DNA from: Candidatus Magasanikbacteria bacterium RIFCSPHIGHO2_01_FULL_33_34
GTDB taxonomy: Bacteria > Patescibacteriota > Patescibacteriia > Magasanikbacterales > UBA922
Reading direction: 5' to 3'
DNA length: 64,000 nt
Assembly: GCA_001782825.1 (NCBI GenBank)
Contig: MFPS01000008.1
Span: 9,012 to 73,011, forward strand
In this document: in pieces, positions 1-64,000 of the stretch
Layout of the letters: the number at the start of each line of letters is the position of its first letter
Numbering within the stretch: the stretch's first letter is position 1
Translations under genes and position numbers: made by a program
Notes under the pieces: generated by a model
What the model was told of the DNA's origin: nothing
The model's input: the letters and a program-made list of their open reading frames with translations, nothing else
The model's database searches: none

Positions 1-2
1 TG

Positions 3-1019
3 GTGACTGGGGCTATGATCTTGATCACAGAATATTATACATCTACTAAATATCATCCAGTAAAAAGCATAGCAGCTGCTTCAAAAACTGGTCATGGTAC
101 TAATGTGATTGCAGGTTTGGCAGTGGCAATGGAGTCAACTGCTTTGCCAATATTTGTGGTAGTGGCAGCAATGTTAGGTGCGCATACATTGGCTGGTATT
201 TATGGTATAGCAATCGCTGCGATGAGTATGCTTTCAATGGCTGGTATTATTGTGACTATTGATGCTTATGGTCCGATTACAGATAATGCTGGCGGAATTG
301 CCGAGATGGCTGGAATGGATGAAAGTGTTCGTGCTGTGACTGATCCATTGGATGCAGTAGGGAATACTACCAAAGCAGTTACCAAAGGTTATGCTATCGC
401 CTCAGCTGCTTTAGCAGCATTGGTATTGTTTGCTGATTTTACTTATAGTATTCCGGGTAGTTTTGAATTTTTGATAAACGATCCTAGAGTATTGGCAGGA
501 TTATTTATTGGTGGTTTGTTACCATATTATTTTGCAGCTTTGGCTATGCAAGCAGTCGGTAAAGCGGCTGGCTCTGTAGTAGAAGAAGTTAGAACTCAGT
601 TCAAGGAAAAACCAGGAATTATGCAGGGGACTGAAAAACCAGATTATGGTAGAACAGTAGATATAGTGACAAAAGCCGCTATCAAAGAAATGAGTCTGCC
701 AGCAGCAATCCCTGTAGTCGCTCCGATAGTGGTTGGTGTTTTACTTGGGGTACAAGCTTTGGGTGGTTTGCTTGTTGGTTCAATTATTACTGGTATTTTT
801 GTAGCAATTTCTATGACATCAGGTGGTGGAGCATGGGATAATGCCAAGAAATATATTGAAGAGGGTCATCATGGTGGCAAAGGTAGTTTTGCGCATCAAT
901 CAGCTGTGACTGGGGACACTGTCGGTGATCCATACAAAGATACAGCGGGTCCAGCCATTAATCCGATGATCAAGATTGTGAATATTGTGGCATTGCTGAT
1001 AGTGGCGTTGTTGGTATAA
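3..1019 (+). CDS. hppA: membrane-bound H+/Na+-translocating pyrophosphatase, C-terminal ~340 aa (5' end cut by window edge)
   Basis: ORF open to window start; polytopic Gly/Ala-rich membrane protein with V-PPase-type conserved segments ([35 protein letters not shown]); followed by hairpin+T-run. Confidence 0.85.
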
Positions 1020-1035
1020 AAAATAAAATTAAAGA

Positions 1036-1068
1036 AGTCCTGATGTTATTTTATCAGGACTTTTTTTA
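1036..1068 (+). terminator. rho-independent terminator after hppA
   Basis: AGTCCTGAT-8nt loop-ATCAGGACT followed by TTTTTTT. Confidence 0.7.
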
Positions 1069-1097
1069 TTGACAAAATATAAAAAAAATGATATTAA
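1069..1097 (+). promoter_or_regulatory. sigma70-like promoter (TTGACA-17nt-TATTAA) upstream of Nudix-like gene
   Basis: Consensus -35 hexamer and near-consensus -10 with 17-nt spacer read directly from sequence. Confidence 0.4.
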
Positions 1098-1171
1098 AAA
1101 AATGTACGTTTTAGACAGAGGTCTAAAGTAAGCGTACAAACCTAACCGCAGAGGCGGAAAGGAAAAGTAAA

Positions 1172-1897
1172 ATGAGAGACCAGAGGGAAGTACAGAGGAA
1201 AGAGTTCCTCGATCAAGTCAACAACATGTTGACTGAAAGAAACTTGAAGGCATTGCCGAAGCTTGGTGATGTTGACAAGGGTGAGATTGAACTCACGGCT
1301 GTCGAGGAAGTTCTCGATGGTATGAGTCGGTTTCACACGGACGTGCGTTTTAAGTGTATCTTTCCGGGCGGGGGCACCGGAAGTTTCCAGATACGTTGGA
1401 ACGCCAATAGTGCCGTGTCAGATGGTGCGGTTTTTTTGCCAATTATCAATGGGAAAGTCGCTGTGGTAAAGCAGTGGCGTCCGACCATGGGTAGGTGGAC
1501 ATATGAGGTACCTCGGGGGTTTGGTGAAGCGTTGGATAAAGCAAAGGTCAATGGCCAGTACGGTCAGATCAAAATTGCGGATCTTCCGCTTAACAACCTC
1601 TTTCGGGAGCTTGGAGAGGAAGTCAAGAAGGGTGCAGAGGTATCCTCGATTGTTTTCCTTGGCAATGTCGCCGAAAACACTGGTACACATACTGCTATGC
1701 CATCCTTCTACATTGTCAACTTCAAGGTTGACGAAGACGTTCTAGAGCAGAGACTCAAGGGTGCTGAAGAAGGCATCAAGGTTCAGTTGTGGACCATCGA
1801 CAAAGTTAAGAGTGAACTTGGTGGCAAGTTGAATGACTTGCATACCATCGGGGCAGTAGCCCTGGCGCTCAAGCATATGTCCGAGCTTCCGCGCTAG
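1172..1897 (+). CDS. Nudix-family hydrolase-like protein (divergent; Nudix helix RELGEEV preceded by GRWTYEVPRGFGE)
   Basis: 241-aa ORF with strong G-rich SD (GGAAAGGAAAAG); Nudix-box-like motif with an unusual insertion between the G-x-E loop and the REx2EE helix; markedly higher GC and GC-ending codons than surrounding genes. Confidence 0.5.
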   Translation: MRDQREVQRKEFLDQVNNMLTERNLKALPKLGDVDKGEIELTAVEEVLDGMSRFHTDVRFKCIFPGGGTGSFQIRWNANSAVSDGAVFLPIINGKVAVVKQWRPTMGRWTYEVPRGFGEALDKAKVNGQYGQIKIADLPLNNLFRELGEEVKKGAEVSSIVFLGNVAENTGTHTAMPSFYIVNFKVDEDVLEQRLKGAEEGIKVQLWTIDKVKSELGGKLNDLHTIGAVALALKHMSELPR

Positions 1898-1925
1898 TCG
1901 CGAGCAGGATAATGCCAGTTGTATC

Positions 1926-1951
1926 GGGCACCGTTTCGGCGGTGCTTTTTT
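1926..1951 (+). terminator. rho-independent terminator after Nudix-like gene
   Basis: GGGCACCG-loop-CGGTGC followed by TTTTTT. Confidence 0.65.
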
Positions 1952-1964
1952 AATTAAATTAAAG

Positions 1965-2004
1965 AAGGCCTCTATGCGAGTAGCACGAGGCCTTTGTGTT
2001 TTTT
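1965..2004. terminator. second hairpin (GGCCTC...GAGGCC), probable bidirectional terminator between Nudix-like and nhaA
   Basis: 6-bp GC stem with 14-nt loop, T-rich tract on + side (TTTGTGTTTTTT); lies just 3' of the convergent nhaA stop. Confidence 0.5.
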
Positions 2005-2031
2005 CCTCCTTGTCGAACTTTGTTTGTCCGA

Positions 2032-3213
2032 CTAGTTGTTTTTTTTGATCCGCAGAACTTTGCCTGCGATAATGGATACGATTGCCATGCCGGCAGAGAA
2101 CAGCGCGCCCATTTTGGCAGAGCCAGTAATGGTGGCGTCTGTAAAAGCTACTCCAGCCACAAACAAGGCTACTGTTAGTCCAATGGATGCAATCATGCCT
2201 GCAACTACCAAGTCAATCTTGCTCATACCTGTTGGCAATGGTGAACCTAGGAGTTTATCTGCAATCAATGATAACAGAGTGACTCCAAAGGTCTTGCCAA
2301 TTACCAGAGAGATCAGGACTGCCCAAGTAGCACTCCCAACATTTGAGAAGACAACCCCAGCATTCGCCAGCCCAAATGCGAATAGGCCGATGTCAACTGG
2401 AAGTTTGAACACCTCCTCAAATCTGTTTAGAGTATCTTTGTGGCCTTTGCCATGTTCAGCGAATAGTCCTTCATCTCGCTTGGGCCCCGGCATGCAGGGC
2501 ACAATCGGTACAAGGGCTAAGGCTGGATGAAGTCCAGCGAAGTACAGACCTATCCAACTGATAACTCCCGCTACTAGGTGGGGTTTGAAGCTGTTGTTAT
2601 TGTTTTTGATTGCGATGTGTTTGAACATCACAACAGAGAATAAAGCTACAGCTACTAGTATTAGGTAGTTTACTTGCACAGGGTGCTTGGGGTCTGGATA
2701 GAAAATAGCAATAATACCCAGTCCAATGGCATCGTCAGCGATTGCCAAAAGCAGTAGGAAACTCACTGCTGGGTGTTTGGAGCCAAATACTACTTTAGCG
2801 ACCAACCATGCGATTGCTATGTCTGTAGCAGTCGGGATACCCCAACCATTTTTTATGCTTATGTCGCCATTGAAGTGAACATAAGTAAAGTACACACAAA
2901 TTGGGCCAACAACTCCACCAAGGGTAGCAAGAAGCGGGTTCACCGCTTTCTTTATCGGATTTAGATTGCCTCCAGGCAGAAATGACTCAGTAATTTCTTT
3001 GGTAGCAATGCCAAAGAAAAATACCATAAAGATGTCATTTACTAGAAAGTGAAAATTGAATTCACCGCCAAATGGTGACCAGTGTATAAAGTTATAATAA
3101 CTATTGTGACCAAGATTGGCCCACAACAATGCTGTTACTACACCAGTAATCAATGGAATGGCAAACTGTTGAAGGGTTGCTATTGGATTTCTTTTGGACA
3201 TCTTCTCCCCCAA
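2032..3213 (-). CDS. nhaA: Na+/H+ antiporter NhaA
   Basis: 393-aa polytopic membrane protein with NhaA-type conserved blocks (e.g. GGNLNPIKKAVNPLLATLGGVVGPI, ALFSVVMFK); GC-rich relative to neighbours; strong SD (GGGGGAGAAG) unlike native genes. Confidence 0.85.
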   Translation of the reverse strand: MGEKMSKRNPIATLQQFAIPLITGVVTALLWANLGHNSYYNFIHWSPFGGEFNFHFLVNDIFMVFFFGIATKEITESFLPGGNLNPIKKAVNPLLATLGGVVGPICVYFTYVHFNGDISIKNGWGIPTATDIAIAWLVAKVVFGSKHPAVSFLLLLAIADDAIGLGIIAIFYPDPKHPVQVNYLILVAVALFSVVMFKHIAIKNNNNSFKPHLVAGVISWIGLYFAGLHPALALVPIVPCMPGPKRDEGLFAEHGKGHKDTLNRFEEVFKLPVDIGLFAFGLANAGVVFSNVGSATWAVLISLVIGKTFGVTLLSLIADKLLGSPLPTGMSKIDLVVAGMIASIGLTVALFVAGVAFTDATITGSAKMGALFSAGMAIVSIIAGKVLRIKKNN

Positions 3214-3315
3214 TGGTTGTTTGTTTTTCTATGCGCAAAATGTGCATAGTCGCATATTCTAACAATAAATTATTAAGTTTGTCAAGATATAAAAAGATTT
3301 TTATTATTGATTTAG

Positions 3316-3344
3316 TTGACTTTTTGGCTTAATTAATATATAAT
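3316..3344 (+). promoter_or_regulatory. sigma70-like promoter (TTGACT-17nt-TATAAT) for infB
   Basis: Near-perfect -35/-10 hexamers with 17-nt spacer ~30 nt upstream of infB ATG. Confidence 0.5.
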
Positions 3345-3373
3345 CTACTCATTAAATTATTATTCATATATTC

Positions 3374-5395
3374 ATGAATGTAACTGAATTGGCTAGACAG
3401 CTTAGAATAAATACAAAACAAATGTTGGAAATATTACCTGCACATGGTTTTGATATTGGTGCAAAAGCGGTAAAAATTGATGATAGGGTTGCCAATCAGA
3501 TAATGCGTCAATGGAAATACATTAAAAAAGCTATTGAGGATAAAGAAAAAAAAGCCAAGGCAGAACAATTGTTGAAAGAAAAGGAAATGCGTAAACAAGT
3601 TGGCGAGTCTGTTGCTTTGCCTAGTTTGATTACTGTTCGTGATTTTGCCAGTAGATTAAATTTACCAGTAACACAATTGATTACTGAACTTATGAAAAAT
3701 GGCATTTTAGCCAATCAAAATCAAAATATTGATTATGATACCGCGGCTATTATGGCAGAGGAACTTGGTTTTACAGTTTTGAAAGAAACTGGGGATAGAA
3801 TGGTAGAAGACGACAATAGTCATGTATTGGAAAATGCATTACAAAAAGGTGAAAATAAAACTAGAAGAGCTCCGGTAGTTGTAGTTATGGGACACGTCGA
3901 TCATGGTAAAACTAAGTTATTGGATAGTATAAGACAAACAAATATAGTTGATACTGAATCAGGTGGAATTACTCAACATATAGGCGCATATCAAACTATT
4001 TGGAAAGATCCAAAAACAAAAGAAGAAAGACCAATGACTTTTATTGATACTCCTGGTCATGAAGCTTTTACAGTGATGAGATCTCGTGGGGCTAAAATTG
4101 CTGATTTGGCTATTTTGGTAGTGGCAGCCGATGATAGTGTAAAACCACAAACAGAAGAAGTTATTCAGATTATAAAAGCGGCTAAGCTTCCGTTTGTAGT
4201 GGCTATAAACAAAATTGACAAAGAAACAGCCGATATCCAACGAGTAAAAACAGAGCTTTCACAACGTGATGTCTTGGCAGAAGAATGGGGTGGATCAGTC
4301 CCAATGGTAGAGATTTCTGCCAAAGAAAAATTAAATATTGATAAATTACTTGATGTATTACTTTTGGTTTCTGATATGAATGCCGATAGTATGCAAGCAG
4401 ATACGAGTATTCCAGCTGTTGGTACTGTGATTGAGTCGCATGTTGACAAAGGTACTGGGCCGGTAACCACTATATTGGTTCAAGCAGGTACCCTTAAAAA
4501 AGGTGATCCACTGGTATTGAATGGTGAAATATATGGCAAAGTTAGAGCCATGCATGATTATAAAGGTGAAGAAATTTTAGAAGCAGGACCAAGTGTGCCA
4601 GTGCAAATCATTGGATTTAAAGTGGCCCCTGAAGTTGGTGATATAATGGATGTTGGTCTTGCAAAAGGTGCTCAAAAAATTGATGCAAAACAAAAATATT
4701 CACAACAAACCGGTGCAGAAAATAGGTCTGCCTTTCAATCAAATGAAAGTGAAGAAGATGGAAAAAATAAAAAATATTTAAATATTGTTATAAAAGCCGA
4801 TGTATTGGGTTCACTTGAAGCTATTATTGGTGCTCTTGAGAATATTCAGCATGAAGAAGTGCGGGTAAAGATTATTGGTAAAGGCCTTGGAAATATAAAT
4901 GAAAATGATATTGCCAAAGTTGAAAGTTCTGGTGGCGCGATTCTGGCTTTTAAGGTTGGGGCAACACCAATGGCAGGGGAGAGTATTCGTGACAAGAAAA
5001 TACAATTTTTAAAGTTTGACATAATTTATGATTTGATTGATTGGGCAAAAGACGAGTTAGAAAAAATGTTGGAAAAAGAATTGGTGACAACAGAAATTGG
5101 CAATTTAAAAGTATTAGCAATTTTTAGAACTGATAAAGGCGCTATGACATTGGGTGGTAGAGTGGAGATAGGTAAAGTTATAAAAGATGCTTTGGTCAGA
5201 ATAAAAAGAGAAAAAGAAATTGTTGGTATAGGCAAGGTATCAAAATTACAAACTGGACAATCAGAAACAAAACAAGTGCCACAGGGATCAGAATGTGGTC
5301 TGCGTATTGAAAGTAAAACAAAAATAGAAGCGGGTGATATTTTAGAATTTTATACAGAAGAACTTGTGGTTAGAAAAATGAATTTAAAAAAATAA
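3374..5395 (+). CDS. infB: translation initiation factor IF-2
   Basis: G-domain motifs GHVDHGKT, DTPGHEAF, NKID; IF-2 N-terminal segment and C-terminal beta-barrel domains; 673 aa. Confidence 0.95.
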   Translation: MNVTELARQLRINTKQMLEILPAHGFDIGAKAVKIDDRVANQIMRQWKYIKKAIEDKEKKAKAEQLLKEKEMRKQVGESVALPSLITVRDFASRLNLPVTQLITELMKNGILANQNQNIDYDTAAIMAEELGFTVLKETGDRMVEDDNSHVLENALQKGENKTRRAPVVVVMGHVDHGKTKLLDSIRQTNIVDTESGGITQHIGAYQTIWKDPKTKEERPMTFIDTPGHEAFTVMRSRGAKIADLAILVVAADDSVKPQTEEVIQIIKAAKLPFVVAINKIDKETADIQRVKTELSQRDVLAEEWGGSVPMVEISAKEKLNIDKLLDVLLLVSDMNADSMQADTSIPAVGTVIESHVDKGTGPVTTILVQAGTLKKGDPLVLNGEIYGKVRAMHDYKGEEILEAGPSVPVQIIGFKVAPEVGDIMDVGLAKGAQKIDAKQKYSQQTGAENRSAFQSNESEEDGKNKKYLNIVIKADVLGSLEAIIGALENIQHEEVRVKIIGKGLGNINENDIAKVESSGGAILAFKVGATPMAGESIRDKKIQFLKFDIIYDLIDWAKDELEKMLEKELVTTEIGNLKVLAIFRTDKGAMTLGGRVEIGKVIKDALVRIKREKEIVGIGKVSKLQTGQSETKQVPQGSECGLRIESKTKIEAGDILEFYTEELVVRKMNLKK

Positions 5396-5490
5396 TGTGT
5401 ATTATATTGGCTTGGCATAAGGGCTTGCTAAAATAATTCAGAAATAATATAATAATGAATGCTAAATCATTATTTTTTTAATTAAATAGT

Positions 5491-5814
5491 ATGAATGAAT
5501 TAAAGCTTACAGATGGAAATTTTGAGGGAGAGGTATTAAAGTCAGCAGTACCAGTATTGGTTGATTTTTGGGCACCATGGTGTGGTCCTTGTCAAATGAT
5601 GGGTCCTATTGTGGAAGAATTATCAAGTGAATATGACCAAAGTAAAATTAAAGTTGGTAAACTTGATGTTGATCAAAATCAAGCAGTAGCAGGAAAATAC
5701 CAAGTAATGAGTATTCCTACTTTTTTGATATTTAAAGGTGGAGAAGTGGTTGATAAAATGGTTGGTGGAGTACAGAAAGAAAAATTAAAGGAAATGATGA
5801 ATAAATACGTTTAA
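5491..5814 (+). CDS. trxA: thioredoxin
   Basis: 107 aa with WAPWCGPC active site. Confidence 0.9.
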   Translation: MNELKLTDGNFEGEVLKSAVPVLVDFWAPWCGPCQMMGPIVEELSSEYDQSKIKVGKLDVDQNQAVAGKYQVMSIPTFLIFKGGEVVDKMVGGVQKEKLKEMMNKYV

Positions 5815-5823
5815 TGTAAATTT

Positions 5824-7092
5824 ATGTCAAATCCTTTTAGTAATGCAATGAGACAGTTGGATAAGGCTGCTGATATCATCAATTTGGATAAAAATATTCA
5901 TGAAATATTGAAGTCACCTGATAGGGTAGTTTCTATTTCTATACCTGTAAAAATGGATAATGGGGATATAAAAGTATTTGCAGGGTTTCGTAGTCAATAC
6001 AATAATACATTAGGTGTGTATAAAGGTGGTATTAGATATCATCATGGAGTAACTATTGATGAAGTAAAAGCTTTATCATTTTGGATGGCAATCAAATGTG
6101 CGGTTGTAAATATTCCAATGGGCGGTGCTAAAGGCGGGGTTATAGTTTCTCCAAAAGAATTATCTGAAGGTGAGATTGAAAGATTGTCTCGTGGTTATAT
6201 ACAAAAAATATGGCGATTAATTGGATCAGATAAAGATGTGCCAGCGCCGGATGTATATACAACTCCACAGATTATGGCTTTGATGCGCGATGAATATGAA
6301 AAATTAGTCGGACATACAGATCCAGGTGTTATTACTGGTAAACCGATTGAAAATGGTGGTTCTGAGGGTAGGTCTTTTTCAACTGCGCAAGGTGGGGTAT
6401 ATTGTGTAGATGAATTAGCCAAGAAAATGAATTGGGTTTCAGAGAATACAACGATTGCAATTCAAGGGTATGGTAATGCCGGGTCTCATATGGCTCGTAT
6501 TTTACATGGATTAGGTTATAAAATTGTGGCGATTAGTGATTCAAAAGGTGGTGTCTATAATGAAGATGGGATTGATCCAGCCAAAGCTGAACAAATAAAA
6601 AAATCTGGTGGACGACTTGGTTGTTATTGCGTGGGTACGGTTTGTGATATTGTTGATATCAGTACCGATGGCCCATGTAGAGCCATTAGTAATGATGAGA
6701 TTCTTGAATTGGATGTTGATATTTTAATTCCAGCTGCGCTTGAGAATGTTATTACTATTGAAAATGCTGACAAAATAAAAGCAAAGACAATCGTAGAGCT
6801 TGCAAATGGACCAACTACGCCAGAAGCCGATGAAATTTTGAATAAAAATGGTGTGGTAATTGTTCCAGATGTATTGGCAAATGCTGGTGGTGTAACAGTA
6901 AGTTATTTTGAATGGGATCAAAATGTAAAAGGTGAACATTGGACTGAAATGGAAGTTTTGAATAAGTTGGAAAAAATAATGAAAAATGCTTTTGATGATG
7001 TGTGGAGTATAAAAGAAAAATATAATATTGATATGAGAACATCTGCGTTTGTTTCGGCAGTTGAAAGAATTGCTAAAAAGATAAAAATTTAA
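5824..7092 (+). CDS. gdhA: NAD(P)-dependent glutamate dehydrogenase (Glu/Leu/Phe/Val dehydrogenase family)
   Basis: Catalytic lysine motif PMGGAKGG, Rossmann GYGNAGSH; 422 aa. Confidence 0.9.
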   Translation: MSNPFSNAMRQLDKAADIINLDKNIHEILKSPDRVVSISIPVKMDNGDIKVFAGFRSQYNNTLGVYKGGIRYHHGVTIDEVKALSFWMAIKCAVVNIPMGGAKGGVIVSPKELSEGEIERLSRGYIQKIWRLIGSDKDVPAPDVYTTPQIMALMRDEYEKLVGHTDPGVITGKPIENGGSEGRSFSTAQGGVYCVDELAKKMNWVSENTTIAIQGYGNAGSHMARILHGLGYKIVAISDSKGGVYNEDGIDPAKAEQIKKSGGRLGCYCVGTVCDIVDISTDGPCRAISNDEILELDVDILIPAALENVITIENADKIKAKTIVELANGPTTPEADEILNKNGVVIVPDVLANAGGVTVSYFEWDQNVKGEHWTEMEVLNKLEKIMKNAFDDVWSIKEKYNIDMRTSAFVSAVERIAKKIKI

Positions 7093-7099
7093 ATTTTAT

Positions 7100-7130
7100 T
7101 TAAAAAATAGTTTATTTAAACTATTTTTTA
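7100..7130. terminator. AT-rich perfect palindrome between convergent gdhA and sigma-factor gene (weak bidirectional terminator)
   Basis: AAAAAATAGTTTA-tt-TAAACTATTTTTT; overlaps stop codon of the minus-strand gene. Confidence 0.3.
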
Positions 7131-7739
7131 TTCCTCAAATATATTACGTAGTTTTTGTTTTATTCTAAAAATAATACTAGCTACTGTATTGCTTTTTATA
7201 CCTTCTTCTTGTGCTAGTTTAGCGACACTTTTCCCAGCCACTCTTCCTTTTATTATAGCCTGTTCTCTCTCGGTAAGAGTTTCTATTGCTTGATTTATTT
7301 TATCTCGTATTCTAGCTTCATCAATAGCATTATCAAATAGTTGATCATTATTTGGAATTGTGCTTGTATCTGGATAAATATTTTCCTTAAATTCTTCATA
7401 TTCTTTTTCTTTTGTTCTTTTTTCTTTTCTAAAAGTATCCATAATAGTATTATATGTAATTGAAAAAAGCCAAGATTTAAAGTTGACTTCATCTTTAAAT
7501 GTATCAAGTTTATTCCATACTTTTAGCCATGTACTTTGTAATATATCTTCAGTTTTTGATGGAGAATGTGTTTTTGATATTATAAAAGCATAAAGATCAC
7601 GATTGTATATATTGTATAGTTTTGTGAATGCTTTTTTATCTCCATTTTTTGCTTGTCCTATTAATTCCGTTATGTTCTCTTCTGATTCGCTTGGGTTTAT
7701 TTGTTTTTCTGGATTATATGTGATTTTTTCATTAGACAT
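7128..7739 (-). CDS. ECF-type RNA polymerase sigma-70 family factor
   Basis: Region 2 (YNRDLYAFIISKTHSPSKTEDILQSTWLKVW) and region 4 HTH (EREQAIIKGRVAGKSVAKLAQEEGIKSNTVASIIFRIKQKLR). Confidence 0.8.
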   Translation of the reverse strand: MSNEKITYNPEKQINPSESEENITELIGQAKNGDKKAFTKLYNIYNRDLYAFIISKTHSPSKTEDILQSTWLKVWNKLDTFKDEVNFKSWLFSITYNTIMDTFRKEKRTKEKEYEEFKENIYPDTSTIPNNDQLFDNAIDEARIRDKINQAIETLTEREQAIIKGRVAGKSVAKLAQEEGIKSNTVASIIFRIKQKLRNIFEE

Positions 7740-7840
7740 AAAAATAAATAATGATTTATATAATTAAATCATTATAAGGATATATTGTCAAAAAATTTAA
7801 CTTGATTCTTTCTAGCTATTTTGTTAATATAGGGTTTATT

Positions 7841-8602
7841 ATGCAAGATTTTTTGAAAGAGACAATCAGAGAAGCCGGGGGTATTGCCAAGGAATATTTT
7901 TATCAAGGAGTTGTTCATAGGATGAAAACTTCTTTGGGTGATTTGGTTACAGACGCTGATATTGCAGTCAGTAATTTTTTGATAGAAAAAATACATGAAA
8001 AGTATCCAGATCATCAAATTCATACAGAAGAAGAGGGCGATGATATAAATCCTGGAGCTCAATATGAGTGGGTACTTGATCCGATTGATGGTACGCGTAA
8101 TTTTGCCATGGGAATATCTTTTTGGTGTATTATGGTAGCCGTACTCAAAGATGGCGAATTGTATATGTCAGCTATATATAACCCTTTGGCAGATGAATTG
8201 TTTTTTGCTGAAGCAAATAAAGGGGCATTTATGAATGATAAAAAAATAAAAGTAAATGATGTTGATGTTTTGGATCATGGTAATGGTGTATTGATGCGTG
8301 GTATCAATACTGATCGTGAAGAAGAATATAAAAATATGTTAGCAAAAGTGTCGGTTGGTAGTAATATGTGGATGCTTAATTTTGGCACGATGTTGAGTTT
8401 GTGTCATTTGGCAATGGGTGGTATGGAATATTTTGCAGTTAATGTTGGTTTTGATCATGATTATTTGCCGGGAGTGTTAATTGCCAAAGAGGCTGGAGCA
8501 GTCGTGACTGATAGTCAGGGTGAACCATGGACTCGATATAAGCGTGATATAGTAGTATCAAATTCAAATTTACATTCAAAACTTTTAGAACTATTCAAAT
8601 AA
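7841..8602 (+). CDS. suhB: inositol monophosphatase family protein (SuhB-like)
   Basis: Motifs WVLDPIDGTRNF and metal-binding EEEGD; ATG at 7841 preferred over upstream in-frame ATG at 7802 (AGGG 9 nt upstream). Confidence 0.8.
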   Translation: MQDFLKETIREAGGIAKEYFYQGVVHRMKTSLGDLVTDADIAVSNFLIEKIHEKYPDHQIHTEEEGDDINPGAQYEWVLDPIDGTRNFAMGISFWCIMVAVLKDGELYMSAIYNPLADELFFAEANKGAFMNDKKIKVNDVDVLDHGNGVLMRGINTDREEEYKNMLAKVSVGSNMWMLNFGTMLSLCHLAMGGMEYFAVNVGFDHDYLPGVLIAKEAGAVVTDSQGEPWTRYKRDIVVSNSNLHSKLLELFK

Positions 8603-8603
8603 T

Positions 8604-11600
8604 ATGCAGGAATATAATCCAAATAAAATAGAATCAAAATGGCAAAAAGAATGGGAAAAAAACGGCCTTTATAAAACGCCAGAAGATGTTATTATAGAAA
8701 ATAAAATGTATATATTGCCACAATTGCCATATCCATCAGGATCTGGTTTGCATGTGGGTCATGCAGAAGTATATTCGGCATGTGATATATATGCGCGATA
8801 TCAGAGAATGCAAAAAAAGAAAGTTTTGCAAGTAATAGGCTGGGATAGTTTTGGATTGCCAGCAGAAAATTATGCAATAAAAAATAATGTGCACCCAAAA
8901 ATAAGTACAGACAAAGCCATTGATAATTTTAGGAGTCAAATTAAGTCATTGGGTATTTCTGTAGATTGGGATCGTGAAGTTGGGGCGCATAATCCTGATT
9001 ATTACAAATGGACACAGTGGTTTTTTTTGCTTATGTATAGACGTGGTCTTGCTTATCGTAAAAAACAAAGTGTCAATTGGTGCGATAGTTGTAAGACTGT
9101 GTTAGCAAATGAACAAGTGGTTGAAGGTCATTGTGAGCGTTGTGATACAGAAGTAGTCCAAAGAAAAATGGATCAATGGTTTTTGAAAATTACTGATTAT
9201 GCAGATCGGTTAGCAAAAGATTTGGATAAAGTAGATTGGCCAGCAGAAACAAAACGAAGACAAAGGCAATGGATAGGTCGGAGTGATGGGGCTGAGGTTG
9301 ATTTTAAAATCAAAGATTTTGATTATAAGATTTCAGTATTTACTACTCGTCCAGATACGCTTTTTGGGGCGACATATTTGGTATTGGCTCCAGAAGGTTT
9401 GATCGTGCAAGAATTAAGAGGGCAAGTAGAAAATTGGTTAGAGGTTGAAAAATATATTGATGAAACAAAAAAGAAAACAGAACTTAATCGTCAAACACAA
9501 AAAGAAAAAACTGGGGTAGAATTGAAGGGTATTAAAGCGATTAATCCGGTTAATGGAAAAGAGATGCCTATTTGGATTGCTGATTATGTTTTATCAACTT
9601 ATGGTACAGGGTCTATTATGGCAGTGCCGGCGCATGATGAGAGAGATTGGGAGTTTGCTAAGAAGTTTGGTTTGGAAATAAAAGTTGTCGTAATTCCGGT
9701 GATAGATAGTAGACCAGATGAATTGTTGAATGAAAAAATAAATTTTTATACAAATGAAACGTTACAACACGGCAGTTATTCTAAAGAAGGCTTATCAGTA
9801 AATTCCAATTTTTTAGATGGTTTAAAAAGTGAAGAAGCCAAAGAAAAAATGATAGCTTGGCTTGAAGAATATAATGTTGGCAAAAGAAAAGTCCAATTTA
9901 AACTTCGGGATTGGTCAGTGTCTCGCCAAAGGTTTTGGGGAGCTCCAATTCCAATGGTATTTAATGAAACAAGAAAAAACAAAAAATATGAATATATTTT
10001 TATTCATGGGTATGGTGGGGACAGTGAGTCAAATTATTTTCCAAAATTAAAAAAAGATTTAGAAGCAATTGGCCATACAGTGATTGCTTTTGATTTGCCA
10101 AATACGGAAAAGCCAAATATTTGTGAACAAATGCAGTTTTTGCTTGAAAATATTAGTATAAGTGAAAATACTGTTATTTTGGCACATAGTCTTGGTGGGG
10201 CTGTAGCCATGAAGATGTTAGAACATGAAAACAAAAAAGTTGCTAAAGTGATTTTTTCTGATTGTTTTTTTGAGCCAAAGTTTGCCGATGTTGCACGACC
10301 AGTTGTTGAGAGTAGCTGTGATTGGAATTTTGATTTTGAAAAATTAAAGACATTGTCAGAGGAGTTTGTAGTTGTTTTTGATTCTAATTGTCCGGTAATT
10401 CCTCGTGAACATAGTGAAAAGTTTGCCAAAAATTTGGATGCAAGAATAGTATTTGCGCGGGCTAATGGACCTCATTTTATGAGTATTCACGAACCAATAA
10501 TTTTAGAAGAGTCATTGGTCAATGGTTTAAAACCAGTTAAATTTGATGATTTGCCGGTGAAATTGCCTGATGATGTAGATTTCAAACCTACTGGACAATC
10601 TCCTTTGACATATTCAAAAGATTTTCAAAAAGGTATTGAAGATAAATATGGTTTGGGTTGGGAGAGAGAAGTGGATACACTGGATACGTTTATGTGTTCT
10701 AGTTGGTTTTATTATCGTTATCTTGATCCAAAAAATGATGATGAGTTCGCCTCAAGTATTGCCTTAAAAAAATGGATGCCAGTAGATTTTTATCTGGGTG
10801 GTGAGGAACATGTTAATGGACACTTATTGTATTCAAGGTTTTTCACCAAAGTTTTATTTGATGCTGGATATATTGATTTTGATGAACCATTTATGATGCA
10901 TAGGCATCAAGGTATGATTTTAGGTGAAGATAGCAAAAAAATGAGCAAACGTTGGTCAAATGTTATAAATCCATCTGATGTTGTAGATGAATTTGGAGCA
11001 GATACTTTTAGAGTATATGAGATGTTTATGGGTCCACTCGAACAAACTAAACCATGGAATACTGATGGTGTTCGTGGGGCGCGTAGATTTCTAGATAGAG
11101 TGTGGAATTTATACAAAAAAGTAAATTCTACAGAAAATTTAGAAGTTGAATACGATTCAATTCTTCACAAGACTATAAAAAAAGTTGGTGATGATTTGGC
11201 TACTTTTAGATTCAATACGGCCATTGCAAAGATGATGGAATTGACAAATGAATTTGTAAAAAGTGATAAAATTAGGCATACAGATTTTGAATTATTTTTA
11301 AAGATATTATCTCCATTTGCTCCACATATGACAGAAGAATTGTGGTCTGATATGGGTAATAAAAAATCAATATCATTAGAAGTTTGGCCTCAATATGATG
11401 AGAATAAAGTTATGGATAGCAAAATTATAGTGGTGGCGCAAGTAAATGGTAAAGTACGGGCAAGTTTTGAAGTGGATGTTGATATTTCAGAGAGTGATAT
11501 TAAAAAGATAGTGTTAGAAGATGCTGTTGTCAAAAAATGGTTAGCTGGCAAAGAGCCAAAGAAAGTAATTTATGTTAAGGGAAAGTTAGTATCAGTTGTA

Positions 11601-11606
11601 GTTTAG
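8604..11606 (+). CDS. leuS: leucyl-tRNA synthetase with inserted alpha/beta serine-hydrolase domain
   Basis: HIGH (HVGH), KMSKR, CP1 editing domain (TTRPDT, AVPAHDERDWEFA), WGAPIPMV and LPVKLPDDV motifs; ~190-codon in-frame insertion (9964-10545) with FIHGYGG / AHSLGG / FDSNCPVIP / NGPHF hydrolase motifs; 1000 aa versus ~800-860 typical. Confidence 0.95.
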   Translation: MQEYNPNKIESKWQKEWEKNGLYKTPEDVIIENKMYILPQLPYPSGSGLHVGHAEVYSACDIYARYQRMQKKKVLQVIGWDSFGLPAENYAIKNNVHPKISTDKAIDNFRSQIKSLGISVDWDREVGAHNPDYYKWTQWFFLLMYRRGLAYRKKQSVNWCDSCKTVLANEQVVEGHCERCDTEVVQRKMDQWFLKITDYADRLAKDLDKVDWPAETKRRQRQWIGRSDGAEVDFKIKDFDYKISVFTTRPDTLFGATYLVLAPEGLIVQELRGQVENWLEVEKYIDETKKKTELNRQTQKEKTGVELKGIKAINPVNGKEMPIWIADYVLSTYGTGSIMAVPAHDERDWEFAKKFGLEIKVVVIPVIDSRPDELLNEKINFYTNETLQHGSYSKEGLSVNSNFLDGLKSEEAKEKMIAWLEEYNVGKRKVQFKLRDWSVSRQRFWGAPIPMVFNETRKNKKYEYIFIHGYGGDSESNYFPKLKKDLEAIGHTVIAFDLPNTEKPNICEQMQFLLENISISENTVILAHSLGGAVAMKMLEHENKKVAKVIFSDCFFEPKFADVARPVVESSCDWNFDFEKLKTLSEEFVVVFDSNCPVIPREHSEKFAKNLDARIVFARANGPHFMSIHEPIILEESLVNGLKPVKFDDLPVKLPDDVDFKPTGQSPLTYSKDFQKGIEDKYGLGWEREVDTLDTFMCSSWFYYRYLDPKNDDEFASSIALKKWMPVDFYLGGEEHVNGHLLYSRFFTKVLFDAGYIDFDEPFMMHRHQGMILGEDSKKMSKRWSNVINPSDVVDEFGADTFRVYEMFMGPLEQTKPWNTDGVRGARRFLDRVWNLYKKVNSTENLEVEYDSILHKTIKKVGDDLATFRFNTAIAKMMELTNEFVKSDKIRHTDFELFLKILSPFAPHMTEELWSDMGNKKSISLEVWPQYDENKVMDSKIIVVAQVNGKVRASFEVDVDISESDIKKIVLEDAVVKKWLAGKEPKKVIYVKGKLVSVVV

Positions 11607-11608
11607 TT

Positions 11609-13060
11609 ATGAATTACAATATAATAAATTCCAAAAGCAAAACGTTTATAGCGTTTTGTTTTTCTTTTCTTATTGGTGTTGTAATAGCCTCAATATTTAA
11701 ATTTAATTTTGATTATGTAGTCTGGGGTTTTGTGTTTGTAATTTTGATTGGATTATTAGTTGCATTTAGAAAAAGTAAAAGTAAAGTATTTATTTTTGTA
11801 AATGTACTATTGATTATACTAGGAATTTGTAGATATAATTTTGCCTTGCCAAATGATAATGAAAAATATATTAGCCATTATAATGGCAATAAGTTTAAAT
11901 TTGTTGGTTATATTAGCACTGAGCCAGATGTACGAATTGTTGATATTCGTTATGTAGTTCAAAGTGATGATTTAAAAGGCAAAGTCTATTTTAAAAGTAC
12001 TTTATATCCAAGATATGATTATGGAGATAGAGTTGAGATTGAATGTGATTTGGTAACACCAGAGGCATTTGATGATTTTAGGTATGATATGTATTTGGCA
12101 AATATGGGTGTATTTTCATTGTGTGTGAATCCTTATGTATCCAGGTTAGATGGATATGGTGGTAGTATATTTTTTCGTGAAATAATGAAGTATAAAAATA
12201 TTTTTGCTGGGCAAATAAATAAGTTATGGCATGAGCCATATGCTAGTTTTATGGCTGGACTTTTGTATGGTTATCGTGGTGGTTTGGGAGATTTGCAGGA
12301 ACATTTTAATAGGACTGGTATTACTCATATCGTGGCAATTTCTGGATATAATATTTCAATTATTTCAATAATGTTGATTACAATATTTGTTCGATTATGG
12401 ATTCCAAGAAAAAAAGCATTTTGGATTATTATTTTTTGTATTTTTTTGTTTGTAATATTTGCTGGGGCAAGCGGGTCTGTTGTCCGAGCTGGGATTATGG
12501 GGTCAATAGTTCTTTTGTCCAAGTATTTGGGTAGGAAAAATAGAATGGCGAATACTATTATTTTTACAGCCGTATTGATGACAATTTATAATCCATTTGT
12601 ATTGGTATGGGATATTGGATTTCAATTGTCATTTTTGGCTACAATTGGGTTGGTTTATTTGTTGCCAATTTTAGAAGATAAATTTAAAAAATTTCCTAAT
12701 TTGTTTTCAATAAAGACATTATTTTTATCTACTATTTCGGCTATTATACTGACATTTCCATTGACATTGTATCAGTTTGGTAGATTTTCAATCGTAGCTC
12801 CAGTCGTTAATATATTGGTTTTGTGGTTGATTCCATTTATAATGTTATTTGGTTTTATTAGTGTTTTATTGAGTTTTCTTTTTTATCCAATTGGGCAAAT
12901 GTTCGCTTGGCTTACTTTTTTAGGTTTGAAATATATAACATTTATTACAGTTTGGTTTTCTACTTTTGAATATTCTTCTGTTGAATTTCAAGTACCATTA
13001 TTTTTTATCTTTGTTATTTATTTTGTAATCTTTTTTATTATTTATAAATTAAAAAAATGA
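11609..13060 (+). CDS. comEC: ComEC/Rec2 DNA-internalisation protein, N-terminal membrane (competence) domain only
   Basis: 483-aa polytopic protein with ComEC competence-domain architecture (N-terminal DUF4131-like region, TGITHIVAISGYNISII block); the MBL domain is encoded separately downstream. Confidence 0.75.
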   Translation: MNYNIINSKSKTFIAFCFSFLIGVVIASIFKFNFDYVVWGFVFVILIGLLVAFRKSKSKVFIFVNVLLIILGICRYNFALPNDNEKYISHYNGNKFKFVGYISTEPDVRIVDIRYVVQSDDLKGKVYFKSTLYPRYDYGDRVEIECDLVTPEAFDDFRYDMYLANMGVFSLCVNPYVSRLDGYGGSIFFREIMKYKNIFAGQINKLWHEPYASFMAGLLYGYRGGLGDLQEHFNRTGITHIVAISGYNISIISIMLITIFVRLWIPRKKAFWIIIFCIFLFVIFAGASGSVVRAGIMGSIVLLSKYLGRKNRMANTIIFTAVLMTIYNPFVLVWDIGFQLSFLATIGLVYLLPILEDKFKKFPNLFSIKTLFLSTISAIILTFPLTLYQFGRFSIVAPVVNILVLWLIPFIMLFGFISVLLSFLFYPIGQMFAWLTFLGLKYITFITVWFSTFEYSSVEFQVPLFFIFVIYFVIFFIIYKLKK

Positions 13061-13088
13061 TGATTGACTAATCATTATTTTTTTGATA
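13058..13088 (+). terminator. terminator after comEC N-terminal gene
   Basis: ATGATTgactAATCAT hairpin followed by T-rich tract. Confidence 0.45.
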
Positions 13089-13120
13089 TTTTAATATGAA
13101 CTATTTATTAGGAGGTTATT

Positions 13121-13654
13121 TTGTCCAGACAACGCATATTTAGGCATAATCAATTGTCTTTGGGGTTAACAGATCATAATGTTAAGGTAGGTGTACGAGA
13201 TAATTCAGGAGAAACTATTGTTATAAGTAATCCAACATTACTTTCAGAAGTTTGTCAAAATTATACTCAAATGCCATTTAGGCTTGGTTATAAATATCCC
13301 ATAGATGAGATACTAGATTGTTGGCTAGAAATTTTTGATGCTAGTAGTAATAGCATTGGTCGGATTTATAGGAATGGTATCTTCTATTTTATGGAGATAG
13401 ATACACTCAAAGAAGCTTTGGGGTGGCTTATTTTGACTAGTCTTGGTAGAGAAGTAGAGGTGGATACACTATATAATTTAAACAATGTGATTAGAGTACT
13501 TCGATCTAAAATCAATAATGGTAATTATTTAACAGATGAATACTTACTCAGTATATTAAATTATAGTTGTAGATATAAAGTTGATCTATCTGTTGCTCGT
13601 GATCTGTTTATTATGGTTAATAATAAAGAGAATGATAAAATTTGTGATAAGTAG
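13121..13654 (+). CDS. hypothetical protein (TTG start) inserted between the two ComEC gene halves
   Basis: 177-aa ORF; strong SD AGGAGG 5 nt upstream of TTG; own downstream terminator; no recognisable motif. Confidence 0.55.
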   Translation: MSRQRIFRHNQLSLGLTDHNVKVGVRDNSGETIVISNPTLLSEVCQNYTQMPFRLGYKYPIDEILDCWLEIFDASSNSIGRIYRNGIFYFMEIDTLKEALGWLILTSLGREVEVDTLYNLNNVIRVLRSKINNGNYLTDEYLLSILNYSCRYKVDLSVARDLFIMVNNKENDKICDK

Positions 13655-13658
13655 TTTT

Positions 13659-13700
13659 GGTCGCCATATGTTAAATATTCATATGGTCGACCTTTTTAAT
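13659..13700 (+). terminator. rho-independent terminator
   Basis: GGTCGCCATATG-9nt-CATATGGTCGACC (12-bp stem, one bulge) followed by TTTTTAATTTT. Confidence 0.6.
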
Positions 13701-13769
13701 TTTGACAACTATGGTTTATTGTACAAGTATTTTGGAGTATAATGTGTATAATATCTTTAATAAATATTC

Positions 13770-14678
13770 ATGAAAAAAACATTTTTTATAGTTTTGGCAT
13801 TTTTAGTAGTAGTTATTGTAATGTTGATTTATATAAAAATTGATAAAAAAACTATTATTAAGAGTGTGGAAAATACTAGTATTTCTCCACAGGATAAAAA
13901 TGAATTTAAAAGTTATTTGAAAGTAAGCTTTTTGGATGTTGGGCAGGGTGATGCGAGTATGATTGAGTGGCCTAGTGGCAAGCAAATGCTGGTGGATTGT
14001 GGCAGGGATGCGAGTGTTTTGTCTGGTCTGGGAGATTTTATGCCTTTTTATGATAAATATATAGATTATTTATTGATCACTCATCCAGATTATGATCATT
14101 TTGGTGGATGTATTGATGTTTTGAAGAGATTTGATATCGGAGAGATTGTATATAATGGTTTAGTTGCGGATAATAAGGCTTGGGATTATTTTTGGGATTT
14201 GGCGATTTCTGAAGGTGCAACTATAACTCGCATTAGTAAATTGGATACATGGAAGATTGAAAATTCAGAGTTGAAATTTTTGTACCCAGATTCAGATATT
14301 TCTATTAAGGGTATAAATAATAATGATAGTTCAATTGTGTTTCTTTTATCATTTGGAGAAATGGATATTTTGTTTACAGGGGATGCAGAAGAAGGGTTGG
14401 AAGAATATTTGGTAACTACATATGATAATATTCTTGATTCAGAAATATTAAAAGTTGGACATCATGGTAGCGGGACATCATCAATTACAAAGTTTATTGA
14501 TGCTGTTAAACCAAAATATTCTGTGATTTCTGTTGGTGAAGATAATAATTATGGACATCCTTCATTGAGAGTATTAAAACGATTAGAAAGGGTTCAAAGT
14601 GAAGTTTTTAGGACTGATTTATTGGGTAATATTAGCTTTAATATTTATGAAAATCGTATTGAAAGAGTGTTTGAATGA
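13770..14678 (+). CDS. ComEC-type metallo-beta-lactamase domain protein (C-terminal half of ComEC)
   Basis: N-terminal TM anchor; SFLDVGQGDASMIEWPSGKQMLVDCG, HPDYDHFGG, TGDAE, KVGHHGS motifs typical of the ComEC MBL nuclease domain. Confidence 0.8.
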   Translation: MKKTFFIVLAFLVVVIVMLIYIKIDKKTIIKSVENTSISPQDKNEFKSYLKVSFLDVGQGDASMIEWPSGKQMLVDCGRDASVLSGLGDFMPFYDKYIDYLLITHPDYDHFGGCIDVLKRFDIGEIVYNGLVADNKAWDYFWDLAISEGATITRISKLDTWKIENSELKFLYPDSDISIKGINNNDSSIVFLLSFGEMDILFTGDAEEGLEEYLVTTYDNILDSEILKVGHHGSGTSSITKFIDAVKPKYSVISVGEDNNYGHPSLRVLKRLERVQSEVFRTDLLGNISFNIYENRIERVFE

Positions 14679-14689
14679 AATAATATATA

Positions 14690-15043
14690 GTGTATAATAT
14701 ATTTATGAAAGACCCTTTTATAAAGTTTATTGTTCTGGCAATTGTGCTTATAATAGTATTATTGTCTTTTGTAGTTTTTGGTTCAAGAGTAGACTATATT
14801 ACTAATACGCCAACATCATTATATAAGAAAGTTTCTGGTAATTATGACAAAAATGAACAGAAGAAAATTATTAATAGTATAGTAGGAGATAGTGAAATTA
14901 ACGATTTGACTGAAATGCAAAAGTGTTTAATTTCGCTTTTAGGCTCAGAAACAATTTTAAAAATTCAAAATGATATTATGGAGATTACACCAGATGTTAA
15001 TGCTGTTATAGAAGAATGTAATGAGCGTATAGCCAATTTATAA
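14690..15043 (+). CDS. hypothetical small membrane-anchored protein
   Basis: 117-aa ORF, single N-terminal TM helix (alternative ATG at 14705); no known motif. Confidence 0.45.
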   Translation: MYNIFMKDPFIKFIVLAIVLIIVLLSFVVFGSRVDYITNTPTSLYKKVSGNYDKNEQKKIINSIVGDSEINDLTEMQKCLISLLGSETILKIQNDIMEITPDVNAVIEECNERIANL

Positions 15044-15064
15044 TTAAGTTTAATTAAATAAAAT

Positions 15065-15403
15065 ATGACATTAATAATTAGGTGGTTAGTTAATGCGATT
15101 GCTTTATTAGGTATTTCTTATTATCTACCAGGAGTTTTGGTAGAGAGTTATTATACGGCTTTGGTTACAGCATTAATTTTAGGATTGGTAAATGTTGTAA
15201 TTCGTCCAATTATATTATTTTTTACATTACCATTGAATTTTATTACTTTAGGATTGTTTACATTGGTAATAAATGGTTTTCTTTTTTGGTTTGTAAGCAC
15301 TATTGTTGATGGTTTTACAGTGGTTGGTTTTATGACGGCTTTTTGGGGCGCATTGATTATGACAGTGGTTGGTTGGGTTTTGAGTGTATTACTTAAGAAA
15401 TAA
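15065..15403 (+). CDS. phage-holin family IV-like / DUF360 membrane protein (YvlD-like)
   Basis: 112 aa, 4 TM; RWLVNAIALLGISYYLPGV...ALILGLVNVVIRPIILFFTLPLNFITLGLFTLVINGFLFW pattern of DUF360. Confidence 0.6.
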   Translation: MTLIIRWLVNAIALLGISYYLPGVLVESYYTALVTALILGLVNVVIRPIILFFTLPLNFITLGLFTLVINGFLFWFVSTIVDGFTVVGFMTAFWGALIMTVVGWVLSVLLKK

Positions 15404-15417
15404 TTATCTAATAAATT

Positions 15418-16107
15418 ATGTATAAAATACTTTCAGTTGGTGGATCAATTGTTATTCCAAAAACAGGTTTCAATGTTCCTTTTTTGAAAAAGTTTAAAGC
15501 CATGATCTTACGACGGGTTTCCCAAGGAGAAAAATTTATTTTGGTTATTGGTGGTGGTGCGACTGCTAGATTATATCAAGCTGGAGCCCAAAAAACATCA
15601 AAATTATCCAATGATGAATTGGATGAATTGGGGATTTATACTACAGTTTTGAATGCGCAGTTTGTGCGGTATATGTTTAAAGACTTTGCTTATAATGAAG
15701 TTGTAAGTAATCCGACCAAAAAAATTAAGACAGACAAAGCCATAATAATTGCTTCTGGTTGGAAACCGGGTTGTTCTACTGATTATGATGCAGTTTTGTT
15801 AGCCAAAACTTATGGCGCAAAGGAAGTTTTAAATTTATCAAATATTGAGTATGTGTATGATAAAGATCCAGCAAAGTTCAAGAATGCCAAAAAGATTGAG
15901 GAGATTGGCTGGGAGGCATTTAGGCGGGATATAGTAGGGGATAAATGGGTAGCAGGCAATAATGCTCCATTTGATCCAATTGCTAGTCGCGAGGCGCAAA
16001 AGTTGGGTTTGGTGGTATCAATATTGAAAGGCAGTGATTTGGCAGAAGTACAAAAAGCTTTGAGTGGAAAAAAATTCAGAGGTACTGTGGTTGGTAAAAC
16101 TTTGTAA
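15418..16107 (+). CDS. pyrH: amino-acid-kinase family protein, archaeal-type UMP kinase-like
   Basis: 229 aa; SVGGS..., VIGGGATAR glycine-rich kinase motifs; length and architecture match short archaeal-type UMP kinases. Confidence 0.55.
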   Translation: MYKILSVGGSIVIPKTGFNVPFLKKFKAMILRRVSQGEKFILVIGGGATARLYQAGAQKTSKLSNDELDELGIYTTVLNAQFVRYMFKDFAYNEVVSNPTKKIKTDKAIIIASGWKPGCSTDYDAVLLAKTYGAKEVLNLSNIEYVYDKDPAKFKNAKKIEEIGWEAFRRDIVGDKWVAGNNAPFDPIASREAQKLGLVVSILKGSDLAEVQKALSGKKFRGTVVGKTL

Positions 16108-16118
16108 AATATATATTA

Positions 16119-16150
16119 AAAAATATCCAGATTAATCTGGATATTTTTTT
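16119..16150. terminator. bidirectional rho-independent terminator between pyrH-like and tsaE
   Basis: AAAATATCCAGAT-ta-ATCTGGATATTTTTTT perfect hairpin with T/A tracts on both sides. Confidence 0.6.
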
Positions 16151-16574
16151 ATTCTGTAATTATTTTTCTGCGTTCTGAATCTATATATTCAATTGATATT
16201 TTTTTATTATTTTTGCCTGTAAATAGATGACTGACTTTGTCTGGCCATTCAATTATGCACAAAGTATCTGGTTTGTATAAATAATCTGTAATGCCCACAT
16301 CTTCTAAATCATTTTTGTCACGAAGTCTGTATGTATCACAATGAACCACTTTTTTTATTTTTGGGTGGATTGCTTTGTAAACATTCATCAGGGCAAAAGT
16401 TGGACTAGTAGCAATTTCTTTGACGCCTAATTCTTTGACTAATCCTTTCGTTAGGGTAGATTTACCAGAACCGAGTTCACCATATAATAAAATAACATCA
16501 CCACCATTGATACTTTTGGCAATTTGTTTACCAACTTGTTCCATGTCTTCTGATGTGACAGTTTTGTATTCCAT
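16149..16574 (-). CDS. tsaE: tRNA threonylcarbamoyladenosine biosynthesis ATPase TsaE
   Basis: 141 aa; Walker A GELGSGKSTLTKG, TsaE-type SPTFAL motif. Confidence 0.85.
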   Translation of the reverse strand: MEYKTVTSEDMEQVGKQIAKSINGGDVILLYGELGSGKSTLTKGLVKELGVKEIATSPTFALMNVYKAIHPKIKKVVHCDTYRLRDKNDLEDVGITDYLYKPDTLCIIEWPDKVSHLFTGKNNKKISIEYIDSERRKIITE

Positions 16575-16582
16575 ACTATATA

Positions 16583-17851
16583 TTAATTTGGAAGTGGAAA
16601 AGATTTACACATTTCTTTTACGCTTTCTTTGATTTTTGCTAATTCATCGTCATTATCAATATTAATTATAGCAGAATTTATAAAATTAGCAACGGTTTTC
16701 ATTTCTTGTTCTTTCATTCCTCGGGTGGTTAATGCTGGAGTACCGAGCCTAATTCCTGATGGATCAAAAGCTTTGCGTGGATCATGAGGGATGGTATTTT
16801 TGTTTACTGTTATCCCAGCTTTACCGAGGGCTTTTTCAGCTTGGGTTCCGGTGACATTTTTATTAATTAGATTGATTAATAATAGGTGAGTTTTTGTTCC
16901 ACCTGTAACTAGGTTGAATCCTTTTGACAATAATTCTTCTGCCAATGTTTTGGCATTTTTGACAACTTGTTCGGCATATACTTTGAATTCTGGTTGCATT
17001 GCTTCTTTGAGAGCAACTGCAATGGCAGCAGTTTGGTGATTGTGTGGACCGCCTTGAAGTCCAGGTATAATAGCTCTGTCAATTAAAGTTGGTATATCTT
17101 TTTTAGTTCTTTCAACTTTTTTAAGTGGCGTAGAAGGGTTACCATTGGCCATTATTATTGCGCCACGAGGACCGCGTAAAGTTTTGTGAGTGGTCGTAGT
17201 AACAACATCAGCAATACCGACTGGATTTTGATATACTCCACCAGCAACAAGTCCGGCAACATGAGACATGTCAGCTAATATAAAGGCGCCAACTTCATCA
17301 GCAATTTCTTTGTATTTTGCCCATTCATAAATTTGCGGATAAGCAGTTCCTCCAGTAACAATAAGTTTTGGTTTGTGTTCATGAGCTAAGGCGCGCATTT
17401 CATCAATATCTATAAATCCATCTTCACGACAACCATATTGAATACTATTATAAAAAACTCCTGAAAAATTTACTTTGAGACCATGAGTCATATGGCCACC
17501 ATGGAATAAATTCAAACCCATTACTGTATCGCCAGGGTCTACAAGGGCAAAATATACTGCAAAATTGGCTGGACAGCCAGAGTGGGCTTGAACATTGGCC
17601 CAGTCAGCTCCAAAAAGTGCTTTAGCACGGTCACGGGCAAGATTTTCAACTATATCTACATTTTCACAACCGCCATAATATCTCATGCCAGGGTAACCTT
17701 CTGAATATTTGTCAGTCAAACGTGAGCCAAGGGCTTCCAAAACTGCCCCAGAGGTATGATTTTCTGATGGTATCATTTCTAATCCTTCAGATTGGCGTCC
17801 TATTTCTTTTTTGATTAATTCAAATATTTGTGGGTCTTGGTTTTGAAGCAT
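16583..17851 (-). CDS. glyA: serine hydroxymethyltransferase
   Basis: 422 aa; PLP-lysine motif TTTTHKTLRGPRGA and SHMT-wide conservation. Confidence 0.95.
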   Translation of the reverse strand: MLQNQDPQIFELIKKEIGRQSEGLEMIPSENHTSGAVLEALGSRLTDKYSEGYPGMRYYGGCENVDIVENLARDRAKALFGADWANVQAHSGCPANFAVYFALVDPGDTVMGLNLFHGGHMTHGLKVNFSGVFYNSIQYGCREDGFIDIDEMRALAHEHKPKLIVTGGTAYPQIYEWAKYKEIADEVGAFILADMSHVAGLVAGGVYQNPVGIADVVTTTTHKTLRGPRGAIIMANGNPSTPLKKVERTKKDIPTLIDRAIIPGLQGGPHNHQTAAIAVALKEAMQPEFKVYAEQVVKNAKTLAEELLSKGFNLVTGGTKTHLLLINLINKNVTGTQAEKALGKAGITVNKNTIPHDPRKAFDPSGIRLGTPALTTRGMKEQEMKTVANFINSAIINIDNDDELAKIKESVKEMCKSFPLPN

Positions 17852-17870
17852 ATTATTTTATTTGTATAAT

Positions 17871-18716
17871 TTATTCAGGTTTTGTATATTTTTTAAGAAT
17901 ACCATCTTTATCATAATACCAAACTTGGTTTCTAGATGGTTCTTTTTCATGACCCGGTTCAATATTTTCTCCCTCTAGTACAGATGCTCCAAATTCACCT
18001 TTAGCTGCATAAAGTGCTTTATCTGATTTTATTTTTAGTGCCTCTAAATCAGCCACTTCATTTTGTGGTGCGTTTACTCCAGCGCTGATAGTGACATCAA
18101 TTTTTTTTCCTTCGTATTTAAATTCGTATTTTGCAACTGCTCTTCTTAATTTTTCTGCTACCTCCGGTCCACTACCATTTGCATTAGCTGCTAATACTAC
18201 TAGTTCTTCTCCGCCGTAGCGAGTAACAATGTCTCCTTCACGTAATGTATTTTTTAGAACTTCTGCCAAGGTCTTGAGCACATAGTCACCACCGGCGTGT
18301 CCATAATTGTCATTAATACTCTTAAATTTGTCCACATCAATCATAATAAAAGAAAATTCTTTATTTTCTCTTTTTCTTCTCTCTAGGTCTTTCTCTAGAG
18401 CTACACGATTTGGTAGTTTGGTAAGTGAATCAGTTTGACCTTTTATTCTTTCAAGTATGGTTTCTTTTATGGATCTTTCTATAACTTTGCTACCAGGACC
18501 ACTTTCGTATATAGAAGTTGGTTCATCTGGTTCTTCAGAACGCAAATTATCTTCCTCAACTGCATAGGATTGAATAATTGTTTCTTTTGACACACCTAAT
18601 TCTTCGGCAAATTTTTCCATTCTTTTATCAAAAGCTTCACGTTCAGCTTGCATTTTTTCTTCGTATGATAATTCTGGCATATTATTTGGATTATATCCAC
18701 CACTTTCTATACTCAT
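17871..18716 (-). CDS. GGDEF-domain diguanylate cyclase (GGEEL variant) with coiled-coil N-terminus
   Basis: LTKLPNRVALE..., FIMIDVDKFKSINDNYGHAGGD, I-site REGD, active site RYGGEEL. Confidence 0.85.
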   Translation of the reverse strand: MSIESGGYNPNNMPELSYEEKMQAEREAFDKRMEKFAEELGVSKETIIQSYAVEEDNLRSEEPDEPTSIYESGPGSKVIERSIKETILERIKGQTDSLTKLPNRVALEKDLERRKRENKEFSFIMIDVDKFKSINDNYGHAGGDYVLKTLAEVLKNTLREGDIVTRYGGEELVVLAANANGSGPEVAEKLRRAVAKYEFKYEGKKIDVTISAGVNAPQNEVADLEALKIKSDKALYAAKGEFGASVLEGENIEPGHEKEPSRNQVWYYDKDGILKKYTKPE

Positions 18717-18762
18717 ATATTATTTATTTAGTATATGTTTTTAAATTATTATGGTCAAGTAA

Positions 18763-20439
18763 TTATATTGATTTTACCATATAGCTTCCTTTTTTTGAAT
18801 AACCCACTTTTTTGTAATAACCTTTGACGCCAACTCCTGAAATAACGCTAATTTTTTTGAATTTATTTTTTTTAGCAATTTTTTCCGCTTCAAGTAATAG
18901 TTTTTTACCCATACCTTTGTGTTGACTGGCTTTTTTATCACTTTTGCCAATTTCTAGGAGTTGTCCATAGGTGTGAAGTTCGCGGACAAAAGCAGTATTT
19001 TTTATCTCGGGTATCAATTCGTATAATTCTTTTGGCGCTTTTATTGTTGGGATTCGGAGACGCAAAAAAGCATAAACTGCAATTCTGTCTTTGTCTTCAA
19101 AGGTTATAAAATATTCTGTACCACCAATTGTTTCATAAGTATCTATAAATAATTGTGGTTTGGCATCGGCTGGTAGGTTTTTGAATTGACGAGATATTTC
19201 ACGACAGCGCAGACAAACACAATCTTTGCCTTTTTTGAGTATTTCTTTTTTTAATGATTCGCGTAGGTTTGTAATTGAGTTGCCGGCAGTTATTTCTTCT
19301 GATGGAATATCACGGATAAGGCGAGAGATTCTACAATAACGTGGAGTAGTTAATTTCATTTGTATAAGAGCTTCAAATAATTCATTTTCACCATATGGAG
19401 TATATCTACCATCTTTGAACCATTCATAAAGTTCAGCCGAAGCAATGACTGTATTTGGATAAATTTTTACCATATCTGGACACAAGCCAATGTCTGTGAA
19501 TAAACTAGCATACATTTCTACATCATGTTTTGGGGTTGTACCAGGCAAGTCTGGCATAAAATGGAGGTCAACCTTAAAACCAGCTTGACGCAGGAGTAAC
19601 ATAGCATCGCGAAATTGCTGTACAGTGTGTCCGCGTTTTACTAATTCTAATATTTCATCATCAGGTGCTTGGAGGCCAAGTTCAATGCGAGTACAACCTT
19701 GTTGACGCATATGGAAAATAGTTTTTGGGGTGATTGCGTCTGGTCTGGTTTCTAGAGTTAAACCAATAATACGATATTTTGCTTTTTCGTTTTTTTTCTG
19801 TTCTTTTGCCACAGCCTTTTGTAATTCTTCTAGTGGTGAATTTTGATTAATTGTATGTTTAAATGTTTGTATGTTTAAATGTTTAGATGCTAGTTCATTG
19901 CAGGCGCGAAAAGATTCCAAAATAAACCAATATTGGTATTTGAGTGGATAAGAATTCCAGGTTCCACCTTTTATTATGTATTCGATTTTTTCAGTTGGGT
20001 GGCCGTTGGCTTCGAGCATTTGGATTCTTTTTTGCATTTGTACATATGGATCAAATTTGAGCCCAAGGGCGCGGGCGGCCGCTGGTTCAGAAGCAATATA
20101 GCTTTTTGGCATTCTAGTTTCTGTTGGACAGTAGACACATTTTCCTGGACAAGCGTATGGTTTTACTAGAGATGTGACTATAGCAATACCGGAAAGGGTG
20201 CGAATATCGGCTTTTCTTAAAAATAATTCTATTCTTTTATCTTTTTTGACTCTTTTATTTTTTAGCATTTTCTGATAGGCTTTTAGTAGGTCAGGATTTG
20301 ATGGTTGTTTCATTTTGAGTTTACCAGCCACTTGTCTGCGAGCACTATCAAATTGCGCCTTGGTTTGAGGCGATTTTGCAATAATTTCAATTATAATATT
20401 TTCAAGTAAGTTTTCTTTCATATATGGATAATAATTCAA
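18763..20439 (-). CDS. Elp3-like radical-SAM/GNAT tRNA wobble-uridine modification enzyme
   Basis: Radical SAM cluster motif CPGKCVYCP, C-terminal GNAT acetyl-CoA site (KGMGKKLLLEAE); ORF track uses a TTG at 20439, first ATG is at 20421. Confidence 0.8.
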   Translation of the reverse strand: MNYYPYMKENLLENIIIEIIAKSPQTKAQFDSARRQVAGKLKMKQPSNPDLLKAYQKMLKNKRVKKDKRIELFLRKADIRTLSGIAIVTSLVKPYACPGKCVYCPTETRMPKSYIASEPAAARALGLKFDPYVQMQKRIQMLEANGHPTEKIEYIIKGGTWNSYPLKYQYWFILESFRACNELASKHLNIQTFKHTINQNSPLEELQKAVAKEQKKNEKAKYRIIGLTLETRPDAITPKTIFHMRQQGCTRIELGLQAPDDEILELVKRGHTVQQFRDAMLLLRQAGFKVDLHFMPDLPGTTPKHDVEMYASLFTDIGLCPDMVKIYPNTVIASAELYEWFKDGRYTPYGENELFEALIQMKLTTPRYCRISRLIRDIPSEEITAGNSITNLRESLKKEILKKGKDCVCLRCREISRQFKNLPADAKPQLFIDTYETIGGTEYFITFEDKDRIAVYAFLRLRIPTIKAPKELYELIPEIKNTAFVRELHTYGQLLEIGKSDKKASQHKGMGKKLLLEAEKIAKKNKFKKISVISGVGVKGYYKKVGYSKKGSYMVKSI

Positions 20440-21119
20440 AGCTAATTATACGTCAGAACAGGGAAGTCTACAATAAAATTGCCGACCATTTTTCTGATAC
20501 CCGATCATTTTTATGGCGTGATTTAGAACCATTATCAACCTTTGTCCATGATAGAGATAGTATATTAGATATTGGTTGTGGTAATGGCAGATTATATCAG
20601 CTTTTTACAGATTTGTCCATAGCTTTTACTGGCATTGATATTGCAGAGGGTCTTATTGAAATTGCCAAGGAAAAGTATCCAAAAGCTAGGTTTGTGGTGG
20701 GTGATATGGTTAGTCTTCCTTTTGAAGATCAAGAATTTGATGTAGTTTTTAGTTTGGTGGCATTTCATCACTTACCAGACGAGGAATCTCAATTAAAATC
20801 ATTGGCAGAGATGGGCAGAGTATTAAAAAAAGGTGGAAAAATAATATTATTGAATTGGAATGCTTATAGTGATTGGGTTAGCGAAAAATTAAAAAAAGGG
20901 GATTATAAGGAGTTGGGGGATCATTTGTTTGAAGTTCCTTGGAAAACACAAAAGAAAGAAAATTTGGGAAATAGAATATATTATGGTTTTACTTTGGAAG
21001 AATTAGAAAAATTATTTGAAAAAACTGGCCTTAATTTAGAAGATCAATATTATTTGCGTCATGGTGAAAAAGTTGGGGTTGATAAGGGGATGAATATTGT
21101 GAGTATTTTGAGTAAATAA
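20424..21119 (+). CDS. Trm9-like class I SAM-dependent methyltransferase
   Basis: VYNKIADHFSDTRSFLW...LDIGCGNGR closely parallels the yeast Trm9 N-terminal/motif I pattern (VYNEIAPHFSQTRYKPW...LDIGCGNGKY); acidic motif II VVGDM, HHL. Confidence 0.7.
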   Translation: MDNNSKLIIRQNREVYNKIADHFSDTRSFLWRDLEPLSTFVHDRDSILDIGCGNGRLYQLFTDLSIAFTGIDIAEGLIEIAKEKYPKARFVVGDMVSLPFEDQEFDVVFSLVAFHHLPDEESQLKSLAEMGRVLKKGGKIILLNWNAYSDWVSEKLKKGDYKELGDHLFEVPWKTQKKENLGNRIYYGFTLEELEKLFEKTGLNLEDQYYLRHGEKVGVDKGMNIVSILSK

Positions 21120-21124
21120 ATTGA

Positions 21125-21988
21125 TTATTTCCCAGTAATCAAACAGACAATTGTTCCATTCCATTTCCAATTATTTTTAATAGCTTTTTGGAGTCCAGCG
21201 ATTGAGAGGGCGCTGTTTGGGGATATGTCTATATCAGTCTTTTCTTTTACTAGTTTGATTGCTTTTCTAATTTCTTTGTCAGTTGCAATCCAACCAAAAC
21301 CTTGGCTTTTTTTTATTAATTCAATAATTTTTTCCTTTCTGTGGGCGACTTTGTCCACGATTGCGCCAGCGATTGATCGGTCAGTATTTTCAAAATTTTT
21401 GTCAAAGTTTTCTGCAATTGGGTGGCAGTTAGTTGTTTGAATTATATGAATTTGTGTATTTATAACTGCTAATGCTTGTGCGGTTGTTCCAGATGAAGTT
21501 GGAATAAAGATTGCTTGTAAATTTTTAATTTCTTTTAATTCTTTGGTGAGAGATTTGTATCCGGTAAGTGCAAGGTCATCGGTTGATTGGCGTAAGTTTA
21601 CGGCTATTTTTTCTTTGTCCATTTTGAAGGCTGTTTGTTTAGGGTTATGAACTTGTTCAATAATTATATTTTCATCTGTAATTTCATTTTGCAGGAGCCT
21701 GTATTTTATTTGTTCAATATTTTTTCCTATTAAAATTTTAAGAGTAACTTTTGTGTTCACTTTATTATTTTCTTGAATATATCTAATGGATGCTAGAGCG
21801 GCATTACCAGAGGATGAAATGACAAAATTGGTTGTACCTTTTTTAATATAAGTTTCAATCATCAATGGAATTGAACGGCCTTTGTGGGATCCATATGGGT
21901 TCAAGTCTTCTCTTTTGAGGATTATATTGGATACTCCAAGTGCTTTGGCTAATTTTGGGTATGAATTTTGGGGTGTTTTTGTTTCCAT
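21125..21988 (-). CDS. PLP-dependent fold-type II (TrpB/threonine-synthase-like) enzyme, short form
   Basis: ILKREDLNPYGSHKGR (PLP-lysine region), SSSGNAALA glycine loop; only 287 aa. Confidence 0.5.
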   Translation of the reverse strand: METKTPQNSYPKLAKALGVSNIILKREDLNPYGSHKGRSIPLMIETYIKKGTTNFVISSSGNAALASIRYIQENNKVNTKVTLKILIGKNIEQIKYRLLQNEITDENIIIEQVHNPKQTAFKMDKEKIAVNLRQSTDDLALTGYKSLTKELKEIKNLQAIFIPTSSGTTAQALAVINTQIHIIQTTNCHPIAENFDKNFENTDRSIAGAIVDKVAHRKEKIIELIKKSQGFGWIATDKEIRKAIKLVKEKTDIDISPNSALSIAGLQKAIKNNWKWNGTIVCLITGK

Positions 21989-22127
21989 ATTTACAATGTT
22001 TTATTTTTTTGTTATACTAATAAATATCTGTTATTTATATGTAAGATATAATAGTATTGTTTATACTTTAAACTAATACTTAATTATAAATAATGCTTTT
22101 AATTCTTACAACTTATATAATATACAT

Positions 22128-22292
22128 ATGAATTTAAACTGTCCAGAATGTAAAAATGATGTAGATTTGTCCGTGTTTCCAAATTTAGAAAAGGATCAGG
22201 TTATTGAGTGTAATACTTGTGGTATTTCTTTGCTTGTGACAGAAATTAATGGTGATGCTGTGACTGCAGAAGTTACTGACGAAGGCAAGTAA
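22128..22292 (+). CDS. small zinc-ribbon protein, LysW-like architecture (not in ORF track because <60 aa)
   Basis: 54 aa MNLNCPECKNDVDLSVFPNLEKDQVIECNTCGISLLVTEINGDAVTAEVTDEGK: two CxxC pairs spaced as in amino-group carrier LysW; 3' end overlaps convergent mpl stop by ~20 nt. Confidence 0.3.
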   Translation: MNLNCPECKNDVDLSVFPNLEKDQVIECNTCGISLLVTEINGDAVTAEVTDEGK

Positions 22293-23661
22293 TCAATTGT
22301 TCAATCATACCTCGGAAGCCACGCGAACCCAGAAAGACGACACAATCGTCTTTTTTTGTATTATTAATTAAGTATTGAATTAATTCTTTATCATTTTCAA
22401 TGTATTTTACATTGTGATGTGTTTGTCCTATTATTTCAGCAAGTTTTTTACCGTTAGCTGGAGTTTCAGTATCATTTTGGTCTATTTTAATTTTGGATAA
22501 ACGTGGAATTATAATTTGATCAGCATTTTCAAAAGCATCAGCATATCCAGAGAAAGAAGCGGGTTTTCTATTGCCGGTATTGGGTTCAAAAATTGCAATT
22601 ATTTGTCCGTGGTAAATTGATTTGAGAGTTTTTAAAACGGACATAGCTTTTTGGGGTGAGTGAGCAATGTCGTCAATTATGGCAATATCATTTTCATATC
22701 TTTTTTCTAAGCGTCTTTTTATACCTTTGAAAGATTTAATTGATTTTATAATTGTATCGGTTTTTATGCCAGCAATTTGGGCCATTGCAAAGCAAGCTGT
22801 TATATTAGCTACTTGGTAATCGCCCAAAATATTAGTTTCAATCTTATACTTATTATCTTTATTTGAAATAGTAAAAGATAGTCCATTTTTGTTTAATTGA
22901 ATATCAGAATAATAATAATCATTTTTGGTATCTTTTCCGTATTTGATAATATTACAAGTTGATGAGGCAATAATTTCATTGACTTTTTTGTCGTCAGCAC
23001 AAGCAACAATTGTGCCATTGTTTGGGATTGATTTTGCAAGTTTTTCAAATGCTTCAAAATATGATTTTTCAGTCGGGTATACATCTGCATGGTCCCAAAT
23101 CACTGATGTAAGTAATAGGTGGGTTGGTTGATAATGTGTGAATTTGGCAGAATTATCCCAACGACTGCTTTTATATTCATCACCCTCAAGGATTGACCAA
23201 TGGGAATTACCTATATATGCGGCATCAATATTATTCTGGGAAAGTCCACCAAACATATAGCTAGGGTCTAGTCCAGACTCTAAAAAAATAAATGATAGTA
23301 GTGAGCTGGTGGATGTTTTGCCATAAGTACCAGCACAGACAATAGAATTTTCTTTGACAAAATATTTGGCGATTGCTTCAGGATATGATTTGTAGGGGAT
23401 ATTATTTTTTTGAACATATAGCCATTCTGGGTTGGTGGAACTAGCAACATTTCCAACCACCACCAAATCTGGTTTTCCTATTTTTTCTGGATGCCAGCCA
23501 GGATAAAAATCAATTTTATTTTTTTCTAAATGAGTTGAAATTGGCGGAAAAAAACCAGCGTCAGATCCGGTGACGCGCCAACCTTTTTTTTGGAAGGCAA
23601 TGGCAAGTGCGCTCATAGCTACACCGCATATACCTATAAAATGTATGTGTTTATTTTCCAT
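22273..23661 (-). CDS. mpl: Mur ligase family protein, Mpl/MurC-type (UDP-MurNAc peptide ligase)
   Basis: N-terminal HFIGICGVAMSALA...GWRVTGSD (Mpl/MurC signature), central ATP-binding GTYGKTSTSS; 462 aa. Confidence 0.75.
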   Translation of the reverse strand: MENKHIHFIGICGVAMSALAIAFQKKGWRVTGSDAGFFPPISTHLEKNKIDFYPGWHPEKIGKPDLVVVGNVASSTNPEWLYVQKNNIPYKSYPEAIAKYFVKENSIVCAGTYGKTSTSSLLSFIFLESGLDPSYMFGGLSQNNIDAAYIGNSHWSILEGDEYKSSRWDNSAKFTHYQPTHLLLTSVIWDHADVYPTEKSYFEAFEKLAKSIPNNGTIVACADDKKVNEIIASSTCNIIKYGKDTKNDYYYSDIQLNKNGLSFTISNKDNKYKIETNILGDYQVANITACFAMAQIAGIKTDTIIKSIKSFKGIKRRLEKRYENDIAIIDDIAHSPQKAMSVLKTLKSIYHGQIIAIFEPNTGNRKPASFSGYADAFENADQIIIPRLSKIKIDQNDTETPANGKKLAEIIGQTHHNVKYIENDKELIQYLINNTKKDDCVVFLGSRGFRGMIEQLITCLRQ

Positions 23662-24331
23662 TTTGTTTTAAAATATTTTTTAATTCATCTAAATCAGTTC
23701 TCCATTTTGTACCATCAAACCATTCAAGTCCTGTGAATTGTAATTTGTATACATCTTTTGGTCTCTGAGCTGAACCCAAATAAATATATTGCATATCGTT
23801 TTGTTTGGCAGCAGTAATTGCCATAATCATCATACCCATACCAATATTGTTTATTTTTTCAGTAGATAAACCTAGTTTATAAAACGGGTATGAGTAGTGA
23901 GTAATAGTTGGATTTGCGTAACTTATAGTATAGCCAATGATATCTTTTTCGTTATGTTCATTGGATAAATTATATATAAACAATGTATTAAAATTATTTT
24001 TTTTATTTGTCAGTAGCTCTTTTATTTTATTTGCCGAAAAAGTTCCTTTTTTGAATTTTGTGTCATAAAAATCTTTGGCCATTTTGCCTATAGACCAGTT
24101 GTATTTTTCATAAGGGATAGATTCTATATTCAAATTTAGACCTTCAATTTTTTTTAATATTCTTCTATTTTCACTAGATAATTTAAATTTTGACAAATTA
24201 ATTCGGAGGCTTCTGGTTTGGTGCATAATTCCATACCCAAGTCGAGTAAAAACATAGCCCTCAGAGTAGAGGGAATTTATATTATTGTCAGCAAAATCTG
24301 TAATTGTTTTTTCATTCCATTTTAAGTACAT
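23651..24331 (-). CDS. ATE/Bpt-like aminoacyl-tRNA-protein transferase family protein (GNAT/Fem-like fold)
   Basis: C-terminal block YIYLGSAQRPKDVYKLQFTGLEW matches ATE_C pattern Y-x-G-x4-P-K-x2-YK-x2-F-x3-E; 226 aa; overlaps mpl start by 11 nt. Confidence 0.45.
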   Translation of the reverse strand: MYLKWNEKTITDFADNNINSLYSEGYVFTRLGYGIMHQTRSLRINLSKFKLSSENRRILKKIEGLNLNIESIPYEKYNWSIGKMAKDFYDTKFKKGTFSANKIKELLTNKKNNFNTLFIYNLSNEHNEKDIIGYTISYANPTITHYSYPFYKLGLSTEKINNIGMGMMIMAITAAKQNDMQYIYLGSAQRPKDVYKLQFTGLEWFDGTKWRTDLDELKNILKQNGK

Positions 24332-24332
24332 A

Positions 24333-25502
24333 TTAGTATAATGCTACCCAAAGACCCAATAAAACAACGGCTGCATGGATTATCCAGAAGCGCATGACGG
24401 TTTTCTCTTCGCTCCAGCCACGTAATTCAAAGTGATGATGAATTGGCGCCATTTTGAAAATACGTTTTCCAAGTATATGTCTGCCAAAAACTTGTATAAT
24501 GACTGTTCCCAATTCTACATAAAATATAAAGGCAATAAATGGTAACAATAGCATTCTATTGATTACAATTGCATTGATGGCTAGAAGCGCGCCCAAGCCA
24601 AGCGAACCAACATCTCCCATTTGAAAACGCGCTGGTTTTATATTGAAATAAGTATAGGTGATAAGAGCGCCAACTACAGTTGCATTCAAAAAAGTGATTT
24701 CAGAATATCCTTGAATCCAACTGAGTAATGTAAGGGCAGAGAAGGTGATAATGAGTGATCCGCCAGCGAGCCCATCCATTCCATCAGCAATATTGACTGC
24801 ATTAGCTGTTAACATTATGAAAAAAATAATCATTGGGATAATCCAAATACCAAAATTTACAAAACCATCAAATGGAATAAATATTTCTTGCCATGATTCA
24901 CCAAGTTTAAAATATATCCAATAAGCGGCAGCAAATCCAGCTAAAAATTGTAAGAGTAATTTTTCATGTACATGTATTCCTTTGCCTGGATCGCGAGAAA
25001 GCCATGTAGACATTCGTTTGAAAATCCACCATGGTAGAGTAATCAGGTAAAATAATCGCATATGCCAATTTTTGTGTACTCTTATTAATGTAAAAACTTG
25101 TTTCAATTTTCGGCTTCTGCGTCTTTTGCCATATATGTTGAGCAGATCATCAACTCCGCCGAGTAGTGCAGCCATCAGCATAACGCCAATTGGTACCCAG
25201 GTGAAGCTTCTTTCCCAATTAAAAAAATAAGTAATTAAGGCCACTGTTATTATTACGAGTAGTCCACCCATAACTGGTACTCCGCGTTTGCTACGTCTGG
25301 CTCCCATCGCTAGAGTGGCATCATATTCGGCATGTCTGGTGATATTGTATTTGTATAAAAATTTGGTGAGAGCTGGCGCCCAAAGGAAAGCAATAATACA
25401 AGAAATAAGACCAAATTGAATAGCGGTCTTAAGTAGGTCTAGTTGGGCTGTACCTATATACATAGTGATAGTTATAATAACAAAGAAGAGCCTGAATTTC
25501 AA
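24333..25502 (-). CDS. mraY: phospho-N-acetylmuramoyl-pentapeptide transferase
   Basis: NAVNIADGMDGLAGG and C-terminal KMAPIHHHFELRGWSEEKTVMRFWII, essentially identical in pattern to E. coli MraY C-terminus. Confidence 0.9.
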   Translation of the reverse strand: MKFRLFFVIITITMYIGTAQLDLLKTAIQFGLISCIIAFLWAPALTKFLYKYNITRHAEYDATLAMGARRSKRGVPVMGGLLVIITVALITYFFNWERSFTWVPIGVMLMAALLGGVDDLLNIYGKRRRSRKLKQVFTLIRVHKNWHMRLFYLITLPWWIFKRMSTWLSRDPGKGIHVHEKLLLQFLAGFAAAYWIYFKLGESWQEIFIPFDGFVNFGIWIIPMIIFFIMLTANAVNIADGMDGLAGGSLIITFSALTLLSWIQGYSEITFLNATVVGALITYTYFNIKPARFQMGDVGSLGLGALLAINAIVINRMLLLPFIAFIFYVELGTVIIQVFGRHILGKRIFKMAPIHHHFELRGWSEEKTVMRFWIIHAAVVLLGLWVALY

Positions 25503-25530
25503 GCTTTTGTATTTTTTATTTTGTATTAGC

Positions 25531-25712
25531 TATAATAGCTAGGGTTACATCTTAAACTATCATTGCACAGGTTTCAATTATTTATTTTTACTCCCTGCCT
25601 GCCGGCAGGCAGGATTCTCGCTTTGGCTCCGAGGGTGATGCCTGTTGTGGCATCAAATCCGTAAAAACAAATAATTGAAACCAATGTTTAATTATAAATA
25701 TCGCTTTTAATT
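25531..25712. repeat. structured palindromic intergenic repeat, copy a
   Basis: 17-nt inverted repeat CAATTATTTATTTTTAC...GTAAAAACAAATAATTG enclosing perfect 20-bp palindrome CCTGCCTGCCGGCAGGCAGG and hairpin GATGCCtgttgtGGCATC; near-identical copies at ~38395-38575 and ~49075-49262. Confidence 0.8.
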
Positions 25713-27779
25713 TTTTTCATCTAATGCATTTAATCTGCGTATTTCAAGTGTTTTTGCTTGTGTTGCGCGTATATAAGTTTCGTTTTCTTGATTTGTTTTG
25801 CATTGTTCTGTCCAGAGTTGGTCTAATAATCCCGCATTTTCATTGATTATTTCAATTTCTCCTTCACGAACACCATGATTGTATTTGCCATCTTTATTCC
25901 AGGCAAATGAGTGGACATATGAGATTTTTTTGATAGATAAGTTGTTGGTTGAATCAGGTGTATTGTATTCACAATTGGTTTTGGTGATTACAATGATATG
26001 ATCACGGTCTTGTTTTATGCCAGCATTTATCATTACTATAAAATCACCAGGTTTAATATTTTTTTTGAGTATAGAGTGACTATTTTCATCTTGTGCAAAA
26101 GTTAAAACATTTACATTTTGTACAATTCTTAATTTGGCTATTAATTTTCTAAAAATATTTTTTATTGTAGGGAATTTGATTACAGATTGTAAGGATTTAT
26201 TAGTCTTTGCTTTTAATTCCGCATTCAATATATAGTAGGCAAGACCAGAGCAATCAATACCTATATTATTGTCTACTAACAATTGTTTGGTTTGTTCCTG
26301 ATTGAATTTGTCTAAGTTTATTTTATTTTTTTGGGCGATGATAGAGATTTCTTCTATAATTTCTTTTGGATTACCTTTGCCAGTAAAAACTTTCAAGCCA
26401 CCGCGTATTTTTTGACGCGCATTATTAAAATAAGGTACAGAAATAAAATTATTTTTGATTGGTAAGTTCAAATAAGCATCAATTACTTTTTGGGCTTCAT
26501 TACTTAAAAAAGCAATATTTGGACAAATTATGTGTAGAATTTTTTTGCCAATATCACTTAGTCTATTGTGATCTGTCATGACTGATTGGTTGCTTTGTAT
26601 TCTCAATAGTTCTGTACCAATATTTTTATTATTGTAACCAATAACATCTAGATTATTTTTCTTTAAATCATTTATTATTTTTGTAATCTGTGGTGACCAA
26701 TCATTGTTGTGAATAATTCGTTTTATAATTTGTGAACCATTGGATATTGGTATTAATTTTTCTGTTGATGTATCTATATTGAGTAATCCTGCTAGATGAG
26801 CTTCAAAAATATTTATGCCATCATACTTAACTTTATTTTGTAGGATTGATTCAAAAGTAGTTGAAGCTGGCTGGCGAGCATTGACTTCTATCAAATACAT
26901 TTTTTTGGTTTTTTGGTCCATTATAATATCTACCCCAAATAGTCCTTTCCAGCCAAGCTCTTTTAATTTTTCAGATACTGATCTGACTATATTTTTAAAA
27001 TTTTCAATATCTACTTGAGTAAGTAATTTGTTTACTAATCCCCAGTCATTACCAATAGTTGAAAATGGCTTGTCAGTAAAATATTTAATACCAGTTATTT
27101 GATAACTAATGTTCCCGATTATTAAATCATTACCACTTAATGCATTATTATTTGTAAATATTGGACCTTCTACAAAATCTGAAATTCTAGCTTCTCTTTC
27201 TGGAAATTGTTTTTTAATTGTATCTAATTTTTCTTGACTATCAATCAAAACAGTGCCACTGCCAGTATGTGAATAATTGAATTGTAAGATAAATTTTTCT
27301 TTATTCCATTTTATATCTTTGCATTTTTCTATTTTGTAATTTAAAAAAAATTCGTTCAATGATTTGAAAATTTCAACTTGTGAAATTTTTTCTTCAATTT
27401 TATTTGATATTTTAGATGGTGGATTTAGTAGATTCCATTTATTTTCTTCACATATTTTTTCAATTTGTGCTGTATTTTTAAAAACCAAGATTGATGGATT
27501 TGTAAATTTTTTAATAAATTCTTTTGTGTCAGTATGCTTTAAAAGTTCTGCGGTACTTAATATTTCTTTTTCTTTTATTAAAAGAATATTTTTTTTGTTG
27601 ACGCTTGATTGTTTGGCAAAATCATTATTGTTTGAGATAATAAAATAACCCTCTGTGTCAGGATCAATGCTCATAGCCCTTTCAATATCACGAGTTACAT
27701 AAATTATCGGGTTTGATTTGAGTTTGTCAGTTAGGCTTTTCATAAATGTGATTATACTGTAAAATGTATGTGATTGCAA
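25707..27779 (-). CDS. ATP-grasp ligase fused to C-terminal NlpC/P60 (CHAP-like) cysteine peptidase domain
   Basis: ATP-grasp core (SHTGSGTV..., GLFGVDIIMDQKTKKMYLIEVNARQ); C-terminal GIDCSGLAYYIL ... KPGDFIVM ... DHIIVI ... YVHSF matching NlpC/P60 Cys-His-His arrangement; 690 aa. Confidence 0.65.
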   Translation of the reverse strand: MQSHTFYSIITFMKSLTDKLKSNPIIYVTRDIERAMSIDPDTEGYFIISNNNDFAKQSSVNKKNILLIKEKEILSTAELLKHTDTKEFIKKFTNPSILVFKNTAQIEKICEENKWNLLNPPSKISNKIEEKISQVEIFKSLNEFFLNYKIEKCKDIKWNKEKFILQFNYSHTGSGTVLIDSQEKLDTIKKQFPEREARISDFVEGPIFTNNNALSGNDLIIGNISYQITGIKYFTDKPFSTIGNDWGLVNKLLTQVDIENFKNIVRSVSEKLKELGWKGLFGVDIIMDQKTKKMYLIEVNARQPASTTFESILQNKVKYDGINIFEAHLAGLLNIDTSTEKLIPISNGSQIIKRIIHNNDWSPQITKIINDLKKNNLDVIGYNNKNIGTELLRIQSNQSVMTDHNRLSDIGKKILHIICPNIAFLSNEAQKVIDAYLNLPIKNNFISVPYFNNARQKIRGGLKVFTGKGNPKEIIEEISIIAQKNKINLDKFNQEQTKQLLVDNNIGIDCSGLAYYILNAELKAKTNKSLQSVIKFPTIKNIFRKLIAKLRIVQNVNVLTFAQDENSHSILKKNIKPGDFIVMINAGIKQDRDHIIVITKTNCEYNTPDSTNNLSIKKISYVHSFAWNKDGKYNHGVREGEIEIINENAGLLDQLWTEQCKTNQENETYIRATQAKTLEIRRLNALDEKN

Positions 27780-27856
27780 TATGTTAATTTGGGGTTATAT
27801 TGGTAAAAATTTGCTTATCTTAGGTTAATTTTATAATCAATTGTGTTGATTAATTT

Positions 27857-28798
27857 ATGGAAATATATAAAAAATTGAAGGAATTTGGCAAAGTTAAATT
27901 AAATGAGCCATTATTTAAGCACACTTCTATTAAAATTGGTGGTGTGGCTGATTTTTTTATTTTTGTGGATTCTGTTAGTCATTTGGTGGATTTGTTGAAT
28001 TTTCTGCGTAAAGAGGATATCAATTATATTGTTTTAGGTGGTGGAACCAATACCTTGCTTGTTGGTGAAAGATTTGAGGGCGTAGTTATTTCTACTGTAA
28101 ATGTTAGACAAATTAAATTTGATGAAAATAAAGTTACGGCTGATGCGGGTAGTTCAACGGCTGAGATTGCCAGAATGTCTATTAAAAATAATCTGACTGG
28201 TTTTGAATGGGGAATTTGTGTACCCGGAACAATTGGTGGAGCGACTTGTGGCAATGCTGGGGCTATGGGATATGATATGCGAGATTCTGTGGAAAAAGTG
28301 GAAGTATATAGAGATGGTGAAATTTTGGAGTTGTCGTATGATGAATGTGAGTTTGGGTATAGGGATAGTATTTTTAAGCATAATACAGATATAATTTTGC
28401 GTGTTTTTTTGAAGTTGGAAGTCAACAAAAATAAAGATTTGGCCAAAGAAGCGATGAATAATATAACTCACAGAAATAAAACTCAACCGCAAGGCTTTCC
28501 ATCAAGTGGTTGTGTTTTGAAAAATGTAGCAATTGATAAAAACATAAAGATTAAAGATTTGCCTGAACAGTTTTTGCAAAGAGGTATAATCTCTACTGGT
28601 TGGTTGATAGATCAAGCTGGCATGAAAGGTGAGAGTTTGGGTGGGGCAAAAGTGAGTGAAACGCATTGTAATTTTGTGATAAATGCTGGTGGGGCAACAA
28701 CTGATGATATCGTTGATTTGATTGAAAAAATTAAGGATAAAGTGTATGATAAATTTGGGATTAAATTAGAGGAGGAAGTGAGAATTATTCATTTATAA
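27857..28798 (+). CDS. murB: UDP-N-acetylenolpyruvoylglucosamine reductase
   Basis: FAD-binding domain (IGGVADFF..., LGGGTNTL) and MurB C-terminal domain; 313 aa. Confidence 0.9.
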   Translation: MEIYKKLKEFGKVKLNEPLFKHTSIKIGGVADFFIFVDSVSHLVDLLNFLRKEDINYIVLGGGTNTLLVGERFEGVVISTVNVRQIKFDENKVTADAGSSTAEIARMSIKNNLTGFEWGICVPGTIGGATCGNAGAMGYDMRDSVEKVEVYRDGEILELSYDECEFGYRDSIFKHNTDIILRVFLKLEVNKNKDLAKEAMNNITHRNKTQPQGFPSSGCVLKNVAIDKNIKIKDLPEQFLQRGIISTGWLIDQAGMKGESLGGAKVSETHCNFVINAGGATTDDIVDLIEKIKDKVYDKFGIKLEEEVRIIHL

Positions 28799-28810
28799 TA
28801 ATTTAAATAT

Positions 28811-29161
28811 ATGTCAATGAGTATAAAAGGGACAGGGATTGAGCTTACAGAAGCTATAAAACAATATGTGGAGGAAAAGTTTGGTGATTTGGATAAATTT
28901 TTTGATAATATCCAAAAAATTGAAGTTGATGTTGGTTTGCGTAGCCAACATCATAATAAGGGAAATATTTTTTATGCAGAAGTGAATGTGCATGTACCTG
29001 GACGATCTATCAGGGTTGTGAAAGAGACTGAAGATTTGTACAAAGCAATTGATAAAGTACGTGATCATTTGAAGAGTGAATTAAAAGAATTTAAGGATAA
29101 ATTGAATAGAGTGGACAAACAAGAACTACGCGATACAAAAGAATATGATATTGAAAATTAG
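28811..29161 (+). CDS. hpf: ribosome hibernation promoting factor / RaiA family
   Basis: 116 aa; MSIKGTGIELTEAIKQYVEEKF...AEVNVHVPGRSIRV...DLYKAIDKVRDHL pattern of sigma-54 modulation protein family. Confidence 0.85.
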   Translation: MSMSIKGTGIELTEAIKQYVEEKFGDLDKFFDNIQKIEVDVGLRSQHHNKGNIFYAEVNVHVPGRSIRVVKETEDLYKAIDKVRDHLKSELKEFKDKLNRVDKQELRDTKEYDIEN

Positions 29162-29180
29162 CCTTGTGGCTAATTTTTAA

Positions 29181-29210
29181 ACCTCGCCTAATTGTGTATT
29201 TGGGCGAGGT
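29181..29210. terminator. GC hairpin between hpf and convergent small ORF
   Basis: ACCTCGCC-14nt-GGCGAGGT; no immediately adjacent T-run, so weak. Confidence 0.35.
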
Positions 29211-29220
29211 CTGTTGCTAA

Positions 29221-29427
29221 TCATTTTTTGTTTTTAGGAGGTATTTTATTTTTTAAGTAATCTATTAAATTAATTATATTGCTTTTTTTAGCTTCTTCTT
29301 TTGGTTTATTTTTGAAAATATTTGAGAACCATGAGGTGTATTTTTTGAGAGTTTTTTTGAGTTTTTTGTAGTATATATAAATTACACCGAGAAGAAATAG
29401 TATAATTATTAATTGGAAATAAAACAT
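29221..29427 (-). CDS. hypothetical small membrane protein (single TM, Lys-rich tail)
   Basis: 68-aa ORF in otherwise empty gap; hydrophobic N-terminus; no homology recognised. Confidence 0.3.
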   Translation of the reverse strand: MFYFQLIIILFLLGVIYIYYKKLKKTLKKYTSWFSNIFKNKPKEEAKKSNIINLIDYLKNKIPPKNKK

Positions 29428-29586
29428 GATTTTACTCCTTTTTGAAAAAAAAGATTGATTAGTATTATGTAGATTAGCAGATATAATGAGTTATGTAAAA
29501 AAAGAAGTCCGCTTTTGTCAAGCTATAGACAAAGAGCTGTAAATAAGCTAAAATACGGGTCAGTTATAAAGTAAATTAATAGACTT

Positions 29587-32340
29587 ATGTCATTTTTAAC
29601 TAAATTGCTAATAGGAGATCCGAATGCTAAAGTATTGAAATCATTACAAACCAATGTAGACAAAATTAATAGTTTGGAGTCAGAATATGAGAAGTTATCT
29701 GATGATAAATTAAAATCCAAAACATTGGAGTTTAAAAAACGTCTTGAGGCGGGTGAGACATTGGATGATATTCTGGTGGAGGCATTTGCAACTGTTCGTG
29801 AAGTTTCCAAGCGGACCACAGGTATGCGTCATTATGATGTACAGCTGGTGGGTGGAATGGTGCTTCATTCTGGAAAAATTGCTGAAATGAGAACTGGTGA
29901 AGGTAAAACTTTGGTGGCAACTTTGCCAATATATTTGAATGCACTAGCAGGGAAAGGTGTTCATTTGATTACAGTCAATGATTATTTGGCCAAACGTGAT
30001 GCTGTTTGGATGAGTCAAATTTATGATTTTTTGGGTTTGTCTGTGGGGATTATTCAAAATCAAAGAGTGAGCTATATTTATGATAGTTCAATTTTGGGTA
30101 ATAATATTGAGGGAAGTGATATTGATCAAGAAAGAGATGAAAGTGGAAGTTACAAAGTTGAGGAAGTATTTTTGCGTCCATCAAGTCGGCAAGAAGCGTA
30201 TAGGTGTGATATCACTTATGGTACCAATAATGAGTTTGGTTTTGATTATCTTCGTGACAATATGGTACAAAAACTTGATGAAATGGTAATGCGACCTGGT
30301 AGTGAGATGACTTATGCAATCATTGATGAAGTTGATTCTATTTTGATTGATGAGGCGCGTACGCCATTGATTATTTCAGCGCCAGCAGAAAAAGCAGCTG
30401 ATCAATATTATCAATTTGCCAAGCTAGTTCGTAATTTGAAAGAAAACGAAGACTATAATATTGATGAAAAATTGCGGGCAGCGACCTTGACCGAAGAAGG
30501 TGTAAATAAATTTGAGAGTTGGCTTGGAGTAGAAAATATTTATGTTGAAAGTGGAATGCGCACAATTCATCATATTGAGCAGTCTCTCAAAGCAGAAGTT
30601 TTGTTTAAACGAGATAAGGAGTATGTGGTTGAAGGAAATAATATAGTGATTATTGATGAATTTACTGGACGCAAGATGCCTGGTCGTCGTTATTCTGAAG
30701 GATTGCATCAAGCAATTGAAGCCAAAGAAGGAGTTGAAATTCAAAGAGAAAGTCAGACTTTGGCGACTGTAACTTTTCAGAATTTATTCCGTATGTATGG
30801 CAAATTGTCTGGAATGACTGGTACAGCTATTACTGAGGCTGAGGAATTTGGTAGTATATACAATCTAGAAGTAGTCACGATCCCAACCAATAGGACAGAT
30901 GTTAGAATTGATAGACCAGATAGAATATACAAGAATGAAAAAGGCAAAAATAAGGCTGTTCTTGAAAAAATAAAAGAATGTCAAGCTAAAAATCAGCCAA
31001 TTTTGGTTGGTACGATTTCGGTGGAAAAAAATGAAGAGTTGTCAGCTTATTTGGATTTGCAGGGTATTAAATATGAAGCTTTGAATGCCAAAAATCATGA
31101 ACGCGAAGGTGAAATAGTTGCTCAAGCCGGTCGTCCTGGGGCTGTGACATTGGCTACCAATATGGCTGGTCGTGGAGTAGATATTAAACTTGGTGGTGCA
31201 GAAATGGATGAAACGATGGCAAAACAGGTGAGAGAGGCGGGTGGTTTATTTGTATTGGGTACTGAGCGTCATGAGTCTCGTCGGATTGATAATCAGCTCC
31301 GTGGTCGATCAGCTCGTCAGGGAGATCCAGGAGAGACTCAATTTTTTGTGTCCACCGATGATGATTTGATGCGAATTTTTGCCGGTGATAGGCTTAAAGC
31401 TGTTATGACCAAGCTCAATGTGCCGGATGATATGCCAATTGAGCAAAAGATGATTACCAAAATGATAGAGACTGCTCAAAAGAAAGTGGAAGGTCATAAT
31501 TTTGATATTCGTAAACATCTTTTGGAATATGATGATGTATTAAACAAGCAGAGAACTATAATTTATAAAAAAAGAAAAGAAATATTAGAATCGGCTAATG
31601 AAAAAGATAGAAAAAAAATAAAAGAATTGGTATTAACTTTGATTGAACAAGAGATTGAGTTTATTGTTTCATATCACACAAATTTTGATGATAAAAAAGA
31701 ATGGAATGTTCAAGAAATTTATGAGACAGCCAAAACTATTTTTAATTTTACAGACAAGGAAAAAGAAGAATTGTTGAGAATGAATAAATTTAATGATAAT
31801 AAATTGGATGAAATCAAAACCCGAGAGATGATGGTAAAATTTTTGTTGGATAAATCAAATATTGAATATGAAAATTTGGAGAATAGCATCATGCAATCAG
31901 TTGGAGATGAAAATAATAATAAAGATGAAGTGATGAAGGATATTGAAAAAAGTATATTGCTTCGGGCAATTGATACACTTTGGGTGGAGCATCTTGTGTC
32001 TATTGATCATTTGCGTACAGGTATTGGTTTGCGTGGTTATGGTCAACGTGATCCATTGATTGAGTACAAAAAAGAAACTTATGATATGTTCAATGAGTTG
32101 CAGTCTGCAATTCAAAAAGAAGTAGTATATTCATTTTTCAAAATTGGCGCTGGTCTCCAATTAGCGCCGACTATTATGGCATCAGACAAAATGACTTTGC
32201 AAGGTGCCAAGAAAAGTTCAACAGTAAATTTAAATTCTGGTTCTAGTAAGCCACGAGATGGTGAAGGAAAAAAAGTTGGTAGAAATGATATGTGTCCTTG
32301 TGGTAGTGGAAAGAAGTATAAGAAGTGTCATGGAGTGTAA
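29587..32340 (+). CDS. secA: preprotein translocase ATPase SecA
   Basis: DEAD-like motor motifs (MRTGEGKTLVAT, DEVDSILIDEARTPLIIS), C-terminal zinc finger CPCGSGKKYKKCHG; 917 aa. Confidence 0.95.
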   Translation: MSFLTKLLIGDPNAKVLKSLQTNVDKINSLESEYEKLSDDKLKSKTLEFKKRLEAGETLDDILVEAFATVREVSKRTTGMRHYDVQLVGGMVLHSGKIAEMRTGEGKTLVATLPIYLNALAGKGVHLITVNDYLAKRDAVWMSQIYDFLGLSVGIIQNQRVSYIYDSSILGNNIEGSDIDQERDESGSYKVEEVFLRPSSRQEAYRCDITYGTNNEFGFDYLRDNMVQKLDEMVMRPGSEMTYAIIDEVDSILIDEARTPLIISAPAEKAADQYYQFAKLVRNLKENEDYNIDEKLRAATLTEEGVNKFESWLGVENIYVESGMRTIHHIEQSLKAEVLFKRDKEYVVEGNNIVIIDEFTGRKMPGRRYSEGLHQAIEAKEGVEIQRESQTLATVTFQNLFRMYGKLSGMTGTAITEAEEFGSIYNLEVVTIPTNRTDVRIDRPDRIYKNEKGKNKAVLEKIKECQAKNQPILVGTISVEKNEELSAYLDLQGIKYEALNAKNHEREGEIVAQAGRPGAVTLATNMAGRGVDIKLGGAEMDETMAKQVREAGGLFVLGTERHESRRIDNQLRGRSARQGDPGETQFFVSTDDDLMRIFAGDRLKAVMTKLNVPDDMPIEQKMITKMIETAQKKVEGHNFDIRKHLLEYDDVLNKQRTIIYKKRKEILESANEKDRKKIKELVLTLIEQEIEFIVSYHTNFDDKKEWNVQEIYETAKTIFNFTDKEKEELLRMNKFNDNKLDEIKTREMMVKFLLDKSNIEYENLENSIMQSVGDENNNKDEVMKDIEKSILLRAIDTLWVEHLVSIDHLRTGIGLRGYGQRDPLIEYKKETYDMFNELQSAIQKEVVYSFFKIGAGLQLAPTIMASDKMTLQGAKKSSTVNLNSGSSKPRDGEGKKVGRNDMCPCGSGKKYKKCHGV

Positions 32341-32341
32341 T

Positions 32342-32866
32342 ATGCAAATAATAGTTGGTTCTCAAAACAAAGCTAAGTTAGATGCGGTTTCAGAAATAAT
32401 CAAGGATTATCCGAATTTAAAAGATTTTTCAGTTTTTGGTGTGGAAGTTGAATCTGGTGTATCTGATCAACCAAAAAGTTTAGAAGAAACTGTGCAGGGT
32501 GCAATGAATCGCGCTAAAGATTCGTTTAAGGATTGTGATTATAGTTTTGGTTTGGAGTCTGGTTTGATGTCAGTCCCAAATACAAAAACTGGTTTTATGG
32601 ATGTATGTGTCTGTGCAATTTTTGATGGGAGTGATTATCATCTCGGTCTTTCGTCAGCTTGGGAGGCGCCTAAGAAAGTTATAGATTATATGCTTGAAGA
32701 AGGTTTGAATATGACTGAAGCAAGTGTAAAAGCTGGTTTAACAGGTAACTCAAATATTGGTTCTGCAGAAGGTTTGGTTGGAATTATGACAAAAGGCAGA
32801 TTAAATAGAAAAGAATATACAAAAGAAGCTATAAGAACAGCTCTTATACATTTAGAAAATATTTAA
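32342..32866 (+). CDS. non-canonical purine NTP phosphatase, YjjX-like (inosine/xanthosine triphosphatase family)
   Basis: VESGVSDQPKSLEETVQGAMNRAKDS parallels YjjX [23 protein letters not shown]; start ATG immediately after secA stop (alternative ATG at 32330 overlapping). Confidence 0.65.
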   Translation: MQIIVGSQNKAKLDAVSEIIKDYPNLKDFSVFGVEVESGVSDQPKSLEETVQGAMNRAKDSFKDCDYSFGLESGLMSVPNTKTGFMDVCVCAIFDGSDYHLGLSSAWEAPKKVIDYMLEEGLNMTEASVKAGLTGNSNIGSAEGLVGIMTKGRLNRKEYTKEAIRTALIHLENI

Positions 32867-32896
32867 AATATTGTAAATATAGTAAAATTTGCTTAC

Positions 32897-32925
32897 TTGA
32901 CGATTTTATCTATATATTGTAAAAT
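32897..32925 (+). promoter_or_regulatory. sigma70-like promoter (TTGACG-17nt-TAAAAT) upstream of secD
   Basis: Read directly from sequence ~80 nt upstream of secD ATG. Confidence 0.4.
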
Positions 32926-33004
32926 GTGTCCACTGTCTATTTTCGCAATAATATTGTGAAAGTATTAAATTATCTAGATTAGAATGTAGAGAAAATAATA
33001 AAAT

Positions 33005-35050
33005 ATGGCATTAAAAACAAATGTTAAACAAAATATTCGTAATAAAATTAGATGGGGTGTAGTTGGGATTTTTGCATTAATTGTGGTAGCAGTGTCTTAT
33101 GATGCGCCAACTTTTTTTAATAATAAAATCAATTGGATAAATAGCGTTACATCAATCGGTATACCAAATATTCCTGAAAGTTCTTTTGCGCTTGGTCTAG
33201 ATTTGCAAGGTGGTGCCCATCTGATATATCAGGCTGATGTAGCTGGTATTTCAGAAGATGGAAAAGGGGATGCAGTTGAAGGTGTACGTGACGTAATTGA
33301 GCGTCGTGTAAATGGTTTGGGTGTTGGTGAACCAAATATTCAAACTACCAAAGTTGGAGAAGATTATAGAATTATAGTTGAGTTACCGGGTGTGACTGAT
33401 GTAAATGAAGCTATTAGTATGATTGGTGAAACTCCGATATTAGAATTCAAAGAATTGAATCAGGAACCAGAACGTGGATTGACCGAAGAAGAACAAAAAG
33501 AAATTGATGATTATAATGCTGATGCAGAATCCAGAGCATTGTCTGTGGTTGAAAAGTTAAATAATGGTCTTGATTTTTCAGATGCAGCCAAAGAATTTTC
33601 AGAACATGAAGTTAGTAAGAATAATGGTGGATATATTGGGTTTGTGAATGAATATGGTTATTATGCGCCAATCTATAATTGGTTATCTGGCGCTGGTGAA
33701 GGGGAGATATCAAAAGGTTTAATAGAGTCATTGGATAGTTTTAATATCTTGAAAAGAGGCTCTAGTAGGGATGGTGAAGTGAGGGCTAAGGCGAGTCATA
33801 TTTTGATTTGTTATCTTGGTTCATCACAATGTAATGAACCAATTTATACAAAAGAAGAAGCCAAAGCTAAGGCTCAAGAATTGTTTGATCAGGCCAATGC
33901 AGAAAATTTTGGTATTTTGGCTAAAGAAAATTCAGCAGACCCTGGTTCTCGTGAAAATAATGGTGATTTAGGATTTTTTGCAAAATCTGATATGGTAAAA
34001 GAATTTGCTGATGCTGTATTTAGTGCAGAGGTGGGTCAAATTATAGGACCAGTTGAGACAGAATTTGGTTATCATGTTATATACAAAACAGATGAAACAA
34101 TTCCTGTAGAATATGAATTTTCTGCAATCGTTATAAACAAAAAAACTGCTCAGGATGTTTTGCCTGTGCAAGATCAGTTTGTGTATACTGGTTTGACTGG
34201 TGCACAATTGGAAAGGACAGAAGTGGTAAGTGATTCACAGACAAGTGAAATGCAGGTATCTTTGCAGTTTGATTCTGATGGAAAAAATTTGTTTAAAGAA
34301 ATTACTACTAGAAATGTTGGTCAACCTGTAGCAATATTCCTTGATGGCGAAATTATCAGTGCGCCAACTGTACAACAACCAATAGTTGATGGTCAGGCAG
34401 TAATAACTGGTAATTTTGATTTGGCAGAAGCAAGATTATTAAGCCAAAGATTGAATGCGGGTGCATTACCAGTACCAATTGATCTTATTTCACAACAAAG
34501 TGTTGGTGCAAGTCTTGGGGCTGAATCATTGATGAAGAGCTTGAAAGCCGGAGTTATTGCGCTTGTATTGGTGATGATATTTATGATTTTGTATTATAGA
34601 TTACCAGGATTATTGTCAGTGATCGCTTTAGTATTATATTTAGCAGTCACATTAGCAGTATTTAAATTGATTGGTGTTACGCTTACTTTGGCGGGTATTG
34701 CTGGTTTGGTATTATCAATTGGTATGGCAGTTGATGCCAATGTGCTAATTTTTGAACGCTTAAAAGAAGAATTGAAAGATGGTAAAAGTTTGAAGGCATC
34801 TGTAGAAGAAGGATTTCTTCGTGCTTGGCCATCAATTCGTGATGGAAATGTTTCAACTTTGATCACTTGTGCATTATTGATTTGGTTTGGATCTAGCTTT
34901 GTTCAAGGATTTGCGATTACACTTGCACTTGGTATATTGATGAGTATGTTTTCTGCGATTACTGTTACTCGCATATTACTTAGATTTGTAATACCTTGGT
35001 TTGAAAATAAAGGAAAGTGGTTATTTACAGGAGCAAATAATGATAATTAA
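33005..35050 (+). CDS. secD: protein-export membrane protein SecD with two parvulin (PpiC-type PPIase) domains inserted in the periplasmic head
   Basis: SecD P1 motifs (LGLDLQGGAHLIY...) and C-terminal TM bundle; inserted ~235 aa contain ASHILI...NGDLGFF...FGYHVIYK (parvulin signature) and a second parvulin-like repeat (LDFSDAAKEFSE...NGGYIGFV); 681 aa. Confidence 0.9.
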   Translation: MALKTNVKQNIRNKIRWGVVGIFALIVVAVSYDAPTFFNNKINWINSVTSIGIPNIPESSFALGLDLQGGAHLIYQADVAGISEDGKGDAVEGVRDVIERRVNGLGVGEPNIQTTKVGEDYRIIVELPGVTDVNEAISMIGETPILEFKELNQEPERGLTEEEQKEIDDYNADAESRALSVVEKLNNGLDFSDAAKEFSEHEVSKNNGGYIGFVNEYGYYAPIYNWLSGAGEGEISKGLIESLDSFNILKRGSSRDGEVRAKASHILICYLGSSQCNEPIYTKEEAKAKAQELFDQANAENFGILAKENSADPGSRENNGDLGFFAKSDMVKEFADAVFSAEVGQIIGPVETEFGYHVIYKTDETIPVEYEFSAIVINKKTAQDVLPVQDQFVYTGLTGAQLERTEVVSDSQTSEMQVSLQFDSDGKNLFKEITTRNVGQPVAIFLDGEIISAPTVQQPIVDGQAVITGNFDLAEARLLSQRLNAGALPVPIDLISQQSVGASLGAESLMKSLKAGVIALVLVMIFMILYYRLPGLLSVIALVLYLAVTLAVFKLIGVTLTLAGIAGLVLSIGMAVDANVLIFERLKEELKDGKSLKASVEEGFLRAWPSIRDGNVSTLITCALLIWFGSSFVQGFAITLALGILMSMFSAITVTRILLRFVIPWFENKGKWLFTGANNDN

Positions 35051-35053
35051 TAT

Positions 35054-36094
35054 ATGGAAATTATAAAAAATAGAAAAATTCCGTTTACTATTTCTGGTAT
35101 TTTGTTTGTTGTCAGTGTTATAGCTTTATTTTTATTTGGATTAAAGCCCGGCATAGATTTTACTGGTGGTGCTTTGATGGAAGTCAGGTTTGGAAATGAA
35201 CGACCAGAAATATCAGAAGTGCAATTAGCCTTGTCTGAAATGAATCTGGGCGAAGTTTTGATACAACCAACTGGTGAAGATAATATGATATTGAAAATGA
35301 GATTTGTGTCAGAAGAAGAGCATCAAGCAATTTTGGGTGTATTGAGAGAAAAATTTCAAAATAGTACAGAAGAAATAATTGATGAAGATATTATTTCAGA
35401 AGACACAGTTGAGGATGTTGTTGGGGGTGATACAAATAAAGAGGAAATTAATTTTGAATTACCAACGATAGAGACAGAAGAAGTTATTGACAAACCTATT
35501 ATTCAAGTGCCAGATGTATTGGAAGAAAGATTTGAAACTATAGGTGCGGCAATCAGTTCTCATTTAAGAGAAAGATCTATGTATGCTGCTGTGGCTGTTG
35601 TGTTAGCAATAATTTTGTATATTGGTTATACTTTTAGAAAGGTTTCTAAACCAGTACAATCATGGAAATATGGTGTTACAGCTATTATTGCTCTTTTTCA
35701 TGATGTAATTATTACAATGGCAGTATTTGCAGTATTAGGACATTATGCTGGAGTAGAAGTTGGGATATCATTTGTGGTAGCATTATTAACTATTATGGGT
35801 TATTCGGTCAATGATACTATTGTGGTATTTGATCGTATTCGTGAAAATTTGATAAAACGTGGAAGTGATCAATTTGATGAAACAGTCAATATGGGTGTTA
35901 AACAATCAATTACTCGTTCACTTAATACTTCCTTGACTACTTTACTTGTATTGGTTGCTTTATTTGTATTTGGTGGTGAATCTATACATTATTTTTCGTT
36001 AACATTAATTGTAGGAATAGTCGTTGGAACTTATTCATCAATATTTTTGGCTAGTCCGTTATTAGTTGAATGGGCAAATTATAAGAAAAGATAA
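35054..36094 (+). CDS. secF: protein-export membrane protein SecF
   Basis: 346 aa; SecF TM-bundle motifs (HDVIITMAVFA, FDRIRENL). Confidence 0.9.
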   Translation: MEIIKNRKIPFTISGILFVVSVIALFLFGLKPGIDFTGGALMEVRFGNERPEISEVQLALSEMNLGEVLIQPTGEDNMILKMRFVSEEEHQAILGVLREKFQNSTEEIIDEDIISEDTVEDVVGGDTNKEEINFELPTIETEEVIDKPIIQVPDVLEERFETIGAAISSHLRERSMYAAVAVVLAIILYIGYTFRKVSKPVQSWKYGVTAIIALFHDVIITMAVFAVLGHYAGVEVGISFVVALLTIMGYSVNDTIVVFDRIRENLIKRGSDQFDETVNMGVKQSITRSLNTSLTTLLVLVALFVFGGESIHYFSLTLIVGIVVGTYSSIFLASPLLVEWANYKKR

Positions 36095-36103
36095 TAAAAA
36101 ATA

Positions 36104-36136
36104 AAAGAACTCTGCTATTCAGCAGAGTTCTTTTGT
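36104..36136 (+). terminator. rho-independent terminator after secF
   Basis: AGAACTCTGCT-attc-AGCAGAGTTCT followed by TTTTG. Confidence 0.7.
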
Positions 36137-36192
36137 GATATAATAAATTTGTCTAATTTATATTATTTAATCAAAGAATATAAAATTTTTGT

Positions 36193-36354
36193 ATGTCTGA
36201 AAGTTTAATGAAACATTTTGTAGCTTTGTCTGGTACACTAGTATGTTTGCTTGTGTATTGGGTAGGCTATGTTGGTGGTAAATCAGGTATTTGGTTGCCG
36301 GTCTTGGGTCTTATTGCGATTTATGTAATAATTTACAAACTGCTTGATATGTAG
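36193..36354 (+). CDS. hypothetical 53-aa two-TM peptide (not in ORF track)
   Basis: MSESLMKHFVALSGTLVCLLVYWVGYVGGKSGIWLPVLGLIAIYVIIYKLLDM; 14 nt upstream of next gene. Confidence 0.35.
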   Translation: MSESLMKHFVALSGTLVCLLVYWVGYVGGKSGIWLPVLGLIAIYVIIYKLLDM

Positions 36355-36368
36355 TAGTTTTTTAAGAT

Positions 36369-37829
36369 ATGGAAATTGGTCCTATAAATATTGATTTGTC
36401 ATACGCACAGACTTTTTTTCAAGGAAAAGGGACTTTTGAGGTTGTAATGTTGGTAATTGCATGGTTTGGTTGGATAGTTATTGTATATTTTTTACTTTTT
36501 ATTATGTTATTCCTATGGAAGGAATACAAAGAAGAACAGTACAAGAAGGATTGGAAATGGGTACTTTTGGCGATAGATATTCCACCAGAAAATATGCAAA
36601 CCCCAAAAGCTGTTGAACAAATGTTTTCTCATTTGGCTGGGGCACATGATAGTCCGAATATTGCTGATAAATTTAGAACTGGTTATAAACAGCGTTGGTT
36701 TAGCTTTGAAATTATTAGTATGGAGGGGTATATTCAGTTTTTGGTGCGAACTGAGGAAATGTTTAGAGATTTGGTAGAAGCAGCAGTTTATGCGCAATAC
36801 CCAGGAGCTGAAATTTTTGAGGTTGAAGATTATGTTGATCAAGTACCAGACAAATTTCCTTCAGATGAATATGATATGTGGTCAGCAGATTTTGGTTTAG
36901 CAGAAAATTTTGCTTTTCCGATTAGAACATATGAAGAATTTGAACATAAGCTTTTTAAAGATGAGATGTTGAAGGATCCAATGGGAACATTTTTGGAAAG
37001 TTTTAGTCGGATCGGAGCTGGAGAACAGGTTTGGTTTCAGATTTTATTGGAACCAATAGATAATAGTTGGAAAGAAAAAGTAATAAAAAAGATTAAAGAA
37101 TTGGTAGGTGATATGGCAAGTATGACTAGTAGTAATAGTAAAAAAGGCGGAGGCTTTACTAGTCTTATCACAGATGAACCCAAAAAAGCTATGGCAGAAC
37201 TTAGTGCTCAATTATTTGGTTCTGGTACTTCTGATGCGGATGGTAAGGTTGTAAAAGATACTAACAAAACTCCAAAATTGACTCCGGGACAATCAAAAAT
37301 ATTAGAAGCAATGGAGAAAAAAATAACTAAAATTGGATTTAAAACTAAAATGAGATTAGTATATGTTGCGCGAAAGGAAGTATTTAAACCAGAAAGAGCT
37401 GTTAATGCAATTATTGGGGCTATTGGTCTATATAATGTTCCGAGTTCTAATTCGATTGTGGCGACTTCATCTATTAGTACCAATTATTTTCTCAAAGAAT
37501 CAAGGAACCAAACTAAAAAAATTAAAGCAATGAGTGCATATAAGAAAAGAAAAATGAAAGTTGGTGGCAATTCTTTTGTGTTTAATATAGAGGAGTTGGC
37601 TACTATTTGGCATTTTCCATTATCTTATGTAAAGACTCCAAATGTGCAAAAGACACAAGGTAAAAGAGCTGAACCACCATCTGGCCTTCCGGTTGAAAAT
37701 ATTCCAATTGTTGCCAAGATTCCAGTAGATGAGAGTGATAATAAGACAGTCAAAAAAGGGCAAAATAAAACTATTATTACTGATGCAGGGGATGTGGCTT
37801 ATTTTAGTTCTGATGAAGAGTATGGTTAA
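36369..37829 (+). CDS. hypothetical membrane-anchored protein (N-terminal TM, large soluble domain)
   Basis: 486-aa ORF with AT-rich native codon usage; no recognised motif. Confidence 0.6.
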   Translation: MEIGPINIDLSYAQTFFQGKGTFEVVMLVIAWFGWIVIVYFLLFIMLFLWKEYKEEQYKKDWKWVLLAIDIPPENMQTPKAVEQMFSHLAGAHDSPNIADKFRTGYKQRWFSFEIISMEGYIQFLVRTEEMFRDLVEAAVYAQYPGAEIFEVEDYVDQVPDKFPSDEYDMWSADFGLAENFAFPIRTYEEFEHKLFKDEMLKDPMGTFLESFSRIGAGEQVWFQILLEPIDNSWKEKVIKKIKELVGDMASMTSSNSKKGGGFTSLITDEPKKAMAELSAQLFGSGTSDADGKVVKDTNKTPKLTPGQSKILEAMEKKITKIGFKTKMRLVYVARKEVFKPERAVNAIIGAIGLYNVPSSNSIVATSSISTNYFLKESRNQTKKIKAMSAYKKRKMKVGGNSFVFNIEELATIWHFPLSYVKTPNVQKTQGKRAEPPSGLPVENIPIVAKIPVDESDNKTVKKGQNKTIITDAGDVAYFSSDEEYG

Positions 37830-37835
37830 TTATTT

Positions 37836-38366
37836 TTAGATATTTATACTTTGTTTTGTACTTTTTTTGTTTTGATAGTATAGGACAGATTCTGTGGTTC
37901 CTACTAATATGAATGTATAGAAAATATCACCCATTAGACTATTTTTGAAGAAGGGAAGGGCCATATAGTAGGATTCAATTAATCCTGAAATTGAATGACT
38001 GTACATTGTACCAAAGATCCATACTGAGGCATTGGTTATAAGGAAGAATATTAGTGATCCCAATATTGTTGCTCCAGCAATTTTACCAAAGCTTTTGTTT
38101 TTTCTTGCAAGCAATCCTAGTAAGCCCATAATTACAAAACTGCCATAAACTGACAACATTATTTGCCAAGAGTAAAAGCCAATAAAAAAGTCGCTTATAA
38201 TAAGGGCGATCACTGGAATTATAATTGCATATTTTTTTGGGAAGTATAGTCCGCTAAAAATTGCAATAGCTCCAATTGGTACAAAATTGGCTGTATGTGG
38301 TAAGAATCTAAAGGTGATTCCAATAGCTAAAAGAAAGTATAAGATTATGTAGTTATTTTTGTTCAT
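37836..38366 (-). CDS. small polytopic membrane protein, ECF-transporter S-component-like (candidate vitamin/cobalamin permease)
   Basis: 176 aa, ~5-6 TM helices; size and topology typical of ECF S components; last gene of the riboswitch-fronted operon. Confidence 0.35.
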   Translation of the reverse strand: MNKNNYIILYFLLAIGITFRFLPHTANFVPIGAIAIFSGLYFPKKYAIIIPVIALIISDFFIGFYSWQIMLSVYGSFVIMGLLGLLARKNKSFGKIAGATILGSLIFFLITNASVWIFGTMYSHSISGLIESYYMALPFFKNSLMGDIFYTFILVGTTESVLYYQNKKSTKQSINI

Positions 38367-38394
38367 ATGTATTTTGTTGGAAATTATATGTAAG

Positions 38395-38575
38395 CTATAA
38401 TAGCATTATTTATATTTTTATCTATGACCGCATTATTTTCAATTATTTGTTTTTACTCCCTGCCTGCCGGCAGGCAGGATTCTCGCTTTGGCTCTGAGGG
38501 TGATGCATGTTGGGGCATCAAATCCGTAAAAACAAATAATTGAAAAAATGCTTAATTATAGATAATGCTCTTAAT
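38395..38575. repeat. structured palindromic intergenic repeat, copy b
   Basis: Outer TIR AGCATTATTTATA / TATAGATAATGCT, inner 17-nt IR CAATTATTTGTTTTTAC / GTAAAAACAAATAATTG (perfect), 20-bp perfect palindrome, GATGCAtgttggGGCATC hairpin. Confidence 0.8.
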
Positions 38576-38584
38576 TTTTACAAA

Positions 38585-40951
38585 TTATATTATATTTTTA
38601 AGGAATTTTAAACCCATATATAGACCAAGTCCAATGGCTCCAGAACCGGTAACTGCTATGACTTTTTCTATTATATTACGAGAGATTGGATTGGCTTGAT
38701 TTATTATATCATCCTCCAAATATTTTAATTCAGATATTTCAGTGGTTTCTCCTATTGGTTCTATGGTTTCATTTGGTTTATTATTAACCAAGTTTAACAT
38801 AGTATTGGTATCAGTAACAAGTGTAATATTATTTTCTTTTGTTATTTCTTGTGTTGTCGAAGTTATTATCGTTTCTTTGGTTGTATTTTGAACAGTATCA
38901 ATTTTGGTTATTGGTAAATTTTTTTCAATATTTTCTTCAATTAATTCTACAAAAATAGTTGATGTGACAAGCACTTCGGTTGATGTAACAAAAAGAGATT
39001 CAGTTGTGGTGTTAAAGTCTGTACCAATTATATTGCTGTATGAGTTTGAACTACTACTATTGGTTATAGTTGTAGGTATCTGTTCATTTGCTGTAGCAGG
39101 CGTAAATAATGGCTGTATAGGCCAGCTATAACCTAGTAGGGCTGGAATTGCATGTTTTGTATTGAACCAATCAACACCATCTACCCAGTCAGATGTATAA
39201 TAGCCATTTTCTTGTAAATTATCAATATATACAGACCATGGATTTTTGTCACCGATTGTCCATTCTTCTTGACCTTCACCTAGAGAATTTAAGCCCATCA
39301 AAACCCAGCTAGTGGTCAAGGTATCAGAAGTCAGATAACCCCAGCCACCATCATTATTTTGTTCATTTTTTAAATATTGCTTGGCTTTTGTAAATACACT
39401 ATTATCAATTTGAATTCCTTTTTCTTTTGCATAGTTTAATATATTTATAACTGCGCCAGTTATGTCTGCTCCGGCATAACCATCCCATGTGAATGCTCCG
39501 TCTGTATTTTGATCTGCTAAAATATCATTTAGTATATCAGTAATAATGTTTTCATTGATATTATTTTCAGATGTAAGCAATGCAAACAAAGCAAATACAT
39601 CATCATTAATTCCAGGTAATCCAAAGTCAGTTTCAGAATAACATTCGGTTTTTAGCGTATTAATTAGATTTATCATTGATTGATTATTGGTAGAAATTCC
39701 AGACGTATATAATGACAAATAGTGTCTTGGGTATGAAGCACAAACATTTAAATCAGTGGCATCAGTATAATTATAGTTTTTAATGTAGTCAGACAAGGAA
39801 GTAGAACTGGCAATAATATTAGCTGGATTTTTTCCATTGGCTACTAATGCCATTACAGACCAATCAGAAATCCCAGCATCTATGATTTTTCCAGTTTTGT
39901 CTTGGTTTTTTATTAAGAATTCGGTTAATTTATTGGCTGTGTTTGTAATTTGATTAGGTGAAATTAAATTTGTATAAGGTGTATTATTATCTGAAGATCC
40001 ACTACTTGAAGATCCGTTTGATGAATTATTTTCAGTAGTAGTAGAAATGATCGGTAGATCAAGTACATTTATGGTTATAGCGTTACTCCATTTTGAAAAG
40101 TCTGCCGGGGATATTTTTGCATAGTATGTCCCAGTCGCCGAGAACATAAAATCAACTATGCCATTTGTATCAGATACAAGCGTTGTAGTAGTTAAGGTTG
40201 TATCCCACCATCCAGTTGGGTTGGGATTGGTAATTGATATATCTATTGTATCATTGGCATCAGTTGACCATTCACTACTAGTAGTAGAAAAGTTATATTT
40301 GAAAGTTTGGAAGGTTGTAGTGGTACCAATTGGAAAGGTAGAAGTGCTAGCGGTAATTGACCATGGGTTTCCAAAGTATACATAAACATTTTCACCTCCA
40401 AATAATTCATATTTGTCCATACCGATATTTGGATATTCACCGTCTACAGCATATTGCCAATTGTAACAAGCTTCAGTGCTTGAATTAACTTCAATACAAT
40501 TTATCAAAAAACTATTAAAAGATTCATAATATACTAAATTTGAAATATTGAATGAAGCATTGTTTTGATTTTCTGTAAGGAGTGTAGTCAAAACATTATG
40601 GTTTTGTGATGAAGTTGTAAATATTTCATTGGTATTTGAATCTGTATAATCAAATGTTGTACTTGATGATAATTCAACTTCGCCTTGAAATATAAAATTA
40701 TCTTGATATCGCAAATTAAAGTTAATTGAAATTGGTTCATAAATTTCTTCTGTGGTGGTTGGTGTTTCAATAATATCATCTGTAGAGGTTGAAACTTCTT
40801 GTTCGGTTGAGCTAGTAGTTTGTGGGGTACTTGTAGAAGTGTCGCTATCATCAATAGCCCCAAAAGCAGAATTAACTGGTATGGTTATTAGTATTGAGAT
40901 AAACAGTATATTTATAAACAGTATAGGTGTATTAAAGATTTGATTTTTCAT
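38585..40951 (-). CDS. large cell-surface protein with prenyltransferase/terpenoid-cyclase-like alpha/alpha-toroid repeats; signal peptide, Ser/Thr-rich linker, C-terminal TM anchor
   Basis: Repeats such as QNTDGAFTWDGYAGADITGAVINIL, NEQNNDGGWGYLTSDTLTTSWVLMGL, GKIIDAGISDWSVMALVANG resemble squalene-cyclase/prenyltransferase-type repeats; 788 aa. Confidence 0.6.
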   Translation of the reverse strand: MKNQIFNTPILFINILFISILITIPVNSAFGAIDDSDTSTSTPQTTSSTEQEVSTSTDDIIETPTTTEEIYEPISINFNLRYQDNFIFQGEVELSSSTTFDYTDSNTNEIFTTSSQNHNVLTTLLTENQNNASFNISNLVYYESFNSFLINCIEVNSSTEACYNWQYAVDGEYPNIGMDKYELFGGENVYVYFGNPWSITASTSTFPIGTTTTFQTFKYNFSTTSSEWSTDANDTIDISITNPNPTGWWDTTLTTTTLVSDTNGIVDFMFSATGTYYAKISPADFSKWSNAITINVLDLPIISTTTENNSSNGSSSSGSSDNNTPYTNLISPNQITNTANKLTEFLIKNQDKTGKIIDAGISDWSVMALVANGKNPANIIASSTSLSDYIKNYNYTDATDLNVCASYPRHYLSLYTSGISTNNQSMINLINTLKTECYSETDFGLPGINDDVFALFALLTSENNINENIITDILNDILADQNTDGAFTWDGYAGADITGAVINILNYAKEKGIQIDNSVFTKAKQYLKNEQNNDGGWGYLTSDTLTTSWVLMGLNSLGEGQEEWTIGDKNPWSVYIDNLQENGYYTSDWVDGVDWFNTKHAIPALLGYSWPIQPLFTPATANEQIPTTITNSSSSNSYSNIIGTDFNTTTESLFVTSTEVLVTSTIFVELIEENIEKNLPITKIDTVQNTTKETIITSTTQEITKENNITLVTDTNTMLNLVNNKPNETIEPIGETTEISELKYLEDDIINQANPISRNIIEKVIAVTGSGAIGLGLYMGLKFLKNII

Positions 40952-41525
40952 ATTTCCATTCTATTAAATCGTTATTATTAATTATGTAATTAGATATGCC
41001 TATTTTTGCTGATTCTCCATTTATGTAGTATACCCAGTATTTACCAGCTCGATTATCATTTTCAATACCATTTAATTTTGTAATGAAATATCCGATATTA
41101 CTATAGTCTATTGCCTCAAATGTAATTAAGTTATTTTTAGAAAGTTTTTCCATTGCGTGGTATAAGCTAGTATTTTCTTGTGCTGATGATACATAAGTAT
41201 TGTTATCTATATTTAGAGTAAACTTAATTGGATATTCAATGGTTATTTTATCAGTTGTAGTTTCATTGAATGTGGTTTTATCAGTAGTAGTTACTATATT
41301 ATTTATATCTTCTATTATTTCAGAATTTTCAAATTTAATTTTTTCAACTTCATCTTCAATTTTTTCATTATTAATTATGGGGTTATTAGTAGTCGGTTTT
41401 TTATTCTCTATAAATATTTCTTTGTTTGAAGTTAACTGTAAATAGGTAATTCCAAAAATAGTTATGAATATTAAAATTATCATCAGAAATATTAAAGGTT
41501 TGTTTTTTTTGTAAAAATTATTCAT
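40932..41525 (-). CDS. DUF4430-domain protein (transcobalamin/BtuG-like B12-binding beta-domain), membrane-anchored
   Basis: C-terminal NGIENDNRAGKYWVYYINGESAKIGISNYIINNNDLIEWKYE matches DUF4430 signature; ATG at 41525 preferred, because the in-frame TTG at 41573 would place the riboswitch terminator hairpin inside the CDS. Confidence 0.65.
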   Translation of the reverse strand: MNNFYKKNKPLIFLMIILIFITIFGITYLQLTSNKEIFIENKKPTTNNPIINNEKIEDEVEKIKFENSEIIEDINNIVTTTDKTTFNETTTDKITIEYPIKFTLNIDNNTYVSSAQENTSLYHAMEKLSKNNLITFEAIDYSNIGYFITKLNGIENDNRAGKYWVYYINGESAKIGISNYIINNNDLIEWKYEKSNL

Positions 41526-41536
41526 AAAATTAAAAA

Positions 41537-41685
41537 ACTTTCCGGCAGGAAAGATAAGTTGATCAAAAATCAAAGGTCCTGCTCGGGTTACGCATTTATT
41601 TGAAGATCGGACTCGTTCCCTAAAGGGACATTACCGTTGCGGCACAGTGAGGGGATTTACCCTACTTCCACAAATAAATGGTTTA
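41537..41685 (-). promoter_or_regulatory. candidate cobalamin (B12) riboswitch with terminator-type expression platform
   Basis: Minus-strand RNA: P1 CAUUUAUUUG...CAAAUAAAUG enclosing GGGUAAAUCCCCUCACUGUGCCGCAACGGUAA (cf. consensus GGUGAAAAUCC...CCGCCACUGUAA) and GAGUCCG (start of B12 box rAGYCMG); followed by CUUUCCUGCCGGAAAG hairpin + UUUUUUAAUUUU directly before the DUF4430 ATG. Confidence 0.5.
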
Positions 41686-41784
41686 GTTGTATTGTCAGAT
41701 TATCATTGAATAGTAGTAGTGTCAAGTATTGATTTTAAGCTAAAATTAGTGTATAGTTTTGCCATATGTGGATAACTGAGTGAG

Positions 41785-41878
41785 ATTAATAGAAATTATT
41801 ATTCGCTCATTCTCGCTTTGGCTCCGAGGTGGTTGCCTGTTGTGGCAACCAAATCCGCTCGTAATAATTTCTATTAAT
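41785..41878. repeat. variant copy (d) of the structured repeat core, with different 19-nt terminal inverted repeats
   Basis: ATTAATAGAAATTATTATTCG...CGTAATAATTTCTATTAAT flank core TTCTCGCTTTGGCTCCGAGGTGGTTGCCtgttgtGGCAACCAAATCCG; hairpin shows compensatory change (GTTGCC/GGCAAC versus GATGCC/GGCATC in copies a-c). Confidence 0.7.
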
Positions 41879-41895
41879 GGTATTTTTGAAAAAGT

Positions 41896-42858
41896 ATGTG
41901 GATTGATAAAATTTTAAATAAAAACAAAAAAATAATGGCTTTGTCGCCAATGGCGGATATGACTGATTCGCCATTTTGTCGTATAGTGCGTCAAATTGGC
42001 GGAGTGGATATTGTGTTTCGAGAAATGGTGAGTAGTGAGGCTTTGGTTAGAGGAAGTGAAAAGACATTGAAAATGGCTGAATTTCACAAAACAGAAAGAC
42101 CAATTGTTCAGCAGATTTTTGGGGCAGACCCATTGATAATGGCTAGATCTGCAGATATCGTAATGCAACATTCTAATCCCGAAGGGATTGATATAAATAT
42201 GGGTTGTCCAGTTTATAAAATAACTAGTAATTTTAATGGTTGTGCTTTGATGAAGGACCCGGAGTTGGCTAGTAAGATTATAAAAGAAATGAAATCTGCA
42301 ATTGGTGATACGCCTTTGTCAGTTAAGATAAGGTTAGGTTGGAGTAATCCGGATGATTTTAAGATATTTATTCCGGCTATTGAGCGAGCTGGAGTTGATT
42401 TGATTACTGTTCATGGTAGAACAAAAGAACAAGGATATTCTGGAGTAAGTGATTGGCAGAGGATTGCAGAGGCCAAAAAAATTGCGACTGTGCCATTATT
42501 AGCCAATGGAGATATTCATGAACCTAGTCAGGTAAGTGAGGCGCTTGAAATTACTGGAGCTGATGGAGTTTTGATAGCTCGGGGCGCGCTTGGGAATCCT
42601 TGGTTTTTTGATATGATAGGAAAAAATGGTGAGATGGTCTCTTTAGATGAAAGAAAACGAGTAGTGCTAGAACATCTAAAATTGCATATTGAACATTATG
42701 GAGAACGGGGGATTGTAACTTTTAGAAAACATTTGTCTTGGTATTTCAAAACCAATAAAATAGGCCAGAATTTACCAAATATAAAAGAATGGAGATCAAA
42801 AATAGTACAAGTTAAAACTTTGGAAGAGGTGGAATCTCTGTTGGGTGAATTAAATTAA
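41896..42858 (+). CDS. tRNA-dihydrouridine synthase
   Basis: LSPMADMTDSPFCRIV, catalytic NMGCP, TIM-barrel Dus pattern; 320 aa (alternative ATG at 41935). Confidence 0.9.
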   Translation: MWIDKILNKNKKIMALSPMADMTDSPFCRIVRQIGGVDIVFREMVSSEALVRGSEKTLKMAEFHKTERPIVQQIFGADPLIMARSADIVMQHSNPEGIDINMGCPVYKITSNFNGCALMKDPELASKIIKEMKSAIGDTPLSVKIRLGWSNPDDFKIFIPAIERAGVDLITVHGRTKEQGYSGVSDWQRIAEAKKIATVPLLANGDIHEPSQVSEALEITGADGVLIARGALGNPWFFDMIGKNGEMVSLDERKRVVLEHLKLHIEHYGERGIVTFRKHLSWYFKTNKIGQNLPNIKEWRSKIVQVKTLEEVESLLGELN

Positions 42859-43058
42859 AATGGAATAGTATAGTAGACTCATTTTAGATCTTTTTAATAT
42901 TTTTGTTTATATGAAGTGATATAAATATAAAATTATATATGAGACTGAAGCTTGACAAAATAGCTATTTTAAAATATATTAAAATAAGGTCAAATATGGC
43001 ATTTTGCTATATTGTAGATTTGTGAGCAAATTATAAAAAAAGAAAGAGAGAATTTATA

Positions 43059-43421
43059 ATGAGAAGAATGAGTGATGATAGTAGTCTACCTATGGAAATG
43101 GTTGTTGGTGGTCGTAAATACAAGATTTTAGGATTCTTATTTGAAGATGAAGAGTCTGTGCTCGGTAGAACAATGATTGAACGTGCTGTTAGTATGGATG
43201 CTAATCCTGGAGAAGAAGATGGACAACACATATTGGATAATTATAAGGATATTCCTTCTGTTTTACATAATACAATGTTTGTTATAACAGGTTGGCGTAA
43301 GCCTGGATCTGCCGATGATGTTGCTTGTCTTTGCTGGAAAGATAACATTCTGGTTCTTGCATGGCTTTGGATTGGTGGTGCGCATTGGTCCAGAGGCGAT
43401 CGTGTTTTGCGTCGTGAGTAG
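43059..43421 (+). CDS. hypothetical protein (Trp/Cys-containing, locally GC-richer)
   Basis: 120-aa ORF with AG-rich RBS and putative TTGACA-17-TATATT promoter upstream; no known motif. Confidence 0.45.
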   Translation: MRRMSDDSSLPMEMVVGGRKYKILGFLFEDEESVLGRTMIERAVSMDANPGEEDGQHILDNYKDIPSVLHNTMFVITGWRKPGSADDVACLCWKDNILVLAWLWIGGAHWSRGDRVLRRE

Positions 43422-43561
43422 GTAATTATATTATCTTTGGTACATCTATTTTATTTTTTTAATCTTTTTTATTCTTGGTATTTGTTTGCCAAATTTGCTT
43501 ACTAACTCTTGTGTGTAAAATGCTTTTGAGCTTTTGACATATGAGGGTTTTTTTAATTATT

Positions 43562-45328
43562 TTACTCCCATTCAATAGTCCCTGGAGGTTTATTGGTTAT
43601 ATCAAAAAATACAAAATCAACTTTATCTATTATTTCAATTTCAGCTTGTATTTGTTTTATTACATTTTTTGGCAGTTTTGCAAAGTTTACTGTCATAGCT
43701 TCTTCTGATTCAACTGGTCGTATAACTATACTTTCTTTGTGATTGTATCCAAAAGGGATTAAAACTATTGGCATTTGCCAGATATGTGAACAATTTTTAT
43801 TGTTGTTAACAATTTTATTGATTTTATTATCAAGTTGACGTAACAGGCTGATTCTTTCTTTTGTTAGGTATGACTTTTTAAGTGTAGAATTTTTTATTTG
43901 CTCTTCATTTCCATAAATGGTTATTAAAACTCTATTTATATTTTTATATTTATTAGTTATTTTAGGAGATATTTTATGTAGTTTTTGCCAATTTATTTTT
44001 GTATTAGTTAAAACTAGAGGATGCTTGTAACTTCTTTCATCACCTTGTACGCCAACTGATTTTATAGGTAATTTTGTACCTTCAGATATAGTTATTGGTT
44101 TTTTATTGTTTCCTTCTGAACATAGACAACGAATTGCCAGACCAGGTCCAGGGAAAGGTTGTCTATTTATTAAATTTTTTGGAAGATTTAATTTTAATCC
44201 TATTTTTCTCACTTCGTCTTTGTATAATTCTTTGATTGGTTCAATAATCAAACCCTTTTGAATCATTTTTTGTATTCTATCAACTCGATTATGATGAGTT
44301 TTGATTTTATCAGAATTTTTTGTTCCACCGGATTCAATGGTATCTGGATAAATAGTACCTTGACCTAGTAACCAGTCTTTTTCATTAAAATTTAGTTTTT
44401 TCATTATTTTGTCAGTAATATCCAGAAAAAGATTTCCAATAATTTTTCTTTTTTCTTCTGGTTCATAAACTTTTTTTAAAGATTCAAAATATTCTTTTGA
44501 TGCGTTATATATATGCAAATCATCAAGACCAATATTTGTAAGAGCTTCTTTTACTTGTTCTGATTCGTTCAAGCGCATAAAACCATGATCAATATGAAAA
44601 CCATAAACTTTGTCTTTTCCTAAAGTTTTTTCAAGCAAAGTAAAACATATTGTTGAATCAACGCCACCACTAATTAAAAGAAAAATTTTTTTATTTTTTG
44701 CTTCTTTACGTATATTTTCTTGTATTTGTAGAAGCATATCATTTGTATTCCAGTTTTTTTCTGCATTACAAATATTCAAAACAAAATTTTCTAACATTGT
44801 TTTACCATCTATGCTGTGATTGACTTCTGGATGGAATTGAAAGCTATAGATATTTTTTTCTGATAAAGACATAGCTGTAATTGAATTATTTCCAGTTGTT
44901 CCAATTTGTTTGAAGTTTTTTGGTAATTTTTCAACATTGTCACCGTGGCTCATCCAAACCGTTGTTTGTTTTTTTATATTGTTAAATATTGGTGAGTCTG
45001 ATATTTTTAAAGATGCAATTCCGTATTCTCTTATTTTTCCAGATGAAATTTCACTTCCAAAATGTTGAGCAATTAATTGGTGGCCATAACATAATCCGAG
45101 AATTGGTTTATTTTGTTTAAAAATATTTGTATCGTATTCTAATTTTTCAGAAGAAGTAACACTTTTTGGTCCTCCTGATAAAATAATACCAACTGCATTG
45201 GTGAGTTTCTCAGCTTTTGTATCATTTGGGTATATGTGTGATATAACACCAATTTCTCGGATACGCCTAGCAATCAAATGGGTGTATTGTGATCCAAAAT
45301 CAAGTATAGCTATTTCATTATTTGACAT
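43562..45328 (-). CDS. guaA: GMP synthase (glutamine-hydrolysing), long form
   Basis: GATase CYGHQ/H-P-E triad, ATP-PPase P-loop SGGVDST; 588 aa. Confidence 0.95.
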   Translation of the reverse strand: MSNNEIAILDFGSQYTHLIARRIREIGVISHIYPNDTKAEKLTNAVGIILSGGPKSVTSSEKLEYDTNIFKQNKPILGLCYGHQLIAQHFGSEISSGKIREYGIASLKISDSPIFNNIKKQTTVWMSHGDNVEKLPKNFKQIGTTGNNSITAMSLSEKNIYSFQFHPEVNHSIDGKTMLENFVLNICNAEKNWNTNDMLLQIQENIRKEAKNKKIFLLISGGVDSTICFTLLEKTLGKDKVYGFHIDHGFMRLNESEQVKEALTNIGLDDLHIYNASKEYFESLKKVYEPEEKRKIIGNLFLDITDKIMKKLNFNEKDWLLGQGTIYPDTIESGGTKNSDKIKTHHNRVDRIQKMIQKGLIIEPIKELYKDEVRKIGLKLNLPKNLINRQPFPGPGLAIRCLCSEGNNKKPITISEGTKLPIKSVGVQGDERSYKHPLVLTNTKINWQKLHKISPKITNKYKNINRVLITIYGNEEQIKNSTLKKSYLTKERISLLRQLDNKINKIVNNNKNCSHIWQMPIVLIPFGYNHKESIVIRPVESEEAMTVNFAKLPKNVIKQIQAEIEIIDKVDFVFFDITNKPPGTIEWE

Positions 45329-45369
45329 ATTGTGTAGTTAATAATCGTTCTTGAATATTATCAGAAAGT

Positions 45370-46881
45370 ATGTTAAAGTTCAATTTATTTAGTATATTTA
45401 TTGGTATGTTTAAACAATTTCAAGACACTTTTACATTTGATGATGTGTTGCTGGTACCACAAAAATCAGAGATTTTACCGAAGGATGTAAAAATTCATAC
45501 ATATTTGACTAGAGAGATAAAGCTCAATGCACCATTTTTGAGTGCGCCCATGGATACTGTGACAGAACATGAAATGGCAATTAAAATGGCTTTGGCAGGT
45601 GGTATAGGTATAATTCATAAGAATTTATCAATTGATGATCAGGTAGCAGAAATTAGGAAAGTAAAACGTTTTGAAAATGGATTTGTCAAAAATCCAATGA
45701 CTGCACACCCGAGTGATCCGATGAGTAAAATAATTCAAATAAGAAATAAATTTGGTTATAAAAAAGTACCAATTGTCGACAATGATGGTGTGTTGGTAGG
45801 ATTTATTTCTGATATTGATTATTTGATGTTGCCTGATAATGATGAACATAAAGTATTGGATTTTATGTTTCCAGTCCAAAAAATGAATGTTGGATATGAA
45901 GGAATGAGCTTGAAAGAGGCTTATCAGATGATTCAAAAATTTCGTTTACGTACTTTATGTATTGTTGATAAGAATAATAAATTGGTAAGTATAGTAACTC
46001 GTCGTGATTTGGAAAAAAGTTTATTATATCCAAATTCTTCAAAAGATAGTACTAAACAATTGCTTGTTGGTGGAGCAATAGGCGTGGGTATAAATGGTAT
46101 TGAACGGGCAGAAAATTTACTGAAAGCCGGAACTGATGTTTTAATTGTAGATACTGCGCATGGTCATTCTAGAGGTGTTATAGATACAGTGAAAGAAATT
46201 AAGAGAAAATGGTCAGGTGTACAAGTTATTGCTGGGAATATTGCATCTTCTGATGCTGCAAAAGATTTGATTGATGCTGGTGTAGATGCCTTGAAAGTTG
46301 GTATTGGGCCTGGTTCAATTTGCACAACTCGTATAGTTGCAGGCATAGGTGTACCACAATTATCTGCTATTATGGAGGTGGTCAAGGGTGTATATAATTC
46401 ACAAAGAAAAGTTCCAGTCATTGCTGATGGTGGAATCAAGTCATCTGGTGATGTTGTAAAAGCTCTGGCAGTTGGTGCTATGTCTGTGATGATGGGTAAT
46501 ATGTTTGCTGGCACAGATGAATCTCCTGGAAGAATAGAATATACCAATGGTAGAATGTATAAAGTTTATCGTGGAATGGGTAGTATTGATGCAATGGAAT
46601 TTGGTAGTAAAGATAGATATGGGCAGGCAGAAATTAAAGAAAAACAAAAATTTGTTCCAGAGGGTGTGAGTGGACGGGTGGCATACAAAGGATCAGTTTC
46701 TACTATTTTATATCAATTGGAAGGTGGTTTACGAAGTGGTTTTGGTTATAATGGAGCTCGTAATATTTCAGAATTACAAAAACGAGCTCATTTTGTAAAG
46801 ATAACGGGGTCAAGTTTGAAAGAAAGTCACCCTCATGATTTAAAAGAAGTTAGTAGTGCTCCAAATTATAGTATTGATTAA
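45370..46881 (+). CDS. guaB: IMP dehydrogenase with CBS pair
   Basis: FTFDDVLLVP, catalytic loop GIGPGSICTTR, CBS domains; 503 aa. Confidence 0.95.
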   Translation: MLKFNLFSIFIGMFKQFQDTFTFDDVLLVPQKSEILPKDVKIHTYLTREIKLNAPFLSAPMDTVTEHEMAIKMALAGGIGIIHKNLSIDDQVAEIRKVKRFENGFVKNPMTAHPSDPMSKIIQIRNKFGYKKVPIVDNDGVLVGFISDIDYLMLPDNDEHKVLDFMFPVQKMNVGYEGMSLKEAYQMIQKFRLRTLCIVDKNNKLVSIVTRRDLEKSLLYPNSSKDSTKQLLVGGAIGVGINGIERAENLLKAGTDVLIVDTAHGHSRGVIDTVKEIKRKWSGVQVIAGNIASSDAAKDLIDAGVDALKVGIGPGSICTTRIVAGIGVPQLSAIMEVVKGVYNSQRKVPVIADGGIKSSGDVVKALAVGAMSVMMGNMFAGTDESPGRIEYTNGRMYKVYRGMGSIDAMEFGSKDRYGQAEIKEKQKFVPEGVSGRVAYKGSVSTILYQLEGGLRSGFGYNGARNISELQKRAHFVKITGSSLKESHPHDLKEVSSAPNYSID

Positions 46882-46910
46882 TAAAATTATATTTTAAGTA
46901 TAAGGTAATT

Positions 46911-48446
46911 TTAATGTTTGAAACATCTATTTCCAGTAAATACCATACTTATTTTGTATTCGTTACAAGCTTTGATTACTTCTTCATCTTTTATTGAGCC
47001 ACCAGGTTGGATTATGGCTTTGATTCCTGTTTGAGCAATTTTATCTATACTATCTCTAAAAGGAAAAAACGCATCAGAACATAATACAGAATCTTTTATT
47101 TTTTCACCACTTTTTTTAATAGCCAAATCAACTGCATCAATCCTTGAGACTTGTCCTGGACCAATACCAATGGTGGTATTATTTTTTGCTATTAAGATTG
47201 CATTTGATTTCACATGTTTGAGTACTTTCCAACCAAATAACATATCAATTAGTTCTTGTTCTGTTGGTTGTTTGTCAGTCACAAATTGCAGATCTTCTTT
47301 TTTGATTATTTTTGTATCAATATCTTGTACAAGTAGTCCACCTTCAATATAACGAAATTCTAATTTATCTTGATTTGGTAATATATTGCCTAATTCAAGA
47401 ACACGCATATTTTGTTTTTTGTCTAACACCCCTAAAGCTTCTTTGTCATAATTTGGCGCCAAAACTATTTCTACAAATACTTTTGTTATTTCTTCAGCAA
47501 TAGCTTTGGTGCAGGTTCTGTTAAGTGCAATAATTCCACCAAATGCAGACATTGGATCAGTATTGTAGGCCTGTTTGAATACTGTAGCTATGTTATCTCC
47601 AATAGCGACTCCACATGGGTTAGCATGTTTTACTATTACACAGGCTGGTTCTGTAAATTCTTTTAGGGTTGATAATGCTCCATCAGCATCATTTATATTA
47701 TTGTAGGATAATTTTTTACCTTGTAAAATTTTTGCATTCAATATATTACAACCTTTGTTATTTGGTTTTTTATAAACTGATGCCATTTGATGTGGATTTT
47801 CTCCGTAACGTAATTCATAATCTTTTTTGAAAGTTAAAGAAAAATTATAAGAAAATTTTTCTTCTTTTAGATGATTGTGGATTATGGTGTCATATTGTGC
47901 TGTATGACCAAAAGATTTTATAGCCATTTTTTTTCTGGTTTCAAAATTTATTCCGCCAGATTTTAATTCTTCGAGTAGGGGATTGTAGTCTTGTGGATCT
48001 ACAATTACTGTAACCCAACCCATATTTTTGGCAGCACTACGTATCATGGTTGGACCACCAATATCAATATTTTCAATTATTTCATCATAGTTTACGTTTT
48101 CTTTTAGAATAGTTTCAGAAAATGGATAAAGATTGCATACGACCAAATCTATCCATTTTATTTCATTTTGTTCAGCAATTACTTTGTGGGAGTCTCTAAG
48201 CCCTAAAATACCACCATGAACTTTTGGGTGTAGAGTTTTAACACGACCTTCCATCATTTCTGGAAATCCAGTAAATTCAGAAATATCTTTTACATTTATA
48301 TTTGCTTCAGTTAGTTTTTTGGCTGTTCCGCCAGTAGAAATTATTTCTATCCCTAATCTTTGTAATTCTTTAGCAAATTCTAAAATTCCATCTTTGTTAG
48401 AGACTGAGATCAAAGCTCTGTGGATTTGAGTACTATTTTTGTTCAT
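46911..48446 (-). CDS. purH: bifunctional AICAR transformylase / IMP cyclohydrolase
   Basis: MGS-like N-terminus RALISVSNKDGILEFAKELQRLGIEIISTGGTAK and AICARFT domain; 511 aa. Confidence 0.95.
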   Translation of the reverse strand: MNKNSTQIHRALISVSNKDGILEFAKELQRLGIEIISTGGTAKKLTEANINVKDISEFTGFPEMMEGRVKTLHPKVHGGILGLRDSHKVIAEQNEIKWIDLVVCNLYPFSETILKENVNYDEIIENIDIGGPTMIRSAAKNMGWVTVIVDPQDYNPLLEELKSGGINFETRKKMAIKSFGHTAQYDTIIHNHLKEEKFSYNFSLTFKKDYELRYGENPHQMASVYKKPNNKGCNILNAKILQGKKLSYNNINDADGALSTLKEFTEPACVIVKHANPCGVAIGDNIATVFKQAYNTDPMSAFGGIIALNRTCTKAIAEEITKVFVEIVLAPNYDKEALGVLDKKQNMRVLELGNILPNQDKLEFRYIEGGLLVQDIDTKIIKKEDLQFVTDKQPTEQELIDMLFGWKVLKHVKSNAILIAKNNTTIGIGPGQVSRIDAVDLAIKKSGEKIKDSVLCSDAFFPFRDSIDKIAQTGIKAIIQPGGSIKDEEVIKACNEYKISMVFTGNRCFKH

Positions 48447-49017
48447 AAGATTTTTTTTTAATTACTTCAATGAAGGCTTCACCTTCAAGTTTTTGGACTT
48501 TTGATTTTAAGGTTTCTGGCGTATCTTTTGAAGTTACAGGACAACTTTTTTGGATTATAATAGGTCCAGTATCTATTCCTTCATCTATAATATGGATTGT
48601 ACAACCAGTTTCTTTGACGCCAGCTTTTAGTACTTCTTCATGTACATTTAAATCCATCTTACCAGCAAATGCTGGTAAAAGAGATGGGTGTACATTTAAA
48701 ATTTTATTTCTCCATTTATTGATAAAGTTTATAGAAATGATACGCATATATCCTATCAGTAGTACTAAATCAATATTTTTTTTATCTAATATTTTCATTA
48801 TTTCTGCATCAAACTCTTTTTTGGTTTTATTTTTTGGGTTTATATATATGTTTTCTATATTAGCATTTTTTGCTCTTTCTAATATATATGCATCAGATTT
48901 ATCACTAATAACAATATCAAGTGAAGCATTTAAATCATCATTTTTTATAGCTTCTATAATTGGTTGCATACTAGTGCCTCGTGTTGATCCTAAAATTGCT
49001 ATTTTTAACTTATGCAT
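48433..49017 (-). CDS. purN: phosphoribosylglycinamide formyltransferase
   Basis: 194 aa; formyl-transferase core (NVHPSLLPAFAG), overlaps purH start. Confidence 0.9.
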   Translation of the reverse strand: MHKLKIAILGSTRGTSMQPIIEAIKNDDLNASLDIVISDKSDAYILERAKNANIENIYINPKNKTKKEFDAEIMKILDKKNIDLVLLIGYMRIISINFINKWRNKILNVHPSLLPAFAGKMDLNVHEEVLKAGVKETGCTIHIIDEGIDTGPIIIQKSCPVTSKDTPETLKSKVQKLEGEAFIEVIKKKSYEQK

Positions 49018-49074
49018 AAATGAATGATTTTATATTTATATAAGTATATAAGTAATGTGAATTAATTTGTAAGT

Positions 49075-49262
49075 TATAATAGCATTATTTATACTTTCAA
49101 TCACGACCATATTATTTTCAATTATTTATTTTTACTCCCTGCCTGCCGGCAGGCAGGATTCTCGCTATGGCTCCGAGGGTGATGCATGTTGGGGCATCAA
49201 ATCCGTAAAAATAAATAATTGAAAATAATGCTTAATTATAAATAACGCTTTCAATTTTTACA
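49075..49262. repeat. structured palindromic intergenic repeat, copy c
   Basis: Outer TIR AGCATTATTTATA / TATAAATAACGCT, inner IR CAATTATTTATTTTTAC / GTAAAAATAAATAATTG (perfect, compensatory A/T versus G/C in copy b), 20-bp perfect palindrome; left flank on minus strand reads TTGAAA-16nt-TATAAC toward purN. Confidence 0.8.
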
Positions 49263-49287
49263 ATTAATTTATAGTATTCACATATGC

Positions 49288-50598
49288 TTATTTTCGTAAG
49301 TCAGCCATCATTTTAATTCTTTTTTCTATTAATTCTTCTGTACCTATATCTTCTCTATGAAATAGTGGACCTTTTATTTTTTTTATTTCTGATTCTGCAA
49401 TTAATTCGGCATCAGAAATTGAATCAGACACACTTACAATGGCAATAGTACGAGAACCAGTTTCATACAATTCATTTTCTTTCATATCAACAGATGCATA
49501 GTGAATTAATTCTTTATTTTCTACAGCAGATACATCAATTATTTTATTTTTTATAGGATTATCTGGGTATCCAATTGGCACAGCATATTTACAGACACTG
49601 GCTTTTTTTGCAAATCTAGCATGATCTTGAGTCAGATTACCTTTAATTATTGCTAAACATAGTTCAACAAAGTCTGATTCTAAAAGAGATAAGATATTCA
49701 TACATTCTGGGTCGCCAAAGCGTGCATTGTATTCTATTAGGTTTACCCCGTTTTTTGTGGCCATAAAACCACCATAGATTATTCCTTTATATTCTTCATT
49801 AAATTCATCTTTTATTGCCTTTATAGTTGCTTGATTAATTTTATGCGCTTGCTCAATATCTGTATTTGTTAAAAAAGGAAGTTTGTGGTCAGAGTCAGAA
49901 TAACTGCCCATACCACCGGTGTTTGGTCCTGTATCGTTTACAAAGGCTCGTTTGTGATCTTGTATGGCTATCATGTGAGCAAGATTATTTCCATCAGAAA
50001 AACTAAGGAGAGAAAATTCTTGACCAATCAACTTTTCTTCTATCAAAAAAGTTCCGTCTTGTGCAATTAACTCTTCACAAAAAGCAATTCCGTCTGCAAT
50101 AGATTGAAGATGGTCTCCAGAAACTTTAACACCTTTTCCTCCCATTAATCCGTCTGCTTTTACTACATAATTACCGCCAAGGGAATCAATAAATTCCTTC
50201 ACTCCATTTATATCAGAAAAATATTTATATTTAGGTCCACCTGGTATATTGTATTTTCTTAAAAGATTGCGGGTGAAGGATTTGCTAGTTTCGAGTTGGG
50301 CAAGTTTTTTGGTTGGTCCAATGCTTGGAATATTTTGTTCTTTTAGTTTGTCTACTACACCTGCTTCCAAAGGTGCTTCAGGACCAATAATAGCAAAGTC
50401 AATATTATTATCTTTGGCAAAATCTGCAATCGTTTTAGTATCAGTAATTTTACCAATCTTATAATTAGAGGATAATTCCTTTATTCCAGGATTATTATTT
50501 GAGGCAAAACAAAAAATATTTGTAGGTTTTTTTGATCGTTTTATGGCTTTGGCAATTGCATGTTCTCTGGCTCCTGAACCGACTAATAATATGTTCAT
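49288..50598 (-). CDS. purD: phosphoribosylamine--glycine ligase
   Basis: ATP-grasp GAR synthetase; MNILLVGSGAREHA N-terminus; 436 aa. Confidence 0.95.
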   Translation of the reverse strand: MNILLVGSGAREHAIAKAIKRSKKPTNIFCFASNNNPGIKELSSNYKIGKITDTKTIADFAKDNNIDFAIIGPEAPLEAGVVDKLKEQNIPSIGPTKKLAQLETSKSFTRNLLRKYNIPGGPKYKYFSDINGVKEFIDSLGGNYVVKADGLMGGKGVKVSGDHLQSIADGIAFCEELIAQDGTFLIEEKLIGQEFSLLSFSDGNNLAHMIAIQDHKRAFVNDTGPNTGGMGSYSDSDHKLPFLTNTDIEQAHKINQATIKAIKDEFNEEYKGIIYGGFMATKNGVNLIEYNARFGDPECMNILSLLESDFVELCLAIIKGNLTQDHARFAKKASVCKYAVPIGYPDNPIKNKIIDVSAVENKELIHYASVDMKENELYETGSRTIAIVSVSDSISDAELIAESEIKKIKGPLFHREDIGTEELIEKRIKMMADLRK

Positions 50599-50708
50599 AT
50601 TTTTTAAAGTTAGGTGTATGGTATAACTTTGTTTATACGTTTAACTATGATTATATTAGTTTTAATTATAAGTAACCTTTTCTTTTTATAAGTTAGGTTT
50701 TAAATTAT

Positions 50709-52172
50709 CTATACTCTGTTAGCTCCGCGCATATCTTCTAATTCTTGTAACTTTTTTTCGTCTATATCATTAGTGATATAGATGCCATCAAGACAAGGCA
50801 TAGAAGGTCTATCAATATTGTGTTCACCGTATCGTGTAATTGCTTCAACTAAATCTTCAATGTCTTGGTATAATAAAATATCACAACCTATATATTCACG
50901 GATTTCTTCTATGCTTTTATTATGTGCGATTAATTCGGATCTAGTTGGTATATCTATTCCATAAAAATCTGGATATTTTACAGGAGGGCAGGCAGAAATA
51001 AGATATACTTCTTTTGCACCAGCATCTTTTACTAGTTTTACCACTTCTCTACTGGTTGTACCTCTCACGATTGAGTCATCTAGTAGCATTACTTTTTTAT
51101 CTTTTATTTCAGTTTCTTGTGGAGATAATTTTTGTAATACTGATTGTCGTCTTTTTTCTTGGCCGGGCATTATAAAAGTTCTACCTACAAATTGATTTTT
51201 GTATATACCCTCAGTATACCTAACCCCTAGTACACTGGCAGCGGATAATGCGGCTGTATTTGAGGTAAATGGTACAGGGATGAGTACATCTGGTTTTATA
51301 TTTGGATATTCTCTTAGCCATTTTTTGGCCAGATTTTGTCCCATGCGTAGTCTGGCTCTATATACACTGACATTGTTTATAATAGAGTCAGGTCTAGATA
51401 AATAAACGTATTCAAAAACGCAAGGAGTGAATTTTTCTCTTCGGAGTATTCGGCTACGCATTTCACCGTCATTATTAATAAAAATCACTTCGCCTGGCTG
51501 AACATTACCCATGTATTTAAAACCAAGAGGATAATACATTGTATTTTCTGAAGAAAAAATATAATCTTTTGTTTCGTCTGGGTTTATTCTCATTCCACAA
51601 ACAAATGGGCGAATTCCGTGTGGATCGCGAAAAGCAATCATACCTTTACCAGCAATTATACCAATTACTGAATATCCACCTTTTGCTCTATCAAATACTG
51701 ATTCAACTGCTTGGCAAATATTTTCAAATATATCATTAGTTGGATCTAATTTGTCTAATTTTGAAGCAAAAACATTCATTATTGTTTCTAGATCAGATTC
51801 TGAATTACAGTGGTATCTATCCTCTTTTTCTAATTCATCTTTTAATTCAGTATAGTTAGTTAGATTTCCATTATGAACCATAGCTATTCCATACGGTGAA
51901 TTTGTCATAAATGGTTGAGCATTTTCTACACTATGACTTGATCCATTGGTAGGGTAGCGTGTATGTCCAATACCCCAATTACCAGTTAGTCTGCTTATAT
52001 TTTGTTGGTCAAATATATCACGAACAAAACCAGATCCTTTTTTCAAATGAAATCTTTTGTTGTATGTTAAAATACCAGCCGCATCTTGTCCACGGTGTTG
52101 TAGATGTATTAAGCCATCATAAATTTCAGTTGCAACTGGTTTGTGAGAGAAAATGCCGATTATTCCACACAT
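50709..52172 (-). CDS. purF: amidophosphoribosyltransferase
   Basis: N-terminal nucleophile MCGIIGI, PRTase domain; 487 aa. Confidence 0.95.
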   Translation of the reverse strand: MCGIIGIFSHKPVATEIYDGLIHLQHRGQDAAGILTYNKRFHLKKGSGFVRDIFDQQNISRLTGNWGIGHTRYPTNGSSHSVENAQPFMTNSPYGIAMVHNGNLTNYTELKDELEKEDRYHCNSESDLETIMNVFASKLDKLDPTNDIFENICQAVESVFDRAKGGYSVIGIIAGKGMIAFRDPHGIRPFVCGMRINPDETKDYIFSSENTMYYPLGFKYMGNVQPGEVIFINNDGEMRSRILRREKFTPCVFEYVYLSRPDSIINNVSVYRARLRMGQNLAKKWLREYPNIKPDVLIPVPFTSNTAALSAASVLGVRYTEGIYKNQFVGRTFIMPGQEKRRQSVLQKLSPQETEIKDKKVMLLDDSIVRGTTSREVVKLVKDAGAKEVYLISACPPVKYPDFYGIDIPTRSELIAHNKSIEEIREYIGCDILLYQDIEDLVEAITRYGEHNIDRPSMPCLDGIYITNDIDEKKLQELEDMRGANRV

Positions 52173-52200
52173 AAATAAAAATAATTAGGATAAAAATTTA

Positions 52201-53559
52201 TTATATCAAATCTACTACATCAGTGGAAAGACCAATATAGGTATGAGGTGTTAGTTTAAGTAATTTATTTTTTTCTTCTTCTGGTATTTCCAGTGAATTT
52301 ATAAAATTATAAATTGTTTGTTTGTTGACTTTTTCTCCGCGAGTTAGCTCTTTTAATTTTTCGTATGGTTTTTCATACCCGACTTTACGCATAACTGTTT
52401 GGATTGCTTCTGCTAATACTTCCCAATGATTGTTTAGTTCTTCATCTAATTTTTCTTTATTTATAGTTAAACGTGACATACCTTTTAAAATATTTTTACA
52501 AGCAAGCAGTGAGTGGGCGAGTGGTATGCCTTGATTTCTAAGTACGGTGCTGTCAGTTAAATCGCGTTGCATACGAGAAATTGGAAGTTTTTGGGATAGG
52601 TGTACAAAGTAAGCATTTGCTATGCCTAGATTTCCTTCTGCATTTTCAAATTGTATAGGATTAATTTTGTGAGGCATAGCGCTTGATCCTATTTCATTGT
52701 CCTTCTTCTTTTGTCCAAAAATTCCACGAGATATATACATCCATATATCTCGTGTAAAATCTATTAATATTGTGTTTATCCTTTCAATTATTTGATAACT
52801 TTCTGTGATTGAATCATGTGATTCAATTTGAATTGTTATTATGTTTGGTTCAAGATTAAGAGAGGAAATAAAATTTTTACTAAAATTTATCCAATCTATA
52901 TTTGGATAAGCAATATTGTGCGCGCCCCATGTGCCAGTTGCGCCACCAAATTTTCCTTGTAATTTATGATTAGATAATTGTAGTATCTGTCTTTGGAGTC
53001 TATGGGCAAAAACTGCAAATTCTTTACCTACTGTAGTAGGGGTTGCGCTTTGTCCATGGGTTAAAGAAAGCATTGGTTGGTGTTTGTTTTTTTTGGCAAA
53101 AATTATAAATTTTTCTTGAACTTCTGATATTTTTGGTAAGTAAATATTTTTTATAGCAGAATTCCACATCAATGTGTATGCTAAATTGTTTATATCTTCA
53201 GAAGTTAAAGCAAAATGAATAAATTCTATGTATTTGTTGAATTTAGTATTTTGTAATTTTTCTTTCAAAAAATATTCAATGGCTTTTACATCATGATTAG
53301 TTGTTTCTTCAATTTTTTTTATTGATTGTGCATCTTCGTTTGAAAAGTTTTTATAATATGATTTGAGTTTATTTTGTTGCTCCAAAGTCAAAGGTTCAAT
53401 TTCATTAATATTTTTTTCTATAGAGAGAGCAATTAAATATTCTATTTCTACCATTAAACGATAGCGCATTAGCGCCATTTCTGAAAAATATTCTGATAGT
53501 TCTTCAACAGATGTTTTGTATCGACCATCAATTGGAGAAATGTTTGTGAGTAGATTCAT
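52201..53559 (-). CDS. purB: adenylosuccinate lyase
   Basis: Fumarase/lyase family signature (GSSAMPHKINP); 452 aa. Confidence 0.9.
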   Translation of the reverse strand: MNLLTNISPIDGRYKTSVEELSEYFSEMALMRYRLMVEIEYLIALSIEKNINEIEPLTLEQQNKLKSYYKNFSNEDAQSIKKIEETTNHDVKAIEYFLKEKLQNTKFNKYIEFIHFALTSEDINNLAYTLMWNSAIKNIYLPKISEVQEKFIIFAKKNKHQPMLSLTHGQSATPTTVGKEFAVFAHRLQRQILQLSNHKLQGKFGGATGTWGAHNIAYPNIDWINFSKNFISSLNLEPNIITIQIESHDSITESYQIIERINTILIDFTRDIWMYISRGIFGQKKKDNEIGSSAMPHKINPIQFENAEGNLGIANAYFVHLSQKLPISRMQRDLTDSTVLRNQGIPLAHSLLACKNILKGMSRLTINKEKLDEELNNHWEVLAEAIQTVMRKVGYEKPYEKLKELTRGEKVNKQTIYNFINSLEIPEEEKNKLLKLTPHTYIGLSTDVVDLI

Positions 53560-53566
53560 AGATAAT

Positions 53567-56233
53567 TTATGCTAAATCTATTATTCTTTTTATAGCCAAA
53601 GCAACATTGCCTGGTTCTAGAATTGTCATAACTGGCACATGGCTTGGCATTTGTAAAGTTGAGTGTATATTTACTAGCATATCCATTTTGTCTTTAAAGG
53701 GTGGGCAAGCAATTACAGGTTTGTTACTATTGCCAGCCATAAATCCTGATAAAGCATTTGATCGTCCAGCAATTGTAATGTATACAACTTTTTCATCTTG
53801 GTATTTCTCCAATAATTCTAATAGTTTTGTAGCTTCTTTGTGAGCTGATGCTACATGTTGAACGTATGTAATAGATTGTTCTGAAAGCGCTTGAGTTATC
53901 TTTTGAGCATGATCTTCATCTTTGGTTGAACCAAGTATGAGTACGGCTTTTATTTTTGTTGTGCCTGTTGGTTGGAGGTATTGTAATTTTTCTATTGGTT
54001 TTTCTTCATTTTTTACTTCTGTTTTTATTGCTGTATTTTCTACTAGTTTATCTTCAGGAAATTGAAATTTTTCTCCAGTAATCATTTCATACAATTTAAT
54101 ATACCGTTTTGATAGCTCAATGACAAGTTCTTCTGGTGCTTTTGGTAGTTCAGCATCATTGTATGGGTCACAATTATTTTTAAACCAGATCCTCAAAAAT
54201 TCTTTGTCTATATTTTCTGGTTCTTGTCCTTTTGCAAAACGTTCTGCATAACTTTCAGCAATCCAGTAACGACTAGAGTCTGGTGTATGTATTTCATCAA
54301 TCAATAATATATTTCCATCTTTGTCTTTGCCAAATTCGTATTTTGTATCAACTAATATAAGACCATGTTCAGCCGATATTTTTTGTCCAAAAGCAAAAAG
54401 TTCCAATGATTTTTTGGATACATAATCCCATTCTGCTTGTGTCATTAGTCCTTTTTCTACTATTTCTTTTGGTGTTATTGAACTGTCATGGTTATCGTCT
54501 TTGGTAGTGGGTGTAACTATTGGGGTAAAAAATTTTTGATTTTTTACTAATCCATCTGGTAATAAATTACCGCAAAAATTACGAACACCTTTTTCATAAT
54601 TAATCCAAGCAGAAGTGTCTGTGGTACCAGTAATATATCCACGTACAACAAATTCTACAGGGAAAACTGTACATTTTTTGGCGATAGTTACATTTGGTTT
54701 TGGAATCTGTAAAACATGATTTGGAATAATATGTGCGGTTTTTTTAAACCACCATGCACTTGTTTGGTTTAAAACTTGTCCTTTAAATGGAATGGCTGCT
54801 AATACTTTATCAAATGCACTCTGGCGGTCTGTGGTAATCAAAATCATTTTATCATCAAATTCATAACTATCTCTTACTTTTCCTATTCTTTTTTTACCAG
54901 CATTAAATGTGGTTTGTGTGATACATTTGTTTAATTGGTTTTTTATTTTGTCTGTATAATCCATATGTTTATTATAAATATAGCAATTTTGTGAGTATTG
55001 ATTGAATAGTATGTGAGTTTTTAAGATTTGTTGTAGTTGAGTATCAATACTATCATTTTCCACAGAGATTTTCCACAAAGTACCTTTATTTATATTTTTT
55101 ATACCTTTAATATTTAGTCTATGGTCTAGTGTTTCTTTCTTATATTCACCAATTATGTCGTCATTGTTATTAACCAATAAACAGATTTGTTTTGTACCAA
55201 TTGCATTAAAATTTTCAATTACATATTCTTTATTAGAATTATATAATTCTCCAGTTTCGGTAATTTGTTTATATATTTCATCTTTATTTATATTGTCATC
55301 AAAATTTATTTCCCAATGAGTATATCTTTCTATATTTGCGTTTATACCGGTTTGTCTAAGGGTATTTTGTACGGTGGATACAACATTATCAGTAATAATT
55401 AATTTTGTAATGATTTCTTTGCTGTTTTCTTTTGGTTTGTATTTATTTAATTTATATTGATTTGGGGTGTAGGTGAGTGGAGTAAGATTGATACTTTTTT
55501 CTTTTTCAATGTATTCTCTCATTGATGTAAAGATTGGTTGTCCCATAGGTGTTCTTTCAGGATGAGGCATCATTGCCATAATATTGCCATTTTTATTAAT
55601 GACTGCTGCTAGATTGTACACTGTACCGTTTGGGTTGGTGGGGAATTGAGATTCAGTTTTGCCTTCATTGTCGCAATATCTGAATATTGTCATATGATTA
55701 AGTTTCATTTCTTCTAACAGTCTTTCTGGTATTACAAATCTACCTTCCCCGTGAGCAATGGGTAGTCTTATAAAATCACCTTGTGCCATGTGTCTACTAA
55801 ATGCTGATCTTTTACTAGGTATATCTAGCTTAATATTCACCCAATTGTTATAGAAGCCCACTCCTACTATTCTTTCATTTTGTATTTGTTTGTTAGAATC
55901 AAGCGCCATACCAACCTCATTGTTTTTAAGTCCAGGTACTAATCCTGATTCTACTAAAATCTGAGCGCCATTACATACACCGAGCACTGGTTTGCCTTTT
56001 TTTGATTCGTCAGTAATAATTTTCATTATAGGATCAAGTGAGGCGATTATTCCTGCGCGTGATCTATCTTCGTATGAAAATCCGCCCACTATAAAATAGC
56101 CGTCATAATTTTTTAATTTTTGATAATCTTGATTCCACAAAAATTCTTCTGCATTCATTTGAGCATTGCGTACAGCGCGAATAGATTCAGATTCACAATT
56201 ATTTCCAGGGAATTGTATTATGGCTATTTTCAT
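53567..56233 (-). CDS. multifunctional purine enzyme: PurQ (FGAM synthase GATase) - PurS-like - PurC (SAICAR synthetase) - PurE (AIR carboxylase/mutase) fusion
   Basis: N-terminus MKIAIIQFPGNNCE...GVCNGAQIL (PurQ); middle PurS-like segment; GKVRDSY...LITTDRQSAFD and VRGYITG (PurC); C-terminus LILGSTKDEDHAQ...VASAHKEA...AGRSNALSGFMAGNSNKPVIACPP (PurE); 888 aa. Confidence 0.8.
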   Translation of the reverse strand: MKIAIIQFPGNNCESESIRAVRNAQMNAEEFLWNQDYQKLKNYDGYFIVGGFSYEDRSRAGIIASLDPIMKIITDESKKGKPVLGVCNGAQILVESGLVPGLKNNEVGMALDSNKQIQNERIVGVGFYNNWVNIKLDIPSKRSAFSRHMAQGDFIRLPIAHGEGRFVIPERLLEEMKLNHMTIFRYCDNEGKTESQFPTNPNGTVYNLAAVINKNGNIMAMMPHPERTPMGQPIFTSMREYIEKEKSINLTPLTYTPNQYKLNKYKPKENSKEIITKLIITDNVVSTVQNTLRQTGINANIERYTHWEINFDDNINKDEIYKQITETGELYNSNKEYVIENFNAIGTKQICLLVNNNDDIIGEYKKETLDHRLNIKGIKNINKGTLWKISVENDSIDTQLQQILKTHILFNQYSQNCYIYNKHMDYTDKIKNQLNKCITQTTFNAGKKRIGKVRDSYEFDDKMILITTDRQSAFDKVLAAIPFKGQVLNQTSAWWFKKTAHIIPNHVLQIPKPNVTIAKKCTVFPVEFVVRGYITGTTDTSAWINYEKGVRNFCGNLLPDGLVKNQKFFTPIVTPTTKDDNHDSSITPKEIVEKGLMTQAEWDYVSKKSLELFAFGQKISAEHGLILVDTKYEFGKDKDGNILLIDEIHTPDSSRYWIAESYAERFAKGQEPENIDKEFLRIWFKNNCDPYNDAELPKAPEELVIELSKRYIKLYEMITGEKFQFPEDKLVENTAIKTEVKNEEKPIEKLQYLQPTGTTKIKAVLILGSTKDEDHAQKITQALSEQSITYVQHVASAHKEATKLLELLEKYQDEKVVYITIAGRSNALSGFMAGNSNKPVIACPPFKDKMDMLVNIHSTLQMPSHVPVMTILEPGNVALAIKRIIDLA

Positions 56234-56246
56234 AAGCTAATTGCAT

Positions 56247-57287
56247 TTATATTAATTTTACATTTTTATTTCCTTCTACAACTTTGCCAATTTCATAAAG
56301 TTTGAATTTTGGGTATTTAGTAATTTGTTCAAAAGTTTTTACAATATTTTCTGGAGAAATAACTAAAATCATTCCGATTCCCATATTAAATGTACGGTAC
56401 ATTTCTTTTTCTTCAATATTGCCGATTTGTTGCATAACTTCAAATACAGGTAAATGTGGCCAGCTTTTTTTGTTTATTTCTACAGCACAGTTATTTGGGA
56501 GTATGCGTGGAATATTTTCTATAAATCCACCACCTGTTATATGAGCTATACCTTTTATTTCAATTTCATTATCTAATATTCTTAAAATAGGATTTGTATA
56601 GTTTGTGTGTGGTTCTAGTAAAGTCTCACCAACAGATTTTTCAAATTCTGCAATTTTAGTTTCTACTCCATATTTTTCAATTTCGAAAAATAATTTTCTA
56701 GCCAAAGAATATCCATTTGTGTGTAATCCATTTGAAGCAAAACCTAATATAATATCACCTGATTTTATATTTTTTCCGGTAATTACTTTGTCTTTTTCAA
56801 CTACACCAGTTATGCATCCAACAATATCGTGTTCACCAGTTTTGTATACTCCGGGCATTTCTGCAGTTTCACCACCAACCAAGGAAATATTGTTTTCTAT
56901 GCATTCATGAACCATACTTTTGACAATTGTTTCAACTTGGTTTGGATCCAGTCTTTCACTGGCAATATAATCAAGAAAAGTTAAAGGTTTTGCACCCATA
57001 GCGACTATATCTCCAGCACAGTTACTAACAATATCAATACCAACTGTATCATATTTGTCCATCATTCTAGCTATAATCAGTTTTGTGCCAACGCCATCAA
57101 CGCTTTGGACCATTAGTGGATGTTTATACTCAGCAAAAGCTTCTTTTATATCGTATACAGCCCCAAAACTACCTAATCCTGTAAGGACATGTTTTGAAAA
57201 AGTTGTTTTTACTTTTTCTTTTATTCGTCTAACTGTTTCTTCGCCAGCATCTATATTAACGCCAGCTTGTTTGTAGGTAATTGTCAT
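56247..57287 (-). CDS. purM: phosphoribosylformylglycinamidine cyclo-ligase (AIR synthetase)
   Basis: ITYKQAGVNIDAGEE start typical of PurM; ORF track extends to upstream ATG at 57353, giving a 22-aa leader not seen in PurM. Confidence 0.9.
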   Translation of the reverse strand: MTITYKQAGVNIDAGEETVRRIKEKVKTTFSKHVLTGLGSFGAVYDIKEAFAEYKHPLMVQSVDGVGTKLIIARMMDKYDTVGIDIVSNCAGDIVAMGAKPLTFLDYIASERLDPNQVETIVKSMVHECIENNISLVGGETAEMPGVYKTGEHDIVGCITGVVEKDKVITGKNIKSGDIILGFASNGLHTNGYSLARKLFFEIEKYGVETKIAEFEKSVGETLLEPHTNYTNPILRILDNEIEIKGIAHITGGGFIENIPRILPNNCAVEINKKSWPHLPVFEVMQQIGNIEEKEMYRTFNMGIGMILVISPENIVKTFEQITKYPKFKLYEIGKVVEGNKNVKLI

Positions 57288-57337
57288 ATTATTTGACTTT
57301 TGTATTTTACTATGTTTAAATTTGATGAGAAAGGGGA

Positions 57338-57805
57338 ATGATAATGTTAACATTTTTGGGATTGAAAGTAGGTTTTATTGCAAGAGATTCAGATATTATT
57401 TCATTGTTGTCATTGGAATACAATGTCGGAAAAGATTGTATAAGAAAGCTCACAGCAAACGAAGTCAGTGGAGTAATATCTACAATACATATATTGATAG
57501 ATTATGTCAACGATACAAGGAGTGATAGGAATATTACATTAATATCTAATAATTATTCAAGTATTTGTAGAGACATAACGTTTCTAAAGTTGTCTATAAA
57601 TACAGGATATTTAGGGATTACTTTAGAGTTTTCTAAAGAAAGAGAAAATCTCATAGCAGAATCTACAATATATGAGATAGATGCATTAGTTGATGCAATT
57701 AGGTTATTGGCAGATTATGTGAATATAGTGAATACTGAAAATGGTAAACGTATACATGTGTCTTGCGCAATTGACCCTGAGGCATCCTACAGAAATGAAA
57801 AATAA
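57338..57805 (+). CDS. hypothetical protein encoded on opposite strand inside the pur gene string
   Basis: 155-aa ORF filling a ~0.7-kb gap between purM and purL; followed by palindrome and hairpin/T-run terminator on its own strand; no recognised motif. Confidence 0.4.
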   Translation: MIMLTFLGLKVGFIARDSDIISLLSLEYNVGKDCIRKLTANEVSGVISTIHILIDYVNDTRSDRNITLISNNYSSICRDITFLKLSINTGYLGITLEFSKERENLIAESTIYEIDALVDAIRLLADYVNIVNTENGKRIHVSCAIDPEASYRNEK

Positions 57806-57832
57806 TTATCTTCTCGTCCGGTTATAGGAGGT

Positions 57833-57888
57833 GTCCACGGCGAGAATTATATATATAATTAATTTATATATATAATTCTGTCGTGGAC
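57833..57888. repeat. ~56-bp AT-rich imperfect palindrome
   Basis: GTCCACGGCGAGAATTATATATATAATT / AATTTATATATATAATTCTGTCGTGGAC. Confidence 0.6.
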
Positions 57889-57905
57889 TATTTTAAGGAG
57901 CGCTT

Positions 57906-57940
57906 AATCCAATCTTTGTTAAGGTTGGATTTTGCTTTTG
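57906..57940 (+). terminator. rho-independent terminator downstream of ORF 57338-57805
   Basis: AATCCAATC-8nt-GGTTGGATT followed by TTGCTTTTG. Confidence 0.5.
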
Positions 57941-58030
57941 TATGTGGTTTTATTTTTTGTTATAAATAAATTTGATAATTATCATATTTTTATTATTTTA
58001 TAAACAGTGCTTTATTTTTTTATAAATAAA

Positions 58031-60361
58031 TTATAATTTATTTCGTAGGCCATTTTTCCAAGCTCTTTTTGCTTTTTTTAAATCAATATTTATAAGGTTA
58101 TTTATTTTTAGTTGTTTATTTTCTGTCGTTTTACCAATTTTAAATATTTGAGTTACTCTACTTTTAAATATTTTTTCTACAGTTTCAAAATTTGAAATTT
58201 CAACTTCAAATACAAAGCCACCTGTTTCTGAAAACATTTTTTTATCATTATTTATTTCGCCTGGAATATTTACATCAAATCCAATTTCATTTTTGAAACT
58301 CATTTCTGCTAGTGTTGTTACTATCCCTCCATCTGAAATATCGTGAGCGCCGAGGATTAGTTTTCTATTTATACAATCTGTCAGAGCATAAACTTGATTT
58401 CTAACTTCATTTAGTTTTGGTTTGGGTATGTTTGCGCCAAGTTCATTGTGTAAATCATAATATACACTTCCGCCACATTCATCTTTTCTTTTTCCTACCA
58501 TAACAATTATAGAATCTATATTTTTGAAATGCATGGTAATTGCTTTATTAGTATCTTCTAGTTTTCCTAAACAGGCAATTATTGGGCTTGGAGCTATGGC
58601 TTTACCTTCAGATTCATTATAAAGAGATACATTTCCAGATATTATTGGTATAGGACTGCCATTTTCTTTGAGAAGTATATTTTTGCAGGCATCAGCTACG
58701 CCTTTTACACCTTCTGTAAATTCCCACATTTGTTCTGGTTTTTCAGGGTTTCCAAAATTGAGACAATCAGTAATTGCTTGGGGGGTGGCGCCAACACAAG
58801 CAATATTTCTTACAGCTTCTGCAACTGCATTTATTCCTCCCCAGTATGGATCTATTATGCTATAACGAGGATTATGATCAACAGATAATGCAACGCCTGT
58901 AGATTTTATTTCTTCTGGATATGTATCATCTTTAAAAGGCTGTATGACTCCAGCATCAGCTTCACCTGGTTCAATTACTGAAATGCCTTGAACATTTTTA
59001 TCGTATTTTTCATAAATAGGTGAACGAGATGCAACGTTTTCGTGAGATAATATTTTTAAAAGTATTGTATTATAATCCATTTCTGGAATATTTGGTTCAG
59101 AAAAATTTCTATTAGGTTTTTCGTAATTGCGATTATAGAGTAAGCCTTTGGTTATATCGCTTGCTCTGGCATGGACTATTTCTTGGTTTTTGTATTTTAC
59201 AATAAATTGGTCATCATCTTTTATTTTACCAATTACTGTTGCTTTTGCACCTTCCGAAACTTTTGGCAAGTCAAAAGTTTTATTATAATGATCAAGTACT
59301 AAATCAGTAATTTCTGGGGACACAACCCACATAAATCTTTCTTGTGTTTCAGAACACAACAATACAGAAGGGTGCAAATTTTCCATAGAGCGATGTGCTA
59401 AATCCAGATTAATTTCAGCACCTAGACCAGCTGAATCAGCTAGTTCAACTGCTGCACAAGCAATACCACCAGCTCCCAAATCTTTGAAGCCTACTTTATT
59501 TATTAAATTTTTTTCTTTTAAAATTTTAAAAAGTTCATTATTTGCTTTGAGTAGGTGTCTTTTTAGAAATGCATTTGGTTCTTGGACTGCTCCTTTATTT
59601 TTTTCTTTTTCTTTTTCATTTAATTCAAGAGATGCAAAACTGGCTCCTCCAAATCCACTATTGTCTGTTGGCTTGCCAATTAATATTAAATTATAGCCGG
59701 TTGAGTTTTTTGGGGCTTTGGAATGGATTATCTCATCTTCTCGCAATACGCCTAGGGTTACAACATTAACCAAACAATTGTCATTATATTTTTTATTATA
59801 ATATACATCTCCGCCTATATTTGGTACACCAATCGGATTCCCATATCCAGCAATTCCAGAAACTACGCCTTCATGTATCCATTTGGTTTTGTTATTTTTG
59901 ATTTCTCCAAAACGAAGAGGGTCGGCAATTGCTATTACTTTTGCTCCCATACAACTAACATCTCTCACATTACCACCGATGCCAGTAGCTGCGCCTTCGT
60001 AAGGTACAATTTGTGATGGATGATTGTGAGATTCATGGCTTATTACAATTCCGTATTTGTTGCCTTCATGGTCTTTGGCTATTTCTACGATTCCAGCATC
60101 TTCTGATGGTCCTAAAATTACATTGGGACCTTTGGTTATAAATTGTTCTAAAAAAGGCCGACTGCTTTTATATGAACAATGTTCTGATCCTTGGATTGAC
60201 CATAATATACATTCTGTAATAGAAGGTGGACGTTTTAAAATTTCATTCTGGATTTTTAGAATTTCATCTACTGTGAGGGCAATACGATATTCATTCAATT
60301 TATTTTTGATTTCTTGTTGATTCATTTTTGCAAAGTCAATTGTTTCAGTAGTAAAATTCAT
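58031..60361 (-). CDS. purL: phosphoribosylformylglycinamidine synthase II (large subunit PurL)
   Basis: PurM-like tandem domains of PurL; start at ATG 60361 (MNFTTETIDF) preferred because the track start 60448 would overlap purA by ~58 nt. Confidence 0.93.
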   Translation of the reverse strand: MNFTTETIDFAKMNQQEIKNKLNEYRIALTVDEILKIQNEILKRPPSITECILWSIQGSEHCSYKSSRPFLEQFITKGPNVILGPSEDAGIVEIAKDHEGNKYGIVISHESHNHPSQIVPYEGAATGIGGNVRDVSCMGAKVIAIADPLRFGEIKNNKTKWIHEGVVSGIAGYGNPIGVPNIGGDVYYNKKYNDNCLVNVVTLGVLREDEIIHSKAPKNSTGYNLILIGKPTDNSGFGGASFASLELNEKEKEKNKGAVQEPNAFLKRHLLKANNELFKILKEKNLINKVGFKDLGAGGIACAAVELADSAGLGAEINLDLAHRSMENLHPSVLLCSETQERFMWVVSPEITDLVLDHYNKTFDLPKVSEGAKATVIGKIKDDDQFIVKYKNQEIVHARASDITKGLLYNRNYEKPNRNFSEPNIPEMDYNTILLKILSHENVASRSPIYEKYDKNVQGISVIEPGEADAGVIQPFKDDTYPEEIKSTGVALSVDHNPRYSIIDPYWGGINAVAEAVRNIACVGATPQAITDCLNFGNPEKPEQMWEFTEGVKGVADACKNILLKENGSPIPIISGNVSLYNESEGKAIAPSPIIACLGKLEDTNKAITMHFKNIDSIIVMVGKRKDECGGSVYYDLHNELGANIPKPKLNEVRNQVYALTDCINRKLILGAHDISDGGIVTTLAEMSFKNEIGFDVNIPGEINNDKKMFSETGGFVFEVEISNFETVEKIFKSRVTQIFKIGKTTENKQLKINNLINIDLKKAKRAWKNGLRNKL

Positions 60362-60390
60362 ATGTGGTGTTCTATCTTTATAGAGAAAAT

Positions 60391-61695
<1,305 letters not shown>

Positions 61696-61698
61696 TTA

Positions 61699-62550
61699 TT
61701 ATTTAATATTATTGTTGTGTTCACAGCAGATTATTGTATTTAACAATAATCTAGCTACAGTAATTGGTCCGACACCGCCTGGTGTAGGAGTAACATAGGC
61801 AACTTTATCTAATATTTCTTTTACATTTACATCTCCAGACATTTTTTTTTGCTCAAAAGAAACACCAGTATCAATGACAATAACACCTGGTGAAACCATA
61901 TCTTTTCTTAAAATATTTTTTTTGCCAACGCCAGTTATTATGATATCAGATGCTAAACATTTTTCTTTTGTATCTTTTGTTTTGCTATTACATACCGTGA
62001 CGCTGGCATATTCATTCATCATCATAATAGCAAGTGGTTTACCAACCAATGGTCCGGCACCAATAATAGTGACATTTTTACCAATCAAATCAATATTTAA
62101 TTTGTGGATGATACTCATCACTGCTCCTGGGGTAGGTGGGACAAGAAAGTTTGTTTTCATTACTAGTTTTCCTAGGTTTACATTTGTTAGGCAATCAACA
62201 TCAATTTCTGGTTTTATGGTATTCAAGACAGAGTTAGTATTAATATGTTTTGGTAATGGTAGTTGTACAATTATTCCAGACAAGTCTTTATCATTTTGAA
62301 TTTCTTCAATTTTTTTTATTAATTGTTTGGTGGTAATAGTAGAATTGATTTTGTGCAATTTGAAGGCCATACCAGCTTTTTGTGCAGCTTGTCCTTTTTT
62401 TTTGACGTAAGTTTGGGATGGTTTATCTTTTCCAACTAAAATAACCGCCAGTTTTGGGGTAATTTTTTGTTTTTTTAGTAGAGAAACTTTTTCAGCAACT
62501 TTTTCATTTATTTTGTCCGCAATAGCCTTTCCATCAATTAATGCGCCCAT
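61699..62550 (-). CDS. folD: bifunctional methylenetetrahydrofolate dehydrogenase/cyclohydrolase
   Basis: IDGKAIA N-terminus, PGGVGP motif; 283 aa. Confidence 0.9.
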   Translation of the reverse strand: MGALIDGKAIADKINEKVAEKVSLLKKQKITPKLAVILVGKDKPSQTYVKKKGQAAQKAGMAFKLHKINSTITTKQLIKKIEEIQNDKDLSGIIVQLPLPKHINTNSVLNTIKPEIDVDCLTNVNLGKLVMKTNFLVPPTPGAVMSIIHKLNIDLIGKNVTIIGAGPLVGKPLAIMMMNEYASVTVCNSKTKDTKEKCLASDIIITGVGKKNILRKDMVSPGVIVIDTGVSFEQKKMSGDVNVKEILDKVAYVTPTPGGVGPITVARLLLNTIICCEHNNNIK

Positions 62551-62646
62551 AAGCCTATAATTTTATATTTAATTTTTTATTATAAACCAAAAATATTATA
62601 TCACACCGATAATATATAGCAAGTGAAATATTTGATTAATTTTTAA

Positions 62647-62673
62647 AGCTGCCTTGTTTGTGGCAAGGCAGCT
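62647..62673 (-). terminator. stem-loop immediately 3' of minus-strand gene 62691-63065 (putative terminator)
   Basis: AGCTGCCTTG-7nt-CAAGGCAGCT perfect 10-bp stem; flanking tract A/T-rich but not a clean U-run. Confidence 0.4.
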
Positions 62674-62690
62674 TGTGTCAAGGAGCTGTG

Positions 62691-63065
62691 TCAGAATCCT
62701 TGGTAACTAAGACCATAAAGCTTTTTATAGTCGATTGGTTCATTAAGGTTGTTTATGGTATCTAATACCATTTTATGTTCTGATAAAAGATCATTTAGCT
62801 CTTTTCTGGTTTTTTCGCCATGTTCATGGCGTTCTTTTTCAGTAGATTGGTCTTTTCCAAGTGTAATAGTGTCTTGAAACACCATATACACTATAATTTT
62901 ATTGGATTTTTTATTGAAAAAAACAATCAGATGAACTAGTTTTGTAGTGGTTTGTTTGGGTATTGCAACCACTCTTCCTACTTGGAAAGAGTCAAATCCT
63001 TGTCGGATTAGATCCTTTGTGCAGGTGTGAATTCTCTCAAAACATAAGTATTTTGGTTTTTCCAC
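62691..63065 (-). CDS. hypothetical protein
   Basis: 124-aa ORF; no motif recognised. Confidence 0.5.
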   Translation of the reverse strand: MEKPKYLCFERIHTCTKDLIRQGFDSFQVGRVVAIPKQTTTKLVHLIVFFNKKSNKIIVYMVFQDTITLGKDQSTEKERHEHGEKTRKELNDLLSEHKMVLDTINNLNEPIDYKKLYGLSYQGF

Positions 63066-63131
63066 AGTGCCCCCTTGGTTAAATTTACTCTAGCATAGAT
63101 TATTGTGTTTGTCAATACTATGTATAGAGCT

Positions 63132-64000
63132 TTAAATTTGATTGTTGTATATAGTATTGAGGATATTATGACCAACATTATTTTTAAAATGGGAGTCTTC
63201 ATAATAATTAGTCATATCTTTGGTATATTCATTTATACCAGAAAAATCATATATATTACTTTCACCAAAAATATTATTCAATTTTTTTATGTCTTTGTCG
63301 TTGAGTTTAATTTGATCATAAAGAGGCATAATGATAATCTTGTAATTTGTTTTTTGACTATTAAATATTGCTTTGATTTCTTTGAGTAATAATAATTGTT
63401 TTTGCTCAATGACGGGCGGATGAAAACTTTGTAAATTATTGCGCTCATAAAATATATTAGAGCGATTTTTGTAGTATAGTTGTCCTTCGGATTCAATTTG
63501 TTTGTTGAACCCGCTTGGTGTCCATTCATTGGTTTGAGGATCAAAAGAGACATCAGTTTTATTATCTATATTTTTCATATAAGGACGATAAGTATTGAAT
63601 AACTTGAAATCAATATATTCAATTGTGAATCGTCCTAGATAATCGTCTAAGGCTGAAAAATAGAATGGTAACCATTTTTTTGTAATAGCGGGATGTTTTT
63701 TGTTATGAAACTTGTTACTTTCTTTGGTTTGGTATAGGGTATTATAATCTAGTAAAACTAAGGCATTTTTGATTACACCGTTAGTATTATTAATAAAATT
63801 TATTTTTTTTGAAATTCCAAAAAGATTTTCACTAGAAGCTACAAAGTAATAAATCGAAGCGGTTGATTTAAGGTATTTTTGCCAGTCTTTAGATCTAAAT
63901 CCCATGGAACGGGAATTACCAAATACAAAAGAATCATATTGGTATTGTTTAACTTGATTTATATAAACTTCAGTTCCAAGGAAGTCATTATTTAATGGAA
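63132..64000 (-). CDS. hypothetical protein, 5' end beyond window (reading frame stays open from 63905 to window edge)
   Basis: Track ORF 63132-63905; checked codon by codon that no stop occurs upstream to position 64000; no motif recognised. Confidence 0.5.
   Translation of the reverse strand, partial: PLNNDFLGTEVYINQVKQYQYDSFVFGNSRSMGFRSKDWQKYLKSTASIYYFVASSENLFGISKKINFINNTNGVIKNALVLLDYNTLYQTKESNKFHNKKHPAITKKWLPFYFSALDDYLGRFTIEYIDFKLFNTYRPYMKNIDNKTDVSFDPQTNEWTPSGFNKQIESEGQLYYKNRSNIFYERNNLQSFHPPVIEQKQLLLLKEIKAIFNSQKTNYKIIIMPLYDQIKLNDKDIKKLNNIFGESNIYDFSGINEYTKDMTNYYEDSHFKNNVGHNILNTIYNNQI

Follow-up and report, generated by a model that had tools for sequence, protein, structure and literature searches.

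The gap between hppA and infB in a Magasanikbacteria (CPR/Patescibacteria) genome probably holds two independently acquired foreign cassettes, which lie tail to tail in a slot of variable content. The window is the whole 64-kb stretch of DNA analyzed, at its full length. The first cassette carries gene X (1172–1897, plus strand), which codes for a divergent 241-aa protein with a predicted Nudix fold that resembles ADP-ribose/NDP-sugar pyrophosphatases. The second carries a gene for a 389-aa NhaA-family Na+/H+ antiporter (2032–3201, minus strand; ATG at 3199–3201). Composition, codon usage, Shine-Dalgarno (SD) sites, phyletic distribution and trees indicate that neither gene is native to this low-GC genome and that both derive from sources of higher GC. 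The first-pass annotation had proposed a horizontal origin from a higher-GC source, and all of these lines of evidence agree with it. It had also described the two genes as a single, recently acquired island, a reading that neither the relatives of the host nor those of the genes bear out.

The GC content of 300-nt windows is 0.44–0.51 over positions ~1200–3000 versus ~0.29–0.39 from position 3000 on. At third codon positions (GC3), gene X reaches 0.562 and NhaA 0.431, against a mean of ~0.22 and a maximum of 0.315 for the remaining 49 ORFs. The two genes also have the lowest synonymous codon choice scores among the 51 genes (z = −8.3 for gene X and −5.9 for NhaA), calculated as leave-one-out log-likelihoods of synonymous choice and independent of amino-acid composition. 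These values agree with the foreign codon usage noted earlier from the letters of the sequence. The genome as a whole is low in GC, about 32%.

Both genes also have strong SD sites, as first noted by eye. The site of gene X (GGAAAGGAAAAG, 1156–1167) and that of NhaA (GGGGGAGAAG, the reverse complement of 3202–3211, abutting the ATG) pair with the anti-SD sequence at duplex energies of −7.2 and −8.4 kcal/mol, respectively. The core of the NhaA site, GGGGGAG, is the reverse complement of 3205–3211, and an SD was found in all six slot NhaA genes. The median for native genes is +0.5 kcal/mol, and energies of −4.5 kcal/mol or lower occur in 10% of them versus 12% of random 22-mers. Loss of the anti-SD motif is reported to be frequent in Parcubacteria (PMC9297842).

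The slot is flanked by native genes. On the left, the 3′ part of hppA (3–1019, plus strand; PF03030, E = 3e-153) codes for a membrane H+/Na+ pyrophosphatase with a GC3 of 0.27 and 93% identity to the ortholog of L001, the closest relative available. On the right, infB (3374–5395, plus strand; GC3 0.21) codes for an initiation factor (IF-2) identical (100%) to a protein named Candidatus Magasanikbacteria IF-2. The ORF list for 0–6 kb contained only hppA, X, NhaA and the infB-trx-gdh flank, annotated by Pfam and synteny, and no integrase or transposase candidate; a tRNA search across the 64 kb of the window was also negative.

Three hairpins separate the genes, consistent with the bracketing terminators described in the first pass. 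The hppA intrinsic terminator (AAGTCCTGAT/ATCAGGACTT plus a T-run) spans 1035–1069, with the hairpin at 1035–1062 and no strand assigned; its stem sequence is related to the lone hppA/NhaA hairpin of the relative L037. The X terminator (GGGCACCG-TTTC-GGCGGTGCTT plus a T-run; 1926–1953, hairpin 1926–1947, plus strand) is kept in L001. A third hairpin (AAGGCCTC...GAGGCCTT, 1965–1994), read from the sequence, would end NhaA transcription on the minus strand. Its 14-nt loop exceeds the 8 nt of the terminator scan, placing it outside that scan. Judged by its downstream flank (TTTGTGTTTTTTCCTCC), this hairpin is orthologous to the lone hairpin of L037. A 20-nt direct repeat brackets the X cassette: the left copy (AATAAAATTAAAGAAGTCCT, 1022–1041, plus strand) runs into the 5′ arm of the hppA hairpin and matches the right copy (AATTAAATTAAAGAAGGCCT, 1952–1971, plus strand) at 18 of 20 positions. 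The sequence AATWAAATTAAAGAAGKCCT has two exact matches within the 64 kb (0.24 expected allowing 3 mismatches). As a bracket of the cassette the repeat is suggestive only; it is much weaker in L001 and therefore reveals little of the insertion mechanism.

Each gene also has its own putative start signals. The likely X promoter (1069–1097, plus strand), read by eye, consists of a −35 TTGACA (1069–1074), a 17-nt spacer ending in TG at 1089–1090, and a −10 TATTAA (1092–1097), and is kept in L001 as TTGACA-17-TATAAA. The final A of the −10 hexamer kept it off the list of the promoter scan. The expression signals of NhaA (3202–3285, minus strand) comprise the SD, a leader hairpin (3229–3249), a −10 TAGAAT (3261–3256) after TG and a −35 TTGACA (3285–3280), with 11 of 12 positions matching; the hairpin and promoter are both kept in L001.

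In sequence assembled from metagenomes, an abrupt shift in composition typically points to a chimeric contig, in which GC-richer DNA would have been joined to a Magasanikbacteria scaffold by assembly or binning. The chance of such an artefact is negligible. Over window positions 292–8447, the independent ENA assembly L158 agrees at 99.975% identity and has identical junctions. Furthermore, the junctions recur in a different species, in NCBI and Logan assemblies (L001 and L002), and the flanking intergenic signals are shared and conserved.

Comparison with relatives shows a slot of variable content between hppA and infB, with tenants that differ by relative and are always GC3-rich. In L001, X and NhaA occupy the same site with GC3 values of 0.57 and 0.46. 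In L037, only 58 nt separate hppA from NhaA and X is absent, yet its NhaA clusters with those of the window and L001 in 200 of 200 bootstraps. In L034, L035 and L036, too, NhaA is in the slot and X is not. A 347-aa gene at the X position in L034 was considered as an X relative and rejected, as it has no similarity to X and codes for a Cys-rich repeat protein. L031 and L033 have neither gene and carry small unrelated ORFs in the slot; in the IF-2 tree, L031 nests with the window and L001 (200/200). Beyond the window and L001, X is absent from all other sampled Magasanikbacteria. All trees were built by neighbor joining from simple distances with limited sampling.

These patterns make it very improbable that X and NhaA arrived as one island in a single, recent event from one higher-GC donor. 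The genes are adjacent, GC-rich and SD-bearing, and they occur together in the window and L001, all as an island would predict. However, NhaA of the same clade sits at the site without X in L037, three further relatives have NhaA without X, and X adjoins NhaA in none of the 23 other loci, each in another genome, where X was found. The GC3 values are also unequal (0.56 versus 0.43), and the phyla of their nearest relatives differ as well (Obscuribacterales/CPR for X, Bdellovibrionota/Myxococcota for NhaA). The homolog search that the first pass had advised for naming a donor phylum separated the two genes and named no donor; in the tree, the sister group of X has 38% support. As for a recent date, L001 shares the arrangement and the GC3 excess at saturated synonymous divergence from the window (dS 1–1.9). 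Similarly GC-rich orthologs at this locus, whose presence in all relatives the first pass had named as a mark of ancient, selected composition, are found in L001 and are missing from L031 and L033. Together, these patterns indicate an acquisition that is old but lineage-specific.

The NhaA identity assigned in the first pass holds at the family level. The protein matches PF06965 (E = 2.8e-55) over profile positions 11–368 of 374, essentially full length, and its translation carries the motif LLLLAIADDAIGLGIIA (AIADDAIG) with paired aspartates, which we take to be those of the NhaA ion-binding site (D163/D164 in E. coli). It scores 126.7 bits against the 254-bit cut-off of the NCBIfam equivalog TIGR00773; it is thus a divergent member, and only the family-level name is given here. 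The nearest homologs beyond its clade, at 60–64% identity, are from Bdellovibrionales and Myxococcota.

For NhaA alone, descent of the window and L001 copies from an ancestral slot NhaA, later simply lost from L031 and L033 and never transferred a second time, must also be weighed. Six lineages, the most distant at 69% IF-2 identity, have the gene in the same slot and pointing away from infB, and the copies of the window, L001, L037 and L034 cluster in 152 of 200 bootstraps. We nonetheless consider vertical descent unlikely. The L036 copy (GC3 0.73) joins the window NhaA clade in just 5 of 200 bootstraps. Furthermore, the window NhaA is as distant from that of L037 (73.2% identity) as from that of L001 (73.8%), although L037 lies outside the host clade formed by the window, L001, L031 and L032 and the IF-2 identities are 75.8% and 84.1%, respectively. 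A GC3 of 0.43–0.46 next to flanks at 0.22–0.28 would also be hard to retain at such depth in a native gene.

The reading we favor, two independent acquisitions, can be cast as a sequence of events. NhaA would be the older, recurrent tenant of the slot, which would have received it more than once. X would have joined it later, in the ancestor shared by the window organism and L001, arriving as a self-contained ~0.93-kb unit with a sigma-70-type promoter, leader, SD, coding sequence and terminator. Its insertion point would lie between the hppA stop and a terminator once common to hppA and NhaA. We infer this direction and order of events, including that X was gained by the window and L001 ancestor and not lost from L037, from parsimony and composition. 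Both donors would have been high in GC, with X and NhaA at a GC3 of about 0.8 at the window/L001 split, and both genes would since have lost about half to two-thirds of their GC3 excess in parallel. A two-state model, which is crude, gives a GC3 of about 0.75–0.82 at that split. At the native decay rate, X would require an impossible starting GC3 of 1.10, so that X either decays more slowly than its neighbors or has its GC maintained. Both genes are under purifying selection and are therefore in use.

As an alternative to foreign origin, the two genes could be long-standing residents whose GC3 is kept high locally by GC-biased gene conversion at a recombination hotspot or by selection on codon or mRNA properties. 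The slot tenants of eight relatives are all GC3-richer than their flanks, even the small ORFs h137, h97 and h96; X keeps a GC3 of 0.56–0.57 in two lineages despite saturated dS, above what native decay allows; and at 8 of 25 loci, high-GC hosts included, X has the highest GC3 of the genes there. We regard this explanation as improbable nonetheless, because the X family resides in other phyla and is lacking in the other sampled Magasanikbacteria, L031 and L033 have neither gene, and the NhaA tree is at odds with the host tree. In addition, the SD sites and the co-transferred leader of X are donor-type features, and the flanking hppA and infB, only some hundreds of bases off, have native GC3. 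A recombination hotspot with biased gene conversion could still contribute to the GC3-rich slot, beside the foreign origin that we favor.

Annotation of gene X needed structure prediction and profile searches, sequence searches alone being insufficient. No Pfam family matched the protein at E ≤ 0.1, PF00293 included, and NCBIfam and PDB phmmer searches were also empty; none of the 54 X-family members has a precomputed Pfam domain. Among the distant profile relatives of X, 7 of 10 exceed the 21.1-bit cut-off of PF00293 and one more misses it by 0.1 bit, which ties the X family to NUDIX. The predicted structure has the alpha/beta/alpha sandwich of the Nudix fold. Its nearest structural neighbors point to the ADP-ribose pyrophosphatase subfamily (NudF/NUDT5 type), as does the N-terminal domain ahead of the Nudix domain. 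X also has an additional N-terminal helix (residues 2–22).

The Nudix box of X reads G116-x5-D122-x22-R145ELGEE150-x3-GA. The catalytic core R-E-U-x-E-E is present: R145, E146, L147 and G148 are invariant in 33 X-family sequences, and E149 and E150 nearly so. The spacing departs from the canonical 23 residues (G-x5-E-x7-REUxEE-x-GU), with 22 residues rather than 7 between box position 6 (Asp for Glu) and the RE pair, and the box ends in EE-x3-G-A rather than EE-x-G-U. Bridging relatives aligned with X keep the canonical spacing (e.g., G-x5-E-x7-RELREETGL in P0310). The Nudix-like protein with an interrupted box described in the first pass is thus confirmed in fold and box; the insertion measures about 15 residues instead of the ~20 claimed. 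It is partly conserved (G128, G131, D137-L-P-L). ADP-ribose pyrophosphatases have a signature proline about 15–16 residues past the box. At this site, the X family has A-E-N-S/T-G, with A-E-N-T-G in X itself, versus T-P-D/N-T-G in the bridging relatives. These features suggest that X belongs with the ADP-ribose/NDP-sugar pyrophosphatases as a divergent Nudix-fold enzyme. The family comprises about 54 clusters, chiefly from Obscuribacterales/Melainabacteria and a few CPR, all in hosts of 42–66% GC where X is compositionally ordinary. No viral contig searched encodes an X relative.

Upstream of gene X is a 68-nt leader (1104–1171, plus strand) predicted to fold into two hairpins, P1 and P2, with invariant GC-NGAG-GC loops, followed by the purine-rich SD (1158–1167). 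P1 has an outer stem (1104–1108/1133–1137), an inner stem (1110–1116/1121–1127) and an AGAG loop (1117–1120); P2 (1146–1157) reads CCGC-AGAG-GCGG. The fold has a z-score of −4.3 in the window and L001 alike, with compensatory changes in P1. In an alignment of 20 leaders, 83% of cells pair, whereas shuffled alignments reach 68% (0/500) and slid controls 46% at most; both sides change in 10 of 13 pairs, and RNAalifold finds both hairpins. A covariance model matched solely upstream of X in 593 kb and 465 kb and recovered two out-of-sample leaders (L159 and L103, 34 bits each). About 26 examples of the leader were found, across phyla and all upstream of X; the leader evidently moved together with the gene. 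A search for a wider regulon by a pattern scan of metagenomes found true leaders at 3 of 80 loci, all three upstream of X; the borderline matches were coding repeats. Minimum-free-energy folds showed a lower helix occluding the SD in most of 21 leaders. This helix was rejected, as the complementarity of the upstream tract to the SD region does not significantly exceed that of 14-mers drawn at random from these loci (Fisher p = 0.12, median percentile 0.36).

The leader of the window and those of 11 other X loci had no match in Rfam 15; the families covered include ykkC, nhaA-associated motifs and that of the PyrR site. Specific to X and without an Rfam counterpart, the leader is previously undescribed. 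It may have a regulatory role, with transcription probably starting near its 5′ end. Tentatively, and at somewhat less than even odds, it may represent a new class of cis-regulatory RNA for the X-type Nudix family, with promoter, leader, gene and terminator forming a self-regulating module that travels as a unit from phylum to phylum. The leader could be a small riboswitch for the substrate or product of the X enzyme. It could also be an autoregulatory operator, each hairpin binding one subunit of a presumably dimeric Nudix protein.

As horizontal transfer, these events are ordinary, well-documented biology. What they add is that a compositional island can hide two events of different age, and that foreign GC and SD sites can outlast saturating synonymous divergence in a host whose genes skip the SD. 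X itself defines an uncharacterized, Pfam-invisible Nudix subfamily whose catalytic box carries a conserved insertion. With its leader it offers a testable protein/RNA pair for RNA-level regulation of Nudix enzymes, and the leader can serve as a marker tracing the transfer of gene X.

Among known systems, X compares with the Nudix ADP-ribose/NDP-sugar pyrophosphatases NudF and NudE of E. coli, human NUDT5, the NDP-sugar hydrolase of Bdellovibrio (5c7q) and Deinococcus DR2204 (2w4e). It differs from them in the lack of a PF00293 match, the longer box, the Glu in place of the downstream proline and the N-terminal helix. The antiporter resembles E. coli NhaA in its full-length PF06965 match, paired aspartates and similar length. 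Unlike E. coli NhaA, it falls far below the equivalog cut-off, belongs to a branch common with Bdellovibrionota and Myxococcota, and resides in a variable slot of a CPR genome.

Protein-bound hairpin operators are known from 5′ leaders, such as the PyrR binding loops and the GGA hairpins of CsrA. The X leader resembles them in its short hairpins with a conserved purine-rich loop, present twofold and near the SD. It differs from them in having no match to the PyrR site in Rfam and in its C-G-closed NGAG loops, distinct from the GGA of CsrA. Riboswitches of ykkC subtype 2c respond to nucleoside diphosphates and regulate NUDIX hydrolase genes (PMC7266159). Like them, the X leader is a structured RNA directly 5′ of a Nudix hydrolase gene, and they are a precedent for RNA-level control of this enzyme class. 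However, the leader matches ykkC neither in sequence nor in structure, is much smaller, and consists of twin simple C-AGAG-G hairpins with no evident ligand pocket.

The slot itself resembles integration hotspots and genomic islets, which share its core-gene flanks, varying tenants and deviant composition; here, both the composition and the variable presence of the tenants follow that pattern. It differs from a classical genomic island in having no integrase, transposase or phage genes, no tRNA target and no clear flanking repeats. The units that occupy it are instead single-gene cassettes, each with its own promoter and terminator. The graded series of relatives offers a view of a slot between core genes repeatedly refilled by single-gene cassettes in streamlined CPR genomes.

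In this low-GC sequence (median ~0.32 in 1-kb windows), GC rises to 0.44–0.51 between ~1200 and ~3000, where two ORFs occupy the GC-rich stretch: X (1172–1897, plus strand; 241 aa), encoding a divergent Nudix-fold protein, and a gene for an NhaA-family Na+/H+ antiporter (2032–3201, minus strand; 389 aa), whose true start is the ATG at 3199–3201. Their GC3 values (0.562 and 0.431, respectively) compare with a mean of ~0.22 and a maximum of 0.315 in the 49 other long ORFs. Codon choice, scored as the leave-one-out log-likelihood of synonymous codons with amino-acid effects removed, placed X (z = −8.3) and NhaA (z = −5.9) lowest among 51 genes. The GC-rich patch and codon bias described in the first-pass annotation are thus borne out. 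The raised total GC (0.42) of the partial hppA gene (3–1019) reflects the first two codon positions, as its GC3 is native (0.27). Furthermore, the region 292–8447 is 99.975% identical to an independent assembly, so the GC-rich segment is not a chimera.

X and NhaA lie between the core genes hppA and infB, the latter encoding an IF-2 identical to a protein assigned to Candidatus Magasanikbacteria. We compared this region across graded relatives ranked by IF-2 identity to the window. The closest locus (L001, 84%) has X followed by NhaA on the minus strand; L031 (81%) has two small hypothetical ORFs and L033 (77%) one, homologous to one of L031's two. NhaA stands alone in L037 (76%), 58 nt from hppA, follows an unrelated Cys-rich repeat gene in L034 (75%), and is also present in L035 (74%) and in L036 (69%), where a soluble pyrophosphatase takes the place of hppA. 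The gap is therefore a variable slot flanked by conserved core genes. Slot contents are GC3-richer than their flanks in every low- or intermediate-GC relative (for example, 0.73 versus ~0.3 for the L036 NhaA and 0.67–0.69 versus 0.43 for the L031 ORFs). The L037 background is GC-richer (GC3 0.54–0.60), and its NhaA (0.63) is no outlier. All tenants in or near the slot look compositionally foreign.

Small hypothetical ORFs occur near hppA in L031 (8910–9818), L033 (8074–8364) and L001 (7051–7347), with GC3 of 0.61–0.69, above their flanks; the 97-aa and 96-aa ORFs are homologous (E = 3e-37). The L034 gene located where the window has X (6034–7077) codes for a 347-aa protein with a membrane segment at its N terminus and dozens of ~8-residue Cys-containing repeats (GDCS/TxLxG...), without a Pfam match or similarity to X. 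The L036 inorganic pyrophosphatase (6442–6972; PF00719) sits beside the same methyltransferase gene as hppA does. Judged by conserved syntenic genes, genomic GC differs widely among these Magasanikbacteria, with IF-2 GC3 of 0.54 in L037, 0.43–0.49 in L031 and L033, and 0.21–0.25 in the window, L001 and L034. We also identified a 1000-aa leucyl-tRNA synthetase (8604–11606, plus strand) with an alpha/beta-hydrolase (Ser_hydrolase) domain at residues 465–622, inserted after the editing domain. The insertion was also called in L001, L031, L032 and L036; the 812-aa L033 enzyme is without it.

The first-pass annotation read X and NhaA as a single island, and three results speak against this. The NhaA of L037, a locus without X, shares a clade with those of the window and L001 (200/200 bootstraps); X adjoins NhaA in none of 23 other X-carrying genomes; and their relatives fall in different groups. 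Those of X (~54 clusters) are mainly Candidatus Obscuribacterales/Melainabacteria, with copies in single Saccharimonadia, Parcubacteria and Doudnabacteria genomes, and those nearest to NhaA are Bdellovibrionales and Myxococcota (60–64% identity). The evidence therefore points to two acquisition events. NhaA also does not follow the host tree: by IF-2, the window and L001 share a clade with L031 (200/200), where NhaA is missing, and L037 falls outside this clade with an NhaA 73.2% identical to the window's, versus 73.8% for L001. The L036 NhaA groups with other slot NhaA proteins in only 5/200 bootstraps.

As the first-pass annotation described, terminator hairpins follow hppA (1035–1062) and X (1926–1947), and a larger-loop hairpin ends NhaA (1965–1994). 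In a junction alignment, the single bidirectional hairpin of L037 is the counterpart of both window hairpins, its stem sequence matching the hppA-proximal one and its downstream flank the NhaA-proximal one. This suggests that X was inserted between hppA and a terminator that hppA once shared with NhaA, as a unit (~1042 to ~1951) comprising a conserved predicted promoter (TTGACA-17-TATTAA), leader, gene and terminator. A 20-nt direct repeat (18/20 matching) brackets the unit in the window but is weak in L001 and, hence, suggestive only.

The transfers had also been considered recent. However, synonymous divergence between the window and L001 has reached saturation (NG86 dS 0.95–1.9 in flanking genes; pS 0.73–0.75 in X and NhaA), and the GC3 excess of both genes is the same in the two genomes despite this saturation. 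This makes the acquisition old and specific to the lineage: it was not recent, nor does it go back to the ancestor of all the relatives. A two-state amelioration model of third-codon positions at conserved residues (native decay factor e^-lt = 0.39) places GC3 at the window/L001 split at ~0.75–0.80 for NhaA and ~0.82 for X, the latter in agreement with X in candidate donor-type genomes (0.81–0.95). Had X decayed at the native rate, its GC3 would have had to start above 1; thus, it decayed more slowly than expected. Purifying selection acts on both X and NhaA (pN 0.11 and 0.16, respectively). The initial observation is confirmed and its interpretation partly supported, as transfer stands without the single event or the recency. 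Such a history is ordinary, yet unusually well resolved.

X has the highest GC3 among locus ORFs in 8 of the 25 loci with X homologues (L001–L028), high-GC hosts included (0.95 versus 0.80 in L003; 0.87 versus 0.71 in L020). Either X is frequently and recently transferred or GC-ending codons are favored in it.

The strong Shine-Dalgarno (SD) sites attributed to X and NhaA were found as described, with anti-SD duplex energies of −7.2 and −8.4 kcal/mol, respectively, versus a native median of +0.5. Energies of −4.5 kcal/mol or lower occur in 10% of native genes and 12% of random 22-mers. Across the 50 gene starts of the whole window, native genes are practically without SD sites, their duplex energies being no better than random, which implies mostly SD-independent initiation; a few strong exceptions lie at 13121 (TAGGAGG) and 63065 (AAGGGGG). 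This scarcity is in line with the report of an anti-SD motif in just 48% of Parcubacteria 16S rRNAs (PMC9297842). The 64-kb window contains no rRNA gene. The strong SD is kept in all six slot NhaA genes. The NhaA signals (3229–3285, minus strand) include a promoter (TTGACA-18-TAGAAT, preceded by TG) conserved in L001 and a leader hairpin, also conserved (CTATGC...GCATAG at 3229–3249; CTATGCtcaaaaGCATAG in L001), without an Rfam match.

Searches of Pfam, NCBIfam and PDB sequences with X returned nothing. A profile search recovered 442 representatives, and 7 of 10 distant relatives scored above the Pfam NUDIX cut-off, an eighth falling 0.1 bit short. These bridging relatives have a canonical Nudix box (e.g., G-x5-E-x7-RELREETGL), whereas that of X (G116-x5-D122, 22 residues, R145-E-L-G-E-E) carries an insertion of ~15 residues. 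The insertion coincides with a low-confidence loop (119–134) of the AlphaFold model (pLDDT 79.8, from a 33-sequence alignment) and is itself partly conserved (G128, G131, D137-L-P-L). The earlier description of a Nudix-like protein with an interrupted box was essentially right. Conservation of the catalytic REx2EE core makes it likely that X is enzymatically active. The closest outside relative of X, in a 62% GC genome (L003, 8720–14264), neighbors nucleotide-sugar genes (NTP-transferase, RmlC, RmlD and epimerases). This one neighborhood weakly favors an NDP-sugar substrate.

When the upstream sequences of X were compared across all loci, a common leader element emerged. One hairpin (P2; NNGC-NGAG-GCNN) lies 8–17 nt before the ATG, directly 5' of the purine-rich SD, and a second (P1), with an AGAG loop, usually ~40–60 nt upstream. 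In a MAFFT alignment of 20 sequences, 83% of stem cells pair, versus 68% in shuffles (0/500 as high) and ≤46% in slid controls; both partners vary in 10 of the 13 pairs, and RNAalifold independently recovers both hairpins. Between the window and L001, compensatory changes occur in both parts of the P1 stem (GTACG/CGTAC versus GTGCG/CGCAC; AGAC/GTCT versus AGGC/GCCT). The window leader folds with z = −4.3, and that of L001 likewise. Across 593 kb of loci, a covariance model gave hits of 31–62 bits exclusively at sites upstream of X, the next best scoring 16 bits; in pattern-selected metagenome loci (465 kb) it picked out three sites, each of them preceding X; examples left out of training (L159 and L103) were detected at 34 bits. 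The leader matches no Rfam family, and the copies of X in Saccharimonadia and Doudnabacteria lack it. A lower helix hiding the SD was plausible in folds but not significant against controls.

The fold family of X typically forms dimers. Together with the twin identical loops, this suggests that the leader may be a protein-bound autoregulatory operator. What is new here is the divergent Nudix subfamily, together with the structured, mobile leader dedicated to it. The ykkC subtype 2c riboswitch (PMC7266159) is a precedent for regulation of Nudix genes by RNA; like the X leader it is associated with such genes, but the two RNAs are structurally unrelated.

What the first reader, a model, noticed from the sequence alone, without database searches (positions are those of the whole stretch)
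9964..10545. Leucyl-tRNA synthetase carrying an in-frame alpha/beta serine-hydrolase (RBBP9/YdeN-like) domain in its catalytic core
Seen: after the universally conserved ...RDWSVSRQRFWGAPIPMV segment, LeuRS normally reaches the LPV(I)LPEDV motif within ~20 residues (E. coli: [28 protein letters not shown]). Here ~190 extra codons intervene before DDLPVKLPDDV. The inserted block carries a complete serine-hydrolase triad in canonical order: FIHGYGG (HG oxyanion region), nucleophile elbow AHSLGG, Asp in VVVFDSNCPVIP, His in ANGPHF. This is the pattern of the Ser_hydrolase (YdeN/RBBP9) family. HIGH, KMSKR and the CP1 editing domain (TTRPDT, AVPAHDERDWEFA) are intact and the frame is continuous, so this is a functional chimera, not a pseudogene. 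Inference: an esterase module placed next to the aminoacylation site could hydrolyse aminoacyl-adenylate or aminoacyl-tRNA esters (an extra or alternative proofreading activity), or be a moonlighting hydrolase. I am not aware of any aaRS described with this architecture.
Basis: partly seen in the sequence, partly recalled or inferred. Interest (0 to 1): 0.85.

Follow-up and report, generated by a model that had tools for sequence, protein, structure and literature searches.

The report
Serine hydrolase nested inside leucyl-tRNA synthetase
An essential translation enzyme (leucyl-tRNA synthetase) of an ultra-small Magasanikbacteria-type bacterium carries a complete, apparently active esterase-like domain spliced into a surface hairpin. 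The same guest domain recurs, comes and goes between near-identical alleles, and sits in many other housekeeping proteins of these bacteria, and I found no paper describing this.

Summary
Window ORF 8604-11606 (+) encodes a 1000-aa bacterial-type LeuRS with HIGH, KMSKR and the CP1 editing motifs intact. Codons 459-641 (nt 9978-10526) are a 183-aa lid-less alpha/beta hydrolase of the YdeN/RBBP9 family. It sits at the tip of the hairpin that corresponds to the first Zn knuckle of the ZN-2 module.

Ser529, His624 and the HG oxyanion pair are invariant in all relatives examined. The canonical acid position is not acidic here (C596).

The architecture is not unique. It occurs in at least 60 protein clusters and 13 GTDB species, always at the syntenic leuS locus. 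The same hydrolase subfamily is also nested at two other LeuRS sites and in ValRS, AlaRS, Fmt, TsaD, EngA, SecA, UvrA and TatD. It is common as a free 180-aa protein, once directly downstream of leuS.

Near-identical leuS alleles differ by clean presence or absence of the domain, so it is a dispensable, cassette-like accessory. A dedicated proofreading role is possible but unproven. No publication was found. I rate it a new variant of a known kind, of moderately high interest.

The parts
8604..11606 (+). leuS ORF, 1000 aa, a bacterial-type leucyl-tRNA synthetase carrying the nested hydrolase
   Evidence: ORF; TIGR00396, 934 bits, matched in two stretches around the insert; AF2 model, TM 0.85 to E. 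coli LeuRS.
8751..8762 (+). HIGH signature (HVGH, aa 50-53)
   Evidence: Present in 62 of 62 site-A relatives.
9264..9866 (+). CP1 editing domain (aa 221-421). T-rich motif TTRPDT at 9342-9359; AHDERD (Asp345 equivalent) at 9630-9647.
   Evidence: PF13603, 204 bits, aa 221-421.
9906..9959 (+). Conserved RDWSVSRQRFWGAPIPMV segment just upstream of the insertion hairpin
9978..10526 (+). Nested YdeN/RBBP9-type alpha/beta serine hydrolase domain (aa 459-641). It lies at the tip of the hairpin that aligns between T. thermophilus LeuRS residues 440 and 443, the position of the CxxC motif (read here as ZN-2 knuckle 1).
10005..10010 (+). His468-Gly469, oxyanion-hole HG motif
   Evidence: His in 68 of 68 and Gly in 60 of 68 site-A sequences; conserved in site B and in free forms.
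10182..10199 (+). Nucleophile elbow AHSLGG; Ser529 at 10188-10190
   Evidence: Ser in 68/68, 33/33 and 66/67. In the AF2 model it directly follows strand 523-528.
10260..10262 (+). Asp553, candidate relocated catalytic acid at the C-terminal end of strand b6
   Evidence: Asp in 58 of 68 site-A sequences, mutually exclusive with a canonical Asp at column 596. Strand 548-552.
10380..10382 (+).
   Evidence: D/E in 59 of 68 site-A sequences; co-varies with loss of Asp596.
10473..10475 (+). His624, catalytic histidine (GPHF)
   Evidence: 100% in all three groups.
10527..10577 (+). LKPVKFDDLPVKLPDDV, where the LeuRS chain resumes (descending arm of the hairpin)
10938..10952 (+). KMSKS signature (KMSKR, aa 779-783)
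7802..8602 (+). Inositol-monophosphatase-family gene immediately upstream; part of the conserved leuS neighbourhood
11609..13060 (+). ComEC (DUF4131 + Competence) gene immediately downstream; conserved synteny marker

Best explanation
The gene encodes two enzymes in one chain. One is the resident housekeeping LeuRS of a Magasanikbacteria-type (CPR/Patescibacteria) genome. The other is a fully folded, catalytically competent YdeN/RBBP9-type serine hydrolase. It is looped out from the tip of a surface beta-hairpin, the former ZN-2 knuckle, in the second half of the Rossmann fold.

**Shown.**
- Both parts keep their catalytic signatures.
- The hydrolase is predicted as an independent lid-less alpha/beta domain.
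- Its Ser-His pair and oxyanion motif are invariant. Its acid has moved from after strand b7 to D553 and/or D593.
- The domain is an accessory. LeuRS alleles with about 88-97% identical cores exist with and without it.
- One pair of genomes is 97% identical at DNA level upstream of leuS and within its first ~680 nt. They carry entirely different central leuS cassettes: an alternative CP1 plus the hydrolase in one, a canonical CP1 plus NUDIX in the other.
- The hydrolase belongs to a CPR-wide pool of free 180-aa enzymes that has been nested or fused repeatedly. LeuRS accounts for 53 of the 72 multi-domain contexts among the 150 best representatives. About a dozen other housekeeping proteins also host it.

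**Inferred.**
- The hydrolase works autonomously. It is a tethered, co-expressed house-cleaning enzyme and not an obligatory step of leucylation.
- Its chemistry is most likely hydrolysis of an alpha-aminoacyl ester or amide with a free alpha-amine. Human RBBP9, its structural relative, is an aminopeptidase that needs a free alpha-amine and also hydrolyses the valyl ester valacyclovir.
- Tethering to LeuRS may bias it towards aminoacyl-tRNA or aminoacyl-nucleotide by-products. This is not required to explain the data.
For: **Hydrolase identity and fold.**

**Catalytic residue conservation and acid covariation.** In site A, 58 of 68 sequences have D553 with D/E593 (57 of the 58), and 54 of the 58 have no acid at 596. 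The other 10 of 68 have A/G at 553 and D at 596.

**Intact LeuRS.**

**Clean hairpin-tip insertion.**

**Resident gene at a syntenic locus.** Thirteen GTDB species carry it there, and GC/GC3 equal the host gene.

**Dispensability and cassette behaviour.**
- P0065 and P0096 are 100% identical over aa 1-225 and over most of the C-terminal third, with an unrelated middle.
- At DNA level their loci are 97.3% identical over 5.2 kb, then unrelated for about 1.2 kb, then 93% identical.
- P0052/P0090, P0089/P0118 and P0094/P0100 differ by clean gaps.
- HYD presence needs 29 Fitch changes on the core tree, and core and HYD identities correlate only at r = 0.22.
- Insert-free orthologues sit at the same locus with no free hydrolase within 7 kb.

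**Promiscuous guest domain.**

**Free forms in CPR.** One lies 2 nt downstream of a plain leuS.

**Family chemistry.** RBBP9 is an aminopeptidase that requires a free alpha-amine (PMC8866121). RBBP9 is a valacyclovir-activating enzyme (Shenoy et al. 2020, cited in PMC7730578).
Against: - No activity data exist, and the substrate is inferred only from a homologue at 18-26% identity.
- I could not read model coordinates. Neither the acid that completes the triad nor the distance and orientation of Ser529 relative to the aminoacylation site or the tRNA 3' end was measured.
- The strong preference for LeuRS suggests more than passive hitch-hiking. There are at least three sites in LeuRS, plus ValRS, AlaRS and Fmt, and one leuS-adjacent free copy.
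- The patchiness on the core tree rests on an NJ tree of sequences that are all about 70% identical. That tree may be poorly resolved, although the close pairs are robust.
- Some mosaic alleles could be strain-mixed metagenome assemblies.
Confidence: 0.55

Rival explanations
1. Dedicated extra proofreading or clearance module. The nested hydrolase deacylates mischarged aminoacyl-tRNALeu, or hydrolyses aminoacyl-adenylates or aminoacyl-nucleotide mimics, in cis. It would work beside or in place of CP1.
For: - The family chemistry fits an aminoacyl ester.
- The domain has entered LeuRS at three or more sites: A, B (inside CP1) and D. It has also entered ValRS, AlaRS and Fmt, all of which bind aminoacyl-tRNA. 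TsaD and EngA are also hosts.
- LeuRS is the host in 53 of the 72 multi-domain contexts among the top 150 representatives.
- A free copy lies 2 nt downstream of leuS in L001.
- Recurrent partners in LeuRS are NUDIX and GNAT. From my own knowledge, these are enzyme types used to detoxify aminoacyl-nucleotides.
Against: - The same subfamily is nested in SecA, UvrA and TatD and fused to Adk, Inositol_P and Peptidase_S51.
- Three of the four free copies examined are not near leuS.
- LeuRS alleles 88-97% identical in the core lack it.
- The window's CP1 motifs are intact.
- The apparent CP1 'decay' in some hydrolase-bearing LeuRS is a conserved alternative CP1 type, 60-67% identical across distant hosts. 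It is not relaxed selection.
- The geometry was not testable.
Confidence: 0.3
2. Variable accessory cassette under conflict or antibiotic selection. The central part of leuS would be a recombination-shuffled locus carrying alternative target-tethered enzymes. Candidates are the Ser hydrolase, NUDIX, GNAT, a SAM methyltransferase and HAD. They would protect LeuRS or tRNALeu from toxins or from aminoacyl-nucleotide inhibitors.
For: - Near-identical flanks carry unrelated central cassettes.
- The distribution of both the site-A and site-C inserts is extremely patchy.
- Several alternative enzyme domains occupy the same sites.
- An alternative CP1 type has been exchanged between lineages.
- comEC lies next to leuS.
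Against: - No inhibitor or toxin is known for these organisms.
- The pattern could equally be neutral indel polymorphism combined with homologous recombination in a conserved gene.
- There is no defence-island context around leuS.
- PADLOC was not run.
Confidence: 0.1
3. Catalytically dead structural or regulatory spacer, or an artefact such as a chimeric contig, a frameshifted pseudogene, or an intein-like or homing element.
For: The canonical Asp is missing in the window (C596). The insertion lies in an essential gene, as inteins do.
Against: - Ser, His and HG are invariant over sequences only 30-50% identical, and there is compensating Asp covariation.
- pLDDT is 95-96.
- The frame is continuous, composition matches the host gene, and the architecture recurs in 13 species and at least 60 clusters.
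- The 183 aa are fully accounted for by the hydrolase fold (186-aa YdeN, TM 0.8). No room is left for Hint or endonuclease modules, and the junction residues are not intein-like.
Confidence: 0.04

Closest known systems
B. subtilis YdeN (PDB 1UXO) and human RBBP9 (2QS9, 7OEX); Pfam PF06821 Ser_hydrolase
   Same: Same roughly 185-aa lid-less alpha/beta fold (TM 0.79-0.84, rmsd 2.3-3.2 A). Same HG oxyanion motif, G/A-H-S-x-G nucleophile elbow and C-terminal His.
   Different: Only 18-26% identical. It is nested inside another enzyme and is not free-standing. The canonical Asp after b7 is replaced (C596), with D553/D593 as candidate acids. The substrate is unknown.
Bacterial LeuRS with the ZN-2 module (T. 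thermophilus 1H3N/2BYT; E. coli 4AQ7/4ARC)
   Same: Same domain order: Rossmann fold, ZN-1, CP1, anticodon-binding and C-terminal domains. HIGH, KMSKS and the CP1 motifs are all present. TM 0.85.
   Different: T. thermophilus has the CxxC motif at this point (HCEACG, residues 439-442). The window has a 183-aa enzyme there, and it also lacks the Cys residues at the segment aligned with T. thermophilus TCPKCG. Some relatives (P0123, P0137) keep a CxxC directly before the hydrolase.
Hydrolytic editing domains of aaRS and their free homologues (CP1 of Leu/Ile/ValRS, ProRS INS/YbaK, ThrRS N2, AlaRS editing/AlaX, DTD); from established knowledge
   Same: An additional hydrolytic active site in the same polypeptide as an aminoacylation site. 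It also exists as a free-standing protein, and once as a leuS neighbour.
   Different: The fold and catalytic mechanism are unrelated: this is a Ser-His-Asp alpha/beta hydrolase. It is present as well as an intact CP1, it is dispensable among close alleles, and it also occurs in non-tRNA proteins.
IleRS with an N-acetyltransferase domain (NCBIfam NF040702 'ileS_w_GNAT', listed)
   Same: A precedent for a class Ia aaRS carrying an unrelated small-molecule enzyme domain. A related LeuRS here (P0196) carries GNAT plus the hydrolase.
   Different: The domain type is different, and I did not examine where the GNAT sits in IleRS.
Inteins and other in-frame selfish inserts in essential genes (e.g. 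Rickettsia palindromic elements); from established knowledge
   Same: In-frame insertion into conserved essential genes, mostly NTP-binding ones. Patchy presence or absence among close relatives.
   Different: No Hint or splicing motifs and no endonuclease. The insert is a complete enzyme under purifying selection on its active site.
Alpha/beta hydrolases with a relocated catalytic acid (pancreatic lipase, LinB-type haloalkane dehalogenases); from memory
   Same: Loss of the acid after strand b7 coupled with an acid at the end of b6, matching the D553 / non-acidic 596 covariation.
   Different: Here this is only inferred from covariation and predicted secondary structure. It has not been verified in 3D.

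Membership tests
Bacterial leucyl-tRNA synthetase (TIGR00396 leuS_bact) | Whole-protein score above the curated cut-off | tested here: met
   933.8 bits against a cut-off of 548.4, in two stretches flanking the insert.
Bacterial leucyl-tRNA synthetase (TIGR00396 leuS_bact) | Class I signatures HIGH and KMSKS | tested here: met
   HVGH at aa 50-53 and KMSKR at aa 779-783.
Bacterial leucyl-tRNA synthetase (TIGR00396 leuS_bact) | CP1 editing domain with the T-rich motif and the conserved Asp (E. coli T247/T248/T252, D345) | tested here: met
   PF13603 at 204 bits; TTRPDT at aa 247; AHDERD at aa 343.
Bacterial leucyl-tRNA synthetase (TIGR00396 leuS_bact) | Overall fold of LeuRS | tested here: met
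   AF2 pLDDT 87.9; Foldseek TM 0.85 (target-normalised) to E. coli LeuRS-tRNA complexes.
Bacterial leucyl-tRNA synthetase (TIGR00396 leuS_bact) | Leucylation activity, and being the sole LeuRS of the genome | not testable with these tools
   Only 64 kb of the genome is available. Conserved synteny with insert-free orthologues suggests it is the resident leuS.
Ser_hydrolase / YdeN / RBBP9 (Pfam PF06821) | Profile score above the gathering threshold | tested here: met
   39.3 bits on the insert and 34.8 bits in the whole protein, against a cut-off of 22.
Ser_hydrolase / YdeN / RBBP9 (Pfam PF06821) | Lid-less alpha/beta fold of about 185 aa | tested here: met
   TM 0.79-0.84 to 1uxo, 2qs9 and 7oex. 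The next-best lid-bearing hydrolases reach only TMt of about 0.55.
Ser_hydrolase / YdeN / RBBP9 (Pfam PF06821) | Nucleophile Ser in the G-x-S-x-G elbow, catalytic His, HG oxyanion motif | tested here: met
   S529, H624 and H468-G469. Ser and both His are invariant in 68 site-A sequences (Gly469 in 60 of 68), and all are essentially invariant in 33 site-B and 67 free sequences.
Ser_hydrolase / YdeN / RBBP9 (Pfam PF06821) | Catalytic Asp in the loop after strand b7 | tested here: not met
   The window has Cys596 at the column that is Asp in 66 of 67 free homologues. D553 and D593 are candidate replacements by covariation.
Ser_hydrolase / YdeN / RBBP9 (Pfam PF06821) | Hydrolase activity on aminoacyl esters or amides | not testable with these tools
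   Known only by analogy with RBBP9.
LeuRS ZN-2 subdomain | Two Cys knuckles binding Zn (T. thermophilus C439/C442 and C484/C487) | tested here: not met
   The window has FNETRK[insert] where T. thermophilus has HCEACG, and EDKYGLG where it has TCPKCG. There are no Cys at these positions. The insert is not a ZN-2 or CP2 element.
aaRS editing domains (CP1, INS/YbaK, N2, AlaX, DTD) | Homology of the extra domain to a known editing fold | tested here: not met
   On the insert, Pfam and NCBIfam hits and the 50 best-listed PDB fold matches are all alpha/beta hydrolases.
Intein / homing element | Hint splicing blocks, a nucleophile at the junctions, a homing endonuclease | tested here: not met
   No such Pfam hits. 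The junctions are RK|NKKY and VNG|LKP. The whole 183 aa is the hydrolase fold.

The most novel reading that the evidence does not exclude
The central third of leuS in Magasanikbacteria would be a recombination-shuffled cassette locus. Conserved flanks of an essential gene would serve as handles for swapping alternative CP1 types and nested accessory enzymes. These enzymes are the YdeN-like Ser hydrolase, NUDIX, GNAT, a SAM methyltransferase and HAD.

The modules would be target-tethered protection or clearance enzymes. They would hydrolyse or modify aminoacyl esters, aminoacyl-nucleotide mimics or damaged tRNA ends at the synthetase itself. That would make this a new class of aaRS-embedded quality-control or immunity function, with the serine hydrolase acting as a CP1-independent aminoacyl hydrolase.
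Probability: 0.12. Interest if true: 0.9.

Novelty: new variant of a known kind. Interest (0 to 1): 0.66.

Why it matters
Aminoacyl-tRNA synthetases are among the most conserved and best-studied enzymes. Their accessory hydrolytic domains (CP1, INS, N2, AlaX) define how translational fidelity is understood.

A serine-hydrolase fold nested in the catalytic core of LeuRS has not, as far as I could find, been described. Its family chemistry fits aminoacyl esters, because RBBP9 cleaves alpha-aminoacyl amides and a valyl ester. It therefore offers a directly testable candidate for a new kind of deacylase or aminoacyl-nucleotide hydrolase.

Even if the hydrolase is functionally independent, the wider pattern matters for three reasons:
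- It shows that essential CPR proteins act as scaffolds for whole guest enzymes. These are gained, lost and swapped between nearly identical alleles. This bears on how ultra-small genomes organise expression and on recombination inside essential genes.
- It is relevant to automated annotation. NCBI names some of these LeuRS just 'alpha/beta fold hydrolase'.
- It identifies permissive insertion sites in LeuRS that are useful for protein engineering.

Tried and rejected
1. **Word-indexed search with the insert alone** found nothing. I replaced it with the exhaustive phmmer search.
2. **Profile search with 36 diverse hydrolase domains** returned only free-standing proteins, so it gave no census of host proteins.
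3. **'CP1 decay compensated by the hydrolase.'**
   - Thirteen of 67 site-A LeuRS lack the TTRPDT and/or HD motifs. Two of 58 insert-free ones carry a single conservative change in the T-rich motif, and none is degenerate.
   - The main variant (YDSVPQT...SAHDERDF) is a conserved alternative CP1. It is 60-67% identical between hosts whose cores are only 40% identical, and it also occurs in an insert-free LeuRS.
   - I therefore rejected it as evidence for compensation.
4. **'Neighbour swallowing.'** I tested whether nested domains derive from genes adjacent to leuS. Small SAM methyltransferases near leuS (L001, L020, L022) share only 23-28% identity around the SAM motif with the methyltransferases nested in P0084 and P0119. 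This is not supported.
5. **A free hydrolase next to insert-free Magasanikbacteria leuS.** None lies within 7 kb in three loci. Three of four free hydrolases are not near leuS.
6. **DNA-level insertion signatures** (direct repeats, microhomology) at the site-A boundaries in L025 versus L026. The pair is too diverged (76-84%) and nothing was seen.
7. **Intein or homing element, frameshift, chimeric contig, or ZN-2 subdomain.** All rejected; see the membership tests.
8. **Searches that could not run.** The afdb50 fold search is not installed.
9. **Rfam** gave no hits at gathering score in the window.
10. **Model coordinates and PAE are not exposed.** The triad geometry and the position of the hydrolase relative to the tRNA path could not be measured.


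Full report
**1. What is in the sequence**

The window contains one uninterrupted ORF, 8604-11606 (+), of 1000 codons. NCBIfam's bacterial LeuRS equivalog TIGR00396 matches at 934 bits against a cut-off of 548. It matches in two stretches that stop at residue 457 and resume after the finding. Pfam finds the class I catalytic domain, the LeuRS CP1 editing domain (aa 221-421) and the anticodon-binding domain. Between them, at aa 465-622, it finds Abhydrolase_1 and Ser_hydrolase PF06821.

HVGH (aa 50), KMSKR (aa 779), TTRPDT (aa 247) and AHDERD (aa 343) are all present.

**2. Exact anatomy of the insertion**

Alignment with 62 relatives shows a clean indel. Insert-free LeuRS read ...WGAPIPMLYDEK-GE|LHPVPEEDLPV... 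The window reads ...WGAPIPMVFNETRK[NKKYEY...EESLVNG]LKPVKFDDLPV.... The guest segment is therefore aa 459-641, nt 9978-10526, sitting at the tip of a beta-hairpin.

Against T. thermophilus LeuRS the two flanks align to residues 380-440 and 443-537. The insert therefore replaces the CxxC motif (HCEACG), which I read as the first knuckle of the bacterial-specific ZN-2 module. The segment aligned with T. thermophilus TCPKCG also lacks Cys in this lineage. Some relatives (P0123, P0137) still have a CxxC immediately before the hydrolase. ZN-2 matters for activity in Zn-binding LeuRS (PMC4005665), but the insert is not a ZN-2 or CP2 element.

**3. The insert is a YdeN/RBBP9-type hydrolase**

- phmmer against PDB gives B. 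subtilis YdeN (1uxo) at E 4e-13 and human RBBP9 at E 5e-5.
- AF2 models the insert alone at pLDDT 96.2 and at about 95 within the full-length model, which has pLDDT 87.9 and pTM 0.83.
- Foldseek puts 1uxo (TM 0.79/0.82, rmsd 2.4 A) and RBBP9 (TM about 0.8) clearly ahead of lid-bearing alpha/beta hydrolases, which reach TMt of about 0.55.
- The full-length model superposes on E. coli and T. thermophilus LeuRS at TM up to 0.85.

**4. Catalytic residues**

I compared 68 LeuRS 'site A' domains, 33 'site B' domains and 67 free homologues. Ser529 and His624 are essentially invariant, and His468-Gly469 is conserved.

The canonical acid column is Asp in 66 of 67 free proteins and D/E in 29 of 33 site-B domains. 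It is Cys596 in the window and mostly Tyr, Phe or His in site A. Site A shows clear-cut covariation:
- 58 of 68 have Asp553, 57 of them with D/E593, and 54 of the 58 have no acid at 596.
- The other 10 have Ala/Gly553 and Asp596.

In the model Asp553 directly follows strand 548-552 (b6), and Asp593 ends strand 588-593 (b7). From my own knowledge, this is the pattern of a relocated catalytic acid, as in pancreatic lipase and some haloalkane dehalogenases. It argues that the site is kept active. Which Asp partners His624 could not be checked, because model coordinates are not exposed.

**5. Not an artefact, and not unique**

- GC and GC3 of the insert equal those of the rest of the gene: 0.332 and 0.340 for GC, 0.230 and 0.235 for GC3.
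- A 100% identical protein is listed under a separate ENA record (on a 24.9-kb contig). Orthologues at 75-82% identity share the architecture.
- A scan of GTDB species genomes with a site-A alignment found 13 loci. Most are named Candidatus Magasanikbacteria or Magasanikiibacteriota, and one is Falkowbacteria. In every one the hydrolase lies inside a continuous LeuRS ORF.
- Most of these loci share the GDH / Inositol_P - leuS - ComEC - MBL neighbourhood of the window. Insert-free orthologues occupy the same locus. This is the resident leuS.
- JGI already auto-annotates some of these proteins as 'leucyl-tRNA synthetase/predicted alpha/beta hydrolase family esterase'. NCBI names some merely 'alpha/beta fold hydrolase'.
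- Five full-text literature searches found no paper on this architecture.

**6. The wider pattern, which changes the interpretation**

An exhaustive phmmer search of 1.84 billion cluster representatives with the insert gave 1089 hits. I classified the best 150 by BLAST against segments of the window LeuRS and by Pfam:

| Context of the hydrolase domain | Count |
|---|---|
| Free proteins of about 180 aa | 78 |
| Inside LeuRS, site B (within CP1, after its first ~22 residues) | 37 |
| Inside LeuRS, site A (the window's site) | 11 |
| Inside LeuRS, site D (between catalytic and anticodon-binding domains; a Peregrinibacteria protein) | 1 |
| LeuRS fragments ending after the hydrolase | 4 |
| Other partners, one representative each | 14 |
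| Long proteins whose partner has no Pfam or LeuRS hit | 5 |

The other partners are these. The hydrolase is nested inside ValRS, AlaRS, Met-tRNA formyltransferase, TsaD, EngA/Der, SecA, UvrA and TatD. It is fused to adenylate kinase, Inositol_P, NUDIX, Peptidase_S51 and a second alpha/beta hydrolase, and one protein has it in tandem.

Related LeuRS also carry other enzymes. NUDIX, a SAM methyltransferase or HAD sit at a fourth site inside CP1, and GNAT or NUDIX sit next to the hydrolase. Free hydrolases carry Parcubacteria or Paceibacterota names. One lies 2 nt downstream of a plain leuS (L001); three others do not.

**7. The domain is a dispensable, cassette-like accessory**

On an NJ tree of 554 core LeuRS columns (119 sequences), hydrolase presence (61 of 119) needs 29 parsimony changes. 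Core and hydrolase pairwise identities correlate only weakly, at r = 0.22. The tree may be poorly resolved, but close pairs are unambiguous:
- P0052 and P0090 are 88% identical in the core.
- P0089 and P0118 are 91% identical, as are P0094 and P0100.
- All three pairs differ by clean gaps at the insertion sites.
- P0065 and P0096 are 100% identical over aa 1-225 and over most of the C-terminal third. Between those regions one carries an alternative CP1 plus the hydrolase, and the other a canonical CP1 plus NUDIX.

At DNA level the P0065 and P0096 loci come from different studies. They are 97.3% identical over 5.2 kb up to the start of CP1, unrelated for about 1.2 kb, then 93% identical.

The alternative CP1 (YDSVPQT...SAHDERDF) is not decay. 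It is 60-67% identical between LeuRS whose cores are only about 40% identical. leuS here behaves as a mosaic gene whose central modules are exchanged by recombination.

**8. Mechanism**

*Shown.*
- A functional-looking LeuRS carries a folded hydrolase with a conserved active site.
- The hydrolase is not needed by LeuRS as such.
- It comes from a pool of free CPR enzymes.
- It has a strong but not exclusive affinity for LeuRS as host.

*Inferred.* It acts as an autonomous, tethered hydrolase. RBBP9, the best-characterised relative, is an aminopeptidase that requires a free alpha-amine (PMC8866121). It also activates valacyclovir, a valyl ester (Shenoy et al. 2020, cited in PMC7730578). An alpha-aminoacyl ester or amide is therefore the most reasonable substrate class.

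I give it about 0.3. The hosts SecA, UvrA, TatD and Adk, the dispensability among close alleles, and the intact CP1 make an obligatory proofreading role unlikely. A more speculative reading is that these are swappable target-tethered protection modules; I give that about 0.1.

**9. Verdict**

- The architecture is widespread in CPR metagenomes but, as far as I could find, undescribed.
- I classify it as a new variant of a known kind, an aaRS with an accessory catalytic domain. Its population-level cassette behaviour is unusual and deserves follow-up.

Noticed in passing
window 33005-35050 (+): The SecD homologue (681 aa) has PPIC-type peptidyl-prolyl isomerase (rotamase) domains at about aa 249-364. 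They lie between the N-terminal P1 segment (aa 92-152) and the P1 head (aa 396-490). This is a second whole-enzyme domain nested in a housekeeping protein of the same genome.
   Followed up: partly
related LeuRS: P0055, P0068, P0096 (NUDIX); P0064, P0084, P0119 (SAM methyltransferase); P0020 (HAD); P0196 (GNAT + hydrolase); P0173 (NUDIX + hydrolase): Magasanikbacteria-type LeuRS carry other complete enzyme domains. They sit inside CP1, at about residue 145-170 of the CP1 domain, or next to the hydrolase at site B. NUDIX and the hydrolase also occur as a free two-domain protein (P0313, P0233).
   Followed up: partly
L023:5221-6460 versus L024:6681-7794; also L001:3578-5998: An alternative, well-conserved CP1 type has the T-rich motif replaced (YDSVPQT) but Asp345 kept. 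It has been exchanged between LeuRS lineages. Two genomes that are 97% identical upstream of leuS and within its first ~680 nt carry unrelated central leuS cassettes.
   Followed up: partly
P0131 (SecA), P0268 (UvrA), P0144 (TsaD), P0232 (Fmt), P0164 (EngA), P0199 (AlaRS), P0170 (ValRS), P0264 (TatD): The same YdeN-like hydrolase subfamily, 30-40% identical to the window insert, is inserted in-frame in many other essential housekeeping proteins.
   Followed up: partly
window 13121-13654 (+): This 177-aa ORF without any Pfam hit lies between ComEC and the metallo-beta-lactamase gene. At the same position, relatives L020 and L022 have a roughly 200-aa SAM methyltransferase.
   Followed up: no
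window 11609-13060 and 13770-14678 (+): ComEC appears split. DUF4131 + Competence form one gene and the metallo-beta-lactamase domain is a separate downstream gene. This arrangement is conserved across the related loci.
   Followed up: no
window 10034-10429 (-): A 131-aa antisense ORF lies entirely inside the hydrolase-coding segment. It is probably spurious and was not examined.
   Followed up: no
window 1-64000: No Rfam family reaches its gathering score anywhere in the 64 kb, so no tRNA, rRNA or riboswitch was detected in this stretch.
   Followed up: no

Follow-up and report, generated by a model that had tools for sequence, protein, structure and literature searches.

A divergent pair of genes encoding Elp3 and a Trm9-type methyltransferase is real and widespread in Patescibacteria; it adds a new member to a known pathway and does not represent a new kind of system. 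The pair most likely provides a two-step route to mcm5U34 at the wobble uridine (U34) of tRNA. The pair was examined in a stretch of DNA of 64,000 nucleotides (hereafter the window), and its features are summarized in Table 1.

Table 1. Positions of genes, motifs and candidate promoter elements in the window.
Feature	Coordinates	Strand	Description
Elp3 CDS	18763..20421	-	552 aa + stop; radical-SAM domain and KAT/GNAT domain
Elp3 KAT acetyl-CoA motif QHKGMGKKLL	18895..18924	-	aa 500-509; aligned to MinElp3 QHMGYGRMLM
Elp3 radical-SAM motif CPGKCVYC	20128..20151	-	aa 91-98; C91, C95, C98
Elp3 N-terminal extension	20206..20421	-	~aa 1-72; Lys/Arg-rich, 19/72 K/R (counted from translation)
Candidate -10 box, perfect TATAAT	20392..20397	+	26 nt upstream of methyltransferase ATG; within Elp3 codons 9-10
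Back-to-back start codons CAT AT ATG	20419..20426		read from the sequence; gap 2 bp
Candidate Trm9-type tRNA (carboxymethyluridine34-5-O)-methyltransferase	20424..21119	+	231 aa + stop; class I
Alternative promoter-like site CTGACG-17-TATTAT	20428..20456	-	consensus match only
Candidate -10 box, perfect TATAAT	20445..20450	-	23 nt upstream of Elp3 ATG; within methyltransferase codons 8-9
N-terminal helix motif VYNKIADHFSDTRSFLW	20466..20516	+	aa 15-31; Y16 and R27 (ScTrm9 Y18, R29)
SAM-binding motif I LDIGCGNGR	20565..20591	+	aa 48-56 of methyltransferase
Zinc ribbon, 54 aa	22128-22292		LysW-like; PF21344 30.6 vs cut-off 27

Identity of the two enzymes

The minus-strand gene is a full-length Elp3, predicted to form cm5U34. 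The original prediction had described an Elp3 homologue with radical-SAM and GNAT domains, and the profile searches that it had proposed were run and bore this out. The curated NCBIfam model TIGR01211 matched with 503.7 bits (cut-off 350, E 5e-151), and the match was full length, with residues 12-551 of Elp3 on model positions 5-521 of 522. The Pfam models PF04055 and PF16199 both exceeded their cut-offs. The best solved relatives in the PDB were the Elp3 proteins of M. infernus (MinElp3, 6ia8, E 5e-108) and D. mccartyi (DmcElp3, 5l7j, E 6e-104). MinElp3 aligned end to end with the protein. This alignment paired C91, C95 and C98 with the cysteines of the Fe-S cluster in MinElp3 (CPHGKCIFC), took in the acetyl-CoA motif (Q/RxxGxG/A type) and ran through residue 551 in the KAT region. 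The scores of the Pfam GNAT models over residues 497-546 were just under the gathering scores (20.0 vs 23.6). The alignment began at residue 72 against DmcElp3 and at residue 54 against MinElp3. Hence, Elp3 has an extended basic N-terminus of the archaeal/eukaryotic type, with approximately 72 residues before the DmcElp3-aligned core. Archaeal and eukaryotic Elp3 proteins share this basic N-terminus, which is required for tight tRNA binding and which DmcElp3 lacks (PMC6367351).

The plus-strand gene is, as judged from its family profile and active-site residues, an orthologue of Trm9 and the ALKBH8 methyltransferase domain, not a generic UbiE-like enzyme. PF08241, the model proposed for checking it, matched with 87 bits (E 1e-24). 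In the single-sequence PDB search, generic methyltransferases outranked Trm9. The Foldseek comparison with the Yarrowia lipolytica Trm9 structure (5cm2_Z) gave a target-normalised TM-score of 0.81, at which Trm9 took rank 4 and many other methyltransferases scored alike. A family profile and residue mapping were needed because neither search discriminated among class I methyltransferases. For the profile of 41 homologues, the top PDB match was 5cm2_Z (94.9 bits, E 4e-26), which covered profile positions 22-221 of 230, was 10 bits over the next match and was the sole near-full-length match. The hhalign comparison with 14 named fungal Trm9 sequences gave a probability of 99.94% (E 7e-37, 199 columns), and the methyltransferase was approximately 25% identical to fungal Trm9.

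Residues R27, D72, H116, W145, W173, R184, Y186 and N224 of the methyltransferase correspond to R29, D72, H116, W145, W168, R241, Y243 and N271 of ScTrm9, whose alanine mutants are inactive or strongly weakened (PMC4678810). Moreover, Y16 and H115 correspond to ScTrm9 Y18 and H115. The mapping to ScTrm9 was checked via the Yarrowia numbering (P0122). Residues Y16 and R27 of the VYNKIADHFSDTRSFLW motif were invariant in the Patescibacteria homologues and in fungal Trm9, and the Trm9 signature residues were invariant or nearly so in the 41 homologues. The roles of Y18 and R29 have been described for ScTrm9; in the modelled enzyme, N271 reads O2/N3 of uracil, H115 reads O4, W145 stacks on the base, and R29, R241 and Y18 hold the carboxylate (PMC4678810). 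The AF2 model of the methyltransferase (pLDDT 94.7) had the class I SAM-methyltransferase fold with a lid, a beta-hairpin between strand 5 and helix E, with extra strands at residues 162-174. The structure 6f5z was considered as Haloferax Trm9; its description in the fold search was Hvo_0019, and it was left out of the Trm9 evidence.

The signature proteins and fungal Trm9 were placed apart from the remaining methyltransferases in a Poisson-distance NJ tree, in which the groups were predefined by the signature and the bootstrap value for the exact Trm9 bipartition was moderate (112/200). The methyltransferase did not group with unrelated small-molecule methyltransferases, the placement that the original prediction had named as telling against it. 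Its likeness to Trm9 stands on the family profile, the active-site residues, this tree and the linkage to Elp3. The longer relatives examined among the best 150 representative-library matches were extended at the N-terminus or had added NUDIX or WecG parts; these additions are probably gene-call run-ons and uninformative on function.

Gene junction, candidate promoters and linkage of the pair

The minus-strand reading frame (18763-20439) opened with TTG and contained an internal ATG at 20421 in the ORF listing. The ATG was taken as the Elp3 start because of three observations. The public gene call for an identical contig gives an Elp3 of 552 aa with the same 2-bp gap; in the closest relative (L085), where the gap is 0 bp, Elp3 begins with MDIFEKIILEIISKSPKSKAKFDDARRQ, which lines up with MKENLLENIIIEIIAKSPQTKAQFDSARRQ; and the six extra codons from the TTG are not conserved. 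Given this start, the start codons of Elp3 and the methyltransferase lie 2 bp apart on opposite strands, as originally described, while a start at TTG 20439 would give a 16 bp gene overlap. The start gaps in close relatives were 0, 31 and 52 bp.

Candidate promoters were called by consensus matching in a genome of approximately 32% G+C. A perfect TATAAT was located ahead of each gene and inside its partner (Table 1), and no -35 partner was found for the methyltransferase candidate. The background of this hexamer was 0.0012 per position in the coding DNA of the window, and it occurred 11-31 nt before the start in 10 of 43 genes. In the alternative site ahead of Elp3, only 6 nt separate the end of the -10 element from the ATG, which would allow a leaderless mRNA. 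Motifs resembling Shine-Dalgarno sequences were present in only 2 of the 43 window genes, and the scan of 18500-21400 found no terminators. It is plausible that the promoter of each gene is embedded in the partner gene. The original deduction that the promoter of either gene has to sit within the other was sound, and its support consists of consensus hexamers. In several related loci, -10-like hexamers were also observed 5-8 nt before the starts, at a rate that did not clearly exceed the chance expectation for A+T-rich DNA; they would hint at leaderless mRNAs.

The linkage of the pair was evaluated in 80 genome loci (L001-L080) among the matches listed, with methyltransferases retrieved by motif. 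Elp3 was located within 6 kb of the methyltransferase in 37 of the 51 signature-positive loci and in none of the 29 signature-negative loci. The two genes were divergent in 33 of the 37 pairs, and 16 pairs had starts -11 to +21 bp apart. Carriers were found in numerous Patescibacteria lineages and in some Chloroflexota, and a single Crenarchaeota MAG also had the pair. In this MAG (L031), Elp3 and the methyltransferase were in tandem, which echoes the Sulfolobus elp3-trm9 cluster cited in PMC6144793. The only Dehalococcoidia locus among those listed (L065) had neither the signature nor Elp3. The pairing had been called rare in bacteria; this description holds for cultivated bacteria but not for Patescibacteria, where the pair is common, or for some Chloroflexota, and at least 37 species-level genomes carry it. 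Literature searches brought up no relevant work on Elp3, Trm9 or tRNA modification in Patescibacteria or the candidate phyla radiation.

Proposed route to mcm5U34 and alternative explanations

The observations are best explained, with high probability in our judgement, by a two-enzyme U34 pathway in which Elp3 makes cm5U34 and Trm9 makes mcm5U34. The radical-SAM and acetyl-CoA-binding KAT domains of Elp3 would attach a carboxymethyl group at C5 of U34, and the Trm9-type methyltransferase would then use SAM to methyl-esterify the carboxyl group of cm5U34. As in archaea, Elp3 would dispense with Elp1/2/4-6, aided by its basic N-terminal tRNA-binding extension, and the methyltransferase would work without Trm112. 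Each gene would be transcribed from a -10 element within the partner's first ~10 codons, giving short leaders that lack a Shine-Dalgarno sequence, like those of nearly all window genes. Transcription is predicted to start near 20404 on the plus strand and near 20438 or 20421 on the minus strand. The promoters would point towards each other at a distance of approximately 34 nt, so that mutual interference or balancing is conceivable. No tRNA genes or Rfam families were detected in the window.

The pathway could be the same and the methyltransferase still need a zinc-knuckle partner of the Trm112 type from another part of the genome, an alternative that we regard as unlikely but as the most serious one. 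Trm112 is the obligate activator of yeast and H. volcanii Trm9, and HvoTrm9 requires it in vivo (PMC6144793 for Haloferax); Trm112 homologues are also widespread among bacteria (PMC5372719). The interface positions F116, V102 and V103 stayed hydrophobic, D117 was also retained, and the search for a partner covered 64 kb of the genome. However, all through the family of 41 homologues, polar or charged residues occupied three of the six hydrophobic positions in the interface core: V59, F78 and P112 of YlTrm9 are replaced by R/K/S/T, E/D/S/T and E, respectively, in the Patescibacteria family. Furthermore, the motif search found no Trm112-like ORF in the window or in L001-L080, where it gave two chance partial matches, and none of the seven longer methyltransferase relatives examined had a Trm112 fusion. 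The 54-aa zinc ribbon, the sole small one nearby, was tried as a Trm112 substitute and rejected, as it scored 13.9 bits against PF03966 (cut-off 22) and was LysW-like; no homologue of it was found near the pair in L001-L080, indicating that it is unlinked to the pair in distant genomes. The partly polar Trm112-binding surface suggests a stand-alone Trm9, since the clade has polar or charged residues in half of the hydrophobic binding core.

The remaining alternatives concern the reaction itself. It is improbable that the methyltransferase acts on another U34 side chain or substrate (e.g., cmo5U, as CmoM does) or that the end product is not mcm5U, e.g., owing to further thiolation or hydroxylation or to another group installed by Elp3. 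The assignment is based on homology, Trm9-family paralogues of unclear substrate exist (TRMT9B), and the chemistry after cm5U in Haloferax is incompletely understood (PMC6144793), but the residues modelled to read uracil and hold the carboxylate are all conserved. Moreover, the linkage to Elp3 recurs in 37 genomes among the matches listed, and the best PDB and NCBIfam matches included no CmoM-type entries. Far less credible still is an unrelated small-molecule methyltransferase (UbiE/BioC/MenG-like) that lies beside Elp3 only through genome compactness. The top NCBIfam and single-sequence PDB matches were generic or small-molecule enzymes, all far under the cut-offs, and JGI names several homologues "UbiE" and two TRM9. 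These matches spanned the Rossmann core only, whereas the N-terminal helix, the lid and the C-terminal strand matched Trm9 specifically. In addition, the 29 generic methyltransferases obtained by the same motif retrieval lacked the signature, and none of them was beside Elp3.

Known systems and significance

The archaeal Elp3 and Trm9 (the Sulfolobus cluster; Haloferax HVO_2888 and HVO_1032 with Trm112) resemble the pair in that Elp3 occurs without Elp1/2/4-6 and Trm9 has the same active-site residues, and the genes are clustered in Sulfolobus (PMC6144793, PMC5372719). The host here differs in being a bacterium with bacterial housekeeping genes, and its genes are divergent with abutting starts, not tandem. 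The Trm112-binding surface is partly polar here, unlike in HvoTrm9, which needs Trm112 in vivo. The eukaryotic Elongator with Trm9-Trm112 or ALKBH8-TRMT112 carries out the same two chemical steps as those predicted here; all eight mutagenesis-defined residues of eukaryotic Trm9 are kept, and the basic Elp3 N-terminus is shared. In contrast to the eukaryotic system, no other Elongator subunits are expected here, the methyltransferase is probably Trm112-independent and has no AlkB or RRM domain, and the Cys motif differs from that of eukaryotic Elp3 in being Cx3Cx2C.

The MnmE-MnmG (+ MnmC) xm5U34 pathway also targets C5 of U34, but its enzymes, cofactors and product (cmnm5U/mnm5U) are unrelated to those of Elp3-Trm9. 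MnmE-MnmG acts on tRNAs reading A/G-ending split-box codons. The annotated part of the window (3.4-49 kb) encodes none of MnmE, MnmG and MnmC. The reference bacterial Elp3, DmcElp3, is also monomer-encoded and closely similar in its rSAM and KAT domains, but it is a weak tRNA binder without the basic N-terminus (PMC6367351), whereas the Elp3 described here has this extension. No partner Trm9 of Dehalococcoides is discussed in the literature cited (including PMC7663514).

Bacterial Elp3 has been called confined to Dehalococcoides or a "rare example" (PMC7663514, PMC6367351), and a 2026 paper mentions just "numerous bacteria" as having it. The Trm112-partner methyltransferases were reviewed as lacking bacterial homologues (PMC5372719). 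The pair constitutes a complete Elp3-Trm9 module, genetically linked, across a large bacterial radiation. To our knowledge, mcm5U34 has been demonstrated so far only in eukaryotes and Haloferax. We tentatively propose, at somewhat less than even confidence, that Patescibacteria and some Chloroflexota make mcm5U34 by a minimal two-protein module. This module would pair a Trm112-independent Trm9 with an Elp3 that acts alone and has a tRNA-binding N-terminus of the archaeal type, both expressed divergently from mutually embedded, facing promoters, and it may replace MnmEG in reduced genomes. Should the predicted activities hold, a Trm9 able to fold without Trm112 would offer a handy target for tRNA-bound structures, of which we know none for Trm9. 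Under the same condition, a bacterial Elp3 whose N-terminus is complete would serve as a better model than DmcElp3, which is weakly active, and the pathway, if true, would bear on the decoding of A-ending split-box codons in very A+T-rich, reduced genomes.

Gene pair, start codons and genomic setting

The coordinates, motifs and junction given in the original prediction all proved correct. For Elp3, the ATG at 20421 was better supported by sequence comparison than the TTG at 20439, because the public call for an identical ENA metagenome contig (45.8 kb) gives a 552-aa Elp3 and a 2-bp gap; the two starts abut with zero gap in L085, the locus of the closest relative (methyltransferase 76% identical); the N-terminus of the L085 Elp3, MDIFEKIILEIISKSPKSKAKFDDARRQ, aligns with MKENLLENIIIEIIAKSPQTKAQFDSARRQ of the window Elp3; and conservation was absent from the six extra codons. 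On the same strand, genes for a GGDEF protein, SHMT and TsaE follow the 3′ end of Elp3 at gaps of 46, 19 and 8 bp, and this order recurs in L085. The GGDEF gene, also considered in L085 and in L082 (another relative's locus), has its own promoter-like site. The methyltransferase gene ends 5 bp from a convergent PLP-enzyme gene, which is divergent from a LysW-like zinc ribbon. This latter pair, kept in the relatives' loci L082, L083 and L085 despite other genes inserted nearby, may represent an amino-group-carrier-protein system.

Coordinates of the gene pair, candidate promoter elements and other window features
Feature	Coordinates	Strand	Remarks
Elp3 ORF	18763-20439	minus	TTG start; in-frame ATG at 20421; ORF listing
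Methyltransferase ORF	20424-21119	plus	ORF listing
Junction of both starts	20419-20426		CAT-AT-ATG
Candidate -10	20392-20397	plus	perfect TATAAT; 26 nt before methyltransferase ATG, Elp3 codons 9-10
Candidate -10	20445-20450	minus	perfect TATAAT; 23 nt before Elp3 ATG, methyltransferase codons 8-9
Second promoter-like site	20456-20428	minus	CTGACG-17-TATTAT; consensus match; predicted start, A of Elp3 ATG
GGDEF diguanylate cyclase	17871-18716	minus	PF00990, 132 bits
GGDEF promoter-like site	18758-18730		TTGACC-17-TATACT
PLP enzyme	21125-21988	minus	threonine-synthase-like, PF00291
LysW-like zinc ribbon	22128-22292	plus	54 aa
Glutamate dehydrogenase	5824-7092	plus	archaeal models best; NF040817, 514 bits, below cut-off 750
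LeuRS	8604-11606	plus	1000 aa; TIGR00396, 934 bits
Split-ComEC region	11609-13060, 13121-13654, 13770-14678	plus	middle ORF, 177 aa
UMP kinase	15418-16107	plus	archaeal type; TIGR02076, 168 bits, above cut-off
226-aa protein	23651-24331	minus	weakly arginyltransferase-like (ATE_C)
690-aa protein	25707-27779	minus	N-terminal half weakly ATP-grasp-like (NF005096 aa 78-337; sub-threshold Pfam ATP-grasp); NlpC/P60 near threshold (22.4 vs 23 bits)
SecD	33005-35050	plus	681 aa; PpiC/PrsA-type peptidyl-prolyl isomerase region ~aa 261-384, ahead of SecD core
Four successive ORFs	36369-41573		486, 176, 788, 213 aa; no NCBIfam match at E <= 1e-8

The G+C content was ~32% across most of the window, and tRNA and Rfam scans of it gave zero matches. 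Its housekeeping genes were bacterial (IF-2, bacterial-type LeuRS, SecA, SecD/F, MurB/MurC, MraY, TsaE, ComEC, DusB and purine genes), and all named methyltransferase homologues were from Patescibacteria, e.g., Magasanikbacteria and Paceibacteria. The archaeal-like UMP kinase and glutamate dehydrogenase lie in this bacterial context. The unusually long LeuRS carries an alpha/beta-hydrolase-like insert (Abhydrolase_1 and Ser_hydrolase in the public gene call; NF011457 match at aa 413-549) in the region that usually holds the editing domain. ComEC is apparently encoded in two pieces, one with the competence/DUF4131 region and the other with the metallo-beta-lactamase region; a 177-aa ORF with no family match lies between them. 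The 690-aa and 226-aa proteins are placed amid the murein-synthesis genes MurC, MraY and MurB.

The Elp3 protein covered the whole of NCBIfam TIGR01211 (503.7 bits, cut-off 350) and exceeded the Pfam cut-offs for Radical_SAM and Radical_SAM_C; GNAT models were slightly under theirs. The best PDB relatives were Methanocaldococcus infernus Elp3 (MinElp3, E 5e-108) and Dehalococcoides mccartyi Elp3 (DmcElp3, E 6e-104), followed by yeast and human Elp3 (~E 1e-82). The Fe-S cysteines C91, C95 and C98 and the acetyl-CoA motif QHKGMGKKLL (aa 500-509) aligned with those of MinElp3. Moreover, an N-terminal extension of ~72 residues with 19 Lys/Arg (counted from the translation) is present in the window Elp3, whereas DmcElp3 has none. 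According to Lin et al. (PMC6367351), a basic N-terminus characterises the archaeal and eukaryotic enzymes and is missing in DmcElp3; Elp3 requires it to bind tRNA with high affinity and to hydrolyse acetyl-CoA in response to tRNA.

Methyltransferase identity and linkage to Elp3

Pfam and NCBIfam assigned the methyltransferase to generic class I only (PF08241), with named NCBIfam families far under cut-offs, and generic enzymes led a single-sequence PDB search in which Yarrowia Trm9 (5cm2_Z) reached just 40 bits. Therefore, family-level evidence was needed. The profile of 41 Patescibacteria homologues (alignment A1) placed 5cm2_Z on top of the PDB matches (94.9 bits, E 4e-26), and this was the sole near-full-length match, lid and C-terminal region included, the others covering the Rossmann core only. 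Profile-profile comparison of A1 with 14 named fungal Trm9 sequences (alignment A3) gave a probability of 99.94% (E 7e-37, 199 columns).

In S. cerevisiae Trm9 (ScTrm9), the R29A, D72A, H116A, W145A, W168A, R241A, Y243A and N271A mutants were zymocin-resistant and were inactive or at least 10-fold impaired; the accompanying model has the uracil ring engaged by N271, H115 and W145, and the cm5 carboxylate by R29, R241 and Y18 (Létoquart et al., PMC4678810). In the joint Patescibacteria and fungal alignment, the window equivalents of these ten signature residues (R27, D72, H116, W145, W173, R184, Y186, N224, H115 and Y16) were all conserved. Nine of the ten positions were invariant in 11 aligned sequences, the exception being W173, which is Phe in one protein (P0076). 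The published Y. lipolytica Trm9 (YlTrm9) numbers (Y29, R40, H126, H127, W156, W179, R192 and N222) were reproduced exactly, and the residue mapping is therefore valid. The AF2 model had a pLDDT of 94.7; in Foldseek, which did not discriminate among class I methyltransferases, Trm9 ranked fourth, yet had the best target-normalised TM-score (0.81). In the JGI pipeline, two homologues already bear the name 'TRM9', and others are labelled 'UbiE'. Three close relatives (P0242, P0257 and P0353) are annotated as C-terminal fusions with NUDIX (two) or WecG glycosyltransferase (one), which are probably gene-call run-ons.

A family-motif scan of one genome per species gave at least 80 loci, in which the methyltransferase was scored for the signature and Elp3 was sought by tblastn. 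Among the matches listed, Elp3 lay within 6 kb in 37 of the 51 loci with at least 8/10 residues and in none of the 29 with 6/10 or fewer; of the 14 signature-positive loci that lacked it, several were at contig ends. By record title, carriers among these matches included Kuenen-, Magasanik-, Portnoy-, Komeili-, Moran-, Peregrini-, Gracili- and Saccharibacteria, WWE3, Dojkabacteria, Chloroflexota (Aggregatilineales/Anaerolineales), Ca. Aquidulcis, 'Multivoraceae' and several MAGs called, by title alone, 'uncultured Gammaproteobacteria'. A Crenarchaeota MAG, so titled, had the two genes in tandem, which matches the elp3-trm9 cluster of Sulfolobus (PMC6144793, PMC5372719). The original prediction called the pairing rare in bacteria; it is not rare within this radiation, the linked loci (at least 37) covering many Patescibacteria lineages, some Chloroflexota and the Crenarchaeota MAG. 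Furthermore, family-profile matches at E <= 1e-30 in a 50%-identity representative library fell into 1105 clusters. The neighbour-joining tree (Poisson distance) grouped all signature proteins and fungal Trm9 together and separated them from the remaining 29 methyltransferases, and thus the window enzyme did not group with unrelated small-molecule methyltransferases; bootstrap support for the exact Trm9 split was moderate (112/200), and the groups are defined by the signature itself. Taken with the family models, the signature and the linkage uphold the Elp3/Trm9-like interpretation.

Divergent layout and candidate promoters

Among the matches listed, 33 of the 37 linked loci were divergent. 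With the gap taken from the ATG nearest the alignment-predicted start, 16 of these had gaps of -11 to +21 bp, 10 of 43-330 bp and 7 of >0.68 kb. In five distant genomes (L006, L007, L009, L017 and L035), the starts overlap by 2 nt on opposite strands as the palindrome CATG; two loci (L004 and L040) have the 2-bp gap of the window, and the ORFs of L036 overlap by 11 nt. The gaps in close relatives were 0, 31 and 52 bp. Because of the 16 tight loci and these relatives, the abutting head-to-head arrangement is a recurrent clade feature and no accident of the window genome.

A Shine-Dalgarno-like motif occurred within 25 nt upstream of the start in 2 of 43 window genes; hence, no ribosome-binding site needs room between the starts. 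Perfect TATAAT lay 11-31 nt upstream of 10 of the 43 starts (rate in window coding DNA, 0.0012 per position). These patterns suggest that short SD-less mRNAs, possibly some leaderless, are the norm in this organism. From such motifs, we infer that the promoters of the pair may be embedded in the partner gene, a weaker claim than the original prediction made. A consensus scan found no -35 for the methyltransferase candidate -10. If the TATAAT boxes are used, transcription would start at ~20404 (+) and ~20438 (-), face to face and 34 nt apart, so that the leaders would be mutually complementary and RNA polymerase footprints would overlap.

Proposed pathway, Trm112 dependence and significance

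The best-supported reading, and a likely one on sequence grounds, is a two-step route in which Elp3 would make cm5U34 and the Trm9 orthologue would methyl-esterify it to mcm5U34. A small-molecule methyltransferase lying beside Elp3 by coincidence is highly improbable, being contradicted by the signature and linkage results, and action on another U34 substrate, or an end product other than mcm5U34, is also unlikely, to a lesser degree.

The same pathway with a Trm112-dependent methyltransferase, which bears on the stand-alone clause only, is a minority possibility; a partner elsewhere in the genome is compatible with the 64 kb inspected. Trm112 is required by eukaryotic and Haloferax Trm9 (Haloferax: PMC6144793), and on the YlTrm9 surface that binds it, V59, F78, V102, A110, P112 and F116 form a hydrophobic core. 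In the 41-member family, the equivalents were mostly R, K, S or T (V59), E, D, S or T (F78) and E (P112), with F116, V102/V103 and D117 retained. A motif search of the window and of the scanned loci L001-L080 gave no Trm112-like ORF. The only zinc ribbon nearby was rejected as Trm112: it is LysW-like (PF21344, 30.6 bits; PF03966, 13.9 vs cut-off 22), and its linkage to the pair is absent in distant genomes. Because of the polar interface positions, the lack of a Trm112-like ORF in the sequence searched and the unsuitable ribbon, the window methyltransferase is judged somewhat likelier to be Trm112-independent than dependent.

A 2017 Trm112 review detected no bacterial genes similar to Trm112-partner methyltransferases and confined archaeal Trm9 to Sulfolobales and Halobacteriales (PMC5372719). 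A 2020 review placed bacterial Elp3 in Dehalococcoides only and noted that evidence for bacterial xcm5U was lacking (PMC7663514); a 2026 paper reports Elp3 in 'numerous bacteria'. Nothing relevant was found in the literature searched that would link Elp3, Trm9 or tRNA modification to Patescibacteria or the candidate phyla radiation. The Elp3-Trm9 pathway is familiar from earlier work, and some members have already been named by automated annotation. Judged from sequence, this locus would add a wide spread among bacteria, a Trm9 that probably acts alone and a divergent gene arrangement of unusual tightness.
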